From assembly GCA_902525635.1 (NCBI GenBank), contig CABZHV010000001.1:4640-68639 (forward strand): a DNA stretch of 64,000 bases, given 5' to 3'. The notes under the pieces are model-generated. The model did no database searches. It had not been told where the DNA came from and saw only the letters and a program-made list of their open reading frames with translations. Numbering within the stretch: position 1 is the first letter of the stretch; every line of letters starts with the position of its first letter. The DNA comes from an uncultured SAR86 cluster bacterium. Its GTDB lineage: Bacteria > Pseudomonadota > Gammaproteobacteria > Magnimaribacterales > D2472. The position numbers and the translations under genes are program-made. This document shows, piece by piece, positions 1 to 64,000 of the stretch.

Positions 1-977
1 TTGTTTTTAGAATCATTTTCTTCGGATTCGATTGTTGATAAATAATCATATATTGATACGGAATCAGGTAATTTATTTCTGTCATTTTCTGCATTAGGAA
101 ACTCTTCAAAAAACCATTGTCTTAATTCTTCAGAAGTAAATACGTAATCAACTAGTCCCCAATTAAAAGCTATTTGAGAAACCTCTGGTTCGCTTAATGC
201 TAATTTCCAAAAGCCATCCCCATATTCTTGCATAGTACCATCTGTTAAATTTCTTCCATTTTCCATTAGGTCTGTCATTTTCTGCCAAAGAGGAGCTGCA
301 AAGTCATTCCATTGAGCTTTATCTTCTTCAGACATATTATTTCTCGTAAATGGTTCTGGTCCTGTTTTCCAATCTCCCGCTATAAAAACATGCTGATTCA
401 GTTTGATATTTTTATATAAATCTTTTACATATTCTCGTTTTCTAGAAAATCCAAATGATGATAATTGGCCATATTTATTTAGAATTATTTCATTGGCTTG
501 AGAGCTAATTAAATAAGCCTGATTTCCATAATTTTCACCATAGGCAATAACTCTCTTACCATTATCTCTTATATTTTTTACCGCATTTGCTATTTCAAAT
601 GCAGATGCATAATACATTCCAAGTTCTGTAACATTTACATAAACTGCACTTAAATTTTCATCAGTTGCGGCATTGTTTAAAACTTCTAATAAGTCATTAA
701 GCTCATGTTGCTTGATATCAGCAGATCCGAGTAGCAATGAATCAAAAGAAGATGCAGAACTAATAGAGTTATCAACAACAACCCCAATTGGCTTGAACCA
801 TAAAATTTTATTTTTTGTATCAATTTTTTCTTCTGGAATAAATGAAGACCCGATACCGCCCAAAATAGCAAATGTAATTACTATTAAAAATATTGCTGTT
901 AATGAGTTAATAAATATTTTTCTTGATAAAGATAGAAATCTGTCAGCTTTTGACCATATTGATTGAACTTTACTCAT
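1..977 (-). CDS. sppA: Signal peptide peptidase SppA (protease IV, long form), 3' end outside the window
   Basis: Not in the ORF track. Manual minus-strand translation from ATG at 977 gives MSKVQSIWSKADRFLSLSRKIFINSLTAIFLIVITFAILGG... (N-terminal TM), with later segments ...LVLEIL-like, AYGENYGNQAYLISSQANEIILN and AGDWKTGPEPFTRNNMSEE typical of SppA. GGAG RBS upstream. Confidence 0.85.
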   Translation of the reverse strand, partial: MSKVQSIWSKADRFLSLSRKIFINSLTAIFLIVITFAILGGIGSSFIPEEKIDTKNKILWFKPIGVVVDNSISSASSFDSLLLGSADIKQHELNDLLEVLNNAATDENLSAVYVNVTELGMYYASAFEIANAVKNIRDNGKRVIAYGENYGNQAYLISSQANEIILNKYGQLSSFGFSRKREYVKDLYKNIKLNQHVFIAGDWKTGPEPFTRNNMSEEDKAQWNDFAAPLWQKMTDLMENGRNLTDGTMQEYGDGFWKLALSEPEVSQIAFNWGLVDYVFTSEELRQWFFEEFPNAENDRNKLPDSVSIYDYLSTIESEENDSKN

Positions 978-1025
978 AGATTACTCCAAAAATAACGATT
1001 TTAATGAAAAGAAATTAATAACATA

Positions 1026-1358
1026 TTATTGCATATTATTAATTATTTTAGGCCCAAACATTATATTAATAAATAACGATATTATTAACAACAACTCCAA
1101 AATATCAAGCCAAAAAGGCTCGGTGCCAAATACTCTCAATGAGGAAAATAAAAAGTAAATAATTAATAGAAAACATAGCCATTGATAAGCTCTTATAAAA
1201 AATTTATTAACAAATACGTAAAATATTAGTAATGGTAACAACCAAAATAAAAATAGAATCAAATCAATTCTCTCAAGAATTACGTTTAAAAGTTTTGTAA
1301 GAAAAAGCGTAATAAAAATAGTATTAGTAACTATTGTGTAATTTTTAATGCTAATCAT
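1026..1358 (-). CDS. Small membrane protein, DUF2069-like
   Basis: Hydrophobic 110-aa ORF with RAYQW motif, directly downstream of wrbA as commonly seen in gammaproteobacteria. Confidence 0.65.
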   Translation of the reverse strand: MISIKNYTIVTNTIFITLFLTKLLNVILERIDLILFLFWLLPLLIFYVFVNKFFIRAYQWLCFLLIIYFLFSSLRVFGTEPFWLDILELLLIISLFINIMFGPKIINNMQ

Positions 1359-1947
1359 TAATCTTGCTGACTAAATTACCAAATCTTATTCCAGTTTTTT
1401 TTGCTATCTCATATTCATCTCTTGTTAATTCACTAGATGAATTATAATTTTCAACATGAGTTGGTCCATAAGGTGTGCCACCTGATTTTGTTCTATTAAG
1501 CTCATCAATAGAATATGGAGTTCCAGTAATTATCATCCCATGATGAAGCATGAAAGTTATTAAACTAAAAAGAGTTGTCTCTTGACCACCATGCATAGAG
1601 CTTGTTGAAGTAAAGACCATGCCAAGTTTATCTTCCAGAGCATTTGTACCCCATAAGTCACCAGTTGAATCAAGGAAGTATTTCAATGGTGATGCGATTG
1701 ATCCGAATCTTGTTGGAGATCCTAAAGCAAGTGCACTGCAGTTTATAAGATCATCCTTGGAGCAATATAACTCACCTGATTCTGGAATTGTTGATTCTAT
1801 TTTTTCAATTTTTGATGTAATTTTTGGAACTGTTCTTATTTTTACATTATGACCTGCATTTTCTGCACCATCTGCGATAGCATGAGCGAGATTTTTTACA
1901 GAGCCTGATGCTGAGTAAAATAAAATTAATAAAAATTTTTTTTCCAT
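1351..1947 (-). CDS. wrbA: NAD(P)H:quinone oxidoreductase WrbA
   Basis: YSASG, GSPTRFG, HGGQE and GGTPYG flavodoxin-like WrbA motifs. Confidence 0.93.
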   Translation of the reverse strand: MEKKFLLILFYSASGSVKNLAHAIADGAENAGHNVKIRTVPKITSKIEKIESTIPESGELYCSKDDLINCSALALGSPTRFGSIASPLKYFLDSTGDLWGTNALEDKLGMVFTSTSSMHGGQETTLFSLITFMLHHGMIITGTPYSIDELNRTKSGGTPYGPTHVENYNSSSELTRDEYEIAKKTGIRFGNLVSKIND

Positions 1948-1974
1948 GTTTATATTTTATGTTTTAACTATAAT

Positions 1975-2436
1975 ATGTTTTTAATGAAGCAAAGAATTAT
2001 ACAACTTTTCTGTATATTGATAATTATTAGTTGTCAAAATAATGACATAGATATTTATAACGGTTCTGATACAAGCATTGATAAACTTAATGGAAATTGG
2101 ATAGTTATCAATTATTGGGCTGATTGGTGCGCACCTTGTATCAAGGAGATTCCTGAACTAAATGAGTTTGCTTCTGAAAATGACGATTTGTTAGTTTACA
2201 CATTTAATTTTGATCAACTTGATGAAGAAGATCTTGTTCCAATTGCTGAAAAATTTAATATACAAGTCCCATCGCTAATTACTCATCCAAGGGATATATG
2301 GGGAATTCAAACTCCTCCAGCAGTTCCTGCTACTTTTTTTATTAACCCGAAAGGTAAGATTGTTCTCTCATTATTTAGACCTCAAACAAAAGATGCTTTG
2401 AATAAAATATTCTCAGAGCTTAAGCAGGCTGGCTAA
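1975..2436 (+). CDS. TlpA-family thiol:disulfide oxidoreductase, lipoprotein
   Basis: NYWADWCAPC..EIP thioredoxin motif; lipobox IISC. Confidence 0.88.
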   Translation: MFLMKQRIIQLFCILIIISCQNNDIDIYNGSDTSIDKLNGNWIVINYWADWCAPCIKEIPELNEFASENDDLLVYTFNFDQLDEEDLVPIAEKFNIQVPSLITHPRDIWGIQTPPAVPATFFINPKGKIVLSLFRPQTKDALNKIFSELKQAG

Positions 2437-3204
2437 AAAGTTTTCATTTATCAGTGATTCTGGATTTATCTTTACTTTGTTTAGATATACCGTCCAATGA
2501 AGATGTGGCCCTGTAACTCTTCCAGTTGAGCCTACTTCACCAATTTTTTGCCCTTTGTTTATTAATTCATTTTCTTTTACTGTTATTTTTGATAAATGGC
2601 TATATGAACTAACAAGGCCAAATCCATGGTCAACTACAATAAAATTACCAGAATAAAAAAAATCTCCAATTAAAATTACAGTACCTTTTGATGGAGAAAT
2701 TATCTTTGTTCCTTCTGCAGCTGCAATATCCAATGCTAAATGAGGTGATCTAGGCTGATCATTAATAAATCTTTTTTTCCCATAACGACTTGAAATTATT
2801 CCTTCAACCGGTTTAATAAAGTTTATATCTGGATTAGATGATTTTGAGAATGTGTAAGCAGCTTTTTGAATCATTTTAGATTCTTTAAGTGTTCTTTCGT
2901 AATCTAATTTACTCAAATTTACCATTGAATCATTTTCAATAGATATTCTAGATTCACCAAAATTTTTTTGGTTGATATTTATTTTTTGTCCATCAATCTC
3001 AATAGAACTATTTTGCTTATCAAAAGGTAGAGGTATAAGTTTATACAATGAACCATCGATTATTATTATTAAATTACTTTCAATGTCATCTGAGGTTGCT
3101 TTCAGAGCAATTATTTCACCAGGATCTCCATATTGTTCAGAACAAATATAATTAAAATTAAAAATTAAACAAAAAAAACTTAAATACTTGATATAACTAT
3201 TCAT
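2413..3204 (-). CDS. M23 family metallopeptidase
   Basis: HxxxD (HLALD) and TGPHLHW motifs; signal peptide. Confidence 0.9.
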   Translation of the reverse strand: MNSYIKYLSFFCLIFNFNYICSEQYGDPGEIIALKATSDDIESNLIIIIDGSLYKLIPLPFDKQNSSIEIDGQKININQKNFGESRISIENDSMVNLSKLDYERTLKESKMIQKAAYTFSKSSNPDINFIKPVEGIISSRYGKKRFINDQPRSPHLALDIAAAEGTKIISPSKGTVILIGDFFYSGNFIVVDHGFGLVSSYSHLSKITVKENELINKGQKIGEVGSTGRVTGPHLHWTVYLNKVKINPESLINENFLASLLKL

Positions 3205-4558
3205 TTTTTGTTACTTCTACTTCAATTGAGCCATGACTAAATCTGGTTTTAAGAGCTTCTCCCTCACTAACCTCTAACGAAGACTTGATAGCTTTGCCAC
3301 TCTTATTAGTAACTATTGAATATCCTCTATCCAGAATTGATAGCGGATTAAGAATTTCAATATTTTTAAATAATTTATCTAAAACATTTTTGTTAAGTGA
3401 AATCTTTTGATTTATATTTCTATTTATATGATCAGACATTATCTTGATTTTATTTTTAATTAAATTAAGTTTTGAAATAGGATTGTTATAACTAATTTGT
3501 GAATCAATTTTTTCAATTTGATTTTTTTTATTCCCAATAATTGTTTTTTGTTGTTGCTGTATCCTTAGATCTAAATTGTCCAAATGTTGATTCTTTTCTC
3601 TTAACACAGCTAATGGACTCTTTAATTTAGATCGATTTAAATTAAGCTTTTGATTTAAATCTTCTACAAATACAGTTGTACTTTTAAATAAGTTTGATTT
3701 TATTTCATCTAATTTATCCAAAATTTTAAAATTAAATTCTGTTACAAGTTCAGCACAAGCAGTTGGAGTGGGAACTCTTATATCACAAACAAAGTCACAG
3801 ATAGTAAAATCAATTTCATGACCAACTCCTGATATTGTTGGAATTTGAAAAGAGAAAATTTCTCTTGCCAATTCTTCATTATTAAAACACCAAAGATCCT
3901 CTATTGATCCTCCACCTCTTGAAAGGATTACCACATCAATTAAGTTGTCAGGATTATTTTCATTAAAAAAAGTTATTCTATTTAAAGCTTTAATAATGCC
4001 TGCATGAGCAGTATCACCTTGAACTATGGTGTTGCTCAATGATACTTGAGAATTTGGAGCTCTTCTTTTAATCGTTGAGACAATATCTTGAAAGGCAGCA
4101 GTTGATGATGATGTTACAATCCCAATATGCTTTGGTGATTTAGGTATACTTGCTTTCTTATCTAAATCAAACAATCCTTCTTCTTCAAGCTTATTTTTTA
4201 ATTTTTCAAACTGTTGCATCAAGTTTCCTGCTCCAGCAGGCTCAATTTTTTTTACTATTAATTGATAATCTCCTCTGGGTGCATAGATGCTAACTTGGCC
4301 TTTAAGTACACACTGATTTCCATTCTCAGGTGAAAAATTTAATTTTATATTTTGATTTCTAAACATCGCACATCTAATTGCTCCGTCTTCATCTTTTAAT
4401 GTAAAGTAAATATGTCCTGAACTTGGCTTTGATAGATTTGATATTTCTCCAACTACCGATACATTACTAAAATTATTTTCTAATAAATACTTTGCAGACT
4501 TATTTAATTCTCCAACTGAGATAATTTCATCATTCTGAACTAAAATGTTATCGGACAT
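3197..4558 (-). CDS. xseA: Exodeoxyribonuclease VII large subunit
   Basis: SGHIYFTLKD, RGGGSIEDLW, GVGHEIDFTI, LDRGY motifs. Confidence 0.97.
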   Translation of the reverse strand: MSDNILVQNDEIISVGELNKSAKYLLENNFSNVSVVGEISNLSKPSSGHIYFTLKDEDGAIRCAMFRNQNIKLNFSPENGNQCVLKGQVSIYAPRGDYQLIVKKIEPAGAGNLMQQFEKLKNKLEEEGLFDLDKKASIPKSPKHIGIVTSSSTAAFQDIVSTIKRRAPNSQVSLSNTIVQGDTAHAGIIKALNRITFFNENNPDNLIDVVILSRGGGSIEDLWCFNNEELAREIFSFQIPTISGVGHEIDFTICDFVCDIRVPTPTACAELVTEFNFKILDKLDEIKSNLFKSTTVFVEDLNQKLNLNRSKLKSPLAVLREKNQHLDNLDLRIQQQQKTIIGNKKNQIEKIDSQISYNNPISKLNLIKNKIKIMSDHINRNINQKISLNKNVLDKLFKNIEILNPLSILDRGYSIVTNKSGKAIKSSLEVSEGEALKTRFSHGSIEVEVTKNE

Positions 4559-4575
4559 GTTTAAATTATAACTTT

Positions 4576-5472
4576 ATGAAAACTAATTTTCATCGGACAA
4601 ATTACTTTCTAATCTTAATGCTCGGAGCTACATTAATTGGATTTGCTCCAATTTTTGTCAAATGGAGCACAATGTCTCCACCAGCTATAACATTTTATAG
4701 AATGCTTTTAACCATCCCCTTTTTATTCATATTGAATTACAAGCTATATAACAAATGTGAATTTGCTGTAAAAAATAAGAAAACAATTTTATATGCTGCA
4801 TTGGCATCTTTATCATTTACAACTGATTTGACCTTGTGGCATTATTCAATAACTATTACATCAGTTTCAAATGCCACCATTATTGTCAATTCTGCTCCTA
4901 TTTTTGTTGCAATACTTGGTTTTTTATTCTTTAAAGATAAACTTACAAAAGGGTTCATATTATCTTTTTTAATAACATATGTAGGAATCATGGGGCTAAT
5001 ATATTATTCAAATAATTATGCTAATGGAAAGATTATTGGTGACATATTATGTTTAGTTGCAGCATTTTTTTATGCCTTATACTTGTTGGTTATAGCAAAA
5101 TTAGGTAGTGAGAATTCTTTAAATATTATTTTTTATACTACTCTTTTTTGTTGCATATTTTCTATAATTCCAATGCTAATCCAAGGTGGAAACATATTTC
5201 CCTCAACTCAATTTGAATGGGCAAACTTATTAATGTTAGCAGTGCTATGTCAGTTTGGTGGCCAGTACTTAATTACTCATGGAATTGGTAACATTTCTCC
5301 TTCGGAGGGTTCAATAGGTTTATTAATGCAACCGATAACTGCAACTATTCTTGCAGCAATTATATTTGATGAAATTTTGAATATTACTCAAATAATTTTT
5401 GTGTTCGTAGCACTACTTGGAATATATTTAGCAAGAATTAATCTTTCAGGAAATCATCAAAAACAAACTTAA
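4576..5472 (+). CDS. DMT/EamA family transporter
   Basis: About 10 hydrophobic segments in two EamA-like repeats, 298 aa. Confidence 0.85.
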   Translation: MKTNFHRTNYFLILMLGATLIGFAPIFVKWSTMSPPAITFYRMLLTIPFLFILNYKLYNKCEFAVKNKKTILYAALASLSFTTDLTLWHYSITITSVSNATIIVNSAPIFVAILGFLFFKDKLTKGFILSFLITYVGIMGLIYYSNNYANGKIIGDILCLVAAFFYALYLLVIAKLGSENSLNIIFYTTLFCCIFSIIPMLIQGGNIFPSTQFEWANLLMLAVLCQFGGQYLITHGIGNISPSEGSIGLLMQPITATILAAIIFDEILNITQIIFVFVALLGIYLARINLSGNHQKQT

Positions 5473-5539
5473 CAGGTTATATTATTTCTTATCCATTGAT
5501 AGTATTATTAGCAACCTTAATTATTTTTTAAGTTGGTTT

Positions 5540-5616
5540 GGGTGATTAGCTCAGTTTGGTAGAGCATCTCGTTTACACCGAGAGGGTCGGCAGTTCGAAC
5601 CTGTCATCACCCACCA
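5540..5616 (+). tRNA. tRNA-Val(TAC)
   Basis: Acceptor GGGTGAT/ATCACCC, anticodon arm TCTCG-TT TAC AC-CGAGA, GTTCGAA T-loop, CCA. Confidence 0.97.
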
Positions 5617-5664
5617 TTTAGGTTGAACTTTTATATATAACATATAATATGCAGCCTAATATGT

Positions 5665-5739
5665 GGTCCGGTAGTTAAACGGTTATAATTCCGCCCTGTC
5701 ACGGCGGCGTTCGGGGTTCGATTCCCCGTCGGACCGCCA
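5665..5739 (+). tRNA. tRNA-Asp(GTC)
   Basis: Acceptor GGTCCGG/TCGGACC, anticodon arm CCGCC-CT GTC AC-GGCGG, CCA. Confidence 0.97.
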
Positions 5740-5752
5740 TTATTTTATAGAA

Positions 5753-6160
5753 ATGAATACTTTGATAATAAGCTTGCTAATACTATGTTACTCATTAGTG
5801 TTAGGTATTATTTTTGCTCAGGTTCTTCTGACGGCACCGGTAGTATTCAAAGTTTTAGACAATCAAAATGCTTCAAATTTTTTAAGAAAAATCTTTCCAA
5901 GATACTATTTATTGCTTTTTTTGATAACAATTTTGGCTTTATTAATTTCATTCTTATTTTTCAATAAATTTGATATATATGTTGCTCTTGTTGCAGTGAG
6001 TTTCTCATTTCTGGGTTACATTATTATCCCATTAACTAATATTGCTAGAGATAATGGTTGGAATAGCCTATTTAAGTGGTTACATAATTTAAGTGTGTTT
6101 AATACCCTGATCATAATGATTGTAGCAATTGTCCAAATATTTAGAGTTACAACCTTATAA
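5753..6160 (+). CDS. Membrane protein, DUF4149/TMEM205-like
   Basis: Four hydrophobic helices; APVVFK...FLRKIFPRYY...FKWLH pattern. Confidence 0.7.
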   Translation: MNTLIISLLILCYSLVLGIIFAQVLLTAPVVFKVLDNQNASNFLRKIFPRYYLLLFLITILALLISFLFFNKFDIYVALVAVSFSFLGYIIIPLTNIARDNGWNSLFKWLHNLSVFNTLIIMIVAIVQIFRVTTL

Positions 6161-6171
6161 GTCTTAAATTT

Positions 6172-7182
6172 ATGAGTATATTGCAAAAAGTGGCTGTTTT
6201 AGGAGGAGGAAGTTTTGGAACAGTTCTTGCAAATCTAGCTGCCTCAAATGGTTACAAAGTTTCATTATGGGTAAGAGATTCTGAACAAGCTTTAAGAATA
6301 AATTCAGAGGGCGCAAATACTTCTTATCATCCAGAGTTAAAGCTTTCTGAAAATATTTTGGCATCAGATGACTTAAACGAGGTTGTAAAGGATGTTTCAA
6401 TTGTTTTTATAGCTACACCAAGTATTATTTTTGAAAAAATTATAAATCGCTTATCAAACTATATTTCTGAAGATGCATTTTTAATATCATGTACTAAAGG
6501 TATTTTAGAAAACCCATTTAGACTTTTATCTGAAGTAATATCTAAAGATTGCAAAAATCCAATTGGAGTCTTAAGTGGACCAAATTTAGCAAAAGAAATA
6601 GCAAATAATAAAATTGCAGGTACGGTAATTGCCAGCTCAAAAAAAGATGTAATTAGTTTAGTAAAGTTAGTTTTGTCTTCAAAAACTTTCAAAATTTATT
6701 CAAGTAATGATATGCAAGGAGTCGAACTTGCTGGAGCTCTAAAAAATATTTATGCACTTATATGTGGAATGGCTGAATCTTTAGATGTAGGTGAAAATGC
6801 AATAGGATTAATTCTCACAAGAAGCATGGCTGAAATGAGCAGGTTTGCTGTTGCAAAAGGAGCAGATCCAGTTACATTCCTTGGTTTGTCAGGTATGGGT
6901 GATCTAGTTGCGACATGTATGTCAAATTTGTCAAGAAATTATCAGTTAGGATTTAATTTAGGTCAAGGGATGAATTTAATTGATGCAAAAAACAAAGTAG
7001 GTCAAGTAGCAGAAGGGATTCAAACTCTCGAGGCAACAAGAAATGAATCAAAAAAGCTTAAAATTAAAATGCCTCTTGTCGAGTCAATGTATAATATATT
7101 AAATGGAAAAGCGTTACCTGAATCATTAATTGAAGATTTAGTTAATAATCCAAGCGAAGTTGATGTAGAATTTACAAATTAA
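6172..7182 (+). CDS. gpsA: NAD(P)H-dependent glycerol-3-phosphate dehydrogenase
   Basis: GGGSFGT, LSGPNLA, GALKNI, GDLVATC..SRN, VAEG motifs. Confidence 0.96.
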   Translation: MSILQKVAVLGGGSFGTVLANLAASNGYKVSLWVRDSEQALRINSEGANTSYHPELKLSENILASDDLNEVVKDVSIVFIATPSIIFEKIINRLSNYISEDAFLISCTKGILENPFRLLSEVISKDCKNPIGVLSGPNLAKEIANNKIAGTVIASSKKDVISLVKLVLSSKTFKIYSSNDMQGVELAGALKNIYALICGMAESLDVGENAIGLILTRSMAEMSRFAVAKGADPVTFLGLSGMGDLVATCMSNLSRNYQLGFNLGQGMNLIDAKNKVGQVAEGIQTLEATRNESKKLKIKMPLVESMYNILNGKALPESLIEDLVNNPSEVDVEFTN

Positions 7183-7185
7183 ATT

Positions 7186-7518
7186 ATGAATGCAATAAAC
7201 AAAGACGAAATTTTAAAATCAAGTAAGTGGATAAGATTTCTTTTTATGGTGGTTTATGCTTTCGCAATTAATTTTGCTTTAACAATTTCAATTGGCTTAG
7301 CATTTGTTCAATTTCTGTTTGTCCTTTTCACTTCTAAGGTGAACATATCTATTGCAAATATTAATGCCTATATTATTGAATTTTTTGATGACTCACTTGC
7401 TTTTTTATTATTTCAAACAGAAGAAAAGCCATTTCCTTTCAAAAATAATACTATTGATGATGAGGTGATTATTGAGGCTGACGAGCTAGTGGAAGGTTCA
7501 AAAAAAGAAGAGAGTTAA
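7186..7518 (+). CDS. DUF4389-family membrane protein
   Basis: WIRFLFM...QFLFVLFT...TEEKPFPF pattern. Confidence 0.75.
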   Translation: MNAINKDEILKSSKWIRFLFMVVYAFAINFALTISIGLAFVQFLFVLFTSKVNISIANINAYIIEFFDDSLAFLLFQTEEKPFPFKNNTIDDEVIIEADELVEGSKKEES

Positions 7519-7519
7519 T

Positions 7520-8356
7520 TCAAATAGTTTTTTCAGCAGACTGAAGTGTTTGTAAAATTAAAGTATTGATAGTCATTGGACCAACACCACCTGGAACAGG
7601 AGTATAAGCGCTAGCAATATTTTCAATATTATCTAAATCAATATCCCCGCATTTTTCAGGATGATATCCAGCATCTATTACGATTGCACCTTTTTTAATC
7701 CATTCAGATTTAATGAATTTAGGGATACCTACAGCACCAACGACCAAATCAGCATTTTTAATAATTGTGTCAATATTCTGTGTTCTTGAATGACAAATTG
7801 TTACTGTTGCATTCATGTTTAATAACATCATAGCCATTGGCTTTCCGAGTATTGGACTTCGACCAACAACAACAGCACTTAGTCCTTGAACATCAAGTTT
7901 ATGATGTTTGATTAACCTAATTATTCCTGCTGGGGTACATGATCCATATGCATCTATGCCCATTGACATATTACCAAAGCCAAGACAGGTAACTCCATCA
8001 ACATCCTTTTTTATATCGATAGCATTGAAACATAATCTTTCATCAATCTGACTCGGCACTGGATGTTGAAGTAAAATTCCATGAACATTTTGATCATTAT
8101 TGAGTGATTGTATAGTGCTTAAAACTTCATCAGTTGATGTGTTTTCAGAAAGTTCAACTGCTATTGACTTCATTCCAACTCTTGCACAAGTATTTCTCTT
8201 CATTTTTACATAAGTCTCTGATGCAGGATCACTTCCTACTAGAATTGTAGCTAAAGTAGGTATGACATTTTTTTTTGAAAGCTCATCAACTTTTTCTTTT
8301 ATGGTATTTTCAGAGATTTTTGAAAACTCTTTACCATCTAAAATTAGTGCTGACAT
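7520..8356 (-). CDS. folD: Bifunctional methylenetetrahydrofolate dehydrogenase/cyclohydrolase
   Basis: [35 protein letters not shown] motifs. Confidence 0.97.
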
Positions 8357-8435
8357 GTTAGTATTATCACATTAAATAATATATATGCCCATGACGTTTG
8401 CTTATTTATTATATTAACTTTAATATTTGCATCCT

Positions 8436-8512
8436 CGGGGTATAGCGCAGTCTGGTAGCGCACTCGCTTTGGGAGCGAGTGGTCGTAAGTTCGAATCTTA
8501 CTACCCCGACCA
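8436..8512 (+). tRNA. tRNA-Pro(TGG)
   Basis: Acceptor CGGGGTA/TACCCCG, anticodon arm CTCGC-TT TGG GA-GCGAG, CCA. Confidence 0.97.
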
Positions 8513-8513
8513 A

Positions 8514-8590
<77 letters not shown>

Positions 8591-8601
8591 TTTATTTTGA
8601 T

Positions 8602-9538
8602 ATGTATAAAATTGCAGCTTTATATAAATTTTCGATGATTTCAAATTCATCTAAGATTCATAATGAGATTCGTAAAAATTTAAAGAAATTTTTAATTAAA
8701 GGAACAATTCTTGTTAGTAATGAAGGTATTAATGGAACAATTTCATCATCTAAAAAAGATAATTTATACAAAGGTATTCAATATTTAATGAGTATAGATG
8801 GATTAGATGATTTAGACATAAAGTACTCTGAATCATGTAAAAAACCATTTATAAGATTAAAGGTAAAACTAAAAGAAGAAATTGTAACAATTGGAGATAC
8901 TTCTATAGATCCAACAGAATCAGTTGGTAAATATGTTGAACCAAAAGACTGGGATAAATTATTAGAAAACGAAAATACTATATTAATAGATACTAGAAAT
9001 AACTATGAGTATTCTATCGGCACTTTTGAAAATTCAATCAATCCAAAAAACTGATAAATTTAGAGAATTTCCAAAATGGGTTAAAAAACAGGAGTTTTCA
9101 AAGAAAGATAAGGAAACAAAGAATATTGCTATGTTTTGTACTGGAGGCATAAGATGTGAAAAAGCATCCTCCTTTATGATAAATGAGGGCTTTAAGAATG
9201 TTTATCATTTAAAAGGCGGCATCTTAAAATATTTCGAATCAATTTCTTGCCAACAGAGTAAATGGAAAGGAGAATGCTTTGTTTTTGATGAGAGAGTTTC
9301 TCTCAAGAGAGACCTTACTGTAGGTACGTATGATATGTGTCATGGATGCAGAATGCCAATCACTGAATCAGATAAAATGTTAAAAACATTTATTAGAGGT
9401 GTCTCATGTTCAAATTGTTTTGACAAAAAAACTAAAATACAAAAATTACGTTACATGAGTAGACAAAAACAGATAAATTTGGCAAAAGAAAGAAATCAAA
9501 ATCATATAGGCCCAAAAGAAGAATCATTGAATCAATGA
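8602..9538 (+). CDS. trhO: Rhodanese-domain tRNA uridine(34) hydroxylase TrhO/YceA; split by a +1 frameshift at A6 (9045-9050)
   Basis: ORF 8602-9054 has EGINGTI, RLKVKLKEEIVT, DTRNNYE; ORF 9005-9538 has FCTGGIRCEK, HLKGGILKY, GECFVFDER. Removing one A joins them as INPKTDKFREFP. Confidence 0.85.
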
Positions 9539-9539
9539 T

Positions 9540-10181
9540 ATGAGTTATCCAATTCTTTACTCGTTTATTAGATGTCCATACGCCATGAGAGCAAGAATGG
9601 CATTAAAGCTCTGCGATATTAAATGTGAAATAAGAGAAGTAAGGTTAAATAACAAACCTGTTCAAATGATAAAACAATCACCTAAAGGTACAGTTCCAGT
9701 ATTAATACTGAAGAACAAAGTAATTGATGAAAGTAATGAAATAATTGACTGGGCATTAGGTAAAAATAATGTATTTGAAGGAAATCTAGACCAGCTGAAT
9801 ATAGATATTACAAATGATTTAATAAAGCTTTTTGACTCAAAATTTAAATACAATCTTGACAGATACAAGTATTCAAGCAGATATGAGAATGTTGATGTAA
9901 AGAAACATAAGATAGCTTGCTTAGAAATTTTAATTTATTTAGAGAGCTTGATGTCAGACAATAAATGGATTTTAGGTAGTAAGATAAATAAGCTAGATAT
10001 CTCAATTTTACCTTTTATCAGGCAATTCAGAATTGCAGATGCGGAATGGTTTGATAGTCAAAATAAAATTGAAAGAATAAAAAATATTACCCTTAATTTT
10101 CTAGATTCAGAGTTATTTAAAGATGTTATGAATAAGTATGACGTCTGGGAAGAAAATACTAAGCCTATATTTTTCCCTTGA
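9540..10181 (+). CDS. Glutathione S-transferase family protein
   Basis: LYSF.RCPYAMRARMAL, SPKGTVPVL, LDRYKY, PFIRQF. Confidence 0.9.
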   Translation: MSYPILYSFIRCPYAMRARMALKLCDIKCEIREVRLNNKPVQMIKQSPKGTVPVLILKNKVIDESNEIIDWALGKNNVFEGNLDQLNIDITNDLIKLFDSKFKYNLDRYKYSSRYENVDVKKHKIACLEILIYLESLMSDNKWILGSKINKLDISILPFIRQFRIADAEWFDSQNKIERIKNITLNFLDSELFKDVMNKYDVWEENTKPIFFP

Positions 10182-10234
10182 GATTATTTAGAAATAGATA
10201 ATAATTTTATTTAAACTATAATACCGAATCTTGT

Positions 10235-10312
10235 GGCGGGCGTAGCTCAGTTGGTTAGAGCGCTGGATTGTGGCTCCGGAGGCCGTGGGTTCGAACCCCA
10301 TCGCTCGCCCCA
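10235..10312 (+). tRNA. tRNA-His(GTG)
   Basis: G-1, acceptor GCGGGCG/CGCTCGC, C discriminator, anticodon arm CTGGA-TT GTG GC-TCCGG, CCA. Confidence 0.96.
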
Positions 10313-10331
10313 TTTACAAAGGATAATTAAA

Positions 10332-11628
10332 ATGAAAGTTGCTATTAAAAAATTAAAAGATTTAGAAAGAAAAATCACTGTGACTATTCCAGTTAAGGAC
10401 TACGAATCAAAATTTAATTCAAAACTAAAAAATATCAAGTCAAAAGCAAAAGTAGATGGTTTCAGAAAAGGAAATGTTCCAAATGAAGTTTTAGAGCAAA
10501 GATATGGATCATCAATTCATAACGAAGTGTTGAACGAATTGATACAAGAGTCATATCCAAAAGCCATATCTGAGAATAAAATTAGAGCTGCCTGTGCTCC
10601 AAAAGTTTCTATTGATTCAGAGGATTCCAAAAAAACCAATTGTTTATTCAGCAATTATTGAGATTTTTCCAGAGATTAAACCAAAATTCTCAAGATGGAC
10701 AAATTATGATAAATATCAAATTGAAATCGAAGATACGGATATAGATTCTGCAATAGATGATATCAAGAAAAGATATGGAGAGTGGAATGATGTTAAAAGA
10801 GAGGCAAAATTAGATGATCAAGTAATTATTGATTTTTTTGGAAAAATCAATGGTGAGGAGTTTGAAGGAAATGAAGCGAAAGATTTTAAATTAGTTTTAG
10901 GAAGCAATTCTATGATTCCAGGATTTGAAACTAGTATTGTAGGAAAAAAACTATCAAAATTTACTATTGAATGTTCATTTCCAGAAGATTACTTTAAAAA
11001 AGATCTTGCTGGAGTAAATGCAGAATTCGAAATAGATCTCAAACACATTCAAGAAATTAAAGAAGCAAATATAGATAAAGATTTGTTTACAAAGCTCCAA
11101 ATGGATATTAAAGAAGAGTCAGAATTCAGAGGTGAGATAATTGCAAGAATGAAAAATGAGGTAGCAGCTCAAGAAAGAGAACTGACAAAAGAATCAATGT
11201 ATGAAACTCTTTTAAAAACAAATAGTTTTCAATCACCAAAAGCTACAATAAATGAACAGGCTGACTTAATGAGAAAAGATGCCTTAATGAGAATTGGGCA
11301 TAGTGAGGAGAATGCAGGAGATGATCTCTTTCCGATTAATAGTTTTCTCGAAAAGGCTGAAAAAAGAGTTAAACTTGATTTACTATTTGCTGAATTAATT
11401 AATCATTTTGAAATAAAAGTTGAAAAGCAACAAGTTGATGATTTTATCGAAGAAGAGTCAAAAAGATATAAAGATCAAGAGCAATACAAAAAATGGATAG
11501 CTGGTCAACCTCAACAGCTGGAACAATTTAGAATGATAGTTTTAGAAAGACAACTGGTTGAAAATTTAGAAAATGTACTTAAATTTAAGAATAAGGTGAT
11601 AAAATTTTCAGAACTCGCAAATAGATAG
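10332..11628 (+). CDS. tig: Trigger factor; split by a +1 frameshift at or near A7 (10629-10635)
   Basis: ATG 10332 MKVAIKK...GFRKGNVP ribosome-binding motif; downstream ORF carries the FKBP domain (IDF.G.INGEEFEG...MIPGFE); immediately upstream of clpP. Confidence 0.9.
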
Positions 11629-11637
11629 GTTTTAATT

Positions 11638-12237
11638 ATGAAAGATTTCCAATCAGCACTAATCCCAATGGTTGTAGAACAAACACCTAGAGGTGAGAGA
11701 TCTTTTGATATTTACTCACGACTTTTAAAAGAAAGGGTAATTTTTCTTTCTGGCCCAATTGATGATTACATATCTAATCTTGTTGTTGCTCAACTATTGT
11801 TTTTAGAGTCTGAAAATCCTGAGAAAGATATATCTATATATATAAATTCACCTGGTGGAAGTATTTCAGCAGGCTTGGCAATATATGATACGATGCAATT
11901 CATCACTCCATCAATATCAACAATGTGCATTGGACAAGCAGCAAGTATGGGTGCATTGCTCCTTGCTGGTGGAGATAAAAAGAAAAGGTTTGCCTTGGCT
12001 AATTCAAGAATTATGATTCACCAACCTCTTGGTGGTTTTCAAGGCCAGGCTTCAGATTTTGAAATTCATGCAAAGGAAATATTGCACATGAAAAAAATTG
12101 TTAACGAGATTCTTGCGAAACATACCGGGCAAACAATCAAGAAGGTTGAAAAAGACACTGACAGAGACAATTTTTTAGATGCAGATGCTGCAAAAGCTTA
12201 TGGGATTGTTGATAAAATATTAGAACAAAGGAACTAA
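11638..12237 (+). CDS. clpP: ATP-dependent Clp protease proteolytic subunit
   Basis: DIYSRLL, YINSPGG, GQAASMG, RIMIHQP. Confidence 0.99.
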
Positions 12238-12238
12238 C

Positions 12239-13495
12239 ATGAAGGTAGAGGCTGAATCAGATAAGTTACATTGCTCATTTTGTGGGAAGTCTCAAGATGA
12301 AGTTAAGAAATTAATTGCTGGACCGAGCGTCTATATTTGTAATGAGTGTGTAGACTTATGTAATGATATCATCGAAGAAGAGATTAAAAATGATGATGAT
12401 ATTGCTCAAGATATATCACTTTCTCCTCAAGAAATTTACAAAAAGCTTGACGAGTATGTTATTGGTCAAGAAACAGCAAAAAAAGTTTTATCTGTAGCAG
12501 TTTATAATCACTATAAACGATTGAAGAAAGGCAAAGTAAAAGATAATGTTGAACTTCAAAAAAGTAACGTTCTCCTTTTGGGTCCTACTGGTAGTGGAAA
12601 AACTTTACTAGCACAAACTCTAGCTAAAATTTTAAACGTTCCATTTACTATTGCTGATGCAACAACACTAACTGAAGCTGGATATGTTGGAGAGGACGTT
12701 GAAAACATTATTCAAAAACTTCTTCAAAAAGCTGACTATGATCCTGAAAAAGCTGAACTAGGAATTGTCTACATTGATGAAATTGATAAGATTGCAAGAA
12801 AATCAGATAATCCCTCAATAACAAGAGATGTCTCAGGTGAAGGTGTTCAACAAGCTCTGTTAAAGTTAATTGAAGGGACCATTGCTTCGATACCGCCTCA
12901 AGGTGGTAGGAAGCATCCACAACAGGAGTTTATTCAAATAGATACATCCAACATTCTATTTATTTGTGGAGGTGCTTTTTCTGGCATTGATAAAGTCATC
13001 GAACAAAGAACAAATACGACTGGCATTGGTTTTAGTGCTGAAGTTGATTCAAAATCAAATGTCAGCAAGATTTCTAAAAATGTTGATGAGCTTCAACCTG
13101 AAGATTTAGTAAGATATGGCTTAATCCCAGAATTTGTTGGTAGACTCCCAGTTATATCAAACCTTCATGAACTTGACGAGTCAGCACTTGTTCGAATTTT
13201 AAAAGAACCAAAGAATGCTCTTATAAATCAATATAGTCATTTATTTGAAATTGATAATGTAGAATTAACTTTTCGAGATGAGGCCCTATTAGAAATAGCT
13301 AAACAAGCTATAAAAAGAAAAACTGGTGCAAGAGGCCTTAGATCTATATTGGAAGAAATATTAATGGATACTATGTTTAATTTGCCCAATGAAAATCTAG
13401 AAAAAGTTGTAGTTGACGAAAAGTCTGTTCTTAATAAATCAGAACCCATCAAGCTGTTAAAGACAAAATCAAAAAAAACATCATCTGGTAATTGA
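12239..13495 (+). CDS. clpX: Clp protease ATP-binding subunit ClpX
   Basis: CSFC..C..C zinc finger, [19 protein letters not shown] loop. Confidence 0.99.
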
Positions 13496-13525
13496 TATTT
13501 TATCAATTATCCTTATATTTCAATT

Positions 13526-15922
13526 ATGACCGAAATTAAATCTGATTTACCCTTAATACCTTTAAGAGACGTTGTTGTCTTCCCGGGTATTGTAACGACT
13601 TTATTTGTTGGTAGAAAAAAATCTGTAGAGGCTCTTAATATTGCAATGACCACCAACAAGAAGCTTGTTCTTGTTAGTCAAAAAGATGCTTCCGAGGAAG
13701 ATCCTAATGACAATCAAATATATAAATATGCAACAATAAGTAACTTGTTACAGTTAATAAAACTCCCAGATGGAACGATGAAGGTTCTTGTTGAAGGCTA
13801 TAAAAGATGTCTTATAAATAAGATTATTGAAAAAGATTCATATTCTACGGCAAGGGTTTCAGAAGTAGTAGATTTAAAACTAAAAGAAAGTGAATCTATA
13901 AACTTAGTAAGATTAATAAAAGCTAAATTTGAAGACTATATTAGCGTTACTAAAAGAATACCACCTGAAATAGTCTCAACTGTTGATTCATTGGATGACC
14001 TCTCTAGATTAATGGACACTATAACTGGACATTTGCCAATTGAAACATCAAAGAAACAAGAGATCTTGGAATCGTCAGATTTAAAGTTAAGAGCAGAGAA
14101 AGTTCTTACATTTATCGAATCTCAATTAGATGTTGTTGACGTTGAGAAAAAAGTTAGGGACAGAGTTAAAAAACAAATGGAAAAGTCTCAGAGGGAATAT
14201 TATTTAAATGAACAAATAAAAGCAGCTCAAAAAGAACTTGGAGAAATAGGTGAGGAAGGGGATGAATTAGAAAATCTTGAGAAGAAAATCAATGAAGTTG
14301 GAATGACTAAAGAAGCATTAAAGAAGGCAAAAAGTGAATTTGCAAAATTTAAACATATGGCTCCATCTTCTGCTGAGGCGTCTGTTGTTAGAACTTACTT
14401 AGATTGTTTGGTAGATGTACCATGGAAAAAGAAGTCTAAGGTAAAGGCAGACATTAAAGCTTCTATGAGCATCCTTGAGGAAGATCACTATGGACTTGAG
14501 GAAGTAAAAGAGAGAATTGTCGAGTACCTTGCTGTTCAAAAAAGAGTAAAGTCAATGAAAGCTCCAGTTTTATGTCTCGTCGGTCCTCCTGGAGTTGGTA
14601 AAACTTCACTAGGTGAATCAATTGCACGAGCAACAAATAGAAAGTTTGTAAGAATGTCACTTGGTGGCGTTAGAGACGAATCAGAGATTAGAGGCCATAG
14701 AAGAACATATATTGGTTCAATGCCTGGAAAAATAATCCAAAAATTAACAAAAGTTGGTGTAAAAAATCCTCTTTTTCTTTTAGATGAAATTGACAAAATT
14801 GGAATGGATCACAGAGGAGACCCAGCTTCAGCTCTTTTAGAAGTTCTTGATCCTGAGCAAAATAATACTTTCAGCGATCACTATTTAGAGGTTGATTATG
14901 ATTTATCAGAAGTAATGTTTGTTTGTACTGCAAATAGTTTAAATATTCCAACACCGCTTCTTGATAGAATGGAAATAATTAGAATTCCTGGGTATATCGA
15001 AGATGAAAAAATAAATATTGCAGAAAAGTATTTATTACCTAAACAAATGAAAAGAAATGGTCTTAAAGAGACTGAATTAAAATTAAACAAAAATGTACTA
15101 TTATCCTTGATTAGATATTACACAAGAGAAGCTGGCGTTAGAGGATTAGAAAGGCAAATTGCAAAGATTTTACGGAAAGTTGTCAAAGAGAGACTTGTGA
15201 ATAATTTCGACGATAATAAATCAACATCTATATCGTCAAGAAATCTTGAGAAATACTCTGGTGTAAAAAAATTCAAATATGGCATTGCTGAAAAAGATAA
15301 TGCAATTGGTCAAGTAACTGGTCTTGCTTGGACAGAAGTTGGAGGTGAATTGTTAACCATCGAAGCGTCAAACATTGATGGTAAAGGAAGAATTATCAAG
15401 ACAGGATCTCTAGGTGATGTCATGCAAGAATCAATTCAAGCCGCCTTTACAGTTGTAAGATCACGGGCAGAATCACTAGGAATAAAGCCAAATTTTTATG
15501 AAAAAAATGATGTTCATATTCATGTCCCTGAAGGAGCTACACCAAAAGATGGACCAAGCGCTGGTGGCGCAATGGCAATATCTTTAATTTCAATATTTAC
15601 AGGAATACCTGTAAGAGCAGATACTGCGATGACTGGTGAAATAACTTTAAGAGGACAAATTTTGAAAATTGGTGGCTTGAAAGAAAAACTTTTAGCTGCA
15701 AAAAGAGGTGGTATAAAGAATGTAATCATTCCAAAAGAAAATGAACCCGATCTTCAGGAAATACCAAAACAAATAACTAGCTCACTCAATATAATTCCAG
15801 TCGAATGGATTGATGAGGTCATATCTTCAGCTCTTGTTGAAGAACCAACACCACTTTCAAAAAATATTAAGCAGCAAAAATCAAGAACATCTAGAAAATC
15901 ACAAAATAAAGCACCTCACTAA
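13526..15922 (+). CDS. lon: Lon protease
   Basis: GPPGVGKT, RRTYIG, PKDGPSAG, GGLKEK. Confidence 0.99.
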   Translation: MTEIKSDLPLIPLRDVVVFPGIVTTLFVGRKKSVEALNIAMTTNKKLVLVSQKDASEEDPNDNQIYKYATISNLLQLIKLPDGTMKVLVEGYKRCLINKIIEKDSYSTARVSEVVDLKLKESESINLVRLIKAKFEDYISVTKRIPPEIVSTVDSLDDLSRLMDTITGHLPIETSKKQEILESSDLKLRAEKVLTFIESQLDVVDVEKKVRDRVKKQMEKSQREYYLNEQIKAAQKELGEIGEEGDELENLEKKINEVGMTKEALKKAKSEFAKFKHMAPSSAEASVVRTYLDCLVDVPWKKKSKVKADIKASMSILEEDHYGLEEVKERIVEYLAVQKRVKSMKAPVLCLVGPPGVGKTSLGESIARATNRKFVRMSLGGVRDESEIRGHRRTYIGSMPGKIIQKLTKVGVKNPLFLLDEIDKIGMDHRGDPASALLEVLDPEQNNTFSDHYLEVDYDLSEVMFVCTANSLNIPTPLLDRMEIIRIPGYIEDEKINIAEKYLLPKQMKRNGLKETELKLNKNVLLSLIRYYTREAGVRGLERQIAKILRKVVKERLVNNFDDNKSTSISSRNLEKYSGVKKFKYGIAEKDNAIGQVTGLAWTEVGGELLTIEASNIDGKGRIIKTGSLGDVMQESIQAAFTVVRSRAESLGIKPNFYEKNDVHIHVPEGATPKDGPSAGGAMAISLISIFTGIPVRADTAMTGEITLRGQILKIGGLKEKLLAAKRGGIKNVIIPKENEPDLQEIPKQITSSLNIIPVEWIDEVISSALVEEPTPLSKNIKQQKSRTSRKSQNKAPH

Positions 15923-16010
15923 TACCCTTTATTTGCTTGACTTTTAGCCCTAAAAAGCTTTTCATAGAGAAGTATTTAACAATTTATATATCACAGAGGA
16001 GTATTTAAAT

Positions 16011-16298
16011 ATGAATAAATCAGATTTAGTTGATGCGGTTGCAAGTAGTGCAGATATGTCTAAAGCTCAAGCTGGCAATGCAGTAGACGCAGTTTTGGAT
16101 GGCATTTCGGGGGCTTTAAGCAGCGGCGATTCAGTTGCTTTAGTTGGTTTTGGAACATTTTCGGTGAGACATAGAGCTGCAAGAGAGGGCAGAAATCCTC
16201 AAACAGGCGCTTCTATGTACATATCAGCTTCTAATGTACCAGGTTTTAAAGCTGGTAAGGCATTAAAAGATGCAGTAAAAGCTGGTAATCCTGCATAA
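16011..16298 (+). CDS. hupB: HU DNA-binding protein
   Basis: [29 protein letters not shown]; position between lon and ppiD. Confidence 0.95.
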
Positions 16299-16311
16299 AT
16301 TTTTTTCTTTT

Positions 16312-16339
16312 AAAAAGGGTGCTTATGCACCCTTTTTTT
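16312..16339 (+). terminator. Rho-independent terminator after hupB
   Basis: AAAAAGGGTGC-TTAT-GCACCCTTTTTTT hairpin plus U-tract. Confidence 0.9.
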
Positions 16340-16358
16340 ATTCTATAATATCGCCATC

Positions 16359-18233
16359 ATGATGGATTCTCTTAGAAATTTTTTAACTGGCCCAAGATTA
16401 TTAATAGTAGTTTTATTTTGTGCGCTACCTTTTGTTTTTTTAGGAACCTCTTCACTAGGGACAGTCTTTAATACGTCTTTTGGAACAGTAAACGGTGAAG
16501 AGGTAAATGATATAGATCTTCAAATAGCTTCTGATATAACAGTTCAAAAATTTAAAACTATATATGGTGAGGATTTTGATTTTGACATGCTTGATGATCA
16601 AATTAAATCAGATGCCATAAAACAAGAACTCATATTTCAAAAATCATTACTATCAGGTGCAAAATCACTCGGCTTTGTGAATAAGTCATCTGAGCGTGAA
16701 ACAAAAAAAAACATAATTAAAAGTCCTAACTTTCAATTTGAAGGGGAGTTCAGCGAAGATATATTTGAAGCTCAGGTAAATTCAAGGGGTTTTACAAAAG
16801 ATAATTATATAGATGTCATGACAAACCTAACCGCATCTGATCTTTATTTGGCATCATTAAGTATGATTAACTTTATAACCAAAAAAGAGTTGATTGAGTT
16901 AGCTTCCTTACTAGAAATGACTTCTGACATTAATTTTGTAAAGATTAATTTTAATGATTTAAAATCTCAAATAAATAACTCAAATGAGGAGCTAGTGAAT
17001 TATTACAACGAAAATGAAATATTATTTTTTAGTGATGAGCTCAAAAGTTTTAAATACATATCCCTAAATAAATCCGATTATGCAGAAGCTATTCAGATTC
17101 CTGACTCATATCTTGAAAATGGGTATCAAAATTACTTAGACGGATTTAAAAGCAATAATGAGATAAGAATTTCTCATATAATGGTTGACAAAAATAACTA
17201 TGAATCAAGAGAGTTTGCTCTTGATGAAATAATTAAAGTTCAAAATTTATTAGGAAATGGTGCAAATTTTATTGAGCTTGCTAGTGCATATAGTGAAGAT
17301 GTTGTGACAAGTGATATTGGAGGTGATTTAGAGTATTTTGATAAGGACATCTTTCCAATTGAATTTAATGAAGCTATTCAAAAATTAGATTTAAATCAAA
17401 CTAGTGAAATTATTGAACTTGAAGAAACATTTCATATTTTAAAAATTACTGAAAAAAATATCTTACAACCTCTTTCTGAAGACCAAGTAAAGAAAGAACT
17501 GTTGACTGAATTAAAAGAAACAGAGTCCTTAGCTTTGATGCAAGATGATCTAAATGAAATTGAGAACATGATAATTGAGAATAATACTCTTAATGAAATT
17601 TCAGATATGCTTTCAAAGGCTATTAAAAATTCAGAGTTATATTCTCAGTCAAACTTTGATTTTGATATCGCAAGTTCTGAAATTAGCAATTATATATTCT
17701 CTCCAGACTCTAAAATCAACCAACCTTATGTTATCGAACTTAATGATAATATTATTATCCTTGAAATTGATAGAGTTATTGAACCGTCTTTACAAGACTT
17801 TGATTCAATAAAAGACTCGATTTCAAGTGTACTTTCTGAGTCAAAAGCAATTGACAAAATCTTATTGATGTCAGAGGAGATAAAAGCAATACCTGATGAA
17901 AAAGAAAGAATGGAATTTATAAAAGCTTACGATTATGTTGAATATGAGAGTTATGTTGATGTTAATAGGTATTCATCTTTGCTGCCAAGAGAGGTTCTTA
18001 ATGAAATTTTTAACTCATCTCCAGGAAAAACTATTACAAAAGATTCTTTTAATGGAGATAAATATATTGTGAATATCTCAGGATTTAATGAACCAACAGA
18101 AACTGATATTAATAATATCCTTGAAGAATATGGCAATTTTAGTAAACAGATTTTGGAAACAAAAATGAATCAAATCATCAACAAAGATATCTTTGAGTCA
18201 GCAAGGGTAAATTTAAATAACTTAATATTTTAA
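16359..18233 (+). CDS. ppiD: Periplasmic chaperone/parvulin PPIase PpiD
   Basis: N-terminal TM, SurA-N-like region, ISHIMV...LASAYSED...GGDL parvulin domain; synteny. Confidence 0.88.
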   Translation: MMDSLRNFLTGPRLLIVVLFCALPFVFLGTSSLGTVFNTSFGTVNGEEVNDIDLQIASDITVQKFKTIYGEDFDFDMLDDQIKSDAIKQELIFQKSLLSGAKSLGFVNKSSERETKKNIIKSPNFQFEGEFSEDIFEAQVNSRGFTKDNYIDVMTNLTASDLYLASLSMINFITKKELIELASLLEMTSDINFVKINFNDLKSQINNSNEELVNYYNENEILFFSDELKSFKYISLNKSDYAEAIQIPDSYLENGYQNYLDGFKSNNEIRISHIMVDKNNYESREFALDEIIKVQNLLGNGANFIELASAYSEDVVTSDIGGDLEYFDKDIFPIEFNEAIQKLDLNQTSEIIELEETFHILKITEKNILQPLSEDQVKKELLTELKETESLALMQDDLNEIENMIIENNTLNEISDMLSKAIKNSELYSQSNFDFDIASSEISNYIFSPDSKINQPYVIELNDNIIILEIDRVIEPSLQDFDSIKDSISSVLSESKAIDKILLMSEEIKAIPDEKERMEFIKAYDYVEYESYVDVNRYSSLLPREVLNEIFNSSPGKTITKDSFNGDKYIVNISGFNEPTETDINNILEEYGNFSKQILETKMNQIINKDIFESARVNLNNLIF

Positions 18234-18244
18234 GGACAATAAAT

Positions 18245-19861
18245 ATGAATTTTAAATCAGTATCATTTTTTTTAGTTTTATTCTTTTTCTATGGATGCTC
18301 TGAAAACATAACTCCAGTTGACTCAGGTCTGGAAAAACAAATATATCATCATGGAAATGGTTCTGAGCCTCAAGGCATTGATCCTCATATAGTAACAGGC
18401 GTGCCTGAACATCATATTTTAATTAGTTTATGTGAAGGATTAACTATACCCAATCCTAATCCAAATGACTCAAATGGATACATGGAGGGTACTGCAGAAT
18501 CCTGGTCAATTAGTGAAGATGGAAAAGAGTATATCTTTAAAATAAACAAAAACGCTAAGTGGTCAAATGGAGATGATGTCACAGCAGAAGATTTTGTATG
18601 GTCTTGGAAAAGGATTCTTACAGCAAGCTTAGGTTCACAATACCCTGATATGCTTTATTATCTTGAGGGAGCATATGAGTATCATAATGGTTTAAGTGAT
18701 GATTTTGATAAAGTTGGAGTTAAAGCTATTGATCAGAAAACACTTAAAGTAAATCTCAAAAACCCAACTCCATTTTTTTTAGGATTATTAAGTCATTACA
18801 GCACATGGCCGGTTCATAAAAATACAGTGCTAGAATTCGGAGATATAGATGACAGAAATGGAGAGTGGACAAGGCCAGGAAATTTTGTATGTAATGGTCC
18901 TTTCCAGCTAAAATCTTGGGAATTAAATAATAAAATTATTGTAGAAAAAAATCCTCATTATTATGACTCATCAATCGTCAAACTTAATGAAATTCACTTT
19001 TACCCAGTATCGAATGTAATGACAGAAGATAGGATGTTTAGAGCTGGCCAACTTCATTTAACAAGCACTTTACCATCTCAAAAATGCCCAATTTATATTG
19101 AAGAAAACCCAAACTTAAGAATTGATCCCTATATGGGAACTTATTTTTATAGGATAAATACTAAAAATTCAGCTCTAAAGGATGTGCGAGTAAGAAAAGC
19201 ACTTGCTTATTCAATTGATAGACAGCTTTTAGTTGATAAAGTAACCAAATGTGGTCAAATACCTGCGTATTCTTTTACTCCTCCTGGATCAAATGGATAT
19301 CTACCAAAGACAGAAATTCCTTTTGATCCTGAATTAGCAAAGTCTTTACTTAAAGATGCTGGTTATTCTGAAGAAAATCCCTTCCCAAAGTTAGAAATTT
19401 TATTCAATACAAATGAAGATCATCGAAAAATAGCATTAGCAATTCAACAAATGTGGCAGGTAAATCTTGGAATTGAAATTGAATTAGTTAATCAGGACTG
19501 GAAGGTATACCTAAATAGGGAAATGATAGGAGATTTTCAAATCTCAAGAGCAGGATGGATAGGTGATTATGAAGATCCTAACACATTCCTTGATTTAATG
19601 AGGCCCAATAGAGGTAACAACAAAACAGGTTGGGAGAATATGGAATATGATTCACTAGTTGAAAAAGCTAATACAATTAATGATCAATCAGAAAGGTATA
19701 AATTATTGTATGAGGCCGAAGAAATATTGATAGAAGAATTGCCAATAATACCTTTATACACTTATGTAAGGTCCTATCAATTGTCGTCAGATGTAAAAGG
19801 ATTTAATCCACATATACTAGATCATCATCATCCTAAATTTATTTATTTAGAAAGAGACTAG
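18245..19861 (+). CDS. oppA: Oligopeptide ABC transporter substrate-binding lipoprotein
   Basis: Lipobox FYGC, NGSEPQGIDP, AKWSNGD.VTA.DFVWSW.R, RAGWIGDY. Confidence 0.9.
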   Translation: MNFKSVSFFLVLFFFYGCSENITPVDSGLEKQIYHHGNGSEPQGIDPHIVTGVPEHHILISLCEGLTIPNPNPNDSNGYMEGTAESWSISEDGKEYIFKINKNAKWSNGDDVTAEDFVWSWKRILTASLGSQYPDMLYYLEGAYEYHNGLSDDFDKVGVKAIDQKTLKVNLKNPTPFFLGLLSHYSTWPVHKNTVLEFGDIDDRNGEWTRPGNFVCNGPFQLKSWELNNKIIVEKNPHYYDSSIVKLNEIHFYPVSNVMTEDRMFRAGQLHLTSTLPSQKCPIYIEENPNLRIDPYMGTYFYRINTKNSALKDVRVRKALAYSIDRQLLVDKVTKCGQIPAYSFTPPGSNGYLPKTEIPFDPELAKSLLKDAGYSEENPFPKLEILFNTNEDHRKIALAIQQMWQVNLGIEIELVNQDWKVYLNREMIGDFQISRAGWIGDYEDPNTFLDLMRPNRGNNKTGWENMEYDSLVEKANTINDQSERYKLLYEAEEILIEELPIIPLYTYVRSYQLSSDVKGFNPHILDHHHPKFIYLERD

Positions 19862-19867
19862 TTTCTC

Positions 19868-20788
19868 ATGCTTGCAATATTTGTACGAAGAATTTTGATC
19901 GCTGTACCAGTATTATTTGCGGTTGCAAGTATTACTTTTTTTCTAATTAAGATTGCACCTGGTGGTCCTTTTGATGCAGATCGAGCTGTTTCTCCTCAAG
20001 TCCTAAAGAATTTAAACGAAGCATATAATCTGGATGCATCAAATTGGGAACAATATCTTGACTATATGTCAGCACTCATGCAAGGAGACATGGGCCCCTC
20101 GTTTAGATTTCCTGGCAGGTCAGTTACTGAGATGATTGCAACAGGTTTGCCCGTTACATTTGAACTTGCATTTTATGCAATTCTCATTGCTTTAGTCATG
20201 GGGATATTTTCAGGAGTTTTAGCTGCCCTGAAAAGAAATACTTTTCTTGATTTCATTCCAATGGCAATTGCAATGATTGGGATTTGTGTTCCAACTTTTC
20301 TTATGGGTCCACTCTTAGTCTTAATATTTGGTATTAATCTTGAAATACTTCCTGTATCAGGCTGGGGGCAATTACCTGGCGATAAGATATTACCATCACT
20401 TACTTTAGGTTTTGCATATGCTGCCTATATTGCAAGGTTAAGTAGAGGTGGAATGTTAGAAGTCTTAAATCAAGACTTTATAAGAACAGCAAGGGCAAAG
20501 GGTTTGACTGAAAGAATGATAGTCATAAAACATGCAATGCAAGGTGGCCTCATACCTGTTGTATCCTTTCTGGGACCAGCTATTGCTGGGCTTTTAGCTG
20601 GATCATTTGTAGTAGAGACTATTTTTCAAATACCAGGATTGGGAAGATTTTATGTAGAAGCTGCATTTAATAGAGACTACACAATGATACTTGGGACGAC
20701 AATTTTTTTCTCTGCAATGATTGTATTTTTTAATTTAATGTCAGATTTAGCAGCTTTATGGTTAAATCCAAGATCAAGGGATTTATAG
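19868..20788 (+). CDS. oppB: Oligopeptide ABC transporter permease
   Basis: APGGPFD, EAA loop DFIRTARAKGL, VETIFQIPGLG. Confidence 0.93.
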   Translation: MLAIFVRRILIAVPVLFAVASITFFLIKIAPGGPFDADRAVSPQVLKNLNEAYNLDASNWEQYLDYMSALMQGDMGPSFRFPGRSVTEMIATGLPVTFELAFYAILIALVMGIFSGVLAALKRNTFLDFIPMAIAMIGICVPTFLMGPLLVLIFGINLEILPVSGWGQLPGDKILPSLTLGFAYAAYIARLSRGGMLEVLNQDFIRTARAKGLTERMIVIKHAMQGGLIPVVSFLGPAIAGLLAGSFVVETIFQIPGLGRFYVEAAFNRDYTMILGTTIFFSAMIVFFNLMSDLAALWLNPRSRDL

Positions 20789-21639
20789 TGAATAATAACT
20801 CTCTTTGGTCTGATGCAATTTTTAGACTTTCTAGAAATAAGGCAGCAATGTTTGGTGGAGTAATCCTTATTTTATTAATTATTTCAGCAGTCCTCGCTCC
20901 ATGGATTGCGCCTTACTCATATTCTTATCAAGATCTTAACTTAGGAGCAAGTCCTCCATCTTCAGAACATTTCCTTGGAACAGATATTCTAGGAAGAGAT
21001 CTATTTAGTAGGATACTTTATGGCGCCAGAATATCGTTATTAGTTGGATTTGTTGCAACAGGAGTAGCTCTAGTAATTGGAGTATCATGGGGAATTATTG
21101 CTGGTTATATCGGTGGAAAGGTTGATTCAATAATGATGAGGATAGTTGATGTTCTTTATGGACTTCCATTTATTATTTTCATAATTCTTTTAATGGTAAT
21201 TTTCGGAAGAAATTTATGGCTTTTATTTGGAGCAATAGGTGCAGTAGAGTGGTTAACAATGGCGAGAATAGTTCGTGCGCAAGTTATTGGTCTAAAGAAT
21301 CAAGAATTTGTAATGGCAGCAAAGGCAATGGGAGTTTCAAATATTTCAATGTTTAGAAGACACTTATTACCAAATATACTTGGGCCAATAGCTGTATATG
21401 CGACATTAACAATTCCACAGGTAATGTTGTTAGAAGGTTTTTTAAGTTTTCTTGGATTAGGCATCCAACCTCCAATGAGCAGTTGGGGAACTTTAATTAA
21501 GGATGGGGTAGAATCCATGGAAGAATATGGTTGGCTTCTTATATACCCAGGAGTTACTTTTACGATAACATTATTTGCGTTAAATTTTTTTGGTGACGGT
21601 TTAAGAGATGCTCTTGACCCAAAGACATCTAACAATTAA
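20788..21639 (+). CDS. oppC: Oligopeptide ABC transporter permease (GTG start inferred)
   Basis: LGTDILGRD, EFVMAAKAMG, GDGLRDALDP. Confidence 0.92.
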   Translation: MNNNSLWSDAIFRLSRNKAAMFGGVILILLIISAVLAPWIAPYSYSYQDLNLGASPPSSEHFLGTDILGRDLFSRILYGARISLLVGFVATGVALVIGVSWGIIAGYIGGKVDSIMMRIVDVLYGLPFIIFIILLMVIFGRNLWLLFGAIGAVEWLTMARIVRAQVIGLKNQEFVMAAKAMGVSNISMFRRHLLPNILGPIAVYATLTIPQVMLLEGFLSFLGLGIQPPMSSWGTLIKDGVESMEEYGWLLIYPGVTFTITLFALNFFGDGLRDALDPKTSNN

Positions 21640-23105
21640 AAAGCTCGTATAGCAATTTTTATTATTTGTCCTGGCATGAGAGTAGGCTGATGAAAGTTAT
21701 TTATTTCTTCAATGCTATTAATTGTTACATCAAATAGTTCAGATATTTTAAAAAGATTATCTCCTTGTTTGACAGAATACAAAATAGTTCTTTTTCTTGA
21801 TTCTATATTTCTATAAATATTTTTATTTCCTATAGATAATTGTTGACCAAGTTGTAAATATTCATTTCGATTCAGAGAATTCATTCTGGCCAAATCTCTT
21901 ACATCTAGATTGTATTTTTTTGCAATTCCCCATAGTGTGTCTCCCTCTGAGACGATATACATTTGAAATGGAATGAAATCATTTGATTTAGTTTTACCAA
22001 GAGGAATTAGCAGAGTATCGTTTATTGATAAAATATCATTATTTAAATAATTAACTTCTTTTATGATATTTACTTCTGTATCAAATTTTATCGAAAGGTC
22101 CCAAAGATTATCTCCTCTCTTAACTGTATGTGTAATCCAATTTATATTACTGGCATTGTTGAATGGATTCTCTTGGCTTACAAATTGAGTATATTTCTCT
22201 TTGGGTATGAAAAATATACTTTTATCTTTTGGAGCTGATGCCCATTTTGTATATCCAGCATTTAATTTGTACAAAAGTTCAGGCTTAATTTCTAAAAACT
22301 CACTTAAGGCTAATATTTCTACCTGGCCATCTATTATTATTTTCTCTACAACTGGTTCATAGGGTATTTTTGGCATTTTAAGATCATATACCTCAGAATT
22401 AAAAATTAATTCTCTTAATGCAAGATATTTAGGAACATAATTTTTTGTTTGTAATGGCAAGTTAATTGACCAATAATCAAAATTATCTCCTTTTCTTTTA
22501 TTTTGACTAATTCTTCTATCAACAAGAGAGGGCCCAGCATTATATGCAGCTAATGTAAGATAAATATCTTTATCAAACCTGTCATATAAATATTTTAAAT
22601 ATCTCACGGCCGCTTCAGTTGACCTAAAAGGATCATGCCTATCTTCATTCCACCATGACTTATTAAGGTCATAGAGCCTTCCAGTTTTTGGCATGAACTG
22701 CCACATTCCAACTGCACCAGATGATGAAATTGAAAAAGGATCATAATTACTTTCTATGTAAGGAAGAATTGACAACTCAATTGGAAGATTATTTTTTTCT
22801 AGTTCATCAATTACAAAATATATAAAGTAATATGAGTCGTTTAAATATTCCTCAAACTTATCTAGATCTTTTAGATGGACATTCATATATGATAAGACTT
22901 GCTCAGTCAGAACTACTTCATTTTTTATATTATTATTTTGTAGAATATATTCCCAAATATCAGAATAAGTAACGTCTTTTGGAACCTGCTGATCAGAGTC
23001 TTCCTGAAAATGTAATTCAATAGATTTAGGTTCTTTGATTTCTAGCTGCTGACAACCAATAAAGAAAAATAATAAAAAAAATATTGTTAGAAGTTGTCTT
23101 TCCAT
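21636..23105 (-). CDS. mltD: Membrane-bound lytic murein transglycosylase D
   Basis: Lipobox FIGC, IESNY, GMWQFMP, AAYNAG, three C-terminal LysM repeats. Confidence 0.93.
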   Translation of the reverse strand: MERQLLTIFFLLFFFIGCQQLEIKEPKSIELHFQEDSDQQVPKDVTYSDIWEYILQNNNIKNEVVLTEQVLSYMNVHLKDLDKFEEYLNDSYYFIYFVIDELEKNNLPIELSILPYIESNYDPFSISSSGAVGMWQFMPKTGRLYDLNKSWWNEDRHDPFRSTEAAVRYLKYLYDRFDKDIYLTLAAYNAGPSLVDRRISQNKRKGDNFDYWSINLPLQTKNYVPKYLALRELIFNSEVYDLKMPKIPYEPVVEKIIIDGQVEILALSEFLEIKPELLYKLNAGYTKWASAPKDKSIFFIPKEKYTQFVSQENPFNNASNINWITHTVKRGDNLWDLSIKFDTEVNIIKEVNYLNNDILSINDTLLIPLGKTKSNDFIPFQMYIVSEGDTLWGIAKKYNLDVRDLARMNSLNRNEYLQLGQQLSIGNKNIYRNIESRKRTILYSVKQGDNLFKISELFDVTINSIEEINNFHQPTLMPGQIIKIAIRAF

Positions 23106-23857
23106 TTTCTTAGAGCAGTAAATATTTCTAAATCATTATCCTTTGCATCAAATTTTTTTATAATTCTATCTTTAATATCAGCATGGGAACATCTTAAAAA
23201 AGGATTTATTTTTAATTCTTTTTTTAAATTGGTGGGTAGTGTAGGAATATCAGACGAGCTCAAATTTTTTGCTTTAATATATTCACTTTTTAGCTCTTCA
23301 TTTTTTTGATCCACTTGCATTGCAAATTCTAAATTAGATAATGTATATTCATGACCACAAAAAACCTTTGTATTTTTTGGATATTCTGATAACTTTTTCA
23401 AAGCATTAAACATTTGTTCATAAGTACCTTCAAAAACTCGCCCACATCCTCCAGAAAATAAAGTGTCACCACAAAACAATAACGATTCATTTTCAAATAA
23501 CGAATAAAAAGCTATATGATCTAGTGTATGACCTGGAACTTCAGTTACTTCAAAGTTAATTCCAATAACTGAAAATTTATCATTTTCTTTGACTACATTA
23601 TTAACTCCATCAATACTGCTATTTGGTCCAAATACTTCTAGCTTTTTCTTTTTGACTAAATCTTTCAATCCATTTGTATGATCAAAATGATGATGCGTAA
23701 TAAGAACTCCCTTTAAATCAATTTGATTTTGATCAATTAGTTTTAAGATTTCAGTCGATTCACCAGGGTCAATGACTATTGACCCTTCATTAGTTGACAC
23801 TAACCAAATATAATTGTCTTGGTATGCTTTTATTGGTTCAATTCTTAACATATGCAA
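23087..23857 (-). CDS. gloB: Hydroxyacylglutathione hydrolase
   Basis: THHHFDH, PGHT, GDTLF.GGCGR, GHEYT, NPFLR. Confidence 0.96.
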   Translation of the reverse strand: MHMLRIEPIKAYQDNYIWLVSTNEGSIVIDPGESTEILKLIDQNQIDLKGVLITHHHFDHTNGLKDLVKKKKLEVFGPNSSIDGVNNVVKENDKFSVIGINFEVTEVPGHTLDHIAFYSLFENESLLFCGDTLFSGGCGRVFEGTYEQMFNALKKLSEYPKNTKVFCGHEYTLSNLEFAMQVDQKNEELKSEYIKAKNLSSSDIPTLPTNLKKELKINPFLRCSHADIKDRIIKKFDAKDNDLEIFTALRKWKDNF

Positions 23858-23873
23858 ATTCTAATTTAAATTT

Positions 23874-24305
23874 ATGAAAACAGTAAATATTTATACAGAT
23901 GGAGCGTGCAGAGGCAATCCCGGCGATGGTGGATGGGGAGTGTTAATTGAATACGAAAATTTTTCAAAAGAATATTTTGGTGGTGAGAAAAATACAACAA
24001 ACAATAAAATGGAGCTCAAAGCAGCAATTGAAGGATTAAAAGCATTAAAAGAGACATGTGAGGTTCATATAACTACTGATTCAAAATATGTGATGGATGG
24101 GATTACGTCATGGATCCAGAATTGGAAAAAAAATAATTGGATGAATTCATCAAAAAAAGAAGTTAAAAATAAAGATTTATGGATTGAACTTGATGAATTA
24201 ACATCAAGGCATAATATAAAATGGAATTGGGTTAAGGGCCATTCAGGTCACAAAAAAAACGAGATAGCTGATTTTCTTGCAAATAAAGGAATAGATAATC
24301 TTTAA
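23874..24305 (+). CDS. rnhA: Ribonuclease HI
   Basis: TDGACRGNPG, TTNNKMEL, WVKGHSG. Confidence 0.97.
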   Translation: MKTVNIYTDGACRGNPGDGGWGVLIEYENFSKEYFGGEKNTTNNKMELKAAIEGLKALKETCEVHITTDSKYVMDGITSWIQNWKKNNWMNSSKKEVKNKDLWIELDELTSRHNIKWNWVKGHSGHKKNEIADFLANKGIDNL

Positions 24306-24307
24306 TT

Positions 24308-25030
24308 ATGGCTAAGAAATATATTGTTTTGGATACAGAGACAACTGGATTGGAGGTCAATCAAGGCCACAGAGTTATTGAGATAGGAGCAGTTCTTTTA
24401 AACGATCGAAAAAAATCTGAAGAGCATTTTCATAGTTATCTAAATCCTGCAAGATTAATTGATGAAGAGGCTTCAAAGGTCCACGGAATCACAAATGCTG
24501 ATTTGGAAGATAAACCTTTCTTTGATGAAATTGCAGAGGAATTTATCAGATTTATAGAGGGATCAACTTTAGTTATTCATAATGCACCATTTGACACTGG
24601 TTTTTTAAATAATGAATTAAAAATTGCTTCATCCAGTTATCCTGACTTAGAAGAAATATGCGAAATAGAAGATTCACTTATTATTGCTCGTAATAAATTT
24701 CCAGGGCAAAGAAATTCTCTAGATGCACTCGCAAATAGATTTAATGTTTCTGGATATGACAGAACCTTTCACGGGGCTTTACTAGATGCAAATATTTTAG
24801 CAGACGTATATATGCAACTTACGGGTGGACAAAGTAAGTTTGAATTTATATCTAATGGAGAATCTGTTCAGGAAAAGAATAAAAATTCAGAAAACATTAA
24901 TAATATTGATCGTATAGATAACCTTCCTAAAATAACTTTATCAAAATCTGAAATTGTAGAACATGAAAAAAGAATTGGCGAAATAGAAAAAAAACATTCT
25001 TTAGAAGCTTTATGGAGGAAGTTTCAATGA
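24308..25030 (+). CDS. dnaQ: DNA polymerase III epsilon subunit
   Basis: LDTETTG, HNAPFD, HGALLDA, TGGQ. Confidence 0.96.
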   Translation: MAKKYIVLDTETTGLEVNQGHRVIEIGAVLLNDRKKSEEHFHSYLNPARLIDEEASKVHGITNADLEDKPFFDEIAEEFIRFIEGSTLVIHNAPFDTGFLNNELKIASSSYPDLEEICEIEDSLIIARNKFPGQRNSLDALANRFNVSGYDRTFHGALLDANILADVYMQLTGGQSKFEFISNGESVQEKNKNSENINNIDRIDNLPKITLSKSEIVEHEKRIGEIEKKHSLEALWRKFQ

Positions 25031-26415
25031 AAAAAGTTATAACCAGATTCGCACCAAGTCCAACTGGCAAACTTCATATCGGTGGCGTTAGGACAGCTCT
25101 GTTTAATTTTGTATATGCCAGACAAAATAATGGTAAATTTTTAGTAAGGATCGAAGATACTGACAAAGAACGCTCAACAAAAGAATTTGAGAATAATATA
25201 TTAGAAAACTTATCATCACTTGGTTTGGTCCCAGATGAAGAGCCAATAAATCAATCTGAAAGAGATGAGATATATATAAAAGCTGCTGAAAAAATTTTGG
25301 AATCCGGGAATGCATATTGGTGTGATTGTTCAGCTGATGAATTAGAAAAAATGAGAAAAGAACAAACTGCGTTAGGTAAAAAACCAATGTATGACGGAAG
25401 AAGCAGAAATCTTGGGCTAAGTCGATCAGACAAAACAGTGCTAAGACTTGCGACACCTGAAAATGGAGAAGTAATTGTAAATGATCTTATTAGAGGAGAA
25501 ATACGATTTAATAATAATGAATTAGATGACTTGATACTTTTGAGAAGTAATGGTTCCCCAACATATCATTTATGTAATGTTGTTGATGATTATGAGCAGA
25601 GTGTCACAACAGTCATTAGAGGTGAAGATCACATTAGTAATACCCCAAGACAAATACATATTCAGAATGCTCTTGGTTATCCTTCACTTGAGTATGCTCA
25701 CTTACCATTAGTTTTAGGAACTGATAAAAAAAGACTCTCAAAGAGAAATGCTGCAACCAGTCTGGAAGAATATAAAGAAAAAGGATATCTAGATACTGCT
25801 ATTTTAAATAGTTTAGCAAGATTAGGCTGGTCACAAGGAGATAAAGAAGTTTTTTATCTTGATGAATTAATAAAAGAATTTAAACTTGAAGATGTTCAAA
25901 AAGCTGGCGCTATTTTTGATATATCAAAACTAGATTGGCTTAACTCACAACATTTATCAAATCTAACCCTTGATGAGTTTAAGCAGAAGCTTAAGCCTTT
26001 TCTAAAAAATCTTAATATTGATATAGAAGCTCATTTGAATGTAGATAAACTCATTGAATCAATGAGAACAAGTGAAAACACACTTTCAGGTATCAGTGCT
26101 GCTTTAGAGCCATATTACAAAGACATAAAAATGTATGACGAAAAAGCAATTGAAAAATTTATCAAAGATAAGTCTAGGCTAGTTGAGTTAAGAACTTTAT
26201 TAAATGATATCGATAATTGGAATCAAGAAACAATTGAAAATGTTTTAAAAGATTTTCAAGTCAAAAATGAGCTTTCAGTACCTGCAGTTAATCAACCAAT
26301 TAGAATATCCTTGGTAGGCTCAACAAAATCTCCAGGATTGGGACTTACCCTGTCTATTTTCGATAAAAATCAAGCATTAAAAAGAATAGATAACTTAATT
26401 AGCCATTTAGGCTGA
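25027..26415 (+). CDS. gltX: Glutamate--tRNA ligase
   Basis: RFAPSPTG, HIGG, IRGEDH, RLSKR; ATGA overlap with dnaQ. Confidence 0.97.
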   Translation: MKKVITRFAPSPTGKLHIGGVRTALFNFVYARQNNGKFLVRIEDTDKERSTKEFENNILENLSSLGLVPDEEPINQSERDEIYIKAAEKILESGNAYWCDCSADELEKMRKEQTALGKKPMYDGRSRNLGLSRSDKTVLRLATPENGEVIVNDLIRGEIRFNNNELDDLILLRSNGSPTYHLCNVVDDYEQSVTTVIRGEDHISNTPRQIHIQNALGYPSLEYAHLPLVLGTDKKRLSKRNAATSLEEYKEKGYLDTAILNSLARLGWSQGDKEVFYLDELIKEFKLEDVQKAGAIFDISKLDWLNSQHLSNLTLDEFKQKLKPFLKNLNIDIEAHLNVDKLIESMRTSENTLSGISAALEPYYKDIKMYDEKAIEKFIKDKSRLVELRTLLNDIDNWNQETIENVLKDFQVKNELSVPAVNQPIRISLVGSTKSPGLGLTLSIFDKNQALKRIDNLISHLG

Positions 26416-26523
26416 TGTAAACATCAAGAATTTTTATCTAAAAAATATTAACAAAAGTAGACAGATAAACACTCAAATGCCTATAATGTTCAAGCTAAAA
26501 CTAGTTTTTTTAAAGGGGATACT

Positions 26524-29500
26524 ATGAAAAACGTTAAATTTTTATGTTCGCTACTACTGTTGATACCTTTTGCATTGGTAGCACAAGAGAGCACTGACTC
26601 TGATACAGACTCTGATGTTGAAGAAGTTGTTGTTGTGGGATCACAGATTAAAGGGGCTTCAATTACAGCAGCTTTACCAGTTACCGTTTTATCTGCCGAA
26701 GATATTGAAGCACTTGGTGTAAGTGATGGTGAAGAACTTGTAGAAGGTTTGGTAGAGCAGGGTATGAATTTCTTCAATGAGCAAGAGAGAGCCTCCGGCG
26801 GTGTGAATGCTGGTAGGGGTGATACAGGTGCTTACAACTTAAGAAACATGGGTGTTGGAAATACTCTTACTTTGCTTAATGGGAGAAGAATGGTAAATAA
26901 TGCAGGCTATCAAACTGAATTTATCGGTGGTGATTTTGTTCCAACTGTTACCGTTAATACAAACTTAATTCCTACCAATGGCTTAGATAGATTAGAAATT
27001 TTAAGAGATGGTGCTTCAGCTATTTATGGTGCTGACGCTGTTGCGGGTGTTGTAAACAATGTTTTACAAACCGATTACGATGGCTCAAGTCTAGCAGTTA
27101 GAGTAACTGGATATGAGCACTTTGACGCACAAAATTACGATATCAGTTATAAGTTTGGTACAGATTTCAATGATGGTGCAACAAACATTTCACTTTTTGC
27201 ACGATATAGAGATCGGGGAAATATATCAGCTAGTGAAGATGAAAGATGGTACAGCCAAGATTATAGAAGGTACCTTGCAGATGACTCTCCTTTCAACGTA
27301 AGTGCGATGAATAATACAAGTACTTATGGTTGGTTTCAACTCGATTTAAGAAGTAGGGGCGTAGGTGAAGCATGGCATGCTTCAAATGATGGTGAAACTG
27401 AATTAGCTGATGCTACAGATCCAAGAGGTGGGGCTGCACTTTGTGCTTTACCAGGTGCTGTGAGTACTGGCTTTGGAACATGTATGTTTGATACAAACCT
27501 CGGTGATAATAGATCAAATCAAAGAGGCATGGGAGATTATCGTGGTGATATGAAAAGATCACAGATATTCCTATTTACAAATCATGAGTTTGAAAACGGG
27601 GTTGAATTATTTAACGAAGTAGGTTACTACCAATCAGAGACATTTAGAAGAATTTCAGCTGGTAGTTTTAGATCTTCAATGTATTCAATACCTGGTGATT
27701 ACTATTGGTTCTCACAATTGCCTGAATCAATAGGATTTCCAACAAGTAGCTCTGTAGGCATCGATGGTTGGAGACCATTTAACTTAAACAGAGAAATTAG
27801 TGTTGACAAGCATAGTACTAGATTTGTGCTTGGTTTAAGAGGAACCACTAAAAATGGTTGGGATTGGGAAACAGCTATTGTTAATGCAGATGCAAAGAGT
27901 GTTGATGCTGCTGCAAATAGAATTACCTATGAAGCACTATATGAACAATTTTATGGTGACGTATCAACAACTGCTGATGCTTTCAATATTTTTGATACAA
28001 ACTGGGAAACTAATAATGGTGATAATATTTTAACTACTATTTACAGAAGAGATAAATCAAGCTTGGACATGTTTGATTTTAAAATTAGTAACGATGAGGT
28101 ATTTGAACTACCAGCTGGGCCTGTAGGTATGTTGATCGGCTATGAAAGAAGAAAAGAATCATATACTGATGATAGAGATCCATACTTAGATGGAACTATT
28201 ACAAACCAAGATTGTTGTGGTGTAACCAGTGCAACAAGATCTCATCCATTCACTTCAGGTGTTTTAGGATCAAGTCCAACGGTTGATGTTACTGGTGTTA
28301 AAAGAGTAACCTCTGCATTTATAGAGATGCTAATTCCTATAACAGAAAAATTTGACGCACAGGTTGCGATTCGAAACGAAGATTTCTCTGACACAGAATC
28401 AACAACAGTTGGAAGAATTGCTTTAGGCTATACAGTAAATGACATGATTAAGTTGAGAGGTTCTGTATCTACTTCATATAGATCTCCTAATATATTACAA
28501 CTAAATCAACCTTATGTTACTAGGTCTGGTACAAGAGTTGACGCTGTACAAGAATACAGAATGTATAAAAATAATAATGATCAAAGACCATCTTCTGGAA
28601 GTGGGTTCAGTTCAGATTACACAATATTTACATTGCACTATAGATTAGGTAATCCTGATTTAAAACCAGAGGAATCTGATAATGCTACATTTGGAGTTGT
28701 TATTACTCCTACTGACGCTCTTACACTAACTATAGATACTTGGAGCATTGAAAAAGATAATACTATTGGCCTTTTCGGTAGAGCTAATTCTAGTGTCTAT
28801 GACCTTCTTTTAAGAATTAATCAAGGTATTGGAGGCGCAACCACTGTTTCAGAAATGTTAGCCTTTTGTGAAGGTAAAAATATTTTAAATGATCAATTTG
28901 ATAAATATGCTCTTGATGGTTCATATGTTCTTAGAGATGCTGATCCTTCAAGCTCCTTTAATGAAGAGTTTTTTAACGCTGGAATATGTCCTGCAGGACA
29001 ACAAGATACCATTTACGAGCCATATCAAAACTTAGCTTTAAGAACAGTTGAGGGTACAGATATCGCAGTATATTATGATCTTGAAACTTCTTTTGGAGAC
29101 TTTAAATTCACATTACAAAACTCAGTTACTGATAAGTTTGAACAGACTCCAAGTGCAACTTATGGTGTTATCAGTGCAGCTGTTGCTGATGGTACATTAC
29201 CACCATATACAGTAATAGAAGGTTATGGTGATTTAATTAAAAATGAGAACATTGGAACTGATGAAAAAACTACCCTGAAAGTTAACTATAGAAATGGTGA
29301 CTATGGAGCAACTTTGTCAGTTCTAAAATTAGGTGAACTTTTTGACAATGGTGTAAAAAGTGATGATGGTCAAGTTTATGTAATACCTTCAATGACTACT
29401 GCAAACTTAAGTGTTTATAAAAATCTTACTCTAAATGGTAATGATGCAAGATTAAGATTTATGATTAGAAATATTGCTGATGAAAGAGCTCCATTAGCTG

Positions 29501-29580
29501 ACGGGTGGTTTGGATTCTACTCTGATCTCCATAGAGATGATGGAAGACATTACTACATTGATCTTAAAATGGATTTCTAA
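26524..29580 (+). CDS. TonB-dependent receptor (1018 aa)
   Basis: Signal peptide, TonB box EEVVVVG, plug motifs LLNGRR and RLEILRDGASAIYGADAVAGVVN, C-terminal Phe. Confidence 0.95.
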   Translation: MKNVKFLCSLLLLIPFALVAQESTDSDTDSDVEEVVVVGSQIKGASITAALPVTVLSAEDIEALGVSDGEELVEGLVEQGMNFFNEQERASGGVNAGRGDTGAYNLRNMGVGNTLTLLNGRRMVNNAGYQTEFIGGDFVPTVTVNTNLIPTNGLDRLEILRDGASAIYGADAVAGVVNNVLQTDYDGSSLAVRVTGYEHFDAQNYDISYKFGTDFNDGATNISLFARYRDRGNISASEDERWYSQDYRRYLADDSPFNVSAMNNTSTYGWFQLDLRSRGVGEAWHASNDGETELADATDPRGGAALCALPGAVSTGFGTCMFDTNLGDNRSNQRGMGDYRGDMKRSQIFLFTNHEFENGVELFNEVGYYQSETFRRISAGSFRSSMYSIPGDYYWFSQLPESIGFPTSSSVGIDGWRPFNLNREISVDKHSTRFVLGLRGTTKNGWDWETAIVNADAKSVDAAANRITYEALYEQFYGDVSTTADAFNIFDTNWETNNGDNILTTIYRRDKSSLDMFDFKISNDEVFELPAGPVGMLIGYERRKESYTDDRDPYLDGTITNQDCCGVTSATRSHPFTSGVLGSSPTVDVTGVKRVTSAFIEMLIPITEKFDAQVAIRNEDFSDTESTTVGRIALGYTVNDMIKLRGSVSTSYRSPNILQLNQPYVTRSGTRVDAVQEYRMYKNNNDQRPSSGSGFSSDYTIFTLHYRLGNPDLKPEESDNATFGVVITPTDALTLTIDTWSIEKDNTIGLFGRANSSVYDLLLRINQGIGGATTVSEMLAFCEGKNILNDQFDKYALDGSYVLRDADPSSSFNEEFFNAGICPAGQQDTIYEPYQNLALRTVEGTDIAVYYDLETSFGDFKFTLQNSVTDKFEQTPSATYGVISAAVADGTLPPYTVIEGYGDLIKNENIGTDEKTTLKVNYRNGDYGATLSVLKLGELFDNGVKSDDGQVYVIPSMTTANLSVYKNLTLNGNDARLRFMIRNIADERAPLADGWFGFYSDLHRDDGRHYYIDLKMDF

Positions 29581-29593
29581 ATTCTTATAAACT

Positions 29594-29624
29594 AAAAAGG
29601 GAGTTATATAACTCCCTTTTTTTT
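29594..29624 (+). terminator. Rho-independent terminator between the receptor and the DASS transporter
   Basis: AAAAAGGGAGTTATATAACTCCCTTTTTTTT inverted repeat plus U-tract. Confidence 0.88.
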
Positions 29625-29640
29625 AATCTATAATTAATCC

Positions 29641-31077
29641 ATGGCAGCATACAAAAAAAAGGGATTCTCAATAGGAATATTTATATTTCTGGTTATGCAG
29701 TTTATGTCTCCCCCTTCTGGTTTAAGTGAAGTTGGATGGGATGTTGCTTCTGTAGCAGTTCTAATGGCAATATGGTGGGCAACAGAAACAGTTCCAGTTG
29801 CAATCACTGCACTTCTTCCGCTTGCTCTTTTCCCTCTTCTGGATGTTACTTCCTTTGATAATGCTGCACTTCCATATGCTAATAAGAACATTTATTTGTT
29901 CTTAGGTGGCTTTATGCTTGCACTCGGTATTGAAAGTTCAGGATTACATAAAAGAATTGCTCTTAAAATGATTATTTCAGTTGGCTCAAGTGGAAGAAAG
30001 CTTGTTGGAGGCTTTATGCTGGTAGCAGCATTAATTAGTATGTGGGTAATGAATACCTCTACAACATTAATGTTACTTCCAATTGGATTAGCGGTCTGCA
30101 CTGTCATGTCAGAAACTATTCCTGGTTTATCAGAAAAAGATAAATCAAATTTTGACACAGCTCTGCTTCTTGGAATCGCATACGCTGCAACAATCGGCGG
30201 TATGTCAACATTGATCGGAACAGCTCCAAATATTGTTTTCAGTGCCTTTATGCAAGATACCTATGGTGTTGAAATCTCAATGTTTGATTGGATGATGTTA
30301 GGGGTACCTCTAGCCTCGATCATGCTTTTTGGTGCATGGACATTACTAACAAAATATGTATTTCCAATTACCTTTACTGCTTCAACTGAAGCAAGAGATG
30401 AGCTAAAAAAAATGCTTTTAAATATGGGAGAATTTTCTAAAGACGAAAAGAGAATTTCTATAATCTTTGGCTTGGCAGTTTTTGCATGGGTTTTCAGAAC
30501 ATTGTTGAATAAAATTGATTTTTTGTCTGGACTTACTGATGCAGGGATTGCAATTATTGCAGCAATTTTAATTTTTATGACGCCATCTGCATCTAAAAAA
30601 GGCGATTTATTAAAATGGGAGCGATCAAAAGACCTCCCATGGGGACTCTTAATTTTGTTTGGTGGTGGTTTGTCACTTGCTGCTCAAATAAGCTCAAGCG
30701 GTCTTGGAGTTTGGATTGGAAACAGTCTTTTAGTTTTGAGTTCAGTTCCACCAATATTACTAATCTTGGCAGTCGCAACTTTAATTATTTTCTTAACTGA
30801 AATCACAAGTAATGTAACTACCACGACAACCTTCTTACCTGTTTTTGGAGCTCTTGCAATTGCTATTGGTATACTACCCGTATCATTAACAGTTCCAGTT
30901 TGCCTTGCAGCAAGTTGTGCTTTCATGCTTCCGGTTGCGACTCCACCAAATGCTATTGTTTATGGTTCTAATAAGTTTACTATCGCAACAATGATGAGAG
31001 CTGGCTTTGCACTTAATATCATTGGCATACTAGTTGTTACAGTATTTGCTTATTATTTTGCTCCTTTAATTTTTTAA
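29641..31077 (+). CDS. DASS/SLC13 sodium:di/tricarboxylate (or sulfate) symporter
   Basis: SMWVMNTSTT, GTAPN, TEITSNVTT, AFMLPVATPPNAIV. Confidence 0.92.
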   Translation: MAAYKKKGFSIGIFIFLVMQFMSPPSGLSEVGWDVASVAVLMAIWWATETVPVAITALLPLALFPLLDVTSFDNAALPYANKNIYLFLGGFMLALGIESSGLHKRIALKMIISVGSSGRKLVGGFMLVAALISMWVMNTSTTLMLLPIGLAVCTVMSETIPGLSEKDKSNFDTALLLGIAYAATIGGMSTLIGTAPNIVFSAFMQDTYGVEISMFDWMMLGVPLASIMLFGAWTLLTKYVFPITFTASTEARDELKKMLLNMGEFSKDEKRISIIFGLAVFAWVFRTLLNKIDFLSGLTDAGIAIIAAILIFMTPSASKKGDLLKWERSKDLPWGLLILFGGGLSLAAQISSSGLGVWIGNSLLVLSSVPPILLILAVATLIIFLTEITSNVTTTTTFLPVFGALAIAIGILPVSLTVPVCLAASCAFMLPVATPPNAIVYGSNKFTIATMMRAGFALNIIGILVVTVFAYYFAPLIF

Positions 31078-31080
31078 GTT

Positions 31081-32793
31081 TTGAGAAATTTATTAATTAC
31101 ATTTTTATTTGTTTCTTCTTTAAATAGTACAGATTACATAGATTATTTACATCCTTTTCATCCTACCAAAAGTAAGGAAGGGATGGTGGTAAGTCAAAGC
31201 GCTCTTTCTTCAGATATTGGAGTAAAAATACTTGATATGGGAGGGAATGCAGTTGATGCTGCAGTTGCAGTAGGATTTTCTCTAGCAATTACTTTGCCTA
31301 GAGCAGGAAATCTAGGTGGCGGCGGCTTTATGTTGATTTATTTAAAAGAAAGAGATGAAATTTTTTATATAGATTACAGAAGCAAATCTCCAAGAAACTC
31401 ATCAATCGAGAAATTACTTGGAACAAAAAAAATTCCAGAAAGAAATTCTAAGTTATGGGAAAGAGTTGATTACACATATCTTGCATCTGCCGTACCTGGA
31501 ACAGTGTATGGACTTTTAGAAGCTCATAAAAATTTTGGATCATTAAATCTAGAACAAATTATGCAACCAGTTATTGAACAGGCAGAACAAGGTATTGTTG
31601 TTTCTAGTGATTTAAATTACGTGATTGAAGTAACACCACAAATTAGGGCAGATAAGGAATCTTTTTCTATATTTTTTAAAGATGGAAAAGCACTAAAAGA
31701 ATCTTCCGTCATGAAAAGACCTGACTTAGCTAACACATTTAAAGAAATATCAAAAAATGGAACTAAGGGCTTTTACGAAGGGGTAGTTGCAGAAAAAATT
31801 GTAAAAGCAATGAATGAAAATAATGGCTTAATTACAAGTGAAGATCTAAAAAACTATAAATCATTTTTTAGAATGCCGATTGCAATAAATTATAAAGGCT
31901 ATAAAGTTTTCACGGCTGCACCCCCATCAGGAGGCGGAATAACACTACTTACTGCTTTGAGCATTCTGAATAATATTGATATAAAAAAATATAAAAGTGA
32001 TTCTACAAAAACCTATCATTTTCTTGCTGAATCCTTGAGACGAGGTCATAACAATAGATCGCATTTCGTTGGAGATCCAGACTACTTTGATGTGCCAATT
32101 TCTGATCTTCTTTCAAAAAATAGAATTGCAGAGTTGTTCAAAACAATTGATTCTAATAAATCAAGTTCAGTAGACCAAATAAAAGCATTTAAGCCAAGAA
32201 TAGAGGGCAAGGACACAACGCATTTCTCTATTATTGATAAAGATGGCAATGCTGTATCAAATACTTATACATTAGGTTTATCATTTGGTTCTGGGGTAAC
32301 CATTCCAGATACAGGTATTTTAATGAATAGCCAGATGAATAATTTTGCATACAGATATGGTGAAAAAAATGTTCTAGGAAGAGTAGCAAGTCCTGGAAAT
32401 AGATTTGAACCAGGAAAAAAGCCAATGAGTACAATGTCTCCAACTATTATTTTTGATAAAGATGATGATCTTTTTTTGATTACAGGCTCACCAGGAGGAT
32501 CAGACATACCAGCTGCAATTTTAAGAGTTATTACTGGTGTTATTGACTTTGAGTTAGATATTGGAGAAGCGACAATGTTGCCAAGAATTCATAAGGATTG
32601 GCCATATACAGGTCTTGAACATGAAAGAGCTTTAAGTAGAGATACAATTAGAAGATTAAAAAGCATGGGTCATAAGACAGAATATGAAACGACCATTGGA
32701 AGTACACAAAGCATTCACGTTGTTGAAGGAATAAATAATGGCTTTGCAGATTTAAGAAGACCTAATGCTGGTGTAGCTGTTCAAACTAATTAA
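31081..32793 (+). CDS. ggt: Gamma-glutamyltransferase (TTG start)
   Basis: GGNAVDAAVA, GNLGGGGF, autoprocessing DTTHFS, P.STMSP, TGSPGG; signal peptide. Confidence 0.93.
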   Translation: MRNLLITFLFVSSLNSTDYIDYLHPFHPTKSKEGMVVSQSALSSDIGVKILDMGGNAVDAAVAVGFSLAITLPRAGNLGGGGFMLIYLKERDEIFYIDYRSKSPRNSSIEKLLGTKKIPERNSKLWERVDYTYLASAVPGTVYGLLEAHKNFGSLNLEQIMQPVIEQAEQGIVVSSDLNYVIEVTPQIRADKESFSIFFKDGKALKESSVMKRPDLANTFKEISKNGTKGFYEGVVAEKIVKAMNENNGLITSEDLKNYKSFFRMPIAINYKGYKVFTAAPPSGGGITLLTALSILNNIDIKKYKSDSTKTYHFLAESLRRGHNNRSHFVGDPDYFDVPISDLLSKNRIAELFKTIDSNKSSSVDQIKAFKPRIEGKDTTHFSIIDKDGNAVSNTYTLGLSFGSGVTIPDTGILMNSQMNNFAYRYGEKNVLGRVASPGNRFEPGKKPMSTMSPTIIFDKDDDLFLITGSPGGSDIPAAILRVITGVIDFELDIGEATMLPRIHKDWPYTGLEHERALSRDTIRRLKSMGHKTEYETTIGSTQSIHVVEGINNGFADLRRPNAGVAVQTN

Positions 32794-34231
32794 TTTTCCT
32801 GTAATTCAATGGCGGCTTTCTATCACCAAGCAAAGGTTTATATATAAAATCTTTACCAATTCTCTCTACATGCTCAGTCTTCGCTTCTTCAATTATTGAT
32901 GGATTCGAGATAATTTCAATTGCGCTTTTTGCTAAAACTATTGCAGCAAGTTCAGCTCCTTTTAAACCAATTGAAGTTCCTCCAGATGCAACTGCTTGCC
33001 AAGAGTGTGCTGACGTACCTGGAACCCATGTAGCTGTTCTCAATCCTGCTGTTGGGACATTCCAACTTACGTCACCCACATCAGTAGAGCCATAACTATG
33101 AGATGTTTTGAAAGGTCTAATGTTTTCTTGTGTGCCTAGCTTATTATCAGGTTGAAAAAATGTTTCATAAATTGTTTTTGCATAATCATTTTCTTTTTGA
33201 TTATATTTTATTCCTCCAGCCATGCTTAAATTTTTGTGAACAACTTTTTGAATAGCATCATTTTGTAATAATGAGAAATTACCGTGCATGACTTCATAGG
33301 ACATCTTTGTATCTGTTCCTATAGCAGCACCTTCAGCAGTATTAGTCACTCTTGAAAATAATTCTTCAACTACTGACATTTTTGGATGTCTAACATAATA
33401 GTAAACTTCAGCAATATCTGGAACAACATTTGGTGCTAAACCACCTTTTGTTATAACGTAATGTATTCTTGATTCTTGAGGAATGTGTTCTCGCATTAAA
33501 TTAACCATATGATTCATTGCCTCAACACCGTCTAATGCTGATCTTCCTTGCTCTGGAGATCCAGCAGCATGTGAAGCAATTCCTTTAAAAGTAAATTTGG
33601 CTGATTTGTTTGCATTTGATGTTCTTGAATTTGCGCTATTTACATCATCAGGATGCCAGTGAAGAACAATATCAACGTCATCAAATAAACCTTCTCTTAC
33701 CATATATACTTTTCCAGAACCTCCTTCCTCAGCAGGTGTTCCGTAAAACCTTATAGTTCCTTTAAAATTATTTTTGATCAACCATTCTTTTATTGCTACT
33801 GCCGCCCATGCAGACGCAGCTCCAAATAGATGATGTCCACAGGCATGACCAGCACCAGTAGCATTATCAGTAACTTCTTTAAATGGAGAATTAGTTTGTG
33901 CTAATCCAGGAAGGGCATCAAATTCTCCCAAAATGCCAATGACCGGCCCTCCGTTATTAAATTCAGCAACAAATGCAGTTGGAATACCTGCAACACCTTT
34001 TTTAATTTGAAAACCTTGATCTCGTAAGGATTTAGCAAGTGCATCTGAACTTTTGAGCTCTAAGTATCCAAGTTCAGCATAATTCCATATATCAATAGCA
34101 ATATTTTCAAATTTATTTTTATGATAATTAATACTTTTTATGACTGAATCACTTTCAAGAAAATCACTTATGAATATGGAGAGAATAAAACCCACACAAT
34201 GGTTTAACTTATATGTTTTAGATTTCTGCAT
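32786..34231 (-). CDS. M20 family amidohydrolase, AbgB-like
   Basis: EFDALPG, GHACGH, GTPAEEGG, WHP, GSTDVGDVSW. Confidence 0.88.
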   Translation of the reverse strand: MQKSKTYKLNHCVGFILSIFISDFLESDSVIKSINYHKNKFENIAIDIWNYAELGYLELKSSDALAKSLRDQGFQIKKGVAGIPTAFVAEFNNGGPVIGILGEFDALPGLAQTNSPFKEVTDNATGAGHACGHHLFGAASAWAAVAIKEWLIKNNFKGTIRFYGTPAEEGGSGKVYMVREGLFDDVDIVLHWHPDDVNSANSRTSNANKSAKFTFKGIASHAAGSPEQGRSALDGVEAMNHMVNLMREHIPQESRIHYVITKGGLAPNVVPDIAEVYYYVRHPKMSVVEELFSRVTNTAEGAAIGTDTKMSYEVMHGNFSLLQNDAIQKVVHKNLSMAGGIKYNQKENDYAKTIYETFFQPDNKLGTQENIRPFKTSHSYGSTDVGDVSWNVPTAGLRTATWVPGTSAHSWQAVASGGTSIGLKGAELAAIVLAKSAIEIISNPSIIEEAKTEHVERIGKDFIYKPLLGDRKPPLNYRKIN

Positions 34232-34841
34232 TACCCCAATAATTATAACCTACAATCTTTGGAGTGCTTGGCAGATACATTTGTTCAAGATCATTTATTT
34301 TAAAACCACTTTCTAACAAAATATTTGGAATATTTCTATTTATGTTGCATCCACCAAATAATTTTCCCCAAAGTGGATTTATTCTATTTTGCCACTTAAT
34401 AACTTTGTCGTCTGGAGCAACTCCATGTTCACAAAAAAGAATCTTACCATCTGATTTCATTACTCTTTTAATCTCCCTAAGAGCATCAAAAGGATTTGGT
34501 ATTGTGCAAAGAGTATATGTTAATAGAACAGTATCAATGGAATTAGATGCGAGCTTAATCTCTTCAGCACCATTCAATAAAAAATTGATATCTATCTCAT
34601 TTTTGATAGCAGCTTGTTTTGCCATCTCACAAAGTTCTGGAGAGGGATCTAAGCCATATATTTTTTCTACTTTAGACTTTTTGTAAAAGGGGATATTTAG
34701 TCCAGAACCAATTCCTATCTCCAAAATAGTTCCTTTTGCATGTGGAACGATTTTTTTTCTTTGATAATTGACAGGTTTTGTTGAACAACATTTATCTAAA
34801 AGCTTTGGGAGTATATATTTCTCATAAGCTTCTTTAATCAT
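34218..34841 (-). CDS. Class I SAM-dependent methyltransferase
   Basis: [10 protein letters not shown] motif I, YTLCTI, FCEHG, GGC; second Met taken as start. Confidence 0.85.
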
Positions 34842-35625
34842 GCTCAATTTCATTTAGAGGCATTGCAGCAATATTGAAACCAGCGTCAACATAGGTAATT
34901 TCGCCTGTTATTCCACTCGCATAATCAGAGCATAAAAAGGCAGCAGCATTCCCAACTTCTTCAGCAGTTACTGTTCTTCCTAAAGGAGCTCTTTTTGAAT
35001 GTTGACTCAGCATTTTTCTAAAATTTTTAACGCCCGAGGCTGCAAGTGTTTTTATCGGACCAGCTGAGATAGCATTGACTCTTATATTATTTTTTCCTAA
35101 GGACGCAGCTAGAAATCTTGTATTTGCCTCAAGAGAAGCTTTTGCAAGACCCATAACATTATAATTAGGCATAGTTTGAATGGATCCAAGATATGAAAGG
35201 GTTAGCAGTGCAGAGTTTTCATTAAGCATGGATTTTGATTCTTTAGCCATAGCAGTAAAGCTATACGAGCTTATGTCATGCGCTACTTTAAAACCTTCTC
35301 TAGTAGTAACATCAACAAAATCACCCTCGAGTTGATCAGAGGGGGCATAACCAATTGAATGAACAAAACCATCAAATGTACTCCAACATTGCTTAAGTTC
35401 TTTAAAAGACGATTTTATTGAGTCATCATCGCTTACATCACATTCAATTAATATTTTTGAACCACATGCCTCTGCAATTGGCTTAATATTTTTTAATAAT
35501 CTCTCATTTTGATAAGAAAAAGCCAATTCAGCTCCTTCTTTATGCATGGCATACGCTATTCCAGCTGCAATAGAGTATTTATTGGCAATCCCAGCTATCA
35601 AAAACTTCTTATTTTCTAGTAGCAT
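34834..35625 (-). CDS. fabI: Enoyl-ACP reductase FabI
   Basis: [33 protein letters not shown]. Confidence 0.97.
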
Positions 35626-35863
35626 TTAGTTATAGTTATATTTTTTATAACATTATTGTAAAAGAAAAAAGACACAAAGACTCATATTTCAGCTTATTAC
35701 TAAAAAAAACAAAAATTATTTAAATATATTAAGAACTTATGATTAATTATAAATTAATGTAAAAAATTGTAGCAATATTGTTAAAAACCTGAAACAATAC
35801 GATTATTACGTGTTTTAGCGGGGTGCTATGCGCAAAAATTTATATAACTTACAGGGGAATTGT

Positions 35864-38725
35864 ATGTTTAATTTTAAAAATTATTTGTTTGCAGTACTTG
35901 TGCTCACTTTTGGTATTTTTAATATCAATGTTGTTGCTCAAGATTCATCTGCAGATGAAGATGTCGAAGAGGTTGTAATAACCGGTACAAGACTTTCAGA
36001 TCCCAATTTATCTAGTGTCAGTGGTGTTGTAGCTGTTGATGCAGGTGATATTGCTGAAAGAGGTGTGGTTGCAGTTGAGGAGTTACTTGCTGATTTACCA
36101 CAGATATCACTTGGACAAAATATTACAGACTCAAATGGTGCTAATGGTTCTTCAACTATTAGTTTAAGAGGTATAGGTTCAAACAGAACTCTAACCCTAA
36201 TCAATGGAAAGAGAATGGCTCCAGGTACTATCAATGGTCAATCTGCAGCTAACATCAATAACATTCCAGTTTCATTAGTTAGTGAAGTTCAAGTTGTTAC
36301 TGGTGGTGCTTCATCAGTATATGGTTCTGACGCTATTGGTGGTGTTGTTAACTTTATCCTTGATGATGGTTTCCAAGGCTTTAAAGCTAGTTATACACAT
36401 AGTTACTATAACCATAAAAATGAGGACTCTGATATGAGAGCCCTTGTTGAAGCTGCTGGATATCCTCAAGCACCTGATACTGTCAATGTTGGAGACAACA
36501 AAGTTTGGGCTATTATGTTTGGTGCAACTCTTGGTGATAACGGTAACGTTACAGCATATCTTCAAAACAGAGAAAGAGATGCAATTCTTCAAAGTAAGTA
36601 TGACGTATCTGCTTGTGCTCTTTGGGATGGTGGGCCTCAAGCTGCAAATCCTTATGGTTGTGGTGGTTCAGGTACTGTTCCATGGGGTAGATTTGCTAGC
36701 TTTGGTGGCGGGCCAATCACTGATTGGAACTACTCTGTAGCTCCAGGTACTAATGAGTTCGAAGATTATCCAGGACCATTTAACTATGGACCATTTAATT
36801 ATTTCCAAAGACCAACAGAAACACTTTCTGGTGGTTTCTTTGCTGATTACGAAATTGCTGACAACATGAGCTTTTATGCAAGTGCTCAATTTATGGATGA
36901 TAGAACTGTTTCACAGATTGCTCCTTCTGGTGCTTTCTTTGTAACAAGCTCCATTCCTTGTGCTAACCCTTTAATGTCAGCACAACAGTTTAAGTTAATT
37001 TGTACAGACCAAGGTCTTACAGCTGCTGATTCAACACCATCTTACATAGGTAGAAGAAACCTTGAAGGTGGGGGTAGACAACAAGACATCAGACATAACT
37101 CTTACAGATATGTAATGGGTGTTGAAGGTGAGCTATCAAGTGGTTGGACATACGATGTTAGTTATTCTAACTCTGAAACAGCTGTTGCAAGTACATACAT
37201 GAACGATCTATCTATTACTAGAATCAAGAGAGCTCTTGATGTTGTTGCTGATGCAGACGGAAACCCAGTTTGTCAGTCAGTGGTAGATGGTTCAGATCCA
37301 CTTTGTCTTCCATGGAACGTTTTTGTTAACAACGGTAACCAAATTGTTGATAACGAGGCTGATGGTGTGACACAAGGTGTTCTTGATTATCTTATAGTTG
37401 ATCTATACGCAAGAGGAGAAGTTTACGAAGAAATTTGGCAAGCTGTTTTATCTGGTGAGATCGATGCTTTAAACGGTGCTAACGTTGTAGTTGGTGTTGA
37501 AAAAAGAACAACAGGAATGGATAACAGACCTGATAACGGCTTCTTAACAGGCGATGGTGCTGGTCAAGGTGGACCAACAAAAGCACTTGGTGGTGAGTAT
37601 TCCGTTGATGAAGTATTTTTTGAAATGGGTATTCCAGTAAGTGATCAACTTTCAGTTGATTTAGGAGCTAGAATTTCAGACTACTCAACAGGACAAGATA
37701 CTGATACTTGGAAAGTTGGGGCAAAATATGTTGTTAACGATAAAGTTACTGTTAGAGGAACAACACAGTATGCTGTAAGACACGGAAACGTGTTTGAGTT
37801 ATACGGTGACCAGTTCTTAGGTTTATGGTCAGGTAGCGATCCTTGTGCAGGATCTTCACCTTCAGCTTCGGCTGCTGAGTGTGCTCTTACAGGAGTAACT
37901 TCTGCTCAATATGGATCAGTTCCTGATTCACCAGCAGGACAATATAATGCTATCTATGGTGGTAACCCTAACGTTAATCCTGAAGAGTCTGATACTATCT
38001 CATTTGGTGTTGTTATGGAGTTAACAGACAATCTGACTGTTTCAGTAGATTATTCAGATATCACTATTGAAGGCGCTATTGGAAGTGTGTCTCCTGCATT
38101 TAGCATGGACAACTGTATTTCTACAGGATCACCATTACTTTGTGCAAATATTAACAGAAATTCTGTTAACGGAAACATATGGATTGGTTCTGGTGCAGAT
38201 GCTCCAAACGTAGTTTCTACTACATTGAACCTTGGTGAACTATCTACAAGTGGTTACGACATTGTTGCAGACTACTCAATGGATACAGCAATGGGTCCAT
38301 TAAGCATTAAATCTAATATTGCTATCACAGATACTTTCGATATTACTGAAGTTGTAGGTTTTGGAACTGCAGAATGTGCCGGTTATTGGGATGGTGGTGG
38401 AACCTGTGGTGGTCCAACATTTGAACTTCAAACTGTAACATCTGCTACATTATCTTTAGATCAAGGTGACTTAGTGGTAACACATAGATATCTAGATGAA
38501 ATCACTGACTTAGGTCCGTTTGATTCACCTATTGATGCGCAAAACTATTTTGATGCTGCTTTTAGCACATCATTTGGTGATGTTACTGTTTATGTTGGTG
38601 TGAATAACGTTTTTGATGCTGAAGCTCCTGTATTGGATGATTTAGCACCAAATGGTAATACATTCCCATCAATATATGATGCATTTGGTAGATATATATT
38701 TACTAATCTTACTTATCAGTTTTAA
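35864..38725 (+). CDS. TonB-dependent receptor
   Basis: AGGGGA RBS before ATG 35864, signal peptide, EEVVITG TonB box, GGASSVYGSDAIGGVVNF, C-terminal YQF. Confidence 0.95.
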   Translation: MFNFKNYLFAVLVLTFGIFNINVVAQDSSADEDVEEVVITGTRLSDPNLSSVSGVVAVDAGDIAERGVVAVEELLADLPQISLGQNITDSNGANGSSTISLRGIGSNRTLTLINGKRMAPGTINGQSAANINNIPVSLVSEVQVVTGGASSVYGSDAIGGVVNFILDDGFQGFKASYTHSYYNHKNEDSDMRALVEAAGYPQAPDTVNVGDNKVWAIMFGATLGDNGNVTAYLQNRERDAILQSKYDVSACALWDGGPQAANPYGCGGSGTVPWGRFASFGGGPITDWNYSVAPGTNEFEDYPGPFNYGPFNYFQRPTETLSGGFFADYEIADNMSFYASAQFMDDRTVSQIAPSGAFFVTSSIPCANPLMSAQQFKLICTDQGLTAADSTPSYIGRRNLEGGGRQQDIRHNSYRYVMGVEGELSSGWTYDVSYSNSETAVASTYMNDLSITRIKRALDVVADADGNPVCQSVVDGSDPLCLPWNVFVNNGNQIVDNEADGVTQGVLDYLIVDLYARGEVYEEIWQAVLSGEIDALNGANVVVGVEKRTTGMDNRPDNGFLTGDGAGQGGPTKALGGEYSVDEVFFEMGIPVSDQLSVDLGARISDYSTGQDTDTWKVGAKYVVNDKVTVRGTTQYAVRHGNVFELYGDQFLGLWSGSDPCAGSSPSASAAECALTGVTSAQYGSVPDSPAGQYNAIYGGNPNVNPEESDTISFGVVMELTDNLTVSVDYSDITIEGAIGSVSPAFSMDNCISTGSPLLCANINRNSVNGNIWIGSGADAPNVVSTTLNLGELSTSGYDIVADYSMDTAMGPLSIKSNIAITDTFDITEVVGFGTAECAGYWDGGGTCGGPTFELQTVTSATLSLDQGDLVVTHRYLDEITDLGPFDSPIDAQNYFDAAFSTSFGDVTVYVGVNNVFDAEAPVLDDLAPNGNTFPSIYDAFGRYIFTNLTYQF

Positions 38726-38741
38726 TAACTATTTGTAAATT

Positions 38742-38770
38742 AAAAAGAGGGCTTTTGGCCCTCTTTTTTT
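38742..38770 (+). terminator. Rho-independent terminator
   Basis: AAAAAGAGGGC-TTTTG-GCCCTCTTTTTTT. Confidence 0.9.
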
Positions 38771-38934
38771 ATATAAAATAAACTTTGATACAATAATAAA
38801 TATGAATTTCTTAAAAAAAATTAAGATTAAAGCTCTGCATTTTCTATTTGCGAATTTTACAAAACTATTTATTTTTTTTATGAATTTATATGTAAAATCA
38901 CAGGTAAAATAACCCTAAATTAGCCCAGAAATTT

Positions 38935-40497
38935 ATGTATCGATTTCTTTATTTATTATTACTCTCTTTCTCATTTGACGTACTAGTTCATCCTGTTTCA
39001 TCTATTAAGAAATTCTCTGATGAAAATGCACATCTTCCATCACCTTTACCTGATAGAGTGATATTAACTTGGAATGATGACCCTTCAACTACTCAAGCTG
39101 TTAATTGGAGAACAGATATTTCTGTGAGATCTGGGCTTGCACAAATAGCAATAGCGAATGCAAATGGAAGAGCACTTATGCCTGAGGAATATAAAGCAGA
39201 GACAACTTATTTCAAAAGTGACATTAATGAGGCTCATTACCATAGTATTACATTTAAAAATCTTCAACCTAGTACCTTATATGCATATCGTGTTGGTGAT
39301 GGAGTAAACTGGACAGAATATTACCACTTTAAAACAGCAAGCGACAAAGAAGAACCTTTTAGCTTTATATACTTTGGTGATGCTCAAAATGAAGTTAGAA
39401 CTCATTGGTCAAGAGTTTTTAGGGAAGCATTTCGTGATGCTCCTAGAGCAGCATTTACACTTCATGCAGGTGATTTAATTGATGAACATAATAAAGACTC
39501 ACAATGGGGAGAATGGCATCAAGGACCTGACTGGGTAAACGGAACAATACCGGTGATTGCTACCCCAGGAAATCATGAGTACCAAATAGACTCTGAGACC
39601 AAAAGAATATGGACAAACAAAGAAGGTATAAGTGTAAATATTGAAATCGAATCTTTTAATGATGATAATCCCAAGATTTTTATTATTGATATCAAAGATT
39701 CCAATGGAATAACAGGAACAATACAGACAAATGATTCTGGAGAAATTATTAGTACCGATAAAGGCATTGAGTTAATTACAGGGTATAAAGAAGAAGAGTT
39801 AGTAAATAATTATATTTTAGGTGGCAAAGCACCATTATATGACCGTCTACAAAATTCTAGTAGTATCCAAAAGGTTAGCAATCACTGGCGGCCACAATTC
39901 TCATTTCCAATTCAAGAAGTTCCAGACGAAAGGCTTAAGGAAACACTTTATTATTTAGATTATCAAGGCGTAAGATTTATTTCACTTGATTCAAATATTG
40001 AAATGGAAATTCAAGTAGATTGGCTCAGAAAAGTTCTGGAGGAAAATGAAAATCGTTGGACGATTGTTACCTTTCATCATCCCCTTTATTCACCTGCGTC
40101 AGATCGTGATAACTTTGAAATGCGTCAATTGTGGAAACCTATACTTGATGAATTTAAAGTTGATTTGGTTTTAAGTGGACATGATCATAGTTATTCCCGA
40201 ACTGGATTAATAGATACTGAAAATATTAAAAATATTCCAACAGGCTATCAGCAAGCTTATGATCCAAAAATTGGAACAGTGTATGTTGTCTCAGTCAGTG
40301 GACCAAAAATGTATGAGATTACTAAAGGCCCATATGCAAAAAAACTAGGTGAGAATACTCAGCTCTATCAAATTATAGATGTTAATAACGATATTCTTAA
40401 GTTCCGAGCTTTTACAGCAACTGGTGTCTTATATGATAAATTTATTCTTCAAAAACGCAAAGGTAAGCCGAATATATTAATTGAAACTAATTTATAA
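38935..40497 (+). CDS. Purple-acid-phosphatase-like metallophosphoesterase with N-terminal FN3-type domain
   Basis: Signal peptide; Y.YRVG FN3-like motif; FGDAQ, AGDL, GNHE, FHHP, GHDH motifs. Confidence 0.88.
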   Translation: MYRFLYLLLLSFSFDVLVHPVSSIKKFSDENAHLPSPLPDRVILTWNDDPSTTQAVNWRTDISVRSGLAQIAIANANGRALMPEEYKAETTYFKSDINEAHYHSITFKNLQPSTLYAYRVGDGVNWTEYYHFKTASDKEEPFSFIYFGDAQNEVRTHWSRVFREAFRDAPRAAFTLHAGDLIDEHNKDSQWGEWHQGPDWVNGTIPVIATPGNHEYQIDSETKRIWTNKEGISVNIEIESFNDDNPKIFIIDIKDSNGITGTIQTNDSGEIISTDKGIELITGYKEEELVNNYILGGKAPLYDRLQNSSSIQKVSNHWRPQFSFPIQEVPDERLKETLYYLDYQGVRFISLDSNIEMEIQVDWLRKVLEENENRWTIVTFHHPLYSPASDRDNFEMRQLWKPILDEFKVDLVLSGHDHSYSRTGLIDTENIKNIPTGYQQAYDPKIGTVYVVSVSGPKMYEITKGPYAKKLGENTQLYQIIDVNNDILKFRAFTATGVLYDKFILQKRKGKPNILIETNL

Positions 40498-40594
40498 AAA
40501 GTAAACTAATTAGTAGCACTCGAAATTTTACGTAAATATAAGCATAATACAGAAATATAAAATACAGTTTTACTAAGGACTTTTTTGACTAAAT

Positions 40595-40636
40595 GAGGCT
40601 ATTACTTAGCCAGGAGAGTACTTGATTGGCATTCAA
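40595..40636 (+). pseudogene. Decayed 5' half of tRNA-Ala(GGC) (old attachment scar)
   Basis: GAGGCTATTACTTAGCCAGGAGAGTACTTGATTGGCATTCAA matches the first 42 nt of the reconstructed tRNA-Ala at 33/42 positions without gaps. Confidence 0.85.
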
Positions 40637-40685
40637 CTATAAATTTTATTTTCATACTTGTTTATCTATGTTAGCTTAATAATAT

Positions 40686-41696
40686 ATGACAAGATTTCTT
40701 TTATCACTAGCTGAATCAGGATTTATTCCTGATGTCTTAATAAAAATTGCTGCAAGGTATATCTCTAATAAGCGCCTGAATGAGCAGAGCGTTGATGATA
40801 ATAAGGATAAAATTATCACTGTTCTTTCAAGAGGTGCTGTTGCTGAAAAAACATATGATGCTAATGAACAACACTACGAAGTCCCACCTGAATTTTTTAA
40901 GTATGTTTTAGGAACAAACCTTAAATATTCTTGTTCACTATTTAATGATGTAGATTCTCTCAATGATGCAGAGGAATCAATGCTCAAGCTTTATATGGAT
41001 AGAGCTGATATTAAGGACGGTCATGAAGTTCTTGACCTAGGTTGTGGATGGGGTAGTTTTTCTTTATATGTAGCTGAAAGATACCCAAATATAAATATTA
41101 CGTCAGTAAGTAATTCGAGCGATCAAATTGCTTACATTAAAAATGAAGCACATAAAAAAGATCTGTTAAATATCAAGGCTTTTAGAATGGATGTTAATAA
41201 TCTTGAATTAAATAAACAATTTGATCGCATTGTTTCAATTGAAATGTTTGAACATCTAAGAAACTATAAGTTAATTTTAAATTCTCTTAATCATGCACTT
41301 AAACCTGATGGAAAATTATTCATTCATATTTTTTGTCATAAAAAACTAACATATCTTTATGAAATGAAAAATAATCTTGACTGGATGACAAAATATTTTT
41401 TTCAAGGCGGAATTATGCCTAGTAAAGATATCTTTCAGTACTTTGAGGGTGAGTTAGAAATAATCAATCAATGGGATATAAATGGAAATCATTATTCAAA
41501 AACTTGTAAAGCTTGGTTAAACAATCATTATAAAAATAAGAAAAAAATATTAGACATTTTTGAGAAACACTATGATGAACCTAAAATTTGGTTTAATAGA
41601 TGGAGAATTTTTTTTTTATCGTGTGAGGCTTTTTTTGCATTAAATAATGGTAAAGAATATTTTGTTGGACACTATCTATTTAAAAAATCTAATTAA
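40686..41696 (+). CDS. Cfa/CMAS-family SAM-dependent methyltransferase
   Basis: ANEQHYEVP, KYSCS, LDLGCGWGS, SIEMFEH, FIHIFCH. Confidence 0.88.
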   Translation: MTRFLLSLAESGFIPDVLIKIAARYISNKRLNEQSVDDNKDKIITVLSRGAVAEKTYDANEQHYEVPPEFFKYVLGTNLKYSCSLFNDVDSLNDAEESMLKLYMDRADIKDGHEVLDLGCGWGSFSLYVAERYPNINITSVSNSSDQIAYIKNEAHKKDLLNIKAFRMDVNNLELNKQFDRIVSIEMFEHLRNYKLILNSLNHALKPDGKLFIHIFCHKKLTYLYEMKNNLDWMTKYFFQGGIMPSKDIFQYFEGELEIINQWDINGNHYSKTCKAWLNNHYKNKKKILDIFEKHYDEPKIWFNRWRIFFLSCEAFFALNNGKEYFVGHYLFKKSN

Positions 41697-41780
41697 TAAC
41701 CTACAACTAAAAAAGCAAAATATTATAGATTACTGCCCACTGCATCTTCTGAATTCATAATGTACAATGTCGTTTCTGAA

Positions 41781-41821
41781 GGGGCTATAGCTCAGCTGGG
41801 AGAGCGCTTGAATGGCATTCA
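41781..41821 (+). pseudogene. Intact 5' half of tRNA-Ala(GGC), ending just past the anticodon loop (attL)
   Basis: GGGGCTATAGCTCAGCTGGGAGAGCGCTTGAATGGCATTCA, followed immediately by the stop codon of a minus-strand gene. Confidence 0.93.
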
Positions 41822-42073
41822 TTAATCTAGTGCTTCGTATTCAGGAATAACTTTCATTACATAAACAGCATTTTTAAATTCTTTATGACATGCTGATATT
41901 GTTTCTTTAACACAATGCATAGCATGATTATATTCACCTTGAACTACTGTGCTAGTAGGAAAGGTAGCAACCTTAATATCATCATAGGTATTAATCTTTT
42001 CTATGAATCCTTTAATAGGTGGAATAAAGTTCTCTTTGTTAGGGTACATGCTTATATCTATTGTTACTTGCAT
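41822..42073 (-). CDS. YkoF/thiamine-binding-like small protein
   Basis: 83 aa; ISMYP and STVVQG motifs of the thiamine-binding (DUF77)/YkoF ferredoxin-like fold. Confidence 0.65.
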   Translation of the reverse strand: MQVTIDISMYPNKENFIPPIKGFIEKINTYDDIKVATFPTSTVVQGEYNHAMHCVKETISACHKEFKNAVYVMKVIPEYEALD

Positions 42074-42076
42074 AAT

Positions 42077-42643
42077 CTAAATTTTACACTCCTCAATATT
42101 CTTTTCATTATTTACTCTTGGACTATTAACCATTCGATCTACTGGATAAAACTCTACACGCCTAGATAAACTAGAAGCAAATCTATCTTTACCATTTAGA
42201 TAATCTCTAGCTTCATTATGTTTTAATATAATAGGTTGCCTATGATGTATTGGCGCAAGTTTCTCATTAGCTTCCATAGTTAAAATTGCACAACCTGAAT
42301 CGTTATGAATACCTGCAAAATAAAATACATCATTATTAATGTGGAAGTAATAAGGTTGTTTTACTTCTCCATCTCTTTTCCATTCGTACCAACCATCTGC
42401 AAGAATAAGGCAAGGTTTAGATTCTTTGAATGATGGTTTCTGTCTAACTGTTTCTGATCTTGCATTAATTAGATTCATAGGCTCTTTTGCCCAAGAAGGG
42501 GAGTAAGACCATTTCATAAACTTAGGCTTGTCTGTAATCGTTAGAATGTCTTGAGAAGGTGCAACATTGTAATTCTCTTTAATGCTTACACCAGTAAGCT
42601 CTTTGACATCTATAGTCCTTCTTAAAGTAAATCTTCCACACAT
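42077..42643 (-). CDS. SOS response-associated peptidase (SRAP; YedK/HMCES family)
   Basis: N-terminal MCGRF, YNVAPSQ, INARSET, DGWYEW, IHHRQP. Confidence 0.93.
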   Translation of the reverse strand: MCGRFTLRRTIDVKELTGVSIKENYNVAPSQDILTITDKPKFMKWSYSPSWAKEPMNLINARSETVRQKPSFKESKPCLILADGWYEWKRDGEVKQPYYFHINNDVFYFAGIHNDSGCAILTMEANEKLAPIHHRQPIILKHNEARDYLNGKDRFASSLSRRVEFYPVDRMVNSPRVNNEKNIEECKI

Positions 42644-42702
42644 TTAATAATCTTATAACATAATTATTTTTCGTGCCTTGATAGGTTTGGTAAGATGGGA
42701 AT

Positions 42703-43806
42703 ATGAAAAGACTCCTATCTTTGCTAATTGTTTTTATATTTATCCATGGTTGTTCAGAGCCTGTTACTCCTCCTGAAAAAATTGCTAATGATTTCTATCT
42801 CAACCTCTTAACAGGAAACTTTGATTCAGCATTTCTGATGTTTTCTGATGAATCTAAAGAAGCAGTTACAATATTCGATTTTAAAGAGTATTACACTATT
42901 AATATTGGACGCGATTATGAATTCGCCATCAAAGAATTGGAAGAAAATCCAATTGGTGTCCTCTCAATAGGCTATCCAGCTATTGAAATTATAAATATTT
43001 CAATTTCAGGAAAAACTGCCTCGGTAGACTTATCCGCACAAATTAACGACATTCAAGCTATTGCTTCAAAATTAATGACTAAAATATTAGAAAAATATAC
43101 AGCTAATATTTCTACACAAAAAGAGCTTTCTTCATATGCTGAAGAGATGATTGCTGATGAAATAAACAAAACTGATAATGATGCTCTTCCAAAAATAAAT
43201 CTTAAGGTTTTAAGAATTGATTTAGTTCTTGAAAAAGAAGGTTGGAAGATTAGTGAAAATCTTGCCCAAAATATCCTTCTTGAAAAACAGAAACAGGATC
43301 TAATAAAAGAACAACAAGAGGCTGAGCTTAAAGAACTAAACGAAAAAATAGAAAAACAGAAATTAGAAAATGAACGTATTAAACAAGAAAAGAAGCGCAA
43401 AGATGAAGAGGAGCTAAAAAGAAAGCAAGAGTTAGAAAAAGAAAAACTACAATACATGGAGAATAAAGTTTCAATTTTTGATTTTGAAGCAACAAGAATT
43501 GATACTTATTCAGACAAGAACATACCTGCAGTAAGATTTGCTATTAAAAATATTGGAAATAAATCATTAAATATAGTGAAAGTTACTGTAGTCTTTTATG
43601 ATCGGGATGATTTACCAATATATGAAAAATCATACTCTCCTGTATTAGTTTCAAAATATTCAATCTCTGGAGATACTCCTTTAAAACCAAATTATATTAA
43701 GAGGGAAAAAGAAGGTAGATATTACACAATAGAAGAATTAGGACCTGAGTGGTCTGGCAAGGCTACCATCTCTGTCAGTGAGATTGAGTTTACAGATGAT
43801 GATTAA
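42703..43806 (+). CDS. Hypothetical lipoprotein with central coiled coil
   Basis: Lipobox IHGC; K/E/Q-rich helical stretch; beta-rich C-terminal domain. Confidence 0.75.
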   Translation: MKRLLSLLIVFIFIHGCSEPVTPPEKIANDFYLNLLTGNFDSAFLMFSDESKEAVTIFDFKEYYTINIGRDYEFAIKELEENPIGVLSIGYPAIEIINISISGKTASVDLSAQINDIQAIASKLMTKILEKYTANISTQKELSSYAEEMIADEINKTDNDALPKINLKVLRIDLVLEKEGWKISENLAQNILLEKQKQDLIKEQQEAELKELNEKIEKQKLENERIKQEKKRKDEEELKRKQELEKEKLQYMENKVSIFDFEATRIDTYSDKNIPAVRFAIKNIGNKSLNIVKVTVVFYDRDDLPIYEKSYSPVLVSKYSISGDTPLKPNYIKREKEGRYYTIEELGPEWSGKATISVSEIEFTDDD

Positions 43807-43822
43807 ACTTTTAGGACTAAAT

Positions 43823-43898
43823 GGGGCTATAGCTCAGCTGGGAGAGCGTCAGCGTGGCACGTTGAAGGTCGTCGGTTCGATCCCGACTAGCTCCACCA
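43823..43898 (+). tRNA. tRNA-Ala(GGC), variant copy carried inside the insert
   Basis: 76 nt; acceptor GGGGCTA/TAGCTCC with G3:U70; anticodon arm TCAGC-GT GGC AC-GTTGA; T arm GTCGG-TTCGATC-CCGAC; CCA. Confidence 0.93.
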
Positions 43899-43932
43899 AT
43901 TTAAATAATTTTAGAGTTTTCTATATAAATAT

Positions 43933-43950
43933 GTGACCATATGGTGACCA
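43933..43950. repeat. Tandem GTGACCA repeat with 11-bp period; candidate integrase arm-type site
   Basis: GTGACCA-TATG-GTGACCA, about 105 bp from the right core repeat. Confidence 0.45.
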
Positions 43951-44029
43951 AGAGTCAAAACAACTTTATTTGTAAGAAATGATTTATACTTGAAGCGTGG
44001 CTTTGACTAGGTTTGCGCCTTTTAAGTTT

Positions 44030-44098
44030 TATAACTCGTAGGAGAGCATCCTCATGGCATTCAAGAGGTCCGCGGTTCGATCCCGCGTAGCTCCACCA
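44030..44098 (+). pseudogene. Intact 3' half of tRNA-Ala(GGC) preceded by a decayed, non-complementary 5' portion (attR)
   Basis: TATAACTCGTAGGAGAGCATCCTC-ATGGCATTCAAGAGGTCCGCGGTTCGATCCCGCGTAGCTCCACCA; acceptor and anticodon stems cannot pair. Confidence 0.9.
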
Positions 44099-44208
44099 TT
44101 TACCTCTAACTTTTTATTGCTACATTGGAACTAGTTAATTCCTATATTCATCCTACTTCTTTCGGTCTATAAAAAACCTTCTTTGAAGATTAATGGGATT
44201 ATTTTTTG

Positions 44209-44826
44209 CTACTCTCTGATTCCAGACTCTGAAGGAAGCATAGATTCATTCTGAATTGCATTTTCATAAACAGCCACAAAAATCATCAAATAAAAAGGTA
44301 GTGCAAATAGCGATAAAATATTTACTATCGGAATTACAGAGATTATTTGAATGCCTATGGTAAGTAATGCATACACACCGAATACCTTCCAAAAACCCAT
44401 TGAATGTACCTGCTCTCTGGATTGTCCTAATGACTCTGTTGGTAACATATCTTTATCTACTAAAAAAAACCATGCTAAAAGCCATACTGTTGCAAGATAG
44501 ATTCCTGGAATAAATAACAATAAAAGCCCTAAAAATACTCCAAAAAATGAGATGAACATCAGAAGCAAGGTTTTCCACCACATTCCATTTTGAAAACCAT
44601 ACAGCCAGGAGTCCATAATTCCCTCGCTTTCTCCTCTAGCAGCCCTCAACATGAATTTATAAAAACCCCCCAAAAGAGCCGGAATAAATAAAAGTCCGAT
44701 AATCGTAATTGCCGCTACTACACATAATATACATGTAATGATGAACCTAAAAAAAATTAACCAATAATTTTTTTTGGCCATCTCAATTCCAATTTTAAAA
44801 TAATCTTCTATTTTTAAATCTTTCAT
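44209..44826 (-). CDS. Hypothetical integral membrane protein
   Basis: Several TM segments; LFIPGIYLA..W...FLVD.....ESL..S pattern (DUF975-like). Confidence 0.7.
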   Translation of the reverse strand: MKDLKIEDYFKIGIEMAKKNYWLIFFRFIITCILCVVAAITIIGLLFIPALLGGFYKFMLRAARGESEGIMDSWLYGFQNGMWWKTLLLMFISFFGVFLGLLLLFIPGIYLATVWLLAWFFLVDKDMLPTESLGQSREQVHSMGFWKVFGVYALLTIGIQIISVIPIVNILSLFALPFYLMIFVAVYENAIQNESMLPSESGIRE

Positions 44827-44868
44827 ATAAATTAGTTTGTTTAATTATTTAGTATATTTTTGAACCAA

Positions 44869-44878
44869 TAGCTCCACC
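44869..44878 (+). repeat. tRNA-Ala 3'-end remnant TAGCTCCACC
   Basis: Exact 10-nt match to the tRNA-Ala 3' end (44088-44097), in an intergenic position. Confidence 0.6.
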
Positions 44879-44894
44879 GTTTTTGTAAACCTTC

Positions 44895-45173
44895 CTATAC
44901 TTTTTTAATAACTCCAGAAGTTGAATTAACATCTTCTTTTATTCCTCTTATCGACTTGAATAAAGTGCACTTATTTTTCTTTGAATCATATGTGAATGCT
45001 AAGATTCCTGTTCTTTTTTCAGCATAACTTTTACATTTATCAAATGAAGCATATTTACCTGAAGACTTAACAGAAGCTATTTTTCCTTCAATTAGCATTG
45101 CAGTCTTCATTTCATATTCAGCGAAAGTTATTAATGGTAATAAGAAAGTTACTGTGAATAATAATTTTTTCAT
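44895..45173 (-). CDS. Small secreted PAN/apple-domain-like protein
   Basis: Signal peptide; C...AFTYDSKKNKCTLF...STSG resembles the PAN module. Confidence 0.6.
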   Translation of the reverse strand: MKKLLFTVTFLLPLITFAEYEMKTAMLIEGKIASVKSSGKYASFDKCKSYAEKRTGILAFTYDSKKNKCTLFKSIRGIKEDVNSTSGVIKKV

Positions 45174-45254
45174 TGTATTTATCCTCTCTAGTTGTTGCTT
45201 ATATTAGTTTTTACTGCAATTACAGTGCCAAATTTACTAGCGAAGAAACAACTT

Positions 45255-46703
45255 TTAATCTTTTGAATTATGAAATTTTAGATTTGTATCATCGATCGAC
45301 ATAAATCTCACAGCAAATATATCTTTGATGTAATTTTGATAGTTCTTCCAAGGAGATTTGTTGCCCTGTTTAGGCATCATTTTCAAGCCTCTTTTGATGT
45401 AACCTGATGTAAAGTCTATCAATTTATCATTGCCATAAGCTTCAAGATCATCAATAGGAGTACACGATAGAACATTCTTTTTATCCATGAGTTTTATAAG
45501 CCTGCATACATATTCACAGGTCAAATCAGTTCTTAATGTCCAAGAAGCATTTACATAACCAAATGATAGAGCAAAATTAGGAACTCCACTTAGCATCATT
45601 CCTTTATAAGTTAACCTTTCGTTTGGATTTACCTTATTATTATCTATTGATACATTAATATCATTTAATGCATTTAATTCAATACCTGTTGCTGTAACAA
45701 TTAAATCTGCTTCAATTTTTTTTCCTGATTTTAAAATAATTCCGTCAGATTCAAATTTATCAATAATATCTGTTTGAATTGAAAGTTGTCCTGATTTAAT
45801 TGCTTTAAATAGATCGCTATCGGGAACTAGGCATATTCTCTGATCCCATGGCATATAACTTGGCGTAAAATGTTTTTCAACATCATAGTTATTTCCCAGT
45901 TCATTTTTAATTCGCTGAATTAATTGCTCTTTAAGTTTTTTAGGAAATTTTTTTGCAACAAAGTATGTGTAACTTTGATAAAGTATATTTTTCCATCTAA
46001 CTAAGAAATAAGAAATTTTAAGAGGTAAGATTTTTCTTAAGAACAGGTTAATCTTATCTTCACTTGGCCATGAGACTACATAAGTAGGTGATCTTTGCAG
46101 CATAACTACATGCTTAGTTTCTTTTGCTATTTCAGGTGCCAAAGTTACTGCTGTAGCACCACTTCCAATAACAATTACTCTTTTATTTTTATAATCAATT
46201 TCACTATTCCAAAATTGAGGATGAATTACATCACCTCTAAAATTTTCTTGATCTTTAAAAGTTGGCATATGAGGTTTTGAATAACTAAAATAACCTCCAC
46301 ATAAGAATAAAAAGTTACAAGTTATCTCTTTAGATTTACCATTTGTTTTAACAATTAATGACCAATATGACTTTTTTGAATTCCAATTTGCATTCAAAAC
46401 TTTATGGTTGAATAAGATATTTTTTTTTAGGTCGTAGTCTTTAACAGTGTCATCTAAATATTTTAATATTGAAGGACCATCTGCAATTGATTTTTTAGAA
46501 ATCCAAGGTTTAAATCTATAGCCAAGAGTATGCATATCAGAATCAGATCTTATACCAGGATATTTGAAAAGATCCCAAGTGCCTCCAATATTGTTTCTTG
46601 CCTCTAGGATTGAAAAAGTTTTGTTAGAACATTTTTTCTTTAAATGATATCCAGCAGCTATACCTGAAATACCAGCTCCTATTACTATGACATCTTTATG
46701 CAT
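45255..46703 (-). CDS. EthA-like flavin-containing (Baeyer-Villiger-type) monooxygenase
   Basis: GAGISG, GGTWDLFKYPGIRSDSD, F.G.VIHPQFW, GSGATA. Confidence 0.92.
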   Translation of the reverse strand: MHKDVIVIGAGISGIAAGYHLKKKCSNKTFSILEARNNIGGTWDLFKYPGIRSDSDMHTLGYRFKPWISKKSIADGPSILKYLDDTVKDYDLKKNILFNHKVLNANWNSKKSYWSLIVKTNGKSKEITCNFLFLCGGYFSYSKPHMPTFKDQENFRGDVIHPQFWNSEIDYKNKRVIVIGSGATAVTLAPEIAKETKHVVMLQRSPTYVVSWPSEDKINLFLRKILPLKISYFLVRWKNILYQSYTYFVAKKFPKKLKEQLIQRIKNELGNNYDVEKHFTPSYMPWDQRICLVPDSDLFKAIKSGQLSIQTDIIDKFESDGIILKSGKKIEADLIVTATGIELNALNDINVSIDNNKVNPNERLTYKGMMLSGVPNFALSFGYVNASWTLRTDLTCEYVCRLIKLMDKKNVLSCTPIDDLEAYGNDKLIDFTSGYIKRGLKMMPKQGNKSPWKNYQNYIKDIFAVRFMSIDDTNLKFHNSKD

Positions 46704-46748
46704 TATTTAAAATTTAAAAGGATTTAATGTTAGGTTAAAATCAGTTTT

Positions 46749-47525
46749 ATGAAATTTATTGTACTACTAATAATTATTTTTACTAACGACATTTTTTGCA
46801 AAGCCGTTATTGTCTCAGAACTAGATAATAAAACTCCAGAACGTTTTTTGTACATTGGAAATAGTTACCTTTACTACAATGATAGTCTTCATAACCATGT
46901 TAGAAGGATGCTTGAAGAGTATTATAAAAAAGATATTGACAGAGGTAACTACAAGTCTGTAACAATAAGCGGGTCAAGACTTTCAGATCATAATATTGAA
47001 TATTATCTAGAACATAAAAATATCCGAGTTGATGGACCTTACGAATTAGTTGTTATTCAAGGTGGAAGTGGTGAAACTGATACAAAATCTGAAAGAAAAA
47101 TATTTTTTAATGAGATAGATGAAATGATTAAAAGTATCAGAAAATACGATGCTGAAATTGCTTTGTATATGATTCATCCTCTTATTGAGCCAAACATAGG
47201 TGCCTATCCAGAAATGCTTGATGATGTTAAATCTGCTTATATCGAAGCAGCTAATAAAAATAACGTTTTAGTCTTTCCTGTTGGTATTGCTTTTAATGAA
47301 GCTTATGAAGAAAGACCTAATATTGCACTGCATAAATCAGATGGATCACATCCAGATATGCTTGGCACATACCTTGCAGCATGTGTTATTTTTTCAAGCA
47401 TTACTCAAAAGTCTCCAAAATTACTTAAATATGATTACTATGGAGTAATTGAAAAAGGGGATAGGGATTTTCTTCAGGGCATTGCTCACGATACTGTAGA
47501 GCAATTTTATGATATTGAATTATAG
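46749..47525 (+). CDS. Secreted SGNH/GDSL-like hydrolase (DUF4886-like)
   Basis: Signal peptide, IGNSY block I, DGSHP...GTYLAA block V. Confidence 0.8.
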   Translation: MKFIVLLIIIFTNDIFCKAVIVSELDNKTPERFLYIGNSYLYYNDSLHNHVRRMLEEYYKKDIDRGNYKSVTISGSRLSDHNIEYYLEHKNIRVDGPYELVVIQGGSGETDTKSERKIFFNEIDEMIKSIRKYDAEIALYMIHPLIEPNIGAYPEMLDDVKSAYIEAANKNNVLVFPVGIAFNEAYEERPNIALHKSDGSHPDMLGTYLAACVIFSSITQKSPKLLKYDYYGVIEKGDRDFLQGIAHDTVEQFYDIEL

Positions 47526-48122
47526 TTTGTCAGCGTAATTGTGGTTAACTTCGCTATGATTTTCTTCATCAGCTCTAACACATCTAATTAAATCAGATAA
47601 CTTAGAATCAGATCCAATCCCGTAGTAGCTAATTGCGAGCTGAGGTGCAGGAATGTTTTTAACTTTTCCAGATTCAACCATATGAAGATATTCTGTATAA
47701 CTCTTTACAGCCTCATCTTCAAAATATCCAATCATTCTGTGAGCTGTCCTTGTGAAAAATATATACATAAATAGATAAAAAAGACCAAAAATAACTTGTG
47801 AGCATAAAACAAGAGTTCTTTCAAAAAAGTTTGGTTTTGCTATTTCAATGAAAAACATCAAATGCATTCGTTCATTTTCAGCTTCAGCAAGCATTTCTCT
47901 TATTTGTGCACCGTAGCCAGTTTTCATTTTCCTAAGGCTTTTGAAATGCATCCAAACTCCAGCAACCATTCCTGGAACACCAGCAACGGTCTCTAAAACA
48001 ACAGCTCTATGCCCATATCTTTTAGCAAAAAAAGTATCTGCAATAAATCTAAAAAATTTGGTCATTGACAGAGCAAAACTATCTGACAGATATTCTTTGT
48101 TTATTTTTTGGTGAATTCTCAT
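47520..48122 (-). CDS. aox: Alternative oxidase (ubiquinol oxidase)
   Basis: LETVAGVPGMV, EAENERMHL, GYFEDEAV..Y, RADEENH di-iron motifs. Confidence 0.96.
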   Translation of the reverse strand: MRIHQKINKEYLSDSFALSMTKFFRFIADTFFAKRYGHRAVVLETVAGVPGMVAGVWMHFKSLRKMKTGYGAQIREMLAEAENERMHLMFFIEIAKPNFFERTLVLCSQVIFGLFYLFMYIFFTRTAHRMIGYFEDEAVKSYTEYLHMVESGKVKNIPAPQLAISYYGIGSDSKLSDLIRCVRADEENHSEVNHNYADKL

Positions 48123-48186
48123 ATAATATAAATTATGTATATAACATATTATATATATTATTAATATATAAGCAAATAGAACTCAA

Positions 48187-49551
48187 TTATCTTTTAGATT
48201 CAATATCTTGAATAATAAGTTTGGTTTGTTCTATTGCAAGACCAATGTATGTCTCTGGATCAAGTAATTTATCAAGTTCTTCATCAGAGATATACATAGA
48301 AATTGCATCACTTTTTTTAATAGCTTGTTTTAAAGTCATATCTTCATTCAAAGCTTTCATAGAAACTTCATGCATTAAATTGTCTGCAGTATCTTTTCCA
48401 ATCTTATCTGCCAAAAAAAACGTTACTCTCTGAGAAAGAATCAAACCTCGTGTTAAATTTAAATTTTTTCGCATTTGATCTTTATCAACTTCAAGCTCCT
48501 TAAAGAGTTTCTTCGCTGTTTCTATCATGGACTCTGATGTTATTGAGATATCTCTTATGCTTGCATCACTTCTGGGTTGGTCCCTTTCAAAACTATTTAT
48601 CATATCGTCAAGAATAACCTCAGCATACCTAGGAATTACTCTGGAATAATTAACCAGATTGCCTGGACCTCTTGGATTTTTTTTATGTGGCATGGTACTG
48701 CTGCCAATCGCTTTAAAACCAAGATTCTCAAGAGTCTCACCAATCTCAGTCATTTGTAATAAAGTTAATTCATCACCAATTCTTCCAAATGATTTCGAAA
48801 TTAGTGCAAGGGTAAGTGCATACTCAGCAAATACATCTCTTATGCCGTGCCAATCTGCTATGTAAGGTTTTGATAATCCAAGTTCTTTTGCCATTAACTC
48901 TTCAGTTTCGATAGCCATCTCTCCAAGACCTAAATAAGTGCCTACCGCACCTTTAAGTATTGCCGATTGATTAATTTTTAATTCTACAGCTTGAAGTCGT
49001 TCTATATTTCGTCTATTTTCTGCTAACCATGTGCTAGTCTTTTTTCCAAATGTCATTGGAAGCGCATGTTGACCAATAGTTCTTCCAACCATGTAAGTAT
49101 CGATATTATCTTTTGTAAGTTTTAGTAAATCAGCTTCAATTTCTAACAAACCATCTAAAAAAATGCTGATTGATTTTTTTACTTGTAATACTAAAACAGT
49201 ATCAAAAATATCCACAGTTGTAGCACCAAAATGAAGGTACTCTTCAGCACCGTAGTCTAATGATTTTTTCCAAACATTTAGTCTTGAAACTAATCTATGT
49301 CTAACTAGTTGATATTCTTCGTCAACTTTCTCTTGAGGCATATATTTGATATTTGCTTTAGCAGTAATTTCATTAGCTGCCCACGCAGGAATAATTCCTT
49401 GTGATGATTGAGCTCTAGCTAACGCAGCCTCAATATCCATAATAATTTGATTTGTATTATTAGTGTTAAAAATGTCTTTAACTTTTTCATCATCTGATGA
49501 AATGATATTTGACGAAATAAAAATAAAAGTAATTATAAGTGTTCTTATCAT
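48187..49551 (-). CDS. Fumarase/aspartase/adenylosuccinate lyase superfamily protein with apparent signal peptide
   Basis: HFGATT.D, GRTIGQHA, GAVGT, GSSTMPHKKNP, LLDPETYIG. Confidence 0.88.
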   Translation of the reverse strand: MIRTLIITFIFISSNIISSDDEKVKDIFNTNNTNQIIMDIEAALARAQSSQGIIPAWAANEITAKANIKYMPQEKVDEEYQLVRHRLVSRLNVWKKSLDYGAEEYLHFGATTVDIFDTVLVLQVKKSISIFLDGLLEIEADLLKLTKDNIDTYMVGRTIGQHALPMTFGKKTSTWLAENRRNIERLQAVELKINQSAILKGAVGTYLGLGEMAIETEELMAKELGLSKPYIADWHGIRDVFAEYALTLALISKSFGRIGDELTLLQMTEIGETLENLGFKAIGSSTMPHKKNPRGPGNLVNYSRVIPRYAEVILDDMINSFERDQPRSDASIRDISITSESMIETAKKLFKELEVDKDQMRKNLNLTRGLILSQRVTFFLADKIGKDTADNLMHEVSMKALNEDMTLKQAIKKSDAISMYISDEELDKLLDPETYIGLAIEQTKLIIQDIESKR

Positions 49552-49618
49552 GATGTAATTATATGAGTTATGATTAATTAACTTAAGTAGTATTTGAAAT
49601 AATTAACTTACTCTAAAA

Positions 49619-50392
49619 ATGAAACATGACATATTCTTTATAGATGCTTTTGCTGATGAAATTTTTTCTGGAAATCCGGCAGCAGTCATTTTCAGTCATT
49701 TTGATGATGATGTAATGCAAAAGATAGCTGCAGAGAATAATCTGTCAGAAACTGCATTTATTGATCTTGAAAAGAATTACATAAGATGGTTTTCTCCAGA
49801 GTGTGAAGTCGATTTATGTGGGCACGCTACATTGGCATCCGCTTATGCATTTTTTGAATATGTTGATATAAAGAGTGACTCAATAACATTTAACTCAAAT
49901 AGTGGAGAACTTAAAGCTTCAAAACAAGATTCAATTATTCAACTTGATTTTCCAAAGGATAATTTTAATGAAGTAAATGAAATTGAATCAGTATTTAAGG
50001 CTACTAATATATATCCTCAAAAAACATTTCTAGGAAATATAAATTTATTTGCAGTATTTAATTCTGAAAAGGAAATTGAAGATATTAACCCAAACTTTGA
50101 TTTACTCAAACAACTGCCTGGTCAGGGATTAATTGTTTCTTCGCCTAGTGAAAAATACGATTTTGTTTCGAGATATTTTTGCCCAAAATTTGGAATAAAT
50201 GAAGACCCCGTAACCGGTTCTGCTCACACCACACTAATACCATATTGGTCAGATAGACTTAACAAAAAAAAACTATCTGCAAAACAGATTTCACTAAGAG
50301 GCGGAGAATTATTTTGCATTAATGAAGAGAGTAGGGTGTTGATTGGTGGAAATGCTACTCTTTACATGAAGGGTGAAATATTGATTAATTAA
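49619..50392 (+). CDS. PhzF family isomerase/epimerase
   Basis: DAF...GNPAAV, NLSETAF, EVDLCGHATLA, EDPVTGSA. Confidence 0.93.
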   Translation: MKHDIFFIDAFADEIFSGNPAAVIFSHFDDDVMQKIAAENNLSETAFIDLEKNYIRWFSPECEVDLCGHATLASAYAFFEYVDIKSDSITFNSNSGELKASKQDSIIQLDFPKDNFNEVNEIESVFKATNIYPQKTFLGNINLFAVFNSEKEIEDINPNFDLLKQLPGQGLIVSSPSEKYDFVSRYFCPKFGINEDPVTGSAHTTLIPYWSDRLNKKKLSAKQISLRGGELFCINEESRVLIGGNATLYMKGEILIN

Positions 50393-51402
50393 ATTTCAAT
50401 AATTTGTTTTCCAAAATTTTTTCCACTCAAAACATCCCTTAATGCTTGCGGTGCATTTTCAAATCCTTTTGTAATTGTTTCTTTAAATTTAATTTTATCT
50501 TCTTGAACTAATTTTAAGATTTCTTTAGTTGCATGCTCCCACTCATTCATCCATTCAGTTACAACAAAAAATCTATGTTCAGGTTTTGGTTTTATTTTAC
50601 CAAAGACATGAAAGGGCGTTTCAACTTTTAGCATATCTTCAGCATTATATTGAGAAATAAACCCACAAATAGGAACTCTAGATCCTTTGTTAAGAAGTGG
50701 AGCAATAGCTCTGGAGACTTCACCTCCAACATTTTCAAAGTATATATCGATACCATTTGGACAGACATCTTTTAGAGCATGTTTAAGGTTTCCTGTTTTA
50801 TAATCTAAACAGTCATCAAATTTAAGAACATCTTTTACAAATGAGCACTTTTCTGACCCACCAGCAATACCAATAACTTTGCATCCATATATTTTACCAA
50901 GTTGACCTACAACAGCACCAACGGCACCTGAAGCTGCTGAAACAACCAATGTTTCACCATGCTTAGGTTTACCAACCCGGTTCAGTCCAAAATATGCAGT
51001 TCTTCCTGGCATTCCAAGTGTCCCTAAAAATGCTGAAAGATTAATATTAGTTTCAGGCACTTTAAATATTGCTGGATCAGTATCCTTAACCTTTATAAAT
51101 GTCTGCCAGCCCTTGTGTGCACAAACTAAGTCACCAACATTGAATAGTTTAGAGTTACTTATAATTACCTCGCCAGCAGTTTCGCCTGTCATAGGCTCAC
51201 CAATTTTTGCAGGGGCAGCGTAAGATCTAGAATCGTTCATTCTGCCCCGCATATATGGGTCAATAGATAGATAATTAACTTTAACCAAAATTTCATTATT
51301 TTGAAGTGATGAAATTTTTTCTTCATTCATTTTCCAACAGTTATCTTCAGGCATTCCAGTTGGTCTTTTATCCAGTAATAATTGTCTATTTACGTATTCC
51401 AT
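50389..51402 (-). CDS. NADP-dependent oxidoreductase (CurA/prostaglandin reductase-like MDR)
   Basis: LSIDPYMRGRM, GMPGRTAYFG, AASGAVG, YFENVGG, NFGK. Confidence 0.92.
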   Translation of the reverse strand: MEYVNRQLLLDKRPTGMPEDNCWKMNEEKISSLQNNEILVKVNYLSIDPYMRGRMNDSRSYAAPAKIGEPMTGETAGEVIISNSKLFNVGDLVCAHKGWQTFIKVKDTDPAIFKVPETNINLSAFLGTLGMPGRTAYFGLNRVGKPKHGETLVVSAASGAVGAVVGQLGKIYGCKVIGIAGGSEKCSFVKDVLKFDDCLDYKTGNLKHALKDVCPNGIDIYFENVGGEVSRAIAPLLNKGSRVPICGFISQYNAEDMLKVETPFHVFGKIKPKPEHRFFVVTEWMNEWEHATKEILKLVQEDKIKFKETITKGFENAPQALRDVLSGKNFGKQIIEI

Positions 51403-51412
51403 ATAATTCCCA

Positions 51413-51994
51413 TTAAACTAATTTTGTTAACTCTCTAAAGTGCTTTCTACATACTGTCTTGTATATTTCATTTCCACCAATAAGAACTTTCTCTCCTTCA
51501 AGTAAAACTTTACCATTTTTATCTAACCTTACTACCATGGTTGCTTTTTTATCACACATGCTACAAATTGTTTTAAGTTCTTTTAAATTATCAGCTAGAG
51601 CTAACAACTCCTGACTTCCCTCAAATAATTTTCCTTGAAAATCTGTTCTAATGCCATAGCACATAACAGGTATATTTAATTCGTCTGCAATTTTTCCTAA
51701 GCTATGAACTTGATTCTGTGTAATGAATTGAGCCTCATCAACAAAGATACAACTTATATTTTTAAAATTGTTTTTTTTGATTTCTTCATAAAAATCATAT
51801 TTATCATTAATAACAGTTGCATCTGCGTTTAAACCAATTCTAGAAATAATTTTTCCATTTGATTTATTTCCTATTTGTTCCGGAATGAATAACAATGTAT
51901 TTAAATTACTCTCAAGATAATTATGATTTGATTGAAGGAGGGCTGTTGACTTACCAGCATTCATTGTTGAATAAAAGAAATGAAGTTTTGCCAT
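51413..51994 (-). CDS. tdk: Thymidine kinase
   Basis: MNAGKST, VDEAQF, YGIRTDF, C..C and CRKHF. Confidence 0.96.
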   Translation of the reverse strand: MAKLHFFYSTMNAGKSTALLQSNHNYLESNLNTLLFIPEQIGNKSNGKIISRIGLNADATVINDKYDFYEEIKKNNFKNISCIFVDEAQFITQNQVHSLGKIADELNIPVMCYGIRTDFQGKLFEGSQELLALADNLKELKTICSMCDKKATMVVRLDKNGKVLLEGEKVLIGGNEIYKTVCRKHFRELTKLV

Positions 51995-52030
51995 ATCATT
52001 ATTATATAACTTTAATTAGAATCCTTCTTT

Positions 52031-52264
52031 ATGAATATTTTTGAAGAGAGAGGAATAACTCATCTAGATTTACATGGAGTTAGGCATGATGATGTACATG
52101 ATGAAATATTAGATTTTATATACCAATATCAACAAATGATTCCATTGATCATTATTTGTGGTAACTCTAATAGAATGATAGAAATTGTTGAAAATTCACT
52201 TAAATCAAAGTCTGTAATGTTCTCAAAGCCAAGATTTGGTATTATTAGAGTCGAAAAATTATGA
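52031..52264 (+). CDS. Stand-alone Smr-like small protein
   Basis: LDLHG motif followed by LIIICG; ATGA overlap with the next gene. Confidence 0.6.
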
Positions 52265-53418
52265 GTAAATTAGATATCTTACTATTCGATGAGCAACTGT
52301 CCGAAGAAGAGCTGATTATAAAAAGATCTGCAAGAGATTATTGTCAATCTGAATTGATGCCAAGAATAATAGAGGCAAATCGTAATGAAATTTTTGATAA
52401 ATCTATTTATAAAGAAATGGGCAGGCTTGGTTTTTTAGGAGCTCCTATTAAAGGTTATGGATGTGCAGGCACAAATTACGTTTCTTATGGTTTAATTGCA
52501 AGAGAGATAGAAAGTATTGATTCTAGTTACAGATCGGCTTTTAGTGTTCAAACCTCACTTGCTATGCATGCTATCTATAAGTTTGGCTCAGAAGATCAAA
52601 AAAATTTTTATTTACCTGTTATGGCGACTGGTGAAAAAATTGGATGTTTTGGTCTTACAGAGGCTGATGCTGGTTCAGATCCTGCATCTATGAGAACAAA
52701 GGCTATTGAAAAAGATGGAGAGTATATTTTAAATGGCTCTAAAAACTGGATTACAAATTCACCAATTGCTGATGTATTTATAATTTGGGCTAAAGACGAG
52801 CAGGGGATTCTAAGAGGGTTTATAGTCGATAGAGATTCAGCAGGATTATCTACACCTAAAATAGAGGGTAAATTTGCTCTAAGAGCATCAGAAACTGGTC
52901 AAATTTTTTTAGAGGATGTTCATGTTCCCAAAGAAAAAATGCTTCCAAATGTTCAAAGTTTTAAAGGGCCGTTTTCTTGTTTGAATATGGCAAGATACGG
53001 AATTGCCTGGGGCGCGATGGGAGCAGCTGAATTTTGTTGGGAAGCAAGTCTAAATTACTCATTAGAAAGAGTGCAGTTTGGAAAACCTTTGGCAGCAAAG
53101 CAATTGGTTCAAAAAAAATTAGCTGATATGCAAACAGAAATTACATTGGGACTTCAATCAGTTCTTCGACTTGGACGCATAATTGATGATGAAAAAATGA
53201 AACCAGAAATGATTTCTTTATTGAAAAGAAATAATTGTCAAAAAGCTTTAGACATTGCTAGAGTTGCAAGAGATATTCATGGAGGTAATGGTATATCGGA
53301 TGAGTACCATGTAATGAGACATTCTATGAATCTTGAGGCAGTAAATACTTACGAAGGTACTTCAGATATTCATGGCTTGATTTTAGGCAAAGCCCAAACA
53401 AACCATGAATCTTTTTAG
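52261..53418 (+). CDS. gcdH: Glutaryl-CoA dehydrogenase
   Basis: [38 protein letters not shown]. Confidence 0.92.
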
Positions 53419-53422
53419 TCAA

Positions 53423-55486
53423 TTAATTTTCTAAATATTTCTCTAAAAATTCTTCCTGAATATCAAAATATTCCAGAGTAGCAAGTTCGCCATAGCATTT
53501 TACACAGTGACCTTCATGAGCTTGAAACATTGACATATATGTTTTGCCTTCTCTTTCAAGTTTTCTTATAAGTTCTCTTGCATGCTCAGGTGGAACGATT
53601 CTGTCATTTGTTCCTTGAAGAACTAGAACAGGAGCTTTTATATTTGAAACGTAAAGACTTGGAGATGTTTCTTCTGCATATTTTTTACCGTCTTCTGAAG
53701 AGAGATTTCCCCACTCAAGTTTTGCTTCATCTTCCCAGCTATTAAAGACACTTGATTTACTTGTATAGTTTTCTAACAGTTTTTGTTGATTTACAACTCC
53801 AACTGAATTAATACCACATCTGTAAAGATCTGGTGTAAAAGTAAGACCAGCCATGGTTGCATATCCCCCATAACTTGCACCTGCAATACAAACTCTATCT
53901 TCATCTGCATAACCATTTTCGATGGCCCAAAGAACTCCATCAGTAATATCGTCCTGCATTTTTTTGCCCCATTGAGTATTTCCTAAAACATAATGTTTAG
54001 TGCCAAGACCTGTTGAGCCTCTGAAGTCCATTTTTAAAACGTTGTAACCTTTATTAGCAAAAAATTGTGTCCACCAATCAAAACCAATTCTCTGTTTTGT
54101 ATTTGGACCACCATGAGGAAGAACAATCATATAATTCCGTTCAGTTTTCTTTTTTGTTAATGTTAGGTAAGCTGGTATGACAAGCCCATCTCTTGCAGTA
54201 TATTTTACAGGAATGGTCTCAGCCATTATTTTTCTGTCAATCCACGGTGCGTAATTATAAAGGGGAATTATTTGTGCAGTTTCTCTATTATAAAAATAAT
54301 AATCACCTGGATTTGAGGGGCTAGAAACTCTAATAACCATTTTATTTCTGTCTTTGTCTCTAGTTACAGGTGTTACCCATTCTCCTGGAAAAACTGACTC
54401 TAAACCATTATAGATTTCTGCGATTTCTTCATCAAAAAATATATTTACTGGTTCTTGTGCCTCATATGTAACATATAGTAACTCTCTAGTGTCATAATCT
54501 ACGCCTGCAGATCCTGATGCATTTCTGCAGGTACCAGTAAACCCACCTACATCGTAATTTGGATCTTGATAAAGTTTCTCACTGAATTCTCTAGTTTTTG
54601 GATCGTACAAATATAATGCATTTGTATCGTTATATTCTACAAGCTCACCAGTTGGTGAGAATTTTGAACCTGTTACAAGCCAGCCTTCATTTGTAGCAGC
54701 AATTGGGGTAAAAGAAGGCTGCTGGCACGTAAAGCGAATATGCTCAGACCATTCTTTAGTATCTTTATCATATGTATATATAACTCTATCGAGACTTTCA
54801 TCGACCAATGTTGCAATCGGATAACCATCTTGATCTCTGTAAGTACCATAAACTCTGTCACCTTTAGCATCATTAGGAACAAAACCGATTGCCAAAAGTT
54901 TTTTCTTTCCAGTAAAAATATTCATTTTGTAAAAGTCGTTTCTGAAAGCTCTTCTCTCATTGGACGAGACAATTACGTTATCTTCGTCTGCATCAAGTCT
55001 GTCAACAACACTTATTCCAGTCCAACTGCCTTGACCACCTTTCATTTCATCTTTGCCTATAATTTTTCTTTTGGAGCCATCAACATTTACTGCAAAAGTA
55101 ACAAGAGAGTTCATATTTCTTCCCTTAGCATTTGTAAGACCCGGTCTATAAATAAACCTATCATCAGAAACCCACTGGAAACCATATATACTTCTTTCAC
55201 CAACGCCATCGCTAAATACTCTGGATTGCATAGTTTCTAAGTCAATAAAGGTTAGAGATTGATATGCAAATGAATCTTCAACACGTTTGACCTTATCTTG
55301 TTCTATGTCACAGACATCTTCTCTTGGTGCTCTCATAATTGCTAAATATTTTCCATTTGGAGATATTGAAAAAGAGGGCGTATCACCTAGGCATGACCAT
55401 ACTTCGTTTGGAAGTTCGTAAAATTCATCTGAAGTGACATGGAATGAAAATATTAATAAAGAAGAAACAGCTATATTTTTAAACAT
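53423..55486 (-). CDS. Secreted S9 (prolyl oligopeptidase family) peptidase
   Basis: Signal peptide, PHGGP, GASYGGY, GTNDRIV, EGH. Confidence 0.92.
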   Translation of the reverse strand: MFKNIAVSSLLIFSFHVTSDEFYELPNEVWSCLGDTPSFSISPNGKYLAIMRAPREDVCDIEQDKVKRVEDSFAYQSLTFIDLETMQSRVFSDGVGERSIYGFQWVSDDRFIYRPGLTNAKGRNMNSLVTFAVNVDGSKRKIIGKDEMKGGQGSWTGISVVDRLDADEDNVIVSSNERRAFRNDFYKMNIFTGKKKLLAIGFVPNDAKGDRVYGTYRDQDGYPIATLVDESLDRVIYTYDKDTKEWSEHIRFTCQQPSFTPIAATNEGWLVTGSKFSPTGELVEYNDTNALYLYDPKTREFSEKLYQDPNYDVGGFTGTCRNASGSAGVDYDTRELLYVTYEAQEPVNIFFDEEIAEIYNGLESVFPGEWVTPVTRDKDRNKMVIRVSSPSNPGDYYFYNRETAQIIPLYNYAPWIDRKIMAETIPVKYTARDGLVIPAYLTLTKKKTERNYMIVLPHGGPNTKQRIGFDWWTQFFANKGYNVLKMDFRGSTGLGTKHYVLGNTQWGKKMQDDITDGVLWAIENGYADEDRVCIAGASYGGYATMAGLTFTPDLYRCGINSVGVVNQQKLLENYTSKSSVFNSWEDEAKLEWGNLSSEDGKKYAEETSPSLYVSNIKAPVLVLQGTNDRIVPPEHARELIRKLEREGKTYMSMFQAHEGHCVKCYGELATLEYFDIQEEFLEKYLEN

Positions 55487-55768
55487 ACTTTTACCTTTCG
55501 TTTGTATATGGATTAATTATTTACACTTATGTACAAATATAATTAAGACATATAATAAATTCTTAACATAAATTAATCAAAGGTATTTAATTAAAAAAGA
55601 TCAATTTTTTATACATATTTTGAATAAAAAAATGATTAACAGAGTGTAGTGAGCTAAATTATTTACGTTAAAACTTGATTTATAATAGCATTTGGTTACT
55701 ATTTACATTGGATATTTAAATATTTAGCGCTTAAATGAAATATATGCGCATTTTTACGGGGAAAACTT

Positions 55769-58700
55769 ATGAATAATAAGCTATTTTTTACTTTAATTTT
55801 TGCATTCACACTTTCATTGAATGTATTTTCTGATAATCCAGGTGATGAAGTTGTTTCAGAACCAGTTGCTGAAGAAGAATCATCTGAAACTGTTGTTGCA
55901 AGTGAGGATACATCTTCTGATGATGAAGCTCCAGCACCTGAAACTACCTCAGATGATGATGAGGTTGTAACACTTCAAAAAGTAGTTGTGACAGGTTCAA
56001 GGATTAAAAGAACAGATGTTCAAGGAGCGCTTCCAACAATTGTTATAACAAAGGAAGATATTGATGCATCAGGTTTTAGAAGTGTAACTGAAGCACTTCA
56101 GTCATTACCCCAAGCAAACGCTTACAGACAAGATGAACAAAACGTAAACACGTTTACCCCAAATGCTAACGAAATTGATTTAAGAAGAATTGGTCCAGGT
56201 AGAGTTTTATACCTTATTAACGGTAGAAGAACTGCTGATTATCCACTTCCTTACAACAATGCTTCAAACTTTGTTAACACCGGCACAGTTCCCCGTGGCT
56301 TAGTTGACAGAATTGAAGTTGTATCACAAGGTTCATCTGCTATTTACGGTTCTGATGCAGTTACAGGAGTTATAAATATTATTACTACAACTGGTAAAGA
56401 CTTCTCTGAGCTTGAAGCTAATGTATCTGTTACAGAGCATGGTAATGACATGATAAGCAGTTTAACTTTTTCAACTGGTGGTTTTACAGAAAGCTCTAGT
56501 TGGACAGTTGGTCTTGACCTTACACAAGTTGATCCTATGTACCTGGGTGATAGAGAAGGTTTTGATGATTGGACAGATGGTCCTGATTACTCAACCACAT
56601 ATATGAATCCTCGGTGGGGTGCAGCAGTTCAAATGGCTGGTTTTGGTGCAGATACTGCAACCTATAGACCCTCTGATTTTGGAGGTTTTGCATGTGATTC
56701 TCAAGAATTATCTGGTGGAGTGTTTAGAGACTTTAGTAGAGATAAACCAGAAGTTTATGGTGTAACAAATTATCCTGGTTCTTACCAAGGCTATGCATGT
56801 ATGTATGGTAGAGGCGCCAATGGTGGTGACACACAGACAATTGTTAACGAAAGAGAAGACGTTACAGTAATGGGTACTTTCACTCATAACTTTGATAATG
56901 GTGTTCAAATGGATGCTAGAGTTTTCTATTATGAAGATACTGCATATCTAAGAAGCAACGTCTCAAGATATGTATCAATGGGTAGTTTTTTAGATCCAGT
57001 AGGTATACTAAGTACCGTTATACCAAATGATCTTGTTCCAATTCAATTTGGTCAGCAGATTGTCTATTCATTAAGATATTTCACTCCAGCAATGGGTGAA
57101 GCTTTTGAATCAAAAAGTGATTACACTGAAGATGTTACTGATATTTTTATGGGATTTAGTGGAGTATTTGATAATGGTTTTGAATGGCAAGCAGGTGTCA
57201 ATGCAACAGAATACAACGCTAATATAACTAGAAGAACGCTTACATCTGGTATTAGGGATTACATTGCAGGTGTTGGAACCGTTTGTACAGATTCAATAAG
57301 AGCTGATGGACTTTGCTACGGCTCATACTATGCTTATAACTTTGGACCTGCATATGAATCTTTAGATGCTGATTATCCATGCGGATATGGTGTCTTCTTT
57401 GGAAGATCAAATTGTTGGGATCCAAATAGAATGTATGGTGCACTATCCGAAGAGACATTTGACGGTTGGTTAGCTGACGATAGTACAGCTTCTGCTTCTG
57501 AACAAATGCTCGTTGATTTCACAATGAATGGTGAGGTTGGCGACATCAAAGGAGCTCCAATTGGATTTGCGCTTCATTTAGAATATCAAACGCAAGAGTA
57601 TTTCATTACTCCTTCAGAAGGAAGATTAGATGATGAGCAATTTGGTGGAGATAATGCAATTGACTTTATTCAAGGTTCTACCAGATATGGTGGTGGTGAT
57701 AGAGAAAGATATTCTGTTGGTCTTGAGTTTAGTCTTCCATTAGCCGATAACATTGAAATGGGTATTGCAACAAGATATGACAAATATGATGATGATTCTT
57801 CTAACGTTGGTGGAAAAGTATCATCAATGGCAAATATCGCATATAGACCAACAGAAGATATTCTTTTAAGAGCTTCGGTATCACAATCCTTTAGGGCTCC
57901 TGATATGCATAGAGTTTATGCTGGATCATCTTCAGCTTTCTACGGTGGCATCACCGATGGTCCTCTATGCTTTGTTGAGACTTCCTTTGGTAATGTACCA
58001 GGTGCTCAGCAATTGAGTGGTGCATATAATTTCTGTGGCGCTACATATACTCAAACTAGAAGAGGTTTCTCAGGTGGTAATACTGAGTTATATGAAGAAG
58101 AAGGAACAAACTATAGTTTTGGTATAGTTACAGAACTTGCTGAAAATGTTTCTTTCCAATGGGATGCTTATCAAATGGTTCTTGAAGAAGCTGTTAGATC
58201 AGGAAGTTATCAAGAACTTGTTCATCAACAAGGTGTATGTTTATACGGTGATGATTATTTGACATTCTACGGTGGTAACTTACCTCCAGCTGACTGTAGT
58301 CAGGTCTCTGAATTATTAGTCCGTGGGCCTACAACAGATCCATTAACAGGAGCTGTTTCAGAATTAGGACCAATTGTTTCAGGTACTATGTATCCGTATA
58401 ACCAAACAAAACTTGAGTTTATTGGTCATGACTCATATTTAACTTGGACAAAAGAAACAGAAAATGCTGGTGACTTTAGAGTTTCTGTAGCCTCATCAAC
58501 AATTGTTAGAGTTAATAGACAAGAGTATGCAAGTGCAGCAGAAGTTGATTTACTTGAATATTTCATCTATGAGCCAAGATCACAACAAAACGTTACTGTG
58601 AGTTGGTCTAGAGAAGATCAAAGCTTAGCTTTATTTGCTGATAGGCTCGGTCACATGAATATGTATAGAGGTGAAGTAAGTGATCCTCACATAACATATA

Positions 58701-58873
58701 ACTTATCCTACGGTTATGATTACAGCCCAGATATAAATTTATATCTTAGTGTAAGAAACTTGACTGATGTTATGCCTCAAAAAGATGGTGGTTTTGGATA
58801 TCCATACTATTATCAAGGTGTATTTAGTGTATTTGGTAGATACGTCAGCGCTGGATTTAATTACAGATTCTAA
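55769..58873 (+). CDS. TonB-dependent receptor (1034 aa)
   Basis: Signal peptide, acidic linker, KVVVTGSRIKR, LINGRR, SAIYGSDAVTGVINII, C-terminal YRF. Confidence 0.95.
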   Translation: MNNKLFFTLIFAFTLSLNVFSDNPGDEVVSEPVAEEESSETVVASEDTSSDDEAPAPETTSDDDEVVTLQKVVVTGSRIKRTDVQGALPTIVITKEDIDASGFRSVTEALQSLPQANAYRQDEQNVNTFTPNANEIDLRRIGPGRVLYLINGRRTADYPLPYNNASNFVNTGTVPRGLVDRIEVVSQGSSAIYGSDAVTGVINIITTTGKDFSELEANVSVTEHGNDMISSLTFSTGGFTESSSWTVGLDLTQVDPMYLGDREGFDDWTDGPDYSTTYMNPRWGAAVQMAGFGADTATYRPSDFGGFACDSQELSGGVFRDFSRDKPEVYGVTNYPGSYQGYACMYGRGANGGDTQTIVNEREDVTVMGTFTHNFDNGVQMDARVFYYEDTAYLRSNVSRYVSMGSFLDPVGILSTVIPNDLVPIQFGQQIVYSLRYFTPAMGEAFESKSDYTEDVTDIFMGFSGVFDNGFEWQAGVNATEYNANITRRTLTSGIRDYIAGVGTVCTDSIRADGLCYGSYYAYNFGPAYESLDADYPCGYGVFFGRSNCWDPNRMYGALSEETFDGWLADDSTASASEQMLVDFTMNGEVGDIKGAPIGFALHLEYQTQEYFITPSEGRLDDEQFGGDNAIDFIQGSTRYGGGDRERYSVGLEFSLPLADNIEMGIATRYDKYDDDSSNVGGKVSSMANIAYRPTEDILLRASVSQSFRAPDMHRVYAGSSSAFYGGITDGPLCFVETSFGNVPGAQQLSGAYNFCGATYTQTRRGFSGGNTELYEEEGTNYSFGIVTELAENVSFQWDAYQMVLEEAVRSGSYQELVHQQGVCLYGDDYLTFYGGNLPPADCSQVSELLVRGPTTDPLTGAVSELGPIVSGTMYPYNQTKLEFIGHDSYLTWTKETENAGDFRVSVASSTIVRVNRQEYASAAEVDLLEYFIYEPRSQQNVTVSWSREDQSLALFADRLGHMNMYRGEVSDPHITYNLSYGYDYSPDINLYLSVRNLTDVMPQKDGGFGYPYYYQGVFSVFGRYVSAGFNYRF

Positions 58874-58888
58874 TTTAGGTTAGTAAAT

Positions 58889-58918
58889 AAAACACCCGCT
58901 TTAAGCGGGTGTTTTTTT
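58889..58918 (+). terminator. Rho-independent terminator
   Basis: AAAACACCCGCT-TTA-AGCGGGTGTTTTTTT. Confidence 0.92.
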
Positions 58919-58996
58919 AGGGCTTTAAAATTTTACATTTAACACAATATATAACTAATACCAAAATAATATATACAAATCATTTATAATTGCACA

Positions 58997-59752
58997 ATGA
59001 GAACACCTTCATACTTCTATATATTTTCCGCAATCTTTTCAGTAAATCTTTACAGCCAAGAGATAGTTGATGAAACTTTAAATACTCAGGTAGATGCAAA
59101 CATTCCTGGAGTTGTTGCTCAAAAAGAAATAGATAATTTAGATGAGCAGGCCAAACTACTTTATTATGAATTTAAAGATACTGTAAGTGAGTATGAAGGT
59201 CTCAAAAGATACGATGATCAGCTTGAAAAAATAGTTTTTTCTCAAGAAGATGAAATTAAGGACATTCTAAGACAAATCGATTCTCTTGATAATGTAAACA
59301 AAGAGATATTACCTTTTTTAAAAGAAACTGTTGATTCTCTGAGAAAATTTATAAACCTAGACATGCCTTTTCTTAAAGAAAGCAGAATCTTAAGAATAGA
59401 TGAACTTGATTCAATAATATTGCAATCAAATGTAACAACTGCTGAAAAATTTAGAAAGGTTTTTGAAGCATATCAACTAGAAGCTGCATTTGGTAATACA
59501 ATTGAAACATATCCAGGTTTTATAGATCTTGATGATCAAACTATTACTGTTGATTACTTCAGAATTGGCAGGCTTGGTTGGTATTACAGAAGTGCTAATG
59601 GAAGAGAAACAGGATATTGGGATAAGTTTAATGAGATGTGGGTTCATACTAATGGCAAATTAGATGATGAAATTAAACTTGCCCTAGATATAGCAAATCG
59701 ACAAACTCCACCCAATTTTATAAACCTCCCAGTTCAACCGGTTGAGAAGTGA
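58997..59752 (+). CDS. DUF3450 family protein (TtpB-like)
   Basis: Signal peptide, DMPF...R, EKFRKVFEAY..E, RIGR; first gene of the TonB2-type operon. Confidence 0.85.
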   Translation: MRTPSYFYIFSAIFSVNLYSQEIVDETLNTQVDANIPGVVAQKEIDNLDEQAKLLYYEFKDTVSEYEGLKRYDDQLEKIVFSQEDEIKDILRQIDSLDNVNKEILPFLKETVDSLRKFINLDMPFLKESRILRIDELDSIILQSNVTTAEKFRKVFEAYQLEAAFGNTIETYPGFIDLDDQTITVDYFRIGRLGWYYRSANGRETGYWDKFNEMWVHTNGKLDDEIKLALDIANRQTPPNFINLPVQPVEK

Positions 59753-59753
59753 A

Positions 59754-61082
59754 ATGAGTATTAGATTAATTGCAATTTTATTATCTCTACCATTTTTTGT
59801 CTTAGCCCAAGAAAATGAAACAGAAGAAGTTCCAATACCTATCGAAGAACAAAGAAATAATAAAATAAAAGCCCTGCTTGATGTTGTTAAAGAAAATAAA
59901 TCTATATATGTACAAAAAGATCAAGTGAGAGTAAAAAACTTTATCGATCTTGTTGATGAGAGAGAATCAATGCTCACAAAAGCTAAACAAGATTTAGCTA
60001 ATGAAAAACTCAGGAATGAAAGACTTGAGGCAAGATTTGAAGCAAACGAGAAACAGTTAGCAGAGCTCGAAGAATCATTACAAATTAAAATTGGTGTTCT
60101 TGGAGAGCTTTTTGGAGTAACAAGACAATTTGCAGGAGAACTTTTATCCTCAACTGAAAGTGCTGTTACATTTACAGAATTTCCTAATAGAGGCAACATC
60201 TTAAGAGACATAGGCGAAACTCAAGTTCATAACTTAGAACAACTTCAAAATCTGTGGATTAGTTACTTAGACGAAATAGTATCCTCTGGTGAAGTAAAGA
60301 CTATCGATGTAAATATTATTGATAAAAATGGAGAGTCTATTACTGGTGAAGTTATAAGATATGGACATTTCAATACCACTTATAAAAGCAAATTTGTTAC
60401 ACCTGTTCCAGAATTAAACGGCTTTGAATTATTACAAAGACAACCTGAAAGAGAAATTTTAAGAAATATTAGAAAGCATCAAAGAAGTGATGATTACAGA
60501 ATGACGTCAATGGATCCAACTCGAGGGTTTTTATTGTCACTTTACCTAGATAAACCAGGTTGGATAGATAGAATTGCTCAGGGTAAATCTATTGGATTTA
60601 TAATTATTTTAATTGGAATCAGTGGTTTTATATTCTCAGTTTACAAAATATACCAACTTCGCATACAAGAAAAAGATATTGTAGCTGATGATGCAAAAGT
60701 AAAAATTGAAATGGAAAACAGCATTAGAAATACTGCCAGTTATGAATCAAAAGAAAATATATTAGATGAGTTTATAATTAACTACACAGGTAAGTTAGAA
60801 TGGGGAGCAAATTGGGTCAAATTCTTTGCTGCTGTGGCGCCACTTCTTGGTCTATTAGGTACGGTTATTGGTATGATTGAAACTTTCCAAGCTATAACAC
60901 TGTTTGGTACTGGCGATCCAAAGCAAATGGCTGGTGGTATATCGCAAGCACTTGTAACTACAATGTTGGGTTTGATTGTTGCTGCACCTTTACTGGGCTT
61001 GTATACATATATCTCTCAAAAAGTTTCTAATTTGTCTCAAGTATTAGAAGAAAAAGCATCATATCTACTTGCTAGGGATTAG
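59754..61082 (+). CDS. Long ExbB/TolQ-family protein (TtpC-like)
   Basis: Periplasmic coiled coil, DPTRG, APLLGLLGTV.GMI, MAGGISQALVTT. Confidence 0.9.
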   Translation: MSIRLIAILLSLPFFVLAQENETEEVPIPIEEQRNNKIKALLDVVKENKSIYVQKDQVRVKNFIDLVDERESMLTKAKQDLANEKLRNERLEARFEANEKQLAELEESLQIKIGVLGELFGVTRQFAGELLSSTESAVTFTEFPNRGNILRDIGETQVHNLEQLQNLWISYLDEIVSSGEVKTIDVNIIDKNGESITGEVIRYGHFNTTYKSKFVTPVPELNGFELLQRQPEREILRNIRKHQRSDDYRMTSMDPTRGFLLSLYLDKPGWIDRIAQGKSIGFIIILIGISGFIFSVYKIYQLRIQEKDIVADDAKVKIEMENSIRNTASYESKENILDEFIINYTGKLEWGANWVKFFAAVAPLLGLLGTVIGMIETFQAITLFGTGDPKQMAGGISQALVTTMLGLIVAAPLLGLYTYISQKVSNLSQVLEEKASYLLARD

Positions 61083-61084
61083 TT

Positions 61085-61594
61085 ATGCTGGATGAACTAT
61101 TTATTAGAGGTGGCCCAGTTTTATACCTGCTATTCGGATTAACTTTATTAATATTCATATTGTTAGTTGATAAATATTTATTTATATTTGTTCAAAGTAA
61201 ATCTTGGGTTAATAAAAAGTTTGTTGATTTTTTAAACTCTAACCCACCTGATTCAACAAAATATAAATTTGTAGAAGCTACACTAATCTCTAACGTGAAA
61301 AGAAAAACAGCATCTAATATTAAGTTTCTGGATGGTCTGATAGGTATGACTCCTATGATAGGATTACTTGGCACGGTCTATGGAATGATCGAAGTTTTTG
61401 AGGTTTTATCATTTATGGGTACTGGTAACCCTAGAGCAATGTCATCTGGAGTGGCTAAAGCCACAATTCCAACAATGGCAGGTATGGTGATCTCACTATT
61501 TGGACTTTACTTTAGACAAGATCTAAATCAACGTATGGATAAAATAGTAATTAATTTGCGAGAATCTTTGAAAACTGAAGGTTATCAACTATGA
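61085..61594 (+). CDS. exbB: ExbB (MotA/TolQ family)
   Basis: PMIGLLGTVYGMI, GVAKATIPTMAG. Confidence 0.88.
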   Translation: MLDELFIRGGPVLYLLFGLTLLIFILLVDKYLFIFVQSKSWVNKKFVDFLNSNPPDSTKYKFVEATLISNVKRKTASNIKFLDGLIGMTPMIGLLGTVYGMIEVFEVLSFMGTGNPRAMSSGVAKATIPTMAGMVISLFGLYFRQDLNQRMDKIVINLRESLKTEGYQL

Positions 61595-61995
61595 GAAGAA
61601 AAAGAAAAAATATTTCAGATGAGAATCCTTTAGATTTAACTCCAATGATGGATATAGTTTTCATCATGCTTATTTTCTTTATTGTGACCACATCATTTGT
61701 TAAAGAGACTGGAGTCGATATTAGTAGACCAAATGCTGAAACTGCAGAAAGAGATGAAAAAGGTAATATTTTAGTTGCAATTACAGAAAATAATGAAATT
61801 TGGATTGATAAGAGAAGAGTTGATCTTAAGGCAGTTAGAGCAAATATAGAAAGATTAAAAATCGAATATCCAGAAGGATCTGTGATAATTCAAGCTGACA
61901 CATTATCTAAGTCAGGCTTGTTAGTTGAAACAATGGATCAGATTAGGCTTGCTGGAATTCAAAATATTTCAATTGCAGCAAAAAATGATAGCTAA
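61591..61995 (+). CDS. exbD: ExbD
   Basis: LTPMMDIVFIMLIFFIVTTSF, IQAD. Confidence 0.93.
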   Translation: MRRKRKNISDENPLDLTPMMDIVFIMLIFFIVTTSFVKETGVDISRPNAETAERDEKGNILVAITENNEIWIDKRRVDLKAVRANIERLKIEYPEGSVIIQADTLSKSGLLVETMDQIRLAGIQNISIAAKNDS

Positions 61996-62656
61996 TATAT
62001 CTGAAATCAGATCTAAATTAATAAATTTAATATCAACTGATAATAATAGAATCTTTGTTGTTTTTGCAGCCATTGTAATAACAATGATTATTTTTTTAAT
62101 TATTCAGTCTTTAATAAGTAGATCAGCAAATTTAGATCAAAAAGATAAAAATCCTAATTTGGTTGAATTTATTCGCATAAAACAAGATGATAATTTACAA
62201 GAAAGGACAAGACAGATTCCAGAAAAACCACCACAGCCAAAAAGACCACCTCAGCCTGAAATTGAATTAGATGACAAGACTCCACCTCCTATGCAGCAAT
62301 TTGATCTAGATTTACCTGAATTTACATTACCTACAGATTTTAGTGGAGCATTTCTTGGTAACATTGATGATATGGGCAGGGGAACAAGTCAACTTATACC
62401 CTTGGTTAAAATTGCACCACGATGCCCAAGTGAAGCTGCCATGGGAGGAATTAATGGTTTAGTAGTTTTAGAGCTGCTTGTAAATGAATCTGGTCGAGTT
62501 GATACAATTAAGATTAAACAAGCTAGACCTTCAAGAATATTCAATAAAGAGGCACTCAAGGCAGTTAGGCGATGGCAATTTAAACCAAAATCAGTTGACG
62601 GAATCACTGTTCCTCAATTAGGATTGCTAACCGTGGAGTTTGTTTGCGATGTTTAG
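61985..62656 (+). CDS. tonB: TonB energy transducer
   Basis: N-terminal TM, Pro-rich linker, C-terminal domain ...EALKAVRRWQFKP; ATG at 61985. Confidence 0.9.
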   Translation: MIANISEIRSKLINLISTDNNRIFVVFAAIVITMIIFLIIQSLISRSANLDQKDKNPNLVEFIRIKQDDNLQERTRQIPEKPPQPKRPPQPEIELDDKTPPPMQQFDLDLPEFTLPTDFSGAFLGNIDDMGRGTSQLIPLVKIAPRCPSEAAMGGINGLVVLELLVNESGRVDTIKIKQARPSRIFNKEALKAVRRWQFKPKSVDGITVPQLGLLTVEFVCDV

Positions 62657-63869
62657 AATAATATTTTTACTTACGTTATTACATTTTTATCAACCTGTCT
62701 TTTCAACAGAAGATACGGTTAGCCAGGGTGTAGCAAGGTATTTAACAAGAATCCATAAATATATGGAGGATGAAGATTGGATTAATGCCAAAAGAGAGCT
62801 TGAAGTTACTGCTAGAAGATATTTTAAAAATGAAGACAGTTACGAGAGAGCTCTTATTAATCAGTTATATGGTCAGTTCTATGCACTTCAAAGAGATTAT
62901 AAGAATGCTATTCCTTGGTTTGAAAAAGCCATTGCAAAAGGAAGACTCCCTTTTGCAGCAGATCTTCAAGTTACATATAGTTTGGCTCAATGTTATTTTC
63001 AAACTGGAAGATATCAAGACGTAATTAAAACTCTTGAAAATTATAGAAATAAAGCAGAAAAAAGGGGCCAAAATATGGCGCCAATCCAATTAATGCTTCT
63101 GGGAATTGCATACTATCAAGAACAAGATATATTAAATGCATATGCAAATATTGCTGAAGCAAATGCGACTGCTACCAAGCTAAATGAAGAGTGGTTGCAA
63201 TATGAGTTTGCATTAGCTGTTAAGCTTGAAAAATATGATGATGCAGTTAGAGTAGGCCAATTTTTAATTTTTGTTAATCCTGAAAAAAAATCTTATTGGA
63301 AGCAATTGAGTGGTGTATATTACGGAAGCGAATCAGAAGAACTATCCTTAGCGGGTTTAGAACTTGCATATGAGAATGAAGTCCTGGATAAGGAAAAAGA
63401 TTATATTGATCTTGCAAGATATTTTATGTACAAAGAATTACCAATAAAAGCAGTTGGTGTATTAAATGATGGAATATCATTAGGTAAGGTAAATAAGACT
63501 AGAAAAAATTACGAATTCTTAGCTGATGCTTATTTTTTATCAAAAGAAAAAATACAAGGCATAGATGCTCTTGTAGTGGCAGAGTCAATTGAATCTGATG
63601 CAAATTTGTCATATAAAATTGCCAGATTTGCCTTTGAAAATGAAGATTGGTCTAAATCAATTAATTATTTCAAGCAAGCAAAGAAACAAGGCTACGAGAA
63701 ATATCCAGGTAGATTAGAGCTTTTACTTGGAATATCATATTTTGAAATATCGTCATATGAAATGGCACTTGTTTATCTCAACGAGTCTTTAGAAATTGAT
63801 TCATCGACTTCAGCTGCTGAAGGTTGGATTAATTACATAAAAGATATTCTTGGAACTCAGAATACTTAA
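62649..63869 (+). CDS. TPR protein (TtpD-like)
   Basis: Signal peptide and TPR-like helical repeats; follows tonB. Confidence 0.8.
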   Translation: MFRIIFLLTLLHFYQPVFSTEDTVSQGVARYLTRIHKYMEDEDWINAKRELEVTARRYFKNEDSYERALINQLYGQFYALQRDYKNAIPWFEKAIAKGRLPFAADLQVTYSLAQCYFQTGRYQDVIKTLENYRNKAEKRGQNMAPIQLMLLGIAYYQEQDILNAYANIAEANATATKLNEEWLQYEFALAVKLEKYDDAVRVGQFLIFVNPEKKSYWKQLSGVYYGSESEELSLAGLELAYENEVLDKEKDYIDLARYFMYKELPIKAVGVLNDGISLGKVNKTRKNYEFLADAYFLSKEKIQGIDALVVAESIESDANLSYKIARFAFENEDWSKSINYFKQAKKQGYEKYPGRLELLLGISYFEISSYEMALVYLNESLEIDSSTSAAEGWINYIKDILGTQNT

Positions 63870-63886
63870 GTCTGTCTAAAATTTAA

Positions 63887-64000
63887 ATGATTATTAACGT
63901 AAAAGATATTAAAAAATCTTACATAGTAGGAACACAAGAAGTTCATGCACTTCGAGGAATAAATTTATCTGTTGAGAAAGGTGAGTTCATGTCGATAATG
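63887..64000 (+). CDS. ABC transporter ATP-binding protein (LolD/MacB-like), truncated by the window end
   Basis: Manual translation MIINVKDIKKSYIVGTQEVHALRGINLSVEKGEFMSIM, the region just before Walker A. Confidence 0.8.
   Translation, partial: MIINVKDIKKSYIVGTQEVHALRGINLSVEKGEFMSIM

Follow-up and report, generated by a model that had tools for sequence, protein, structure and literature searches.

Accretion of small integrase-less cassettes on both sides of a tRNA-Ala(GGC) gene as a probable origin of a decayed tRNA half in SAR86 bacteria

Introduction

Genomic islands that leave a 5' fragment of their target tRNA gene were reportedly described by Zhao and Williams in 2002. The class is cited in PMC6563490 and PMC1635311, the former calling such islands "considerably less frequent", and the Islander collection counts 159 of them among 3919 islands, together with 125 tandems (PMC4383910). 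As in the locus described here, an anticodon-centred integration moves the 5' fragment upstream, the gene is made whole again by the element, and tandem arrays occur.

The window, a stretch of 64,000 nucleotides from an uncultured SAR86 cluster bacterium, contains the host tRNA-Ala(GGC) gene in two pieces, and further upstream a decayed copy of its 5' half, hereafter the scar (Table 1). The 5' fragment lies upstream of a regenerated tRNA gene, in the same orientation, in the relative G014 and in two cassettes of the genus, L053 and L056; the downstream host tRNA of the window has been split in its turn. The left junctions end at TGGCATTCA(A) and the identity on the right starts with the first loop base, which corresponds to the anticodon-loop crossover of the Islander class. 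This class relies on an integrase and on a size filter of 2–200 kb. Here, the cargo consists of CMAS, SRAP, Thiamine_BP and an unknown protein, with no integrase gene, and the cassettes are of 0.9–2.2 kb (1186 bp from scar to half, 899 bp in L053 and 1029 bp in L056). In another difference from the Islander islands, families that differ in their arms insert on the two sides of a single tRNA.

The tycheposons of Prochlorococcus have tRNA-Ala(GGC) and tRNA-Ser(TGA) among their targets; new elements displace older ones from the tRNA, the cargo is devoted to nutrient scavenging, and partial tRNAs and degenerate remnants are taken as older events (bioRxiv 10.1101/2020.12.28.424599). Insertion at an island-associated tRNA of the same two kinds, with a partial tRNA as the boundary, was also found here, but the cassettes of the window are devoid of integrase, excisionase and replication genes, and the accessible part of the tycheposon text neither describes a two-sided stack nor specifies the displaced half. 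In the tRNA-dependent lysogeny of actinobacteriophages, the core is approximately 10 bp long, no tRNA is rebuilt and a divergent tRNA of the same isotype is present inside the element (PMC10865867). The segment 41822–44053 has the same layout, but this second insert is not a phage, has no integrase and covers 2.2 kb. Moreover, in the genome G033 its recoded tRNA (tRNA*) is also found by itself at the native site, and its right arm is that of a family normally restoring the 3' half. The islands of SAR11 and Methylopumilus share with this locus the streamlined genomes, the boundaries made of partial tRNA repeats and the near absence of integrases (PMC11796062, PMC10872708). In Methylopumilus, the repeated part comprises the final 20 bases of the tRNA, and in their accessible portions these two sources describe no 5'-side stack and do not state the SAR11 repeat end.

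The cassettes work like these known systems but lack the integrase that defines membership. Integrons also grow by ordered accretion of one- or two-gene units, the older ones being farther from the insertion point. The original prediction had called the locus integron-like, a term that we abandon: no integrase, of the integron type or otherwise, was found in the assembly, the boundaries observed are tRNA halves, where an integron would have attC sites, and the cassettes appear to carry their own promoters. The literature searched, which left most subscription papers outside, held no account in SAR86 of a two-sided stack, of 5'-side stacks or of a spreading recoded tRNA. The locus is an unusual form of ordinary genomic-island growth, with recombinase-less cassettes on both sides of one tRNA.

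Results

Organization of the Locus

The assembly containing the window (G000) has a size of 1.07 Mb, is 78% complete and has a GC content of approximately 32%. The window and the tRNA-Ala loci of 34 other genomes from the genus formed a set of 35 loci; the genus genomes are kin, and counts of alleles and leaders are not independent. ARAGORN and Rfam made a single tRNA call at the locus, the divergent gene at 43823–43898. The core TGGCATTCA was located at positions 40627, 41813 and 44055 and had nine copies genome-wide. The Logan runs containing the stretch were marine, and four of them, each from a different study, were compared.

Table 1. Features of the tRNA-Ala(GGC) locus, in window coordinates.
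Feature	Position	Strand	Basis
Purple-acid-phosphatase-like gene, accessory, likely earlier cargo	38935..40497	+	Pfam PF16656+PF00149; 10/41 genomes
Leader type c, likely element-supplied	40579..40594	+	14/16 identical to 43807–43822
Decayed orphan 5' half of tRNA-Ala(GGC) (scar), old left junction, attL-like	40595..40636	+	32/41; identical in G014
Region 5' of the methyltransferase; ~170-nt arm of fresh cassettes absent	40637..40685	+	Same junction sequence after the G010 ghost scar
Predicted Cfa-like SAM-dependent methyltransferase (CMAS family), cargo of the older cassette	40686..41696	+	Pfam; 14/41 genomes
Leader type b (TGTACAAT), likely replacement promoter	41740..41780	+	Motif reading; 13/35 loci
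Undecayed orphan 5' half, young left junction	41781..41821	+	Intact tRNA here in G014
Thiamine-binding-protein-family gene, stop codon abutting the core	41822..42073	-	PF01910
SRAP peptidase	42077..42643	-	PF02586
367-aa protein	42703..43806	+	No Pfam or NCBIfam match
Leader type c	43807..43822	+	Match to 40579..40594
Complete recoded tRNA-Ala(GGC) (tRNA*)	43823..43898	+	ARAGORN, Rfam; in 3/34 genus genomes with intact gene
GTGACCA in tandem (period 11 bp), likely arm-type sites for the integrase of the 3'-replacing family	43933..43950	+	Sequence comparison
Arm on the element side of the right junction, similar in 7 other loci	43951..44053	+	Alignment
Core and orphan host 3' half, right junction, attR-like	44054..44098	+	Sequence comparison

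The Decayed 5' Half and Its Leader

The entire assembly was scanned, ungapped and on both strands, with the 5' half. Matches of at least 25/41 were limited to four real tRNA genes, the half at 41781–41821 and the scar. Segment 40595–40635 aligned with the half without gaps at 32 of 41 positions, or 32 of 42 when one more base was included. The 33/42 match of the original prediction is obtained when the scar is compared with the intact host tRNA, since both have A as base 42. The other elements of that description were also confirmed. The scar, like the half, stops at the anticodon-loop core, and the same 8 nt, GACTAAAT, directly precede both 40595 and 43823. This 8-mer is common by itself, with 51 copies in the genome; the match widens to 14 of 16 nt, the top rank among 42 distinct tRNA-Ala leaders. 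No folding signal above that of shuffled sequences was seen for the scar. A single Logan contig in run X4 covered 38600–41808 with 39 differences, and a row of run X2 linking 41822 to 40642 was a single weak hint.

The Methyltransferase Cassette across the Genus

A single open reading frame was present between the scar and the half, and the methyltransferase is indeed alone there, as had been proposed. It matched Pfam CMAS with 157 bits and was under the NCBIfam Cfa cut-off. With a threshold of E < 1e-40, it was found in 14 of the 41 genus genomes, every time upstream of tRNA-Ala(GGC) at one site, and it is thus accessory and not core. Five of the 14 carriers kept a scar, and the expected gradation of decay was observed: 32/41 in the window and in G014, 29 in G007, 28 in G032 and a weak 16 in G010. 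The other nine carriers showed no recognisable scar, and in six of them the methyltransferase is abutted by c1, the metallo-beta-lactamase-fold gene that precedes the tRNA at empty sites. The adverse case raised in the original prediction was a core gene, syntenic without scars; the gene is accessory, and the nine scarless carriers weigh against a cassette insertion. We read these carriers as having lost the scar by deletion, a reading supported by G019, in which the methyltransferase stop codon runs into the distal portion of a cassette arm.

The relative G014 possesses the scar, the methyltransferase and an intact tRNA, and is 97.8% identical to G000 until the core at 41821. The cut at 41821 is therefore younger than the decay of the scar. 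To the right of the tRNA, G014 differs from G000 and provides no exact empty allele on that side. In G010, c1 and the host leader are kept and are followed by about 40 AT-rich bases ending with ATTCA at +86 from the c1 stop. In the 11 empty-site loci ATTCA is situated at +82 to +88, and the junction sequence that follows it in G010 is the same as in the window. This ghost is weak by sequence, 3.5% of shuffles equalling its 16/41 against the half, whereas 0.4% match the window scar as well as it does. The G010 methyltransferase groups with that of the window (support 99/98). If the ghost and the window scar derived from one shared event, a later leader exchange would be implied, which would not be the case with two cassette insertions. 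G007 and G032 represent a second scar lineage with different substitutions. On the FabI tree (28 rows, loci without FabI being excluded), the methyltransferase carriers were scattered, with five changes for 10 of the 28 rows.

All 13 loci with leader b had extra genes upstream, and it was found at none of the 14 sites adjacent to c1. It was also observed at the right end of the complete cassette L056. Its TGTACAAT motif is presumably an extended -10 box. A promoter scan remained at shuffle level (15 versus 18.9) and listed neither leader b nor leader c, so the promoter assignments rest on motif reading.

In a genome of another family (G056, locus L040), a distant methyltransferase homolog is located 623–1648 after the tRNA start. 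It is just downstream of tRNA-Ala(GGC), on the side opposite to that of the window's genus.

Phosphatase and Empty-Site Gene

In the window, the place of c1 is occupied by the phosphatase. In 14 of the 35 loci, c1 ends 22–47 nt 5' of an intact tRNA, and 12 of these 14 share one leader type. The phosphatase was rejected as a homolog of c1, which has the metallo-beta-lactamase fold. Out of 23 phosphatase loci examined, two were at the Ala scar, 11 beside tRNA-Ile(GAT), two beside a CAT tRNA and eight near no called tRNA. Its replacement of c1 fits a mobile cargo arriving with leader c, and this arrival was likely still earlier than that of the methyltransferase cassette. The proposal that the phosphatase came on a related element stands in part. 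The leader shared by the scar and the 43823 tRNA resembles that at the right end of the complete 5'-replacing cassette L053 (10/16) and that of G061 (12/16), and the phosphatase occurs at other loci elsewhere; an allele combining phosphatase, leader c and an intact tRNA-Ala was not found among the loci examined.

At two loci (L185 in G016 and L190 in G036), the phosphatase is flanked on one side by an intact CAT tRNA and on the other by a sequence that, on visual inspection, resembles a decayed 3' copy of this tRNA, the arrangement of a one-gene 3'-replacing cassette at another tRNA. In the window, segment 38802–38912, past the terminator of a TonB receptor, contains an open reading frame for a hydrophobic and basic product of 36 aa; several relatives have a similar sequence 5' of c1 or of the tRNA.

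Fresh 5'-Replacing Cassettes

An exact scan of metagenomes for the 5' half without the following 3' half detected seven loci, one being an unrelated intact tRNA and six being orphan 5' halves ending at the core. In five of the six, a common arm of approximately 170 nt follows, in which TTAGTGCA is repeated in tandem; two of these five appear to come from a single population. The sixth stops 3 nt past the core. The two left junctions of the window do not have this conserved arm. The TTAGTGCA arm is also present in G020. It was found as an exact sequence in one of 139 family genomes and by BLAST (E < 1e-5) in six of 41 genus genomes, with three additional chance-level matches of 21 nt, and its distal motif was seen in two GTDB records. 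Scans with the half had been suggested for genomes and viromes; in IMG/VR, the exact-pattern scans gave no match for tRNA*, the orphan half, leader c, the 3' half or either arm family.

Two of these metagenome loci, L053 and L056, are complete cassettes with a new leader and an intact tRNA at the right. Their open reading frames are all small (53–129 aa), and neither showed a matching arm repeat 5' of the rebuilt tRNA. L053 and G010 share 99.5% identity as far as the core, where the insert starts, and after the tRNA L053 continues with the right flank of G010. This is the cleanest filled/empty pair. Together with the pair G000/G014, it places the breakpoints at the core, as anticipated.

A second 5'-side hotspot in the genus is tRNA-Ser(TGA). 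Orphan 5' halves were found there in three of the 30 genus genomes holding the site (L227 in G014, L230 in G061 and L253 in G064), and G064 has a complete 5'-replacing cassette of 1019 bp. The repeat is different (GTACGGC), with the same distal motif in two of the three.

Leftward, 5'-replacing accretion at tRNA-Ala is therefore supported. The ordered leftward stack of the original prediction is sustained by the series of decaying scars, the living 5'-replacing family and the breakpoints at the core. It is not purely leftward or 5', with 3'-half repeats on the right in eight genomes; the second insert of the window restores the host tRNA at neither junction, and the scarless carriers also weigh against it.

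The 3'-Replacing Family

Orphan 3' halves behind a conserved arm were observed downstream of the tRNA in the window and in seven other loci, and in several loci tandem GTGACCA repeats were located at a distance of about 30 nt from the left tRNA, on its 3' side, or of about 130 nt from the right core, on its 5' side. At all junctions of this family, the identity starts at the first loop base. The cargo on this side includes PhoX, PhoD and a restriction-helicase. The right-side stack is ordinary 3' replacement, and on the basis of the alignment segment 43933–44053 of the window is assigned to the 3'-replacing family. A decayed 5' half had been considered for the right junction; this was dropped, the segment aligning with the conserved arm of the seven 3'-family junctions.

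In attP sites of the lambda type, the integrase binds arm-type sites. Paired arm-type sites flank the core in PMC10865867, and on both these grounds the GTGACCA repeats are read as putative arm-type sites.

The Second Insert and the Recoded tRNA

The second insert has a core of 10 nt. Its SRAP and thiamine-binding genes form a mobile module, found again in the tRNA-Ser(TGA) island of G061 (93% over 843 nt), where the neighbour is the open reading frame that comes after the arm in L053. Logan contigs covered 41822–42656 or 41822–42568 in three of the four runs. The 367-aa protein has an N-terminus that we take to be lipoprotein-like. The divergent intergenic sequence 5' of SRAP (42650–42708) recurs between unrelated cargo genes in G019 and G029 (L170, L173 and L174), adjoining a second motif that recurs in cassettes, and is likely a mobile promoter or regulatory unit.

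In the 78% complete assembly, no Ala-GGC gene other than tRNA* is intact. Of its 76 bases, 15 differ from the host type, 11 of them in the anticodon arm and four in the T stem. Pairing is kept, G32-C38 replaces A32-U38, and two of the seven loop bases are changed. The three carriers are G000, G032 and G033. On the FabI tree, G000 pairs with G014 and G032 with G007, both partners being of the host type, and G033 groups with G020, which has host-type halves. The carriers are thus not sisters, and tRNA* likely moves horizontally. In G033, tRNA* is directly behind c1 and the host leader, an arrangement that recombination across the 26 identical 5' bases would yield. It was absent from 150 other genomes of the order, a draw with only eight members of the genus. 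Among the matches listed, the best phage tRNA was 88% identical to tRNA* over nearly the full length. The Logan joint 41811–44054, with 30–31 nt on each side, shows an intact tRNA and no specific empty allele. Inside the tRNA-Ser island of G061 (L047, 8790–10187), a whole second tRNA-Ala of the host type is accompanied by a GTGACCA arm, which indicates that whole tRNA genes travel between islands.

The simplest reading of the second insert is a 5'-family cassette that lacks its arm and is fused to a right end of the 3' family. An origin as a single element carrying a whole tRNA fits as well.

Candidate Integrases

PF00589 had no match in the 78% complete G000, and the mapped region of 20 kb that surrounds the locus contained no tyrosine recombinase. 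Of the 73 PF00589 matches in the genus, 71 were Xer-sized (the Xer label is deduced from size), mostly two per genome, one being truncated by the end of its contig. The remaining two, from G006 and G032, are small recombinases inside elements at tRNA-Leu(TAG) (L181, 3159–11481, and L182, 5180–10947, respectively), which were found in two of 40 other genus genomes. These tycheposon- or satellite-like elements carry an integrase-like gene of 412–420 aa, a small tyrosine recombinase of approximately 200 aa and unannotated open reading frames. The 412–420-aa protein had matches in three of 266 genomes of the order. Helpers are therefore present in the genus but rare, and none was found for the Ala and Ser sites. 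The SRAP relatives in IMG/VR were distant (30–35% identical) and uninformative. INPHARED phages gave generic tRNA matches only, and none of the matches listed covered the arms.

Proposed Mechanism

What was directly observed is a scar ending at the core, a methyltransferase gene that is accessory, filled and empty alleles, and fresh cassettes of the same layout in the genus. We give a probability of about three in four to an explanation taken as a whole: the scar is the orphaned front half left by a cassette insertion into the anticodon loop, and the locus is an additive island that receives cassettes on its two sides from at least two families, none of them with an integrase of its own. The earliest arrival was likely the phosphatase with leader c. 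A small methyltransferase cassette would then have recombined into the 7-nt anticodon loop of tRNA-Ala(GGC), with a tyrosine integrase likely supplied from elsewhere, and would have restored the tRNA at its right end by supplying a promoter and a front half. Every insertion would shift the previous front half leftward, the leftmost presumably being the oldest, and orphan halves and arms would subsequently decay or be deleted, fixing the cargo. A second, younger event would have split the rebuilt tRNA at 41821, bringing a whole recoded tRNA and ending in the arm of the different, 3'-replacing family. From the original prediction, this explanation retains the 5' replacement and the age order; for the second insert, that prediction was incomplete.

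The methyltransferase cassette may alternatively have carried a complete tRNA, breaking the target and bringing its own, the orphan 3' half being deleted later. The second insert displays this layout (orphan 5' half, cargo, whole tRNA*, arm and orphan 3' half), the extra tRNA-Ala of G061 is a whole gene, and the mechanism has been demonstrated in mycobacteriophages (PMC10865867). However, G014 shows no orphan 3' half in the 2.7 kb downstream, and the rebuilt tRNA of L053 and L056 joins the chromosomal flank directly, again with no orphan 3' half. We consider this alternative unlikely.

Slightly less credit is given to a process free of any integrase, in which tRNA duplication and deletion, or gene conversion driven by a nuclease, would have formed the halves and homologous recombination would have spread the cargo. 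Such a spread fits the scatter of the methyltransferase on the FabI tree, and a cognate integrase was found neither in G000, nor among the PF00589 matches of the genus, nor in the genomes of the order. The precision of the junctions argues against it: four junction sequences (window scar, window half, G007 and arm family) begin within 1 nt of the same core end, and the 3'-family junctions all share the first loop base as their start. Three arm families also have tandem repeats with an 11-bp period, and 33 distinct proteins, a scan outside of which lay the small open reading frames of L053 and L056, included no nuclease family except one restriction-helicase on the right side of G010. Finally, a chance similarity, in favour of which there is only the AT-rich background, or an assembly artefact is refuted by the 32/41 of the scar against a genome-wide non-tRNA maximum of 24/41, by the identical scar of G014 and by contigs spanning the scar allele in all four runs.

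The two-sided cassette island would show how streamlined ocean bacteria acquire genes without visible mobile elements, and how the upstream side of a tRNA can host island growth accompanied by promoter turnover. Natural genomes display the series at this locus, from a fresh cassette with its arm to a decayed scar, a ghost and a lost scar. The defined att-like sequences can be used to hunt for the missing helper integrase, and island finders demanding an integrase and 2 kb would overlook these units. More tentatively, and with the odds rather against it, one essential tRNA could be contested by two integrase-less families on opposite sides, with a recoded tRNA, its anticodon arm rebuilt, spreading horizontally as an integration-proof replacement that would enter within a cassette, supplant the host gene and close the hotspot once the orphan halves are lost, as in G033. 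If tRNA* were integration-proof, it would offer a testable example in which the exchange of a housekeeping RNA has closed an integration hotspot.

Additional Observation Downstream of the tRNA

A histidine-biosynthesis-like block, so labelled from N-termini and from one aminotransferase Pfam match, was located directly 3' of tRNA-Ala in five loci (L013, L018, L020, L033 and L046). It was absent from this place in most others, and behaves as accessory at the tRNA-Ala site.

What the first reader, a model, noticed from the sequence alone, without database searches (positions are those of the whole stretch)
41781..44098. tRNA-Ala(GGC) split in its anticodon loop by a 2242-bp integrase-less cassette that does not repair the target but carries a complete substitute tRNA
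Seen: a perfect tRNA-Ala 5' half (41781-41821) and a perfect 3' half (44054-44098) share the core ATGGCATTCA. Fused, they give a 76-nt cloverleaf with stems GGGGCTA/TAGCTCC and CTTGA/TCAAG. Between them lie three genes (YkoF-like, SRAP, lipoprotein) and a full tRNA-Ala(GGC) at 43823-43898, with no recombinase. Neither junction forms a foldable tRNA. Known: tyrosine-integrase elements usually restore the disrupted tRNA with a duplicated fragment, and the anticodon loop is one of their standard crossover sites. Inference: this element inactivates the host gene and complements it with its own whole tRNA. It would be a small non-autonomous cassette mobilised in trans, or the remnant of a larger element.
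Basis: partly seen in the sequence, partly recalled or inferred. Interest (0 to 1): 0.9.

Follow-up and report, generated by a model that had tools for sequence, protein, structure and literature searches.

The report
Broken alanine tRNA with spare copy
A marine bacterium's alanine tRNA gene is cut in two at its anticodon loop by about 2.2 kb of foreign DNA that carries a different, complete copy of the same tRNA, at a site where related genomes repeatedly gain and lose gene islands.

Summary
Window 41781-41821 and 44054-44098 are the two parts of one tRNA-Ala(GGC) gene ("T1"). T1 is intact, with identical sequence, in 40 of 139 genomes of the same family, including the closest relative G014. 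Between the parts lie a YkoF-like gene, an SRAP gene, a lipoprotein gene and a complete second allele ("T2", 15 differences), which is the only intact Ala(GGC) tRNA in the assembly.

- The insert is not a tidy cassette. Its right third (T2, a GTGACC motif, a spacer, the T1 3' part) is the end module of a family of recombinase-less islands at this hotspot.
- YkoF-SRAP occurs elsewhere at 93% identity with the same boundary, and forms without the lipoprotein gene exist in seawater.
- A metagenome contig (L052) repeats the design with other cargo: T1 cut after its loop, a complete T2 inside, the T1 3' part at the far end.
- Truncated T1 5' parts in four sequences end within nt 38-43.
- No tyrosine integrase is associated. 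Large serine recombinase genes abut tRNA-Ala genes in five related sequences.

Most likely this is a decayed composite island made by recombination at the loop site. It is a new variant of a known kind, of moderate interest.

The parts
40686..41696 (+). Left flank: cyclopropane-fatty-acid-synthase-like methyltransferase (MT)
   Evidence: PF02353 at 157 bits. It lies next to the tRNA-Ala(GGC) gene in the relatives mapped, and is 99-100% identical in G014.
41781..41821 (+). T1 5' part (nt 1-41 of tRNA-Ala(GGC) allele T1), ending in the 3' strand of the anticodon stem
   Evidence: Identical to intact T1 in relatives.
41822..42073 (-). YkoF-like / thiamine-binding-family gene (83 aa). Its stop codon abuts the T1 fragment.
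   Evidence: PF01910 at 25.9 bits. Relatives at this hotspot: G046 (82%), G045 (77%), and G044:C39 (93%, a different context).
42077..42643 (-). SRAP (SOS-response-associated peptidase) gene, 188 aa
   Evidence: PF02586 at 151 bits. Present in 2 of 41 genus genomes and 8 of 139 family genomes.
42650..42708 (.). Conserved 59-bp intergenic stretch containing TAAGATG, as in the regions upstream of tRNA-Ala genes
   Evidence: 88-93% matches in G019 (between MT and T1) and G049 (about 0.5 kb upstream of tRNA-Ser(TGA)). Joints in seawater contigs run from 42645/42656 straight to a tRNA-Ala 5' end.
42703..43806 (+). Lipoprotein gene (367 aa, lipobox, central coiled coil), ending 16 nt before T2
   Evidence: No Pfam family. 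Found in 1 of 41 genus genomes. Contigs of runs X1, X2 and X3 run from this gene into the tRNA 5' end.
43823..43898 (+). T2: complete tRNA-Ala(GGC), 15 differences from T1, all in the anticodon arm and T stem. G3:U70 is kept.
   Evidence: The same sequence is the resident gene in L047, G041, G046, G178 and L049-L055.
43933..43951 (+). Island motif GTGACCATATGGTGACCAA, 34 nt after T2. This is the only copy in the G000 assembly.
   Evidence: In relatives it lies about 30 nt after the tRNA and again about 110 nt before the 3' fragment. Within the family its good copies (0-1 mismatch) lie at tRNA-Ala islands in every locus I opened; G052's was not opened.
43997..44011 (+). Spacer box GTGGCTTTGACTAGG
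   Evidence: Present in the right ends of 6 recombinase-less islands and in the right end of the serine-recombinase element of G173.
44041..44053 (+). Degenerate D-arm-like stretch (GGAGAGC + 6 nt) directly before the 3' part
   Evidence: Aligns with T2 nt 19 onward at 75% (D1). GAGAGC stands at the same distance in the right ends of G000, G010, G008, G020, G023, G024 and L052; G001 has GAGATC.
44054..44098 (+). T1 3' part (nt 32-76), the 45-nt identity block that ends every island of this family
44209..44826 (-). 205-aa membrane-protein gene with no match in the relatives compared. Possibly further island cargo.
   Evidence: No Pfam family. 'uniq' in the synteny map.
44895..46703 (-). Conserved right flank: 92-aa gene and flavin monooxygenase gene
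   Evidence: Families F05 and F00 in the synteny map. PF00743.

Best explanation
The locus is a composite, partly decayed island at the tRNA-Ala(GGC) integration hotspot of this marine gammaproteobacterial family.

The resident gene T1 has been broken in the 3' strand of its anticodon stem. Its two parts now flank DNA that derives from a lineage carrying allele T2. That DNA holds two or three accessory genes that lay upstream of T2, the complete T2 gene, and a cargo-less island end module (motif, spacer with box, T1-type 3' block). T2, probably co-transcribed with the lipoprotein gene, now supplies tRNA-Ala(GGC).

I infer that the break was started at the anticodon-loop site used by the large serine recombinases that target tRNA-Ala genes in this family. 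These would have acted in trans, or before being lost, on a non-canonical partner site that shares only CATTCA with the tRNA. The result is a non-restoring junction.

Shown: the anatomy, the empty site, the shared end module, the second example, the clustering of break points, and the presence of serine recombinases at tRNA-Ala genes.

Inferred: which enzyme acted, that T2 is expressed and needed, and the order of events.
For: - Intact T1 occurs in 40 of 139 family genomes; G000 is split. G014 is 98% identical over window 30574-41821 and has intact T1.
- Five relatives (G010, G008, G001, G024, G023) have standard islands: T1, about 30 nt, motif, cargo, motif, about 110-nt spacer, T1 nt 32-76. 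None has a recombinase.
- G000 has T2, 34 nt, one motif, spacer, block, which is the same module without cargo.
- L052 has F02, T1 nt 1-38, 43 nt, a complete T2, motif, a 646-aa lipoprotein gene, motif, spacer, T1 nt 32-76, then hisC. Its T2 is 76/76 identical to G000's and its spacer 98/122.
- Truncated T1 5' parts end at nt 38 (L052, G176), nt 41 (G000) and about nt 43 (G020). Given the first, three more falling in a 6-nt window of 76 has p of about 5e-4 under a uniform model.
- The right-end identity blocks of the six standard or related islands examined (G010, G008, G001, G024, G020, L052) and of G000 start at nt 32. So does that of the serine-recombinase element of G173, which also shares the spacer box.
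- Serine recombinase genes abut or overlap tRNA-Ala genes in G173, G051, L050, G176 and G115. They have Resolvase + Recombinase + Zn_ribbon_recom domains.
- Tyrosine recombinases other than two roughly 300-aa genes per genome are nearly absent from the genus.
- T2 is resident at the same locus in L047, G041 and several metagenome contigs.
Against: - No recombinase of any kind is in the G000 assembly, which is 78% complete.
- The four non-restoring junctions share no recognisable right half-site. A canonical attP is therefore excluded and a pseudo-site has to be invoked.
- The crossover point of these recombinases is unknown. Their att sites could be centred elsewhere in the 45-nt block.
- T1 nt 27-43 is a 16/17 palindrome and could be a break hotspot without any enzyme.
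- In two runs the YkoF flank is preceded, in another context, by sequence ending in CATTCA. This fits plain microhomology joining equally well.
- In G176 the truncation looks like a deletion with a 19-nt filler.
- The GTGACC motif was not found in the stretches I fetched around the recombinase genes of G173, G051, G176 and G055.
- G051 (94% complete) shows no tRNA-Ala(GGC) at all, so a substitute may not be needed.
- No listed contig of four runs bridges 41821|41822, and the left junction had 0 hits in metagenome contigs.
Confidence: 0.4

Rival explanations
1. The 2242 bp form one non-autonomous cassette. It exists as a circle with attP = spacer-ATGGCATTCA-YkoF flank, integrates as a unit into the T1 anticodon loop, never restores T1, and brings T2 as a designed substitute whose altered anticodon arm is not itself a target.
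For: The structure is a clean insertion relative to intact T1 in 40 of 139 family genomes. L052 shows the same logic with other cargo and a 7-nt repeat equal to the anticodon loop. T2 differs from T1 exactly in the anticodon arm and T stem. Both T1 parts are undecayed, so the event is recent.
Against: - The left arm has no family motif within reach; the G000 assembly holds only one motif.
- The left junctions of G000, L052, G020 and G176 differ in position and in partner sequence.
- YkoF-SRAP ends at the same TTAATCTAG boundary in G044 next to an unrelated gene start.
- The lipoprotein gene is skipped in contigs of X3 and X7.
- The junction pattern had 0 hits in metagenome contigs. T1-block, motif and T2 patterns had 0 hits in viral contigs.
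Confidence: 0.2
2. No recombinase took part. After a T2-bearing segment had come to lie downstream, T1 was redundant and lost its 3' part and the DNA behind it. The loss was a spontaneous deletion or a homology-facilitated illegitimate join at the 6-nt repeat CATTCA, favoured by the palindromic anticodon arm.
For: - Contigs of X2 and X3 show the YkoF flank preceded by other sequence ending in CATTCA (loose ends at 41816).
- T1 nt 27-43 is a 16/17 palindrome.
- G176's truncation removed the recombinase C-terminus together with the tRNA 3' part.
- G014 has the his operon right after T1, and G000's assembly has no his gene: 0 hits with 8 query proteins. This fits a larger replacement or deletion.
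- Arrays with several tRNA copies, of which any one may be the intact one, exist in G171, G046 and G176.
Against: Four independent break points within 6 nt are hard to get from unguided deletion. That window adjoins the loop (nt 32-38), where every right-end identity block starts at nt 32. L052 looks like a clean insertion into a G022-like host (F02-T1-hisC) and not like a deletion.
Confidence: 0.3
3. The left junction is an artefact, either an amplification chimera or a mis-join. The real genome has intact T1.
For: No listed contig of four public runs bridges 41821|41822. There were 0 metagenome hits to the junction. The junction has only 6-10 nt of shared sequence.
Against: An assembler cannot join on 6-10 nt. 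Both T1 parts lie in one 183-kb contig in the right order and orientation. Three other sequences from other sources show T1 cut in the same few nucleotides.
Confidence: 0.05

Closest known systems
Genomic islands integrated in tRNA genes by site-specific integrases (as catalogued in Islander, PMC4383910; I saw only the start of its abstract in the listing)
   Same: The target is a tRNA gene. A displaced tRNA 3' fragment marks the far end. An empty site exists in relatives. Islands accrete at one hotspot. Five relatives show exactly the textbook form.
   Different: In G000 and L052 the target is not regenerated from island sequence. A complete second allele lies inside instead. No integrase is present. 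The associated recombinases in relatives are serine, not tyrosine.
Tycheposons and tRNA-anchored islands of Prochlorococcus (bioRxiv 10.1101/2020.12.28.424599; passages read)
   Same: Streamlined marine bacteria. Islands lie next to full-length tRNA genes with partial tRNAs scattered inside. Most islands hold no integrase, and there are remnants of degenerated elements. [quoted passage not shown]
   Different: No tycheposon hallmark genes were seen at this locus. The host is a different phylum. The passages I read describe no split target with a whole replacement tRNA. The word SAR86 does not occur in that text.
Large serine recombinase (serine integrase) elements that insert into and interrupt genes (phage and developmental elements; recalled, not looked up here)
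   Same: Short common core, no need for long identity, and the target can be left interrupted. Genes with Resolvase + Recombinase + Zn-ribbon domains sit at tRNA-Ala genes in relatives.
   Different: G000 has no such gene. In G173 the element restores the tRNA through a 45-nt identity block, which is unusual for this class. The crossover is not mapped.
Islands at the tmRNA gene ssrA of Dehalococcoides (PMC3146451; start of the abstract seen in the listing, which counts 5 occurrences of 'serine recombinase'; the link to that enzyme is otherwise recalled)
   Same: Site-specific islands at a tRNA-like gene, with a serine-type recombinase and repeats of the gene's 3' end.
   Different: Different gene, different phylum, and the target is restored.
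Cis-mobilisable elements (CIMEs): att-flanked remnants of integrative elements without recombination genes (recalled; the review PMC5704250 was seen only in the listing)
   Same: Cargo bounded by attL- and attR-like ends, no recombinase, and related autonomous elements in other genomes that could act in trans.
   Different: Mobilisation has not been shown here. The left end of the G000 insert is not an attL of the family.

Membership tests
Classical tRNA-integrated genomic island (Islander type) | Intact tRNA at one end, rebuilt from host 5' part and island 3' part | tested here: not met
   In G000 the 5' part is followed by the YkoF stop codon. ARAGORN finds no tRNA at either junction. The feature is met in G010, G008, G001, G024 and G023.
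Classical tRNA-integrated genomic island (Islander type) | Displaced tRNA 3' fragment as a direct repeat at the other end | tested here: met
   44054-44098 equals T1 nt 32-76, preceded by the family spacer.
Classical tRNA-integrated genomic island (Islander type) | Integrase gene inside the island | tested here: not met
   No PF00589 or PF00239 match in G000. The ORFs of the insert are YkoF-like, SRAP and a lipoprotein.
Classical tRNA-integrated genomic island (Islander type) | Unoccupied site in related genomes | tested here: met
   Intact T1 in 40 of 139 family genomes. G016 has MT-T1-FMO with no cargo.
Large serine recombinase integrative element | Gene with Resolvase, Recombinase and zinc-ribbon domains within the element | tested here: not met
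   Absent from G000. Present at tRNA-Ala genes in G173 and G051 (intact), L050 (partial, at a contig end), and G176 and G115 (truncated).
Large serine recombinase integrative element | attL/attR with a short common core at a mapped 2-nt crossover | not testable with these tools
   Shared sequence is 7 nt (L052) or 10 nt (G000). All identity blocks start at nt 32. The crossover needs an experiment.
Non-autonomous att-flanked element (CIME-like) | Both ends are att sites of a known autonomous element | tested here: inconclusive
   The right end shares the block start and the box GTGGYTTTGRCTAGG with the G173 recombinase element. The left end of the G000 insert has no family feature. The GTGACC motif was not found in the stretches fetched around the recombinase genes.
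Tycheposon | Tycheposon-clade tyrosine recombinase and hallmark replication genes | tested here: not met
   No tyrosine recombinase at the locus. Cargo genes only.
Transposon with target-site duplication | Terminal inverted repeats and a transposase | tested here: not met
   No terminal inverted repeat apart from the tRNA's own stem (I8). No transposase-like ORF.
Functional tRNA-Ala (for T2) | Cloverleaf, GGC anticodon, G3:U70 pair | tested here: met
   ARAGORN. Rfam 60.5 bits against a cut-off of 29. Positions 3 and 70 are read from the sequence. Expression was not tested: there is no promoter-like site directly upstream and no terminator after the lipoprotein gene.

The most novel reading that the evidence does not exclude
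There is a class of recombinase-less island cassettes in these abundant marine bacteria that enter the anticodon loop of the common tRNA-Ala(GGC) allele without repairing it. They bring a complete allele (T2) with its own promoter, whose changed anticodon arm is no longer a target. Islands would then drive the replacement of one tRNA allele by another. This would explain why several alleles of this tRNA are shared across genera: four alleles in genus g17, and T1 and T2 each in two or three genera. The polymorphism would be the trace of a conflict between a tRNA gene and the recombinases that use it as a landing site.
Probability: 0.2. Interest if true: 0.75.

Novelty: new variant of a known kind. 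Interest (0 to 1): 0.5.

Why it matters
tRNA-anchored islands are the main store of flexible genes in streamlined ocean bacteria, and how they are filled is poorly known outside Prochlorococcus. This locus gives three things.

1. A well-defined hotspot in a different, abundant lineage, with a ladder of states: bare site, standard islands, arrays, and split target.
2. Candidate enzymes, namely large serine recombinases whose reading frames run through the tRNA gene.
3. Two cases in which the target tRNA is not repaired and a whole different allele stands in for it.

If the stand-in is a regular feature, mobile DNA would be rewriting a core translation gene and shaping its polymorphism. If it is not, the locus is still a clear example of how redundancy created by islands lets a tRNA gene decay.

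Tried and rejected
- **Tyrosine integrase in trans.** PF00589 across 41 genus genomes gave 38 genomes with matches. Almost all were two genes of about 295-306 aa per genome, which I take to be XerC/XerD from size and number only. The two extra hits (G006:C3, G046:C16) lie in elements not at tRNA-Ala: one is next to tRNA-Leu(TAG), the other has no tRNA nearby. Rejected as the likely enzyme.
- **XerCD/dif-type capture.** By eye the T1 anticodon arm has no likeness to the dif consensus as I recall it. Not pursued.
- **Transposon.** No terminal inverted repeats.
- **Phage or satellite origin.** Viral-contig scans for the T1 block, the motif and T2 found 0 stretches each. The G051 recombinase found no relative there.
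- **Same junction elsewhere.** The 22-nt string across core and YkoF flank found 0 metagenome contigs.
- **Read support.** Only Logan contigs were available for the four runs laid. No listed piece bridges 41821|41822 or 44053|44054, and the table is cut (845 pieces not shown). This says nothing either way.
- **Donor context of SRAP.** The six other family genomes with SRAP (61-64% identity) show no tRNA-Ala beside it; one has tRNA-Glu.
- **Microhomology at the G176 junction.** The alignment with G051 shows a 19-nt filler and no clear repeat.
- **Promoter scan.** 6 sites against 12.0 expected from shuffles, and none directly before T2. No evidence either way.
- **Other limits.** Supplements of the tycheposon paper could not be seen and may list elements in other marine taxa. 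I ran no protein-database, structure or complex job, because none bears on the question.
Full report
**Observation**

The window holds, at 41781-41821 and 44054-44098, two pieces that share ATGGCATTCA. Joined by coordinates in a script, they give a 76-nt tRNA-Ala(GGC) by ARAGORN. Neither junction alone gives a tRNA. A complete tRNA-Ala(GGC) lies at 43823-43898 (Rfam 60.5 bits). It is the only one with this anticodon among the 30 tRNAs of the assembly, which has 24 contigs, 1.07 Mb and 78% completeness. I call the split gene T1 and the complete one T2. They differ at 15 positions, all in the anticodon arm and the T stem. The three ORFs between them are a Thiamine_BP/YkoF-like protein (25.9 bits, just over the cut-off), an SRAP protein (151 bits) and a lipobox protein without a Pfam family. 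No recombinase is in the insert or in the assembly.

**The empty site is common**

The T1 5' 17-mer and the T1 3' 22-mer each occur in 42 of 139 genomes of the family. By the listed coordinates they stand at the offset of an intact gene in 40 genomes. The exceptions are G000 (split), G176 (5' part only) and G020 (parts on two contigs). G014, the closest relative found (98% over window 30574-41821, 92% further left), has intact T1 followed by the his operon.

The locus is a hotspot. Between a conserved left side (F02 and/or the methyltransferase) and a conserved right side (a 92-aa gene and a flavin monooxygenase), the fifteen loci mapped hold one of the following:
- nothing (G016)
- one small gene (G003, G045)
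- the his operon (G014, G022, G044)
- three other genes (G019, G049)
- bounded islands

**The island family**

G010, G008, G001, G024 and G023 have intact T1, about 30 nt, the motif GTGACCATATGGTGACCAA, cargo of 0.5-5.3 kb without any recombinase gene, in four of the five the motif again (G008 has no recognisable second copy), and a spacer of about 110 nt. The spacer contains the box GTGGYTTTGRCTAGG and a degenerate D-arm-like GAGAGC. T1 nt 32-76 follow.

In G000 the stretch from T2 to the T1 3' part has exactly this make-up, with one motif and no cargo between. It is the only motif in the G000 assembly.

**T2 is a resident allele elsewhere**

The T2-specific 30-mer occurs in 4 of 266 genomes of the order: G000, G041, G046 and G178, the last in another genus. 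It also occurs in one named genome record, L047, titled 'MAG: Gammaproteobacteria bacterium TMED226', and in 8 metagenome contigs. In L047, G041, L054, L049, L051, L055 and G178 it sits at the same locus as T1 does elsewhere, after F02, with no island. In G046 and L053 it is followed by the same 34 nt and motif as in G000.

A survey with a degenerate pattern shows several alleles of this tRNA in the family, and four of them within genus g17.

**A second split T1 with T2 inside**

Contig L052 reads as follows:
- F02
- T1 nt 1-38
- 43 nt resembling the region upstream of resident tRNA-Ala genes
- a complete T2
- the motif
- one 646-aa lipoprotein gene
- the motif again
- a spacer 98/122 identical to that of G000
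- T1 nt 32-76 with a mutated CCA end
- hisC

Relative to a G022-like host (F02-T1-hisC), this is a clean insertion with a 7-nt repeat equal to the anticodon loop.

**The G000 insert is not a tidy unit**

- YkoF-SRAP is 93% identical in G044:C39, where it ends at the same TTAATCTAG boundary but next to an unrelated gene start and near tRNA-Ser(TGA).
- YkoF alone follows T2 and the motif in G046, and follows T1 in inverted orientation in G045.
- In Logan contigs of four public runs, contigs of X1, X2 and X3 run from the lipoprotein gene into the tRNA 5' end.
- X3 and X7 also hold a form that goes from 42645/42656 to the tRNA 5' end and skips the lipoprotein gene.
- X2 and X3 hold YkoF flanks preceded by other sequence that ends in CATTCA.
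- X3 holds one contig with the empty-site joint 41811 to 44054 (all).

The true junction in G000 may therefore lie anywhere within CATTCA. The three genes probably lay upstream of T2 in a donor chromosome.

**Break points cluster**

T1 5' parts end at nt 38 (L052, G176), nt 41 (G000) and about nt 43 (G020, whose copy has one change in the loop). Given the first, three more in a 6-nt window of a 76-nt gene has a probability of about 5e-4 under a uniform model. All right-end identity blocks start at nt 32. T1 nt 27-43 is a 16/17 palindrome.

**Which enzyme**

PF00589 finds only two genes of about 300 aa per genome in the genus, plus two unrelated elements. PF00239 finds 6 of 139 family genomes. 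Five contexts link this enzyme class to tRNA-Ala genes:
- In G173 a 519-aa large serine recombinase gene runs antisense through an intact tRNA-Ala(GGC) of a third allele. About 10.3 kb away the element ends with a box-bearing spacer and an identity block that again starts at nt 32.
- In G051 a 525-aa relative overlaps tRNA-Ala(TGC).
- In L050 the C-terminal part of such a gene abuts resident T2.
- In G176 a broken copy (residues 1-377 alignable) lies 30 nt from the truncated T1.
- In G115 a copy cut at residue 356 is fused to the tRNA 3' end.

Both intact proteins have Resolvase, Recombinase and zinc-ribbon domains. This makes a serine recombinase the likeliest agent at this hotspot. It would act at or near the loop, and the recombinase-less islands would be its decayed or dependent relatives. 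This is inference. The motif was not found in the stretches fetched around the recombinase genes, the crossover is unmapped, and the four non-restoring junctions share no right half-site.

**Verdict**

The split is real and recent: both T1 parts are undecayed in G000, whereas L052's 3' part has lost CCA. The substitute idea is reasonable and has one independent parallel. The 'integrase-less cassette mobilised as a unit by a tyrosine integrase' is not what the evidence favours.

My estimates are as follows.

| Reading | Probability |
|---|---|
| Recombinase-initiated, non-canonical joining of T1's loop site to a chunk of a T2-type locus | 0.4 |
| Enzyme-free microhomology or palindrome deletion after T2 made T1 redundant | 0.3 |
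| A true unit cassette | 0.2 |
| Artefact | 0.05 |

One further caution: G051, 94% complete, shows no tRNA-Ala(GGC) at all. The need for a substitute is therefore not certain.

**Comparison with what is known**

The start of the Islander abstract, seen in the listing, states the rule that island sequence restores the split tRNA. Five relatives obey it; G000 and L052 do not. The tycheposon preprint (passages read) describes the same ecology of tRNA-anchored islands, partial tRNAs, rare integrase-bearing elements and a minority of large serine recombinases in Prochlorococcus. The passages I read report no split target with a whole replacement tRNA. Three searches and one further text search turned up no description of this hotspot or of a replacement tRNA inside a split one. 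That is a limited search and not proof of absence.

Noticed in passing
L076 (G176:C1:66000-78000), reverse strand 2972-3047 and 9172-9247: Two identical complete tRNA-Ala(TGC) genes lie 6.2 kb apart in direct orientation. They flank a segment with a LysR-like gene and two catalase-peroxidase-like ORFs (461 and 290 aa; KatG by recall, from the N-terminal sequence). This is an island bounded by whole tRNA copies rather than by a fragment.
   Followed up: partly
L074 322-1881 (G173) and L072 9636-11213 (G051): The open frames of the large serine recombinases run antisense through the tRNA gene, so their last 20 or so codons are the complement of the tRNA. The C-terminus would change with integration state.
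   Followed up: partly
window 42650-42708; G019:C1:965424-965481; G049:C1:55692-55750: A 59-bp stretch between SRAP and the lipoprotein gene recurs at 88-93% identity upstream of other tRNA genes (T1 in G019, tRNA-Ser(TGA) in G049). It contains TAAGATG, as do the regions just upstream of tRNA-Ala genes. It may be a tRNA promoter now driving the lipoprotein gene and T2.
   Followed up: partly
whole G000 assembly; G014:C16: G000's assembly has no histidine-biosynthesis gene (0 tblastn hits with 8 proteins of the G022 operon). In its closest relative G014 the operon starts right after T1. This is either an assembly gap (78% complete) or a loss linked to the rearrangement.
   Followed up: partly
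family-wide: tRNA-Ala(GGC) has several alleles that differ in the anticodon arm and T stem, and their distribution cuts across genera. T1 is in g1, g16 and g17; T2 in g1 and g17; a third allele in g12, g13, g14 and g17. A contig in run X2 joins the T1 anticodon arm to a T2-type T arm.
   Followed up: partly
L046 (G006:C3:80000-88000) and L045 (G046:C16:14000-19946): There are two related elements with ORFs of about 410-420, 330-340 and 190-205 aa in a row (the last matches PF00589) and, in L046, an 866-aa ORF beyond a 169-aa one. One lies next to tRNA-Leu(TAG). They may be a separate class of integrative element in this genus.
   Followed up: no
L077 (G171) reverse strand 4190-4280; L040 (G046): The NfeD-SPFH gene pair behaves as its own island unit. 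It lies after the T1 block in G008 and G020, between T1 and a decayed tRNA 3' end plus motif in G171, between the methyltransferase and T2 in G046, and on another contig (C10) in G000.
   Followed up: partly
L064 (G044:C8) and L063 (G044:C15): The same motif and cargo (families F14, F15) follow tRNA-Ala(TGC) on one contig of G044 and T1 on another. G044 also has a second intact T1 on C9, so this genome bin may mix two strains.
   Followed up: no
G000 assembly: No PF00589 match at all, not even the two roughly 300-aa recombinase genes that 38 of 41 genus genomes show. This is probably an assembly gap.
   Followed up: no

Follow-up and report, generated by a model that had tools for sequence, protein, structure and literature searches.

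Introduction

Genetic elements that integrate into tRNA genes classically carry the 3′ half of the target tRNA in their attP site and regenerate the gene upon integration. Integration that does not rebuild the tRNA has been demonstrated experimentally in actinobacteriophages under the name of tRNA-dependent lysogeny (Fionnbharth, Cluster L and others; Guerrero-Bustamante & Hatfull, mBio 2024, PMC10865867), for which the accessible text of the report gives a common core of ∼10 bp and a phage-borne tRNA of the same isotype. The same report speculates that a plasmid-borne tRNA could act as a second attB, and its accessible part contains no discussion of a phage tRNA that lacks the core. A related body of work concerns the tycheposons and tRNA-proximal additive islands of Prochlorococcus, in which small cargo elements and their remnants accumulate beside specific tRNA genes, tRNA-Ala(GGC) included (Hackl et al., bioRxiv 10.1101/2020.12.28.424599). 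According to the available portion of that preprint, what defines a tycheposon is a tyrosine or serine recombinase of its own together with restoration of the tRNA, and no substitute full-length tRNA is mentioned there.

We have analysed a 64,000-nt stretch of the genome of an uncultured SAR86 cluster bacterium (hereafter the window), in which a resident tRNA-Ala(GGC) gene, H, is split in two and a complete tRNA-Ala(GGC) gene, S, lies between its parts. By comparison with the described systems, tRNA-dependent lysogeny is the closest, and non-restoring integration at a short core, accompanied by a substitute tRNA, is the best fit to the locus. As in those phages, the attachment site is in a host tRNA gene (the insert sits between H positions 41 and 32, with a 10-bp overlap), the core is short, no functional tRNA is rebuilt at either junction, the element carries a tRNA, here a tRNA-Ala(GGC) inside the insert, and, to the extent that the accessible description allows the comparison, arm-type repeats occur near the core. 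Unlike those phages, the insert has neither phage genes nor a tyrosine integrase, measures 2.2 kb and holds three cargo genes; its host is a small-genome marine gammaproteobacterium in which the need for S is putative; and in other genomes the substitute also serves as the only chromosomal copy. Splitting a tRNA gene while bringing a spare one is already known from some phages; here it is found in a tiny element without a recombinase gene.

As far as the available part of the preprint describes them, the Prochlorococcus islands share with this locus a flank of full and partial tRNA, with a partial copy at the far end, and they share nutrient-related cargo (PhoX and PhoD in relatives of the window) and many islands without a recombinase; unlike tycheposons, the window insert has neither a recombinase of its own nor a restored tRNA. 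Classical tRNA islands and prophages (P4-like and lambda-like tyrosine integrases) resemble it in a crossover within a 7-base anticodon loop flanked by the inverted repeat of the stem, in a displaced 3′ half that starts at position 32, and in conserved arms with direct repeats. Islands of relatives regenerate the tRNA as the classical elements do; the window insert and a metagenomic locus described below (L082) do not.

Results

A complete tRNA-Ala(GGC) gene without the host core

ARAGORN located six tRNA genes in the window, among them S at positions 43823-43898 of the forward strand, which Rfam also recovered. S scored 60.5 bits against the Rfam tRNA model RF00005 (gathering score 29) and the rejoined H 62.4 bits. 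The first 26 bases of S are repeated exactly at 41781-41806, a match that occurred in none of 100 shuffles. Over the 76 positions the two genes differ at 15 (27, 28, 29, 31, 32, 38-43, 49, 50, 64 and 65) and are identical at 1-26 and 66-76, so that acceptor stem, D arm, anticodon, U33, A37 and variable loop are shared, while 11 of the 12 other anticodon-arm positions and two T-stem pairs are changed. Every change preserves base pairing: the 21 cloverleaf pairs are all intact in both genes, including G3:U70 (the third pair, G-T), and the anticodon stem of S contains one G-U pair. Positions 32 and 38 are G and C in S versus A and T in H, and S has the GGC anticodon, U33 and A37 expected of a bacterial tRNA-Ala(GGC).

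These results bear out the first-pass annotation in its description of the gene, namely that positions 1-26 and the 3′ end of the acceptor are those of the split host tRNA, that the anticodon arm reads TCAGC-GTGGCAC-GTTGA in place of CTTGA-ATGGCAT-TCAAG, that the T stem has compensatory changes (at 49, 50, 64 and 65, with pairs kept) and that the host integration core is gone (five of its ten bases are changed). All structural features of a tRNA-Ala(GGC) are retained, G3:U70 and a Watson-Crick-capable 32-38 pair among them, as had also been proposed. Changes unique to S are those in stem positions 27-29, paired with 41-43, together with position 40 and the 50-64 pair. The concentration of the differences between S and H in the anticodon arm was highly significant when all stems were taken as free to vary (P = 1.9e-6) versus P = 0.015 when only anticodon and T arms were; the anticodon and T stems are the variable parts of tRNA-Ala across the phylum. 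Under the second model the clustering is modest and only mildly unusual, and we place no weight on it.

The insertion into the resident gene

The 5′ part of H occupies 41781-41821 (forward strand), equals positions 1-41 of the intact gene in all nine relatives fetched, and acts as attL; it reads ...CTTGA-ATGGCAT-TCA, and its last 10 bp are the repeat ATGGCATTCA (41812-41821). The 3′ part, acting as attR, lies at 44054-44098 on the same strand, comprises positions 32-76 and matches the corresponding part of the intact gene of genome G014 at 100% identity; it reads ATGGCATTCAAG...CCACCA and opens with the same repeat (44054-44063). Joined over their 10-base overlap, the two pieces give a 76-nt tRNA that is intact and identical in nine of nine fetched relatives. 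At the left junction the 5′ piece continues as TTAATCTAG..., and at the right one ...GCATCCTC comes before the 3′ piece; no tRNA was called at either junction by ARAGORN or Rfam.

Contig C16 of G014 aligns with window positions 30574-41821 (11,248 bp) at 97.9% identity; the alignment stops precisely at 41821, after which G014 continues with the remainder of an intact H equal to window 44054-44098. The segment 41822-44053 (2,232 bp) is therefore an insertion that splits H after the anticodon loop and is flanked on each side by the 10-bp direct repeat. To judge from this alignment, the insertion is precise and recent. An empty syntenic locus, with methyltransferase, tRNA and flavin monooxygenase (FMO) genes, is present in G016. 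The proposal that the H halves are the resident gene and that S arrived with the insert agrees with this colinearity and with the intact H found in 31 of the 40 other genomes of the genus. In the assembly of the window, a 24-contig MAG estimated as 78% complete, S is the one intact Ala(GGC) gene, and a tRNA-Ala(TGC) gene is also present. The dead 5′ half of H still has the upstream region native to the tRNA gene, and any transcription that persists there would run antisense into the first two genes of the insert.

Contents of the insert

The insert contains three ORFs. The first, ORF83 (83 aa, 41822-42073, reverse strand), has a stop codon that abuts the junction and a weak match to Thiamine_BP (PF01910; 25.9 bits against a cut-off of 24.9). 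It is followed at 42077-42643, on the reverse strand, by a 188-aa SOS-response-associated peptidase (SRAP, PF02586; 151 bits), which a protein search found in two of 41 genomes of the genus, the window's own (G000) and G044. The third ORF (367 aa, 42703-43806, forward strand) has, by reading of its sequence, a coiled-coil middle and a lipoprotein-like N-terminus, matches no Pfam family and ends 16 bases ahead of S; among 139 genomes of the family only the window's own carries it, and it has 30 metagenomic relatives. Pfam assigned no recombinase, phage gene, or nuclease-like or immunity-like gene among the three.

Homologues of ORF83 were found in G044, accompanied by the SRAP gene (93.5% DNA identity), and in G046, downstream of S (81% amino acid identity).

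Downstream of S lie a GTGACCA-N4-GTGACCA direct repeat (43933-43951), a putative arm-type recombinase binding site that recurs in related islands, and at 43952-44053 the conserved right arm of an island family, which was defined from an alignment of seven right ends and is 75-83% identical to its relatives. Within this arm are GTGGCTTTGACTAGGTTT, at 43997-44014, and a degenerate D-arm-like GAGAGCA. The GTGACCA repeat is present once in the window, 34 nt after S, and thus on one side of the core, unlike in L082.

Assembly support and transcription

Of 24 sequencing runs, all represented by Logan contigs, four were compared with the window (X1, X2, X3 and X15). Contigs of two other runs, X2 and X3, bridge 42619/42627 to 43831/43848. 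None of the contig pieces listed bridges 41821|41822 (there were 929 further pieces), so the left junction is without independent support from another run. Joints that restore H in short contigs are indistinguishable from the intact genes of other strains; those labelled ‘skips 2242’ are intact H genes of such strains.

No S-specific contig was found among the pieces listed for RNA runs. A 768-nt RNA-run contig that covers ORF83 and SRAP was set aside as a trace of this element, as, at 93% similarity, it resembles the copy in G044 instead. Scans for a promoter-like site just upstream of S and for a terminator returned none, and S would probably be transcribed by read-through from the lipoprotein gene, which is a guess.

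A recombinase-less island family at the same tRNA

Five genomes of the genus carry, on one contig, an intact H and a second H 3′ half 0.7-5.5 kb downstream; the islands are L018 (G010), L019 (G008), L020 (G024), L021 (G001) and L022 (G023), each with the conserved arm and a 45-nt tRNA 3′ half at its end. G020 contributes a sixth right end, on its own contig. All these right ends begin at position 32 (ATGGCAT...), behind a conserved arm with GTGGCTTTGACTAGGTTT, and most also have GTGACCA-N4-GTGACCA; window positions 43899-44098 belong to this right-arm family. In G001, G010, G023, G024 and L082 the GTGACCA motif lies at both ends, ∼30 nt beyond the attL tRNA on its 3′ side and ∼100 nt ahead of the attR core on its 5′ side. 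Cargo includes PhoX, PhoD, a metallophosphatase and a GT2 glycosyltransferase in G008, G023 and G024, and a 1,015-aa Mrr-ResIII-helicase protein in G010.

No integrase was found among the cargo genes of these islands. A search confined to PF00589 gave no match in the window's assembly (78% complete), and across the 41 genomes of the genus it recovered only XerC/D-like pairs, in 38 of the 40 others, and two short extra copies. The two short copies (190-205 aa; 60-72 bits) lie ∼3 kb from tRNA-Leu(TAG), at L091 (G006, contig C3) and L092 (G046, contig C16). They were discarded as candidates for the island recombinase, as they sit in tRNA-Leu(TAG) islands without GTGACCA repeats; tRNA-Leu(TAG) is a separate island site in the genus.

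Islands also occur at another allele of the gene, the G-type allele described below. At L107 (G149), L108 (G134) and L109 (G173) a second G-type 3′ half starts with GTGGCAC, at position 32, and different direct repeats are found in the arms (ATGTAGACAGA, twice, in G134 and GCCACGTA, twice, in G173), which suggests that several element lineages may use the same anticodon loop. It had been proposed that S is immune to integrases that target the host anticodon loop. Since G-type genes with the same GTGGCAC loop are island targets, the loop alone gives no general immunity. Cognate half-sites are duplicated in 5 of the 31 genomes with H, in 3 of the 28 with the G-type allele and at none of the 12 S loci, numbers too small for a test of whether S is never a target.

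A phage origin of S likewise found no support in the collections searched. Neither a 25-mer of the S anticodon arm nor the 45-mer of the H 3′ half matched any viral contig in IMG/VR, and the 20 viral contigs matched by a degenerate 18-mer from the right arm resemble the window in nothing but the motif. Phage and plasmid collections returned generic tRNA-Ala matches, the best from a phage being the tRNA-Ala(TGC) of an Erwinia jumbo phage at 87.8%.

Alleles of tRNA-Ala(GGC) in the family and beyond

In a search of 139 genomes of the family, intact H, full-length and 100% identical, was found in 31 of the 40 other members of the genus, in 8 of 25 genomes of genus g17 and in the single genome of g16. 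By this distribution, H is the resident allele and the norm in the genus. The S anticodon-arm 25-mer (≤3 mismatches) was present in 4 of 266 genomes of the order (G000, G041, G046 and G178), in 8 metagenome contigs and in 1 of 185,579 species genomes, the Gammaproteobacteria bacterium TMED226 MAG (= G041). No H half was found in G041, G046 or G178, where S is the sole Ala(GGC) allele found. Sequences of S are identical at 11 of the 12 loci and differ by one change at the remaining one.

A third allele, the G-type (CTTGC-GTGGCAC-GCAAG), is carried by 28 further genomes of the family (g12, 2/7; g13, 16/32; g14, 5/9; g17, 5/25). S is 9 changes away from it and 15 from H, and shares with it the loop and the 49-65 pair. 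One fetched g10 genome has a C32-G38 form. Genus g17 is polymorphic for three whole alleles, H (8/25), G-type (5/25) and S (1/25). The 32-38 pair of tRNA-Ala(GGC) covaries among the genera of family f1, as A-U, G-C or C-G.

Published work, in its accessible parts, describes the A32-U38 pair as a mark of Ala(GGC) that tunes decoding (PMC5041475, PMC11231383). In our sample of 400 other genomes of the phylum, the A32/U38 frame was found in 243 and the G32/C38 frame in one, in keeping with the first-pass statement that A32-U38 is characteristic of bacterial Ala(GGC). The further idea that G32-C38 is a special rewrite holds as to its rarity in the phylum and breaks down within the family, where it is the ordinary G-type loop of four sister genera; with 28 sister-genus genomes carrying it, G32-C38 is ruled out as an innovation of S.

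S at other loci

Halves of H surround S at two of the 12 S loci, the window and L082, a metagenome contig of 3,036 bp. L082 starts with a beta-lactamase-fold (MBL) hydrolase gene, followed by H positions 1-38, which end with ATGGCAT, by 43 nt and by a complete S; beyond S come the repeat AGTGACCATATAGTGACCAA, one long cargo ORF (∼1.9 kb of cargo), the repeat GTGACCATATGGTGACCA, GTGGTTTTGACTAGGTTT and the H 3′ half. H is broken at position 41 in the window versus 38 in L082, and the left ends of the elements also differ (TCATTAATC in the window versus GCTTATAGC in L082). As both break positions and element-side sequences differ, the two are separate events, and L082 is, on this comparison, a second, independent case of a split H accompanied by S. 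Both breaks fall at the 3′ edge of the anticodon loop, as expected of a crossover inside the 7-base loop. Ahead of S in L082 are 27 nt similar to the promoter-like stretch found before both H and S genes at native loci.

The island-type GTGACCA repeat follows S at +34/+45 in four of the 12 loci (window, G046, L082 and L083), and none of the 12 has a duplicated S-type half-site, although H and G-type genes do show such duplicates. In G046 the order is S, GTGACCA repeat, ∼190 nt and the ORF83 homologue, which corresponds to the window insert read as a circle. S stands behind the native upstream stretch in G041, L079, L081 and L083; L084 matches G041 at the same positions, and in L080 S directly follows a methyltransferase gene with 84% DNA identity to that of the window. 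At some of these native loci, for example in G041/TMED226 and L080, there is no trace of an element, so that S could be a chromosomal allele merely picked up by elements. The opposite view to that of the first-pass annotation, in which S is the ordinary chromosomal gene and the halves are foreign, is in this respect half true: S is the sole allele at the native locus in three other genomes and several metagenome contigs, but H is resident in the genus of the window. As a whole, the earlier interpretation was partly supported. A substitute tRNA without the host core stands; a special G32-C38, immunity and a phage origin found no support.

Discussion

The explanation that we favour, with somewhat better than even confidence, is that a small element without a recombinase gene entered H by site-specific recombination and brought the substitute S. 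The segment 41822-44053 would be an integrated cargo element that recombined within the 7-base anticodon loop of the resident tRNA-Ala(GGC), through an attachment site that shares ∼10 bp (ATGGCATTCA) with the tRNA instead of the usual 45-nt 3′ half. With so little shared, the host gene would be left as two dead pieces, and the complete tRNA supplied by the element, if expressed and charged, would take over decoding. Because S is without the host-type core, it could lie on the same DNA as the att sites and yet not serve as a target of a recombinase specific for the H site. The conserved right arm and the GTGACCA repeats suggest that the element belongs to the recombinase-less island family of the genus, which would have to be moved by something acting in trans. 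In its favour are the precise insertion relative to G014, the resident status of H, the island family, the second case in L082, the sound structure of S and its place as the one intact Ala(GGC) gene of the assembly, the lack of duplicated S-type half-sites at all 12 S loci, the circle-like order in G046 and the precedent of tRNA-dependent lysogeny. Several findings weigh against this explanation. The insert has no recombinase gene, and PF00589 finds none in the assembly; left ends and break positions differ between the window and L082; S also stands at native loci with no trace of an element; no promoter-like site adjoins S upstream; and 41821|41822 is unbridged among the contig pieces listed. 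The cargo is not specific to the element, as ORF83 and SRAP also adjoin tRNA-Ser(TGA) in G044, and, with GTGACCA on one side of the core only, the window element may be a rearranged derivative and not an integrable unit.

The same layout might have arisen without S ever being an element's tRNA. S could be an alternative chromosomal allele that circulates by homologous recombination, and the window the scar of several rearrangements at an island hot spot, in which a canonical island came first and its left part was then replaced from an S-type donor, the changed arm being neutral divergence unrelated to att sites. We regard this as rather unlikely. It accommodates the coexistence of H, G-type, S and C32-G38 (g10) alleles in the family, with three in g17 alone, the closeness of S to the G-type allele (9 changes, same loop and 49-65 pair), the presence of S at the native locus in G041, L079, L081, L083 and L080, the phylum-wide variability of the anticodon and T stems of tRNA-Ala, by which 11 changes in 12 anticodon-arm positions become only mildly unusual (P = 0.015), and the 26-nt identical 5′ end of H and S, a possible recombination substrate. 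However, replacement in several steps is not expected to yield a clean 10-bp repeat at the anticodon loop relative to G014, and two independent outcomes of this kind, with breaks at 41 (window) and 38 (L082), are not expected of it either; at four of 12 loci S is accompanied by the GTGACCA flank of the islands; and no donor lineage in which S is the norm is known, the 25-mer having been found beyond its own genome in TMED226 alone among 185,579 species genomes. L082 and the left junction also bear on whether the layout is a metagenome assembly chimera, with contigs of different strains joined through shared tRNA sequence. The assembly is a 24-contig MAG of 78% completeness, tRNA-Ala is common to many community members, Logan contigs break there, and 41821|41822 is unbridged among the contig pieces listed. 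But the left junction follows the H-specific bases 27-41, outside the 26-nt stretch common with S, and has no repeat longer than 10 bp, while a layout of this kind recurs in an independent assembly (L082) and the contigs of X2 and X3 span 42619/42627 to 43831/43848; we consider a chimera very improbable. Least credible of all is that the changed arm guards against a sequence-specific anticodon nuclease of the phage-defence or colicin-like kind and not against integrases. The usual determinants of anticodon nucleases are the anticodon, U33 and A37, and these are unchanged in S; moreover, the same loop is the norm in sister genera and the insert has nothing like a nuclease or immunity gene, which leaves the clustering of changes in the anticodon arm as the sole point in its favour.

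Returning to site-specific entry with a substitute tRNA, any selective value of the changed arm would be a separate matter. It is plausible from the core changes that S is immune to integration, but that the loss of the core was itself selected is a proposal that we would sooner doubt than accept. More speculative still, and in our view improbable, is that S is an integration-resistant tRNA allele that spreads on islands that destroy the sensitive one. Under such a drive-like scheme, an S-bearing element would first split H (the state of the window and L082); the H stump and S, whose first 26 nt are identical, would then recombine there, with loss of the stump and of any cargo in between; S would be left at the native site behind the native promoter, with island flank still present in L083 and G046 and none in L080 and G041; and the locus would thereafter be closed to H-specific elements. 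Recombination at the 26-nt ends would convert the layout of the window into that of L080; the direction of these events is our inference.

If the favoured explanation is true, the phage strategy of breaking a tRNA gene and bringing a spare also operates in tiny recombinase-less islands of abundant, genome-streamlined ocean bacteria, and such islands deliver niche genes, for example phosphatases and restriction enzymes. The loci would form a natural series (host allele intact, host allele split and accompanied by its substitute, substitute as sole allele), from which one could see how mobile elements can come to replace a gene central to translation, and they offer a testable case of whether changes in the anticodon stem can close an integration hot spot. 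If S is in addition resistant to integration, the series would amount to a drive-like turnover of a core tRNA gene and to a host-element arms race fought in the anticodon stem.

Additional observations

In G044 (L030, contig C39), the ORF83-SRAP pair occupies reverse-strand positions 9915-10736, where it is 93.5% identical to window 41822-42664. It sits at a contig end, ∼550 bp from tRNA-Ser(TGA), and the similarity begins exactly at the ORF83 stop codon; by its distribution the pair behaves like a movable two-gene cassette.

Beyond the right end of the insert, a 205-aa membrane-protein ORF (44209-44826, reverse strand) lies between the tRNA 3′ half and the genes for a conserved 92-aa ORF and FMO. 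It matches no Pfam family and had no tblastn match in 22 fetched loci (relatives and two metagenome contigs), and it may be older island cargo. Elsewhere in the window, five tRNA genes (Val, Asp, Pro, Arg and His) are grouped within 4.8 kb, at 5540-10312.
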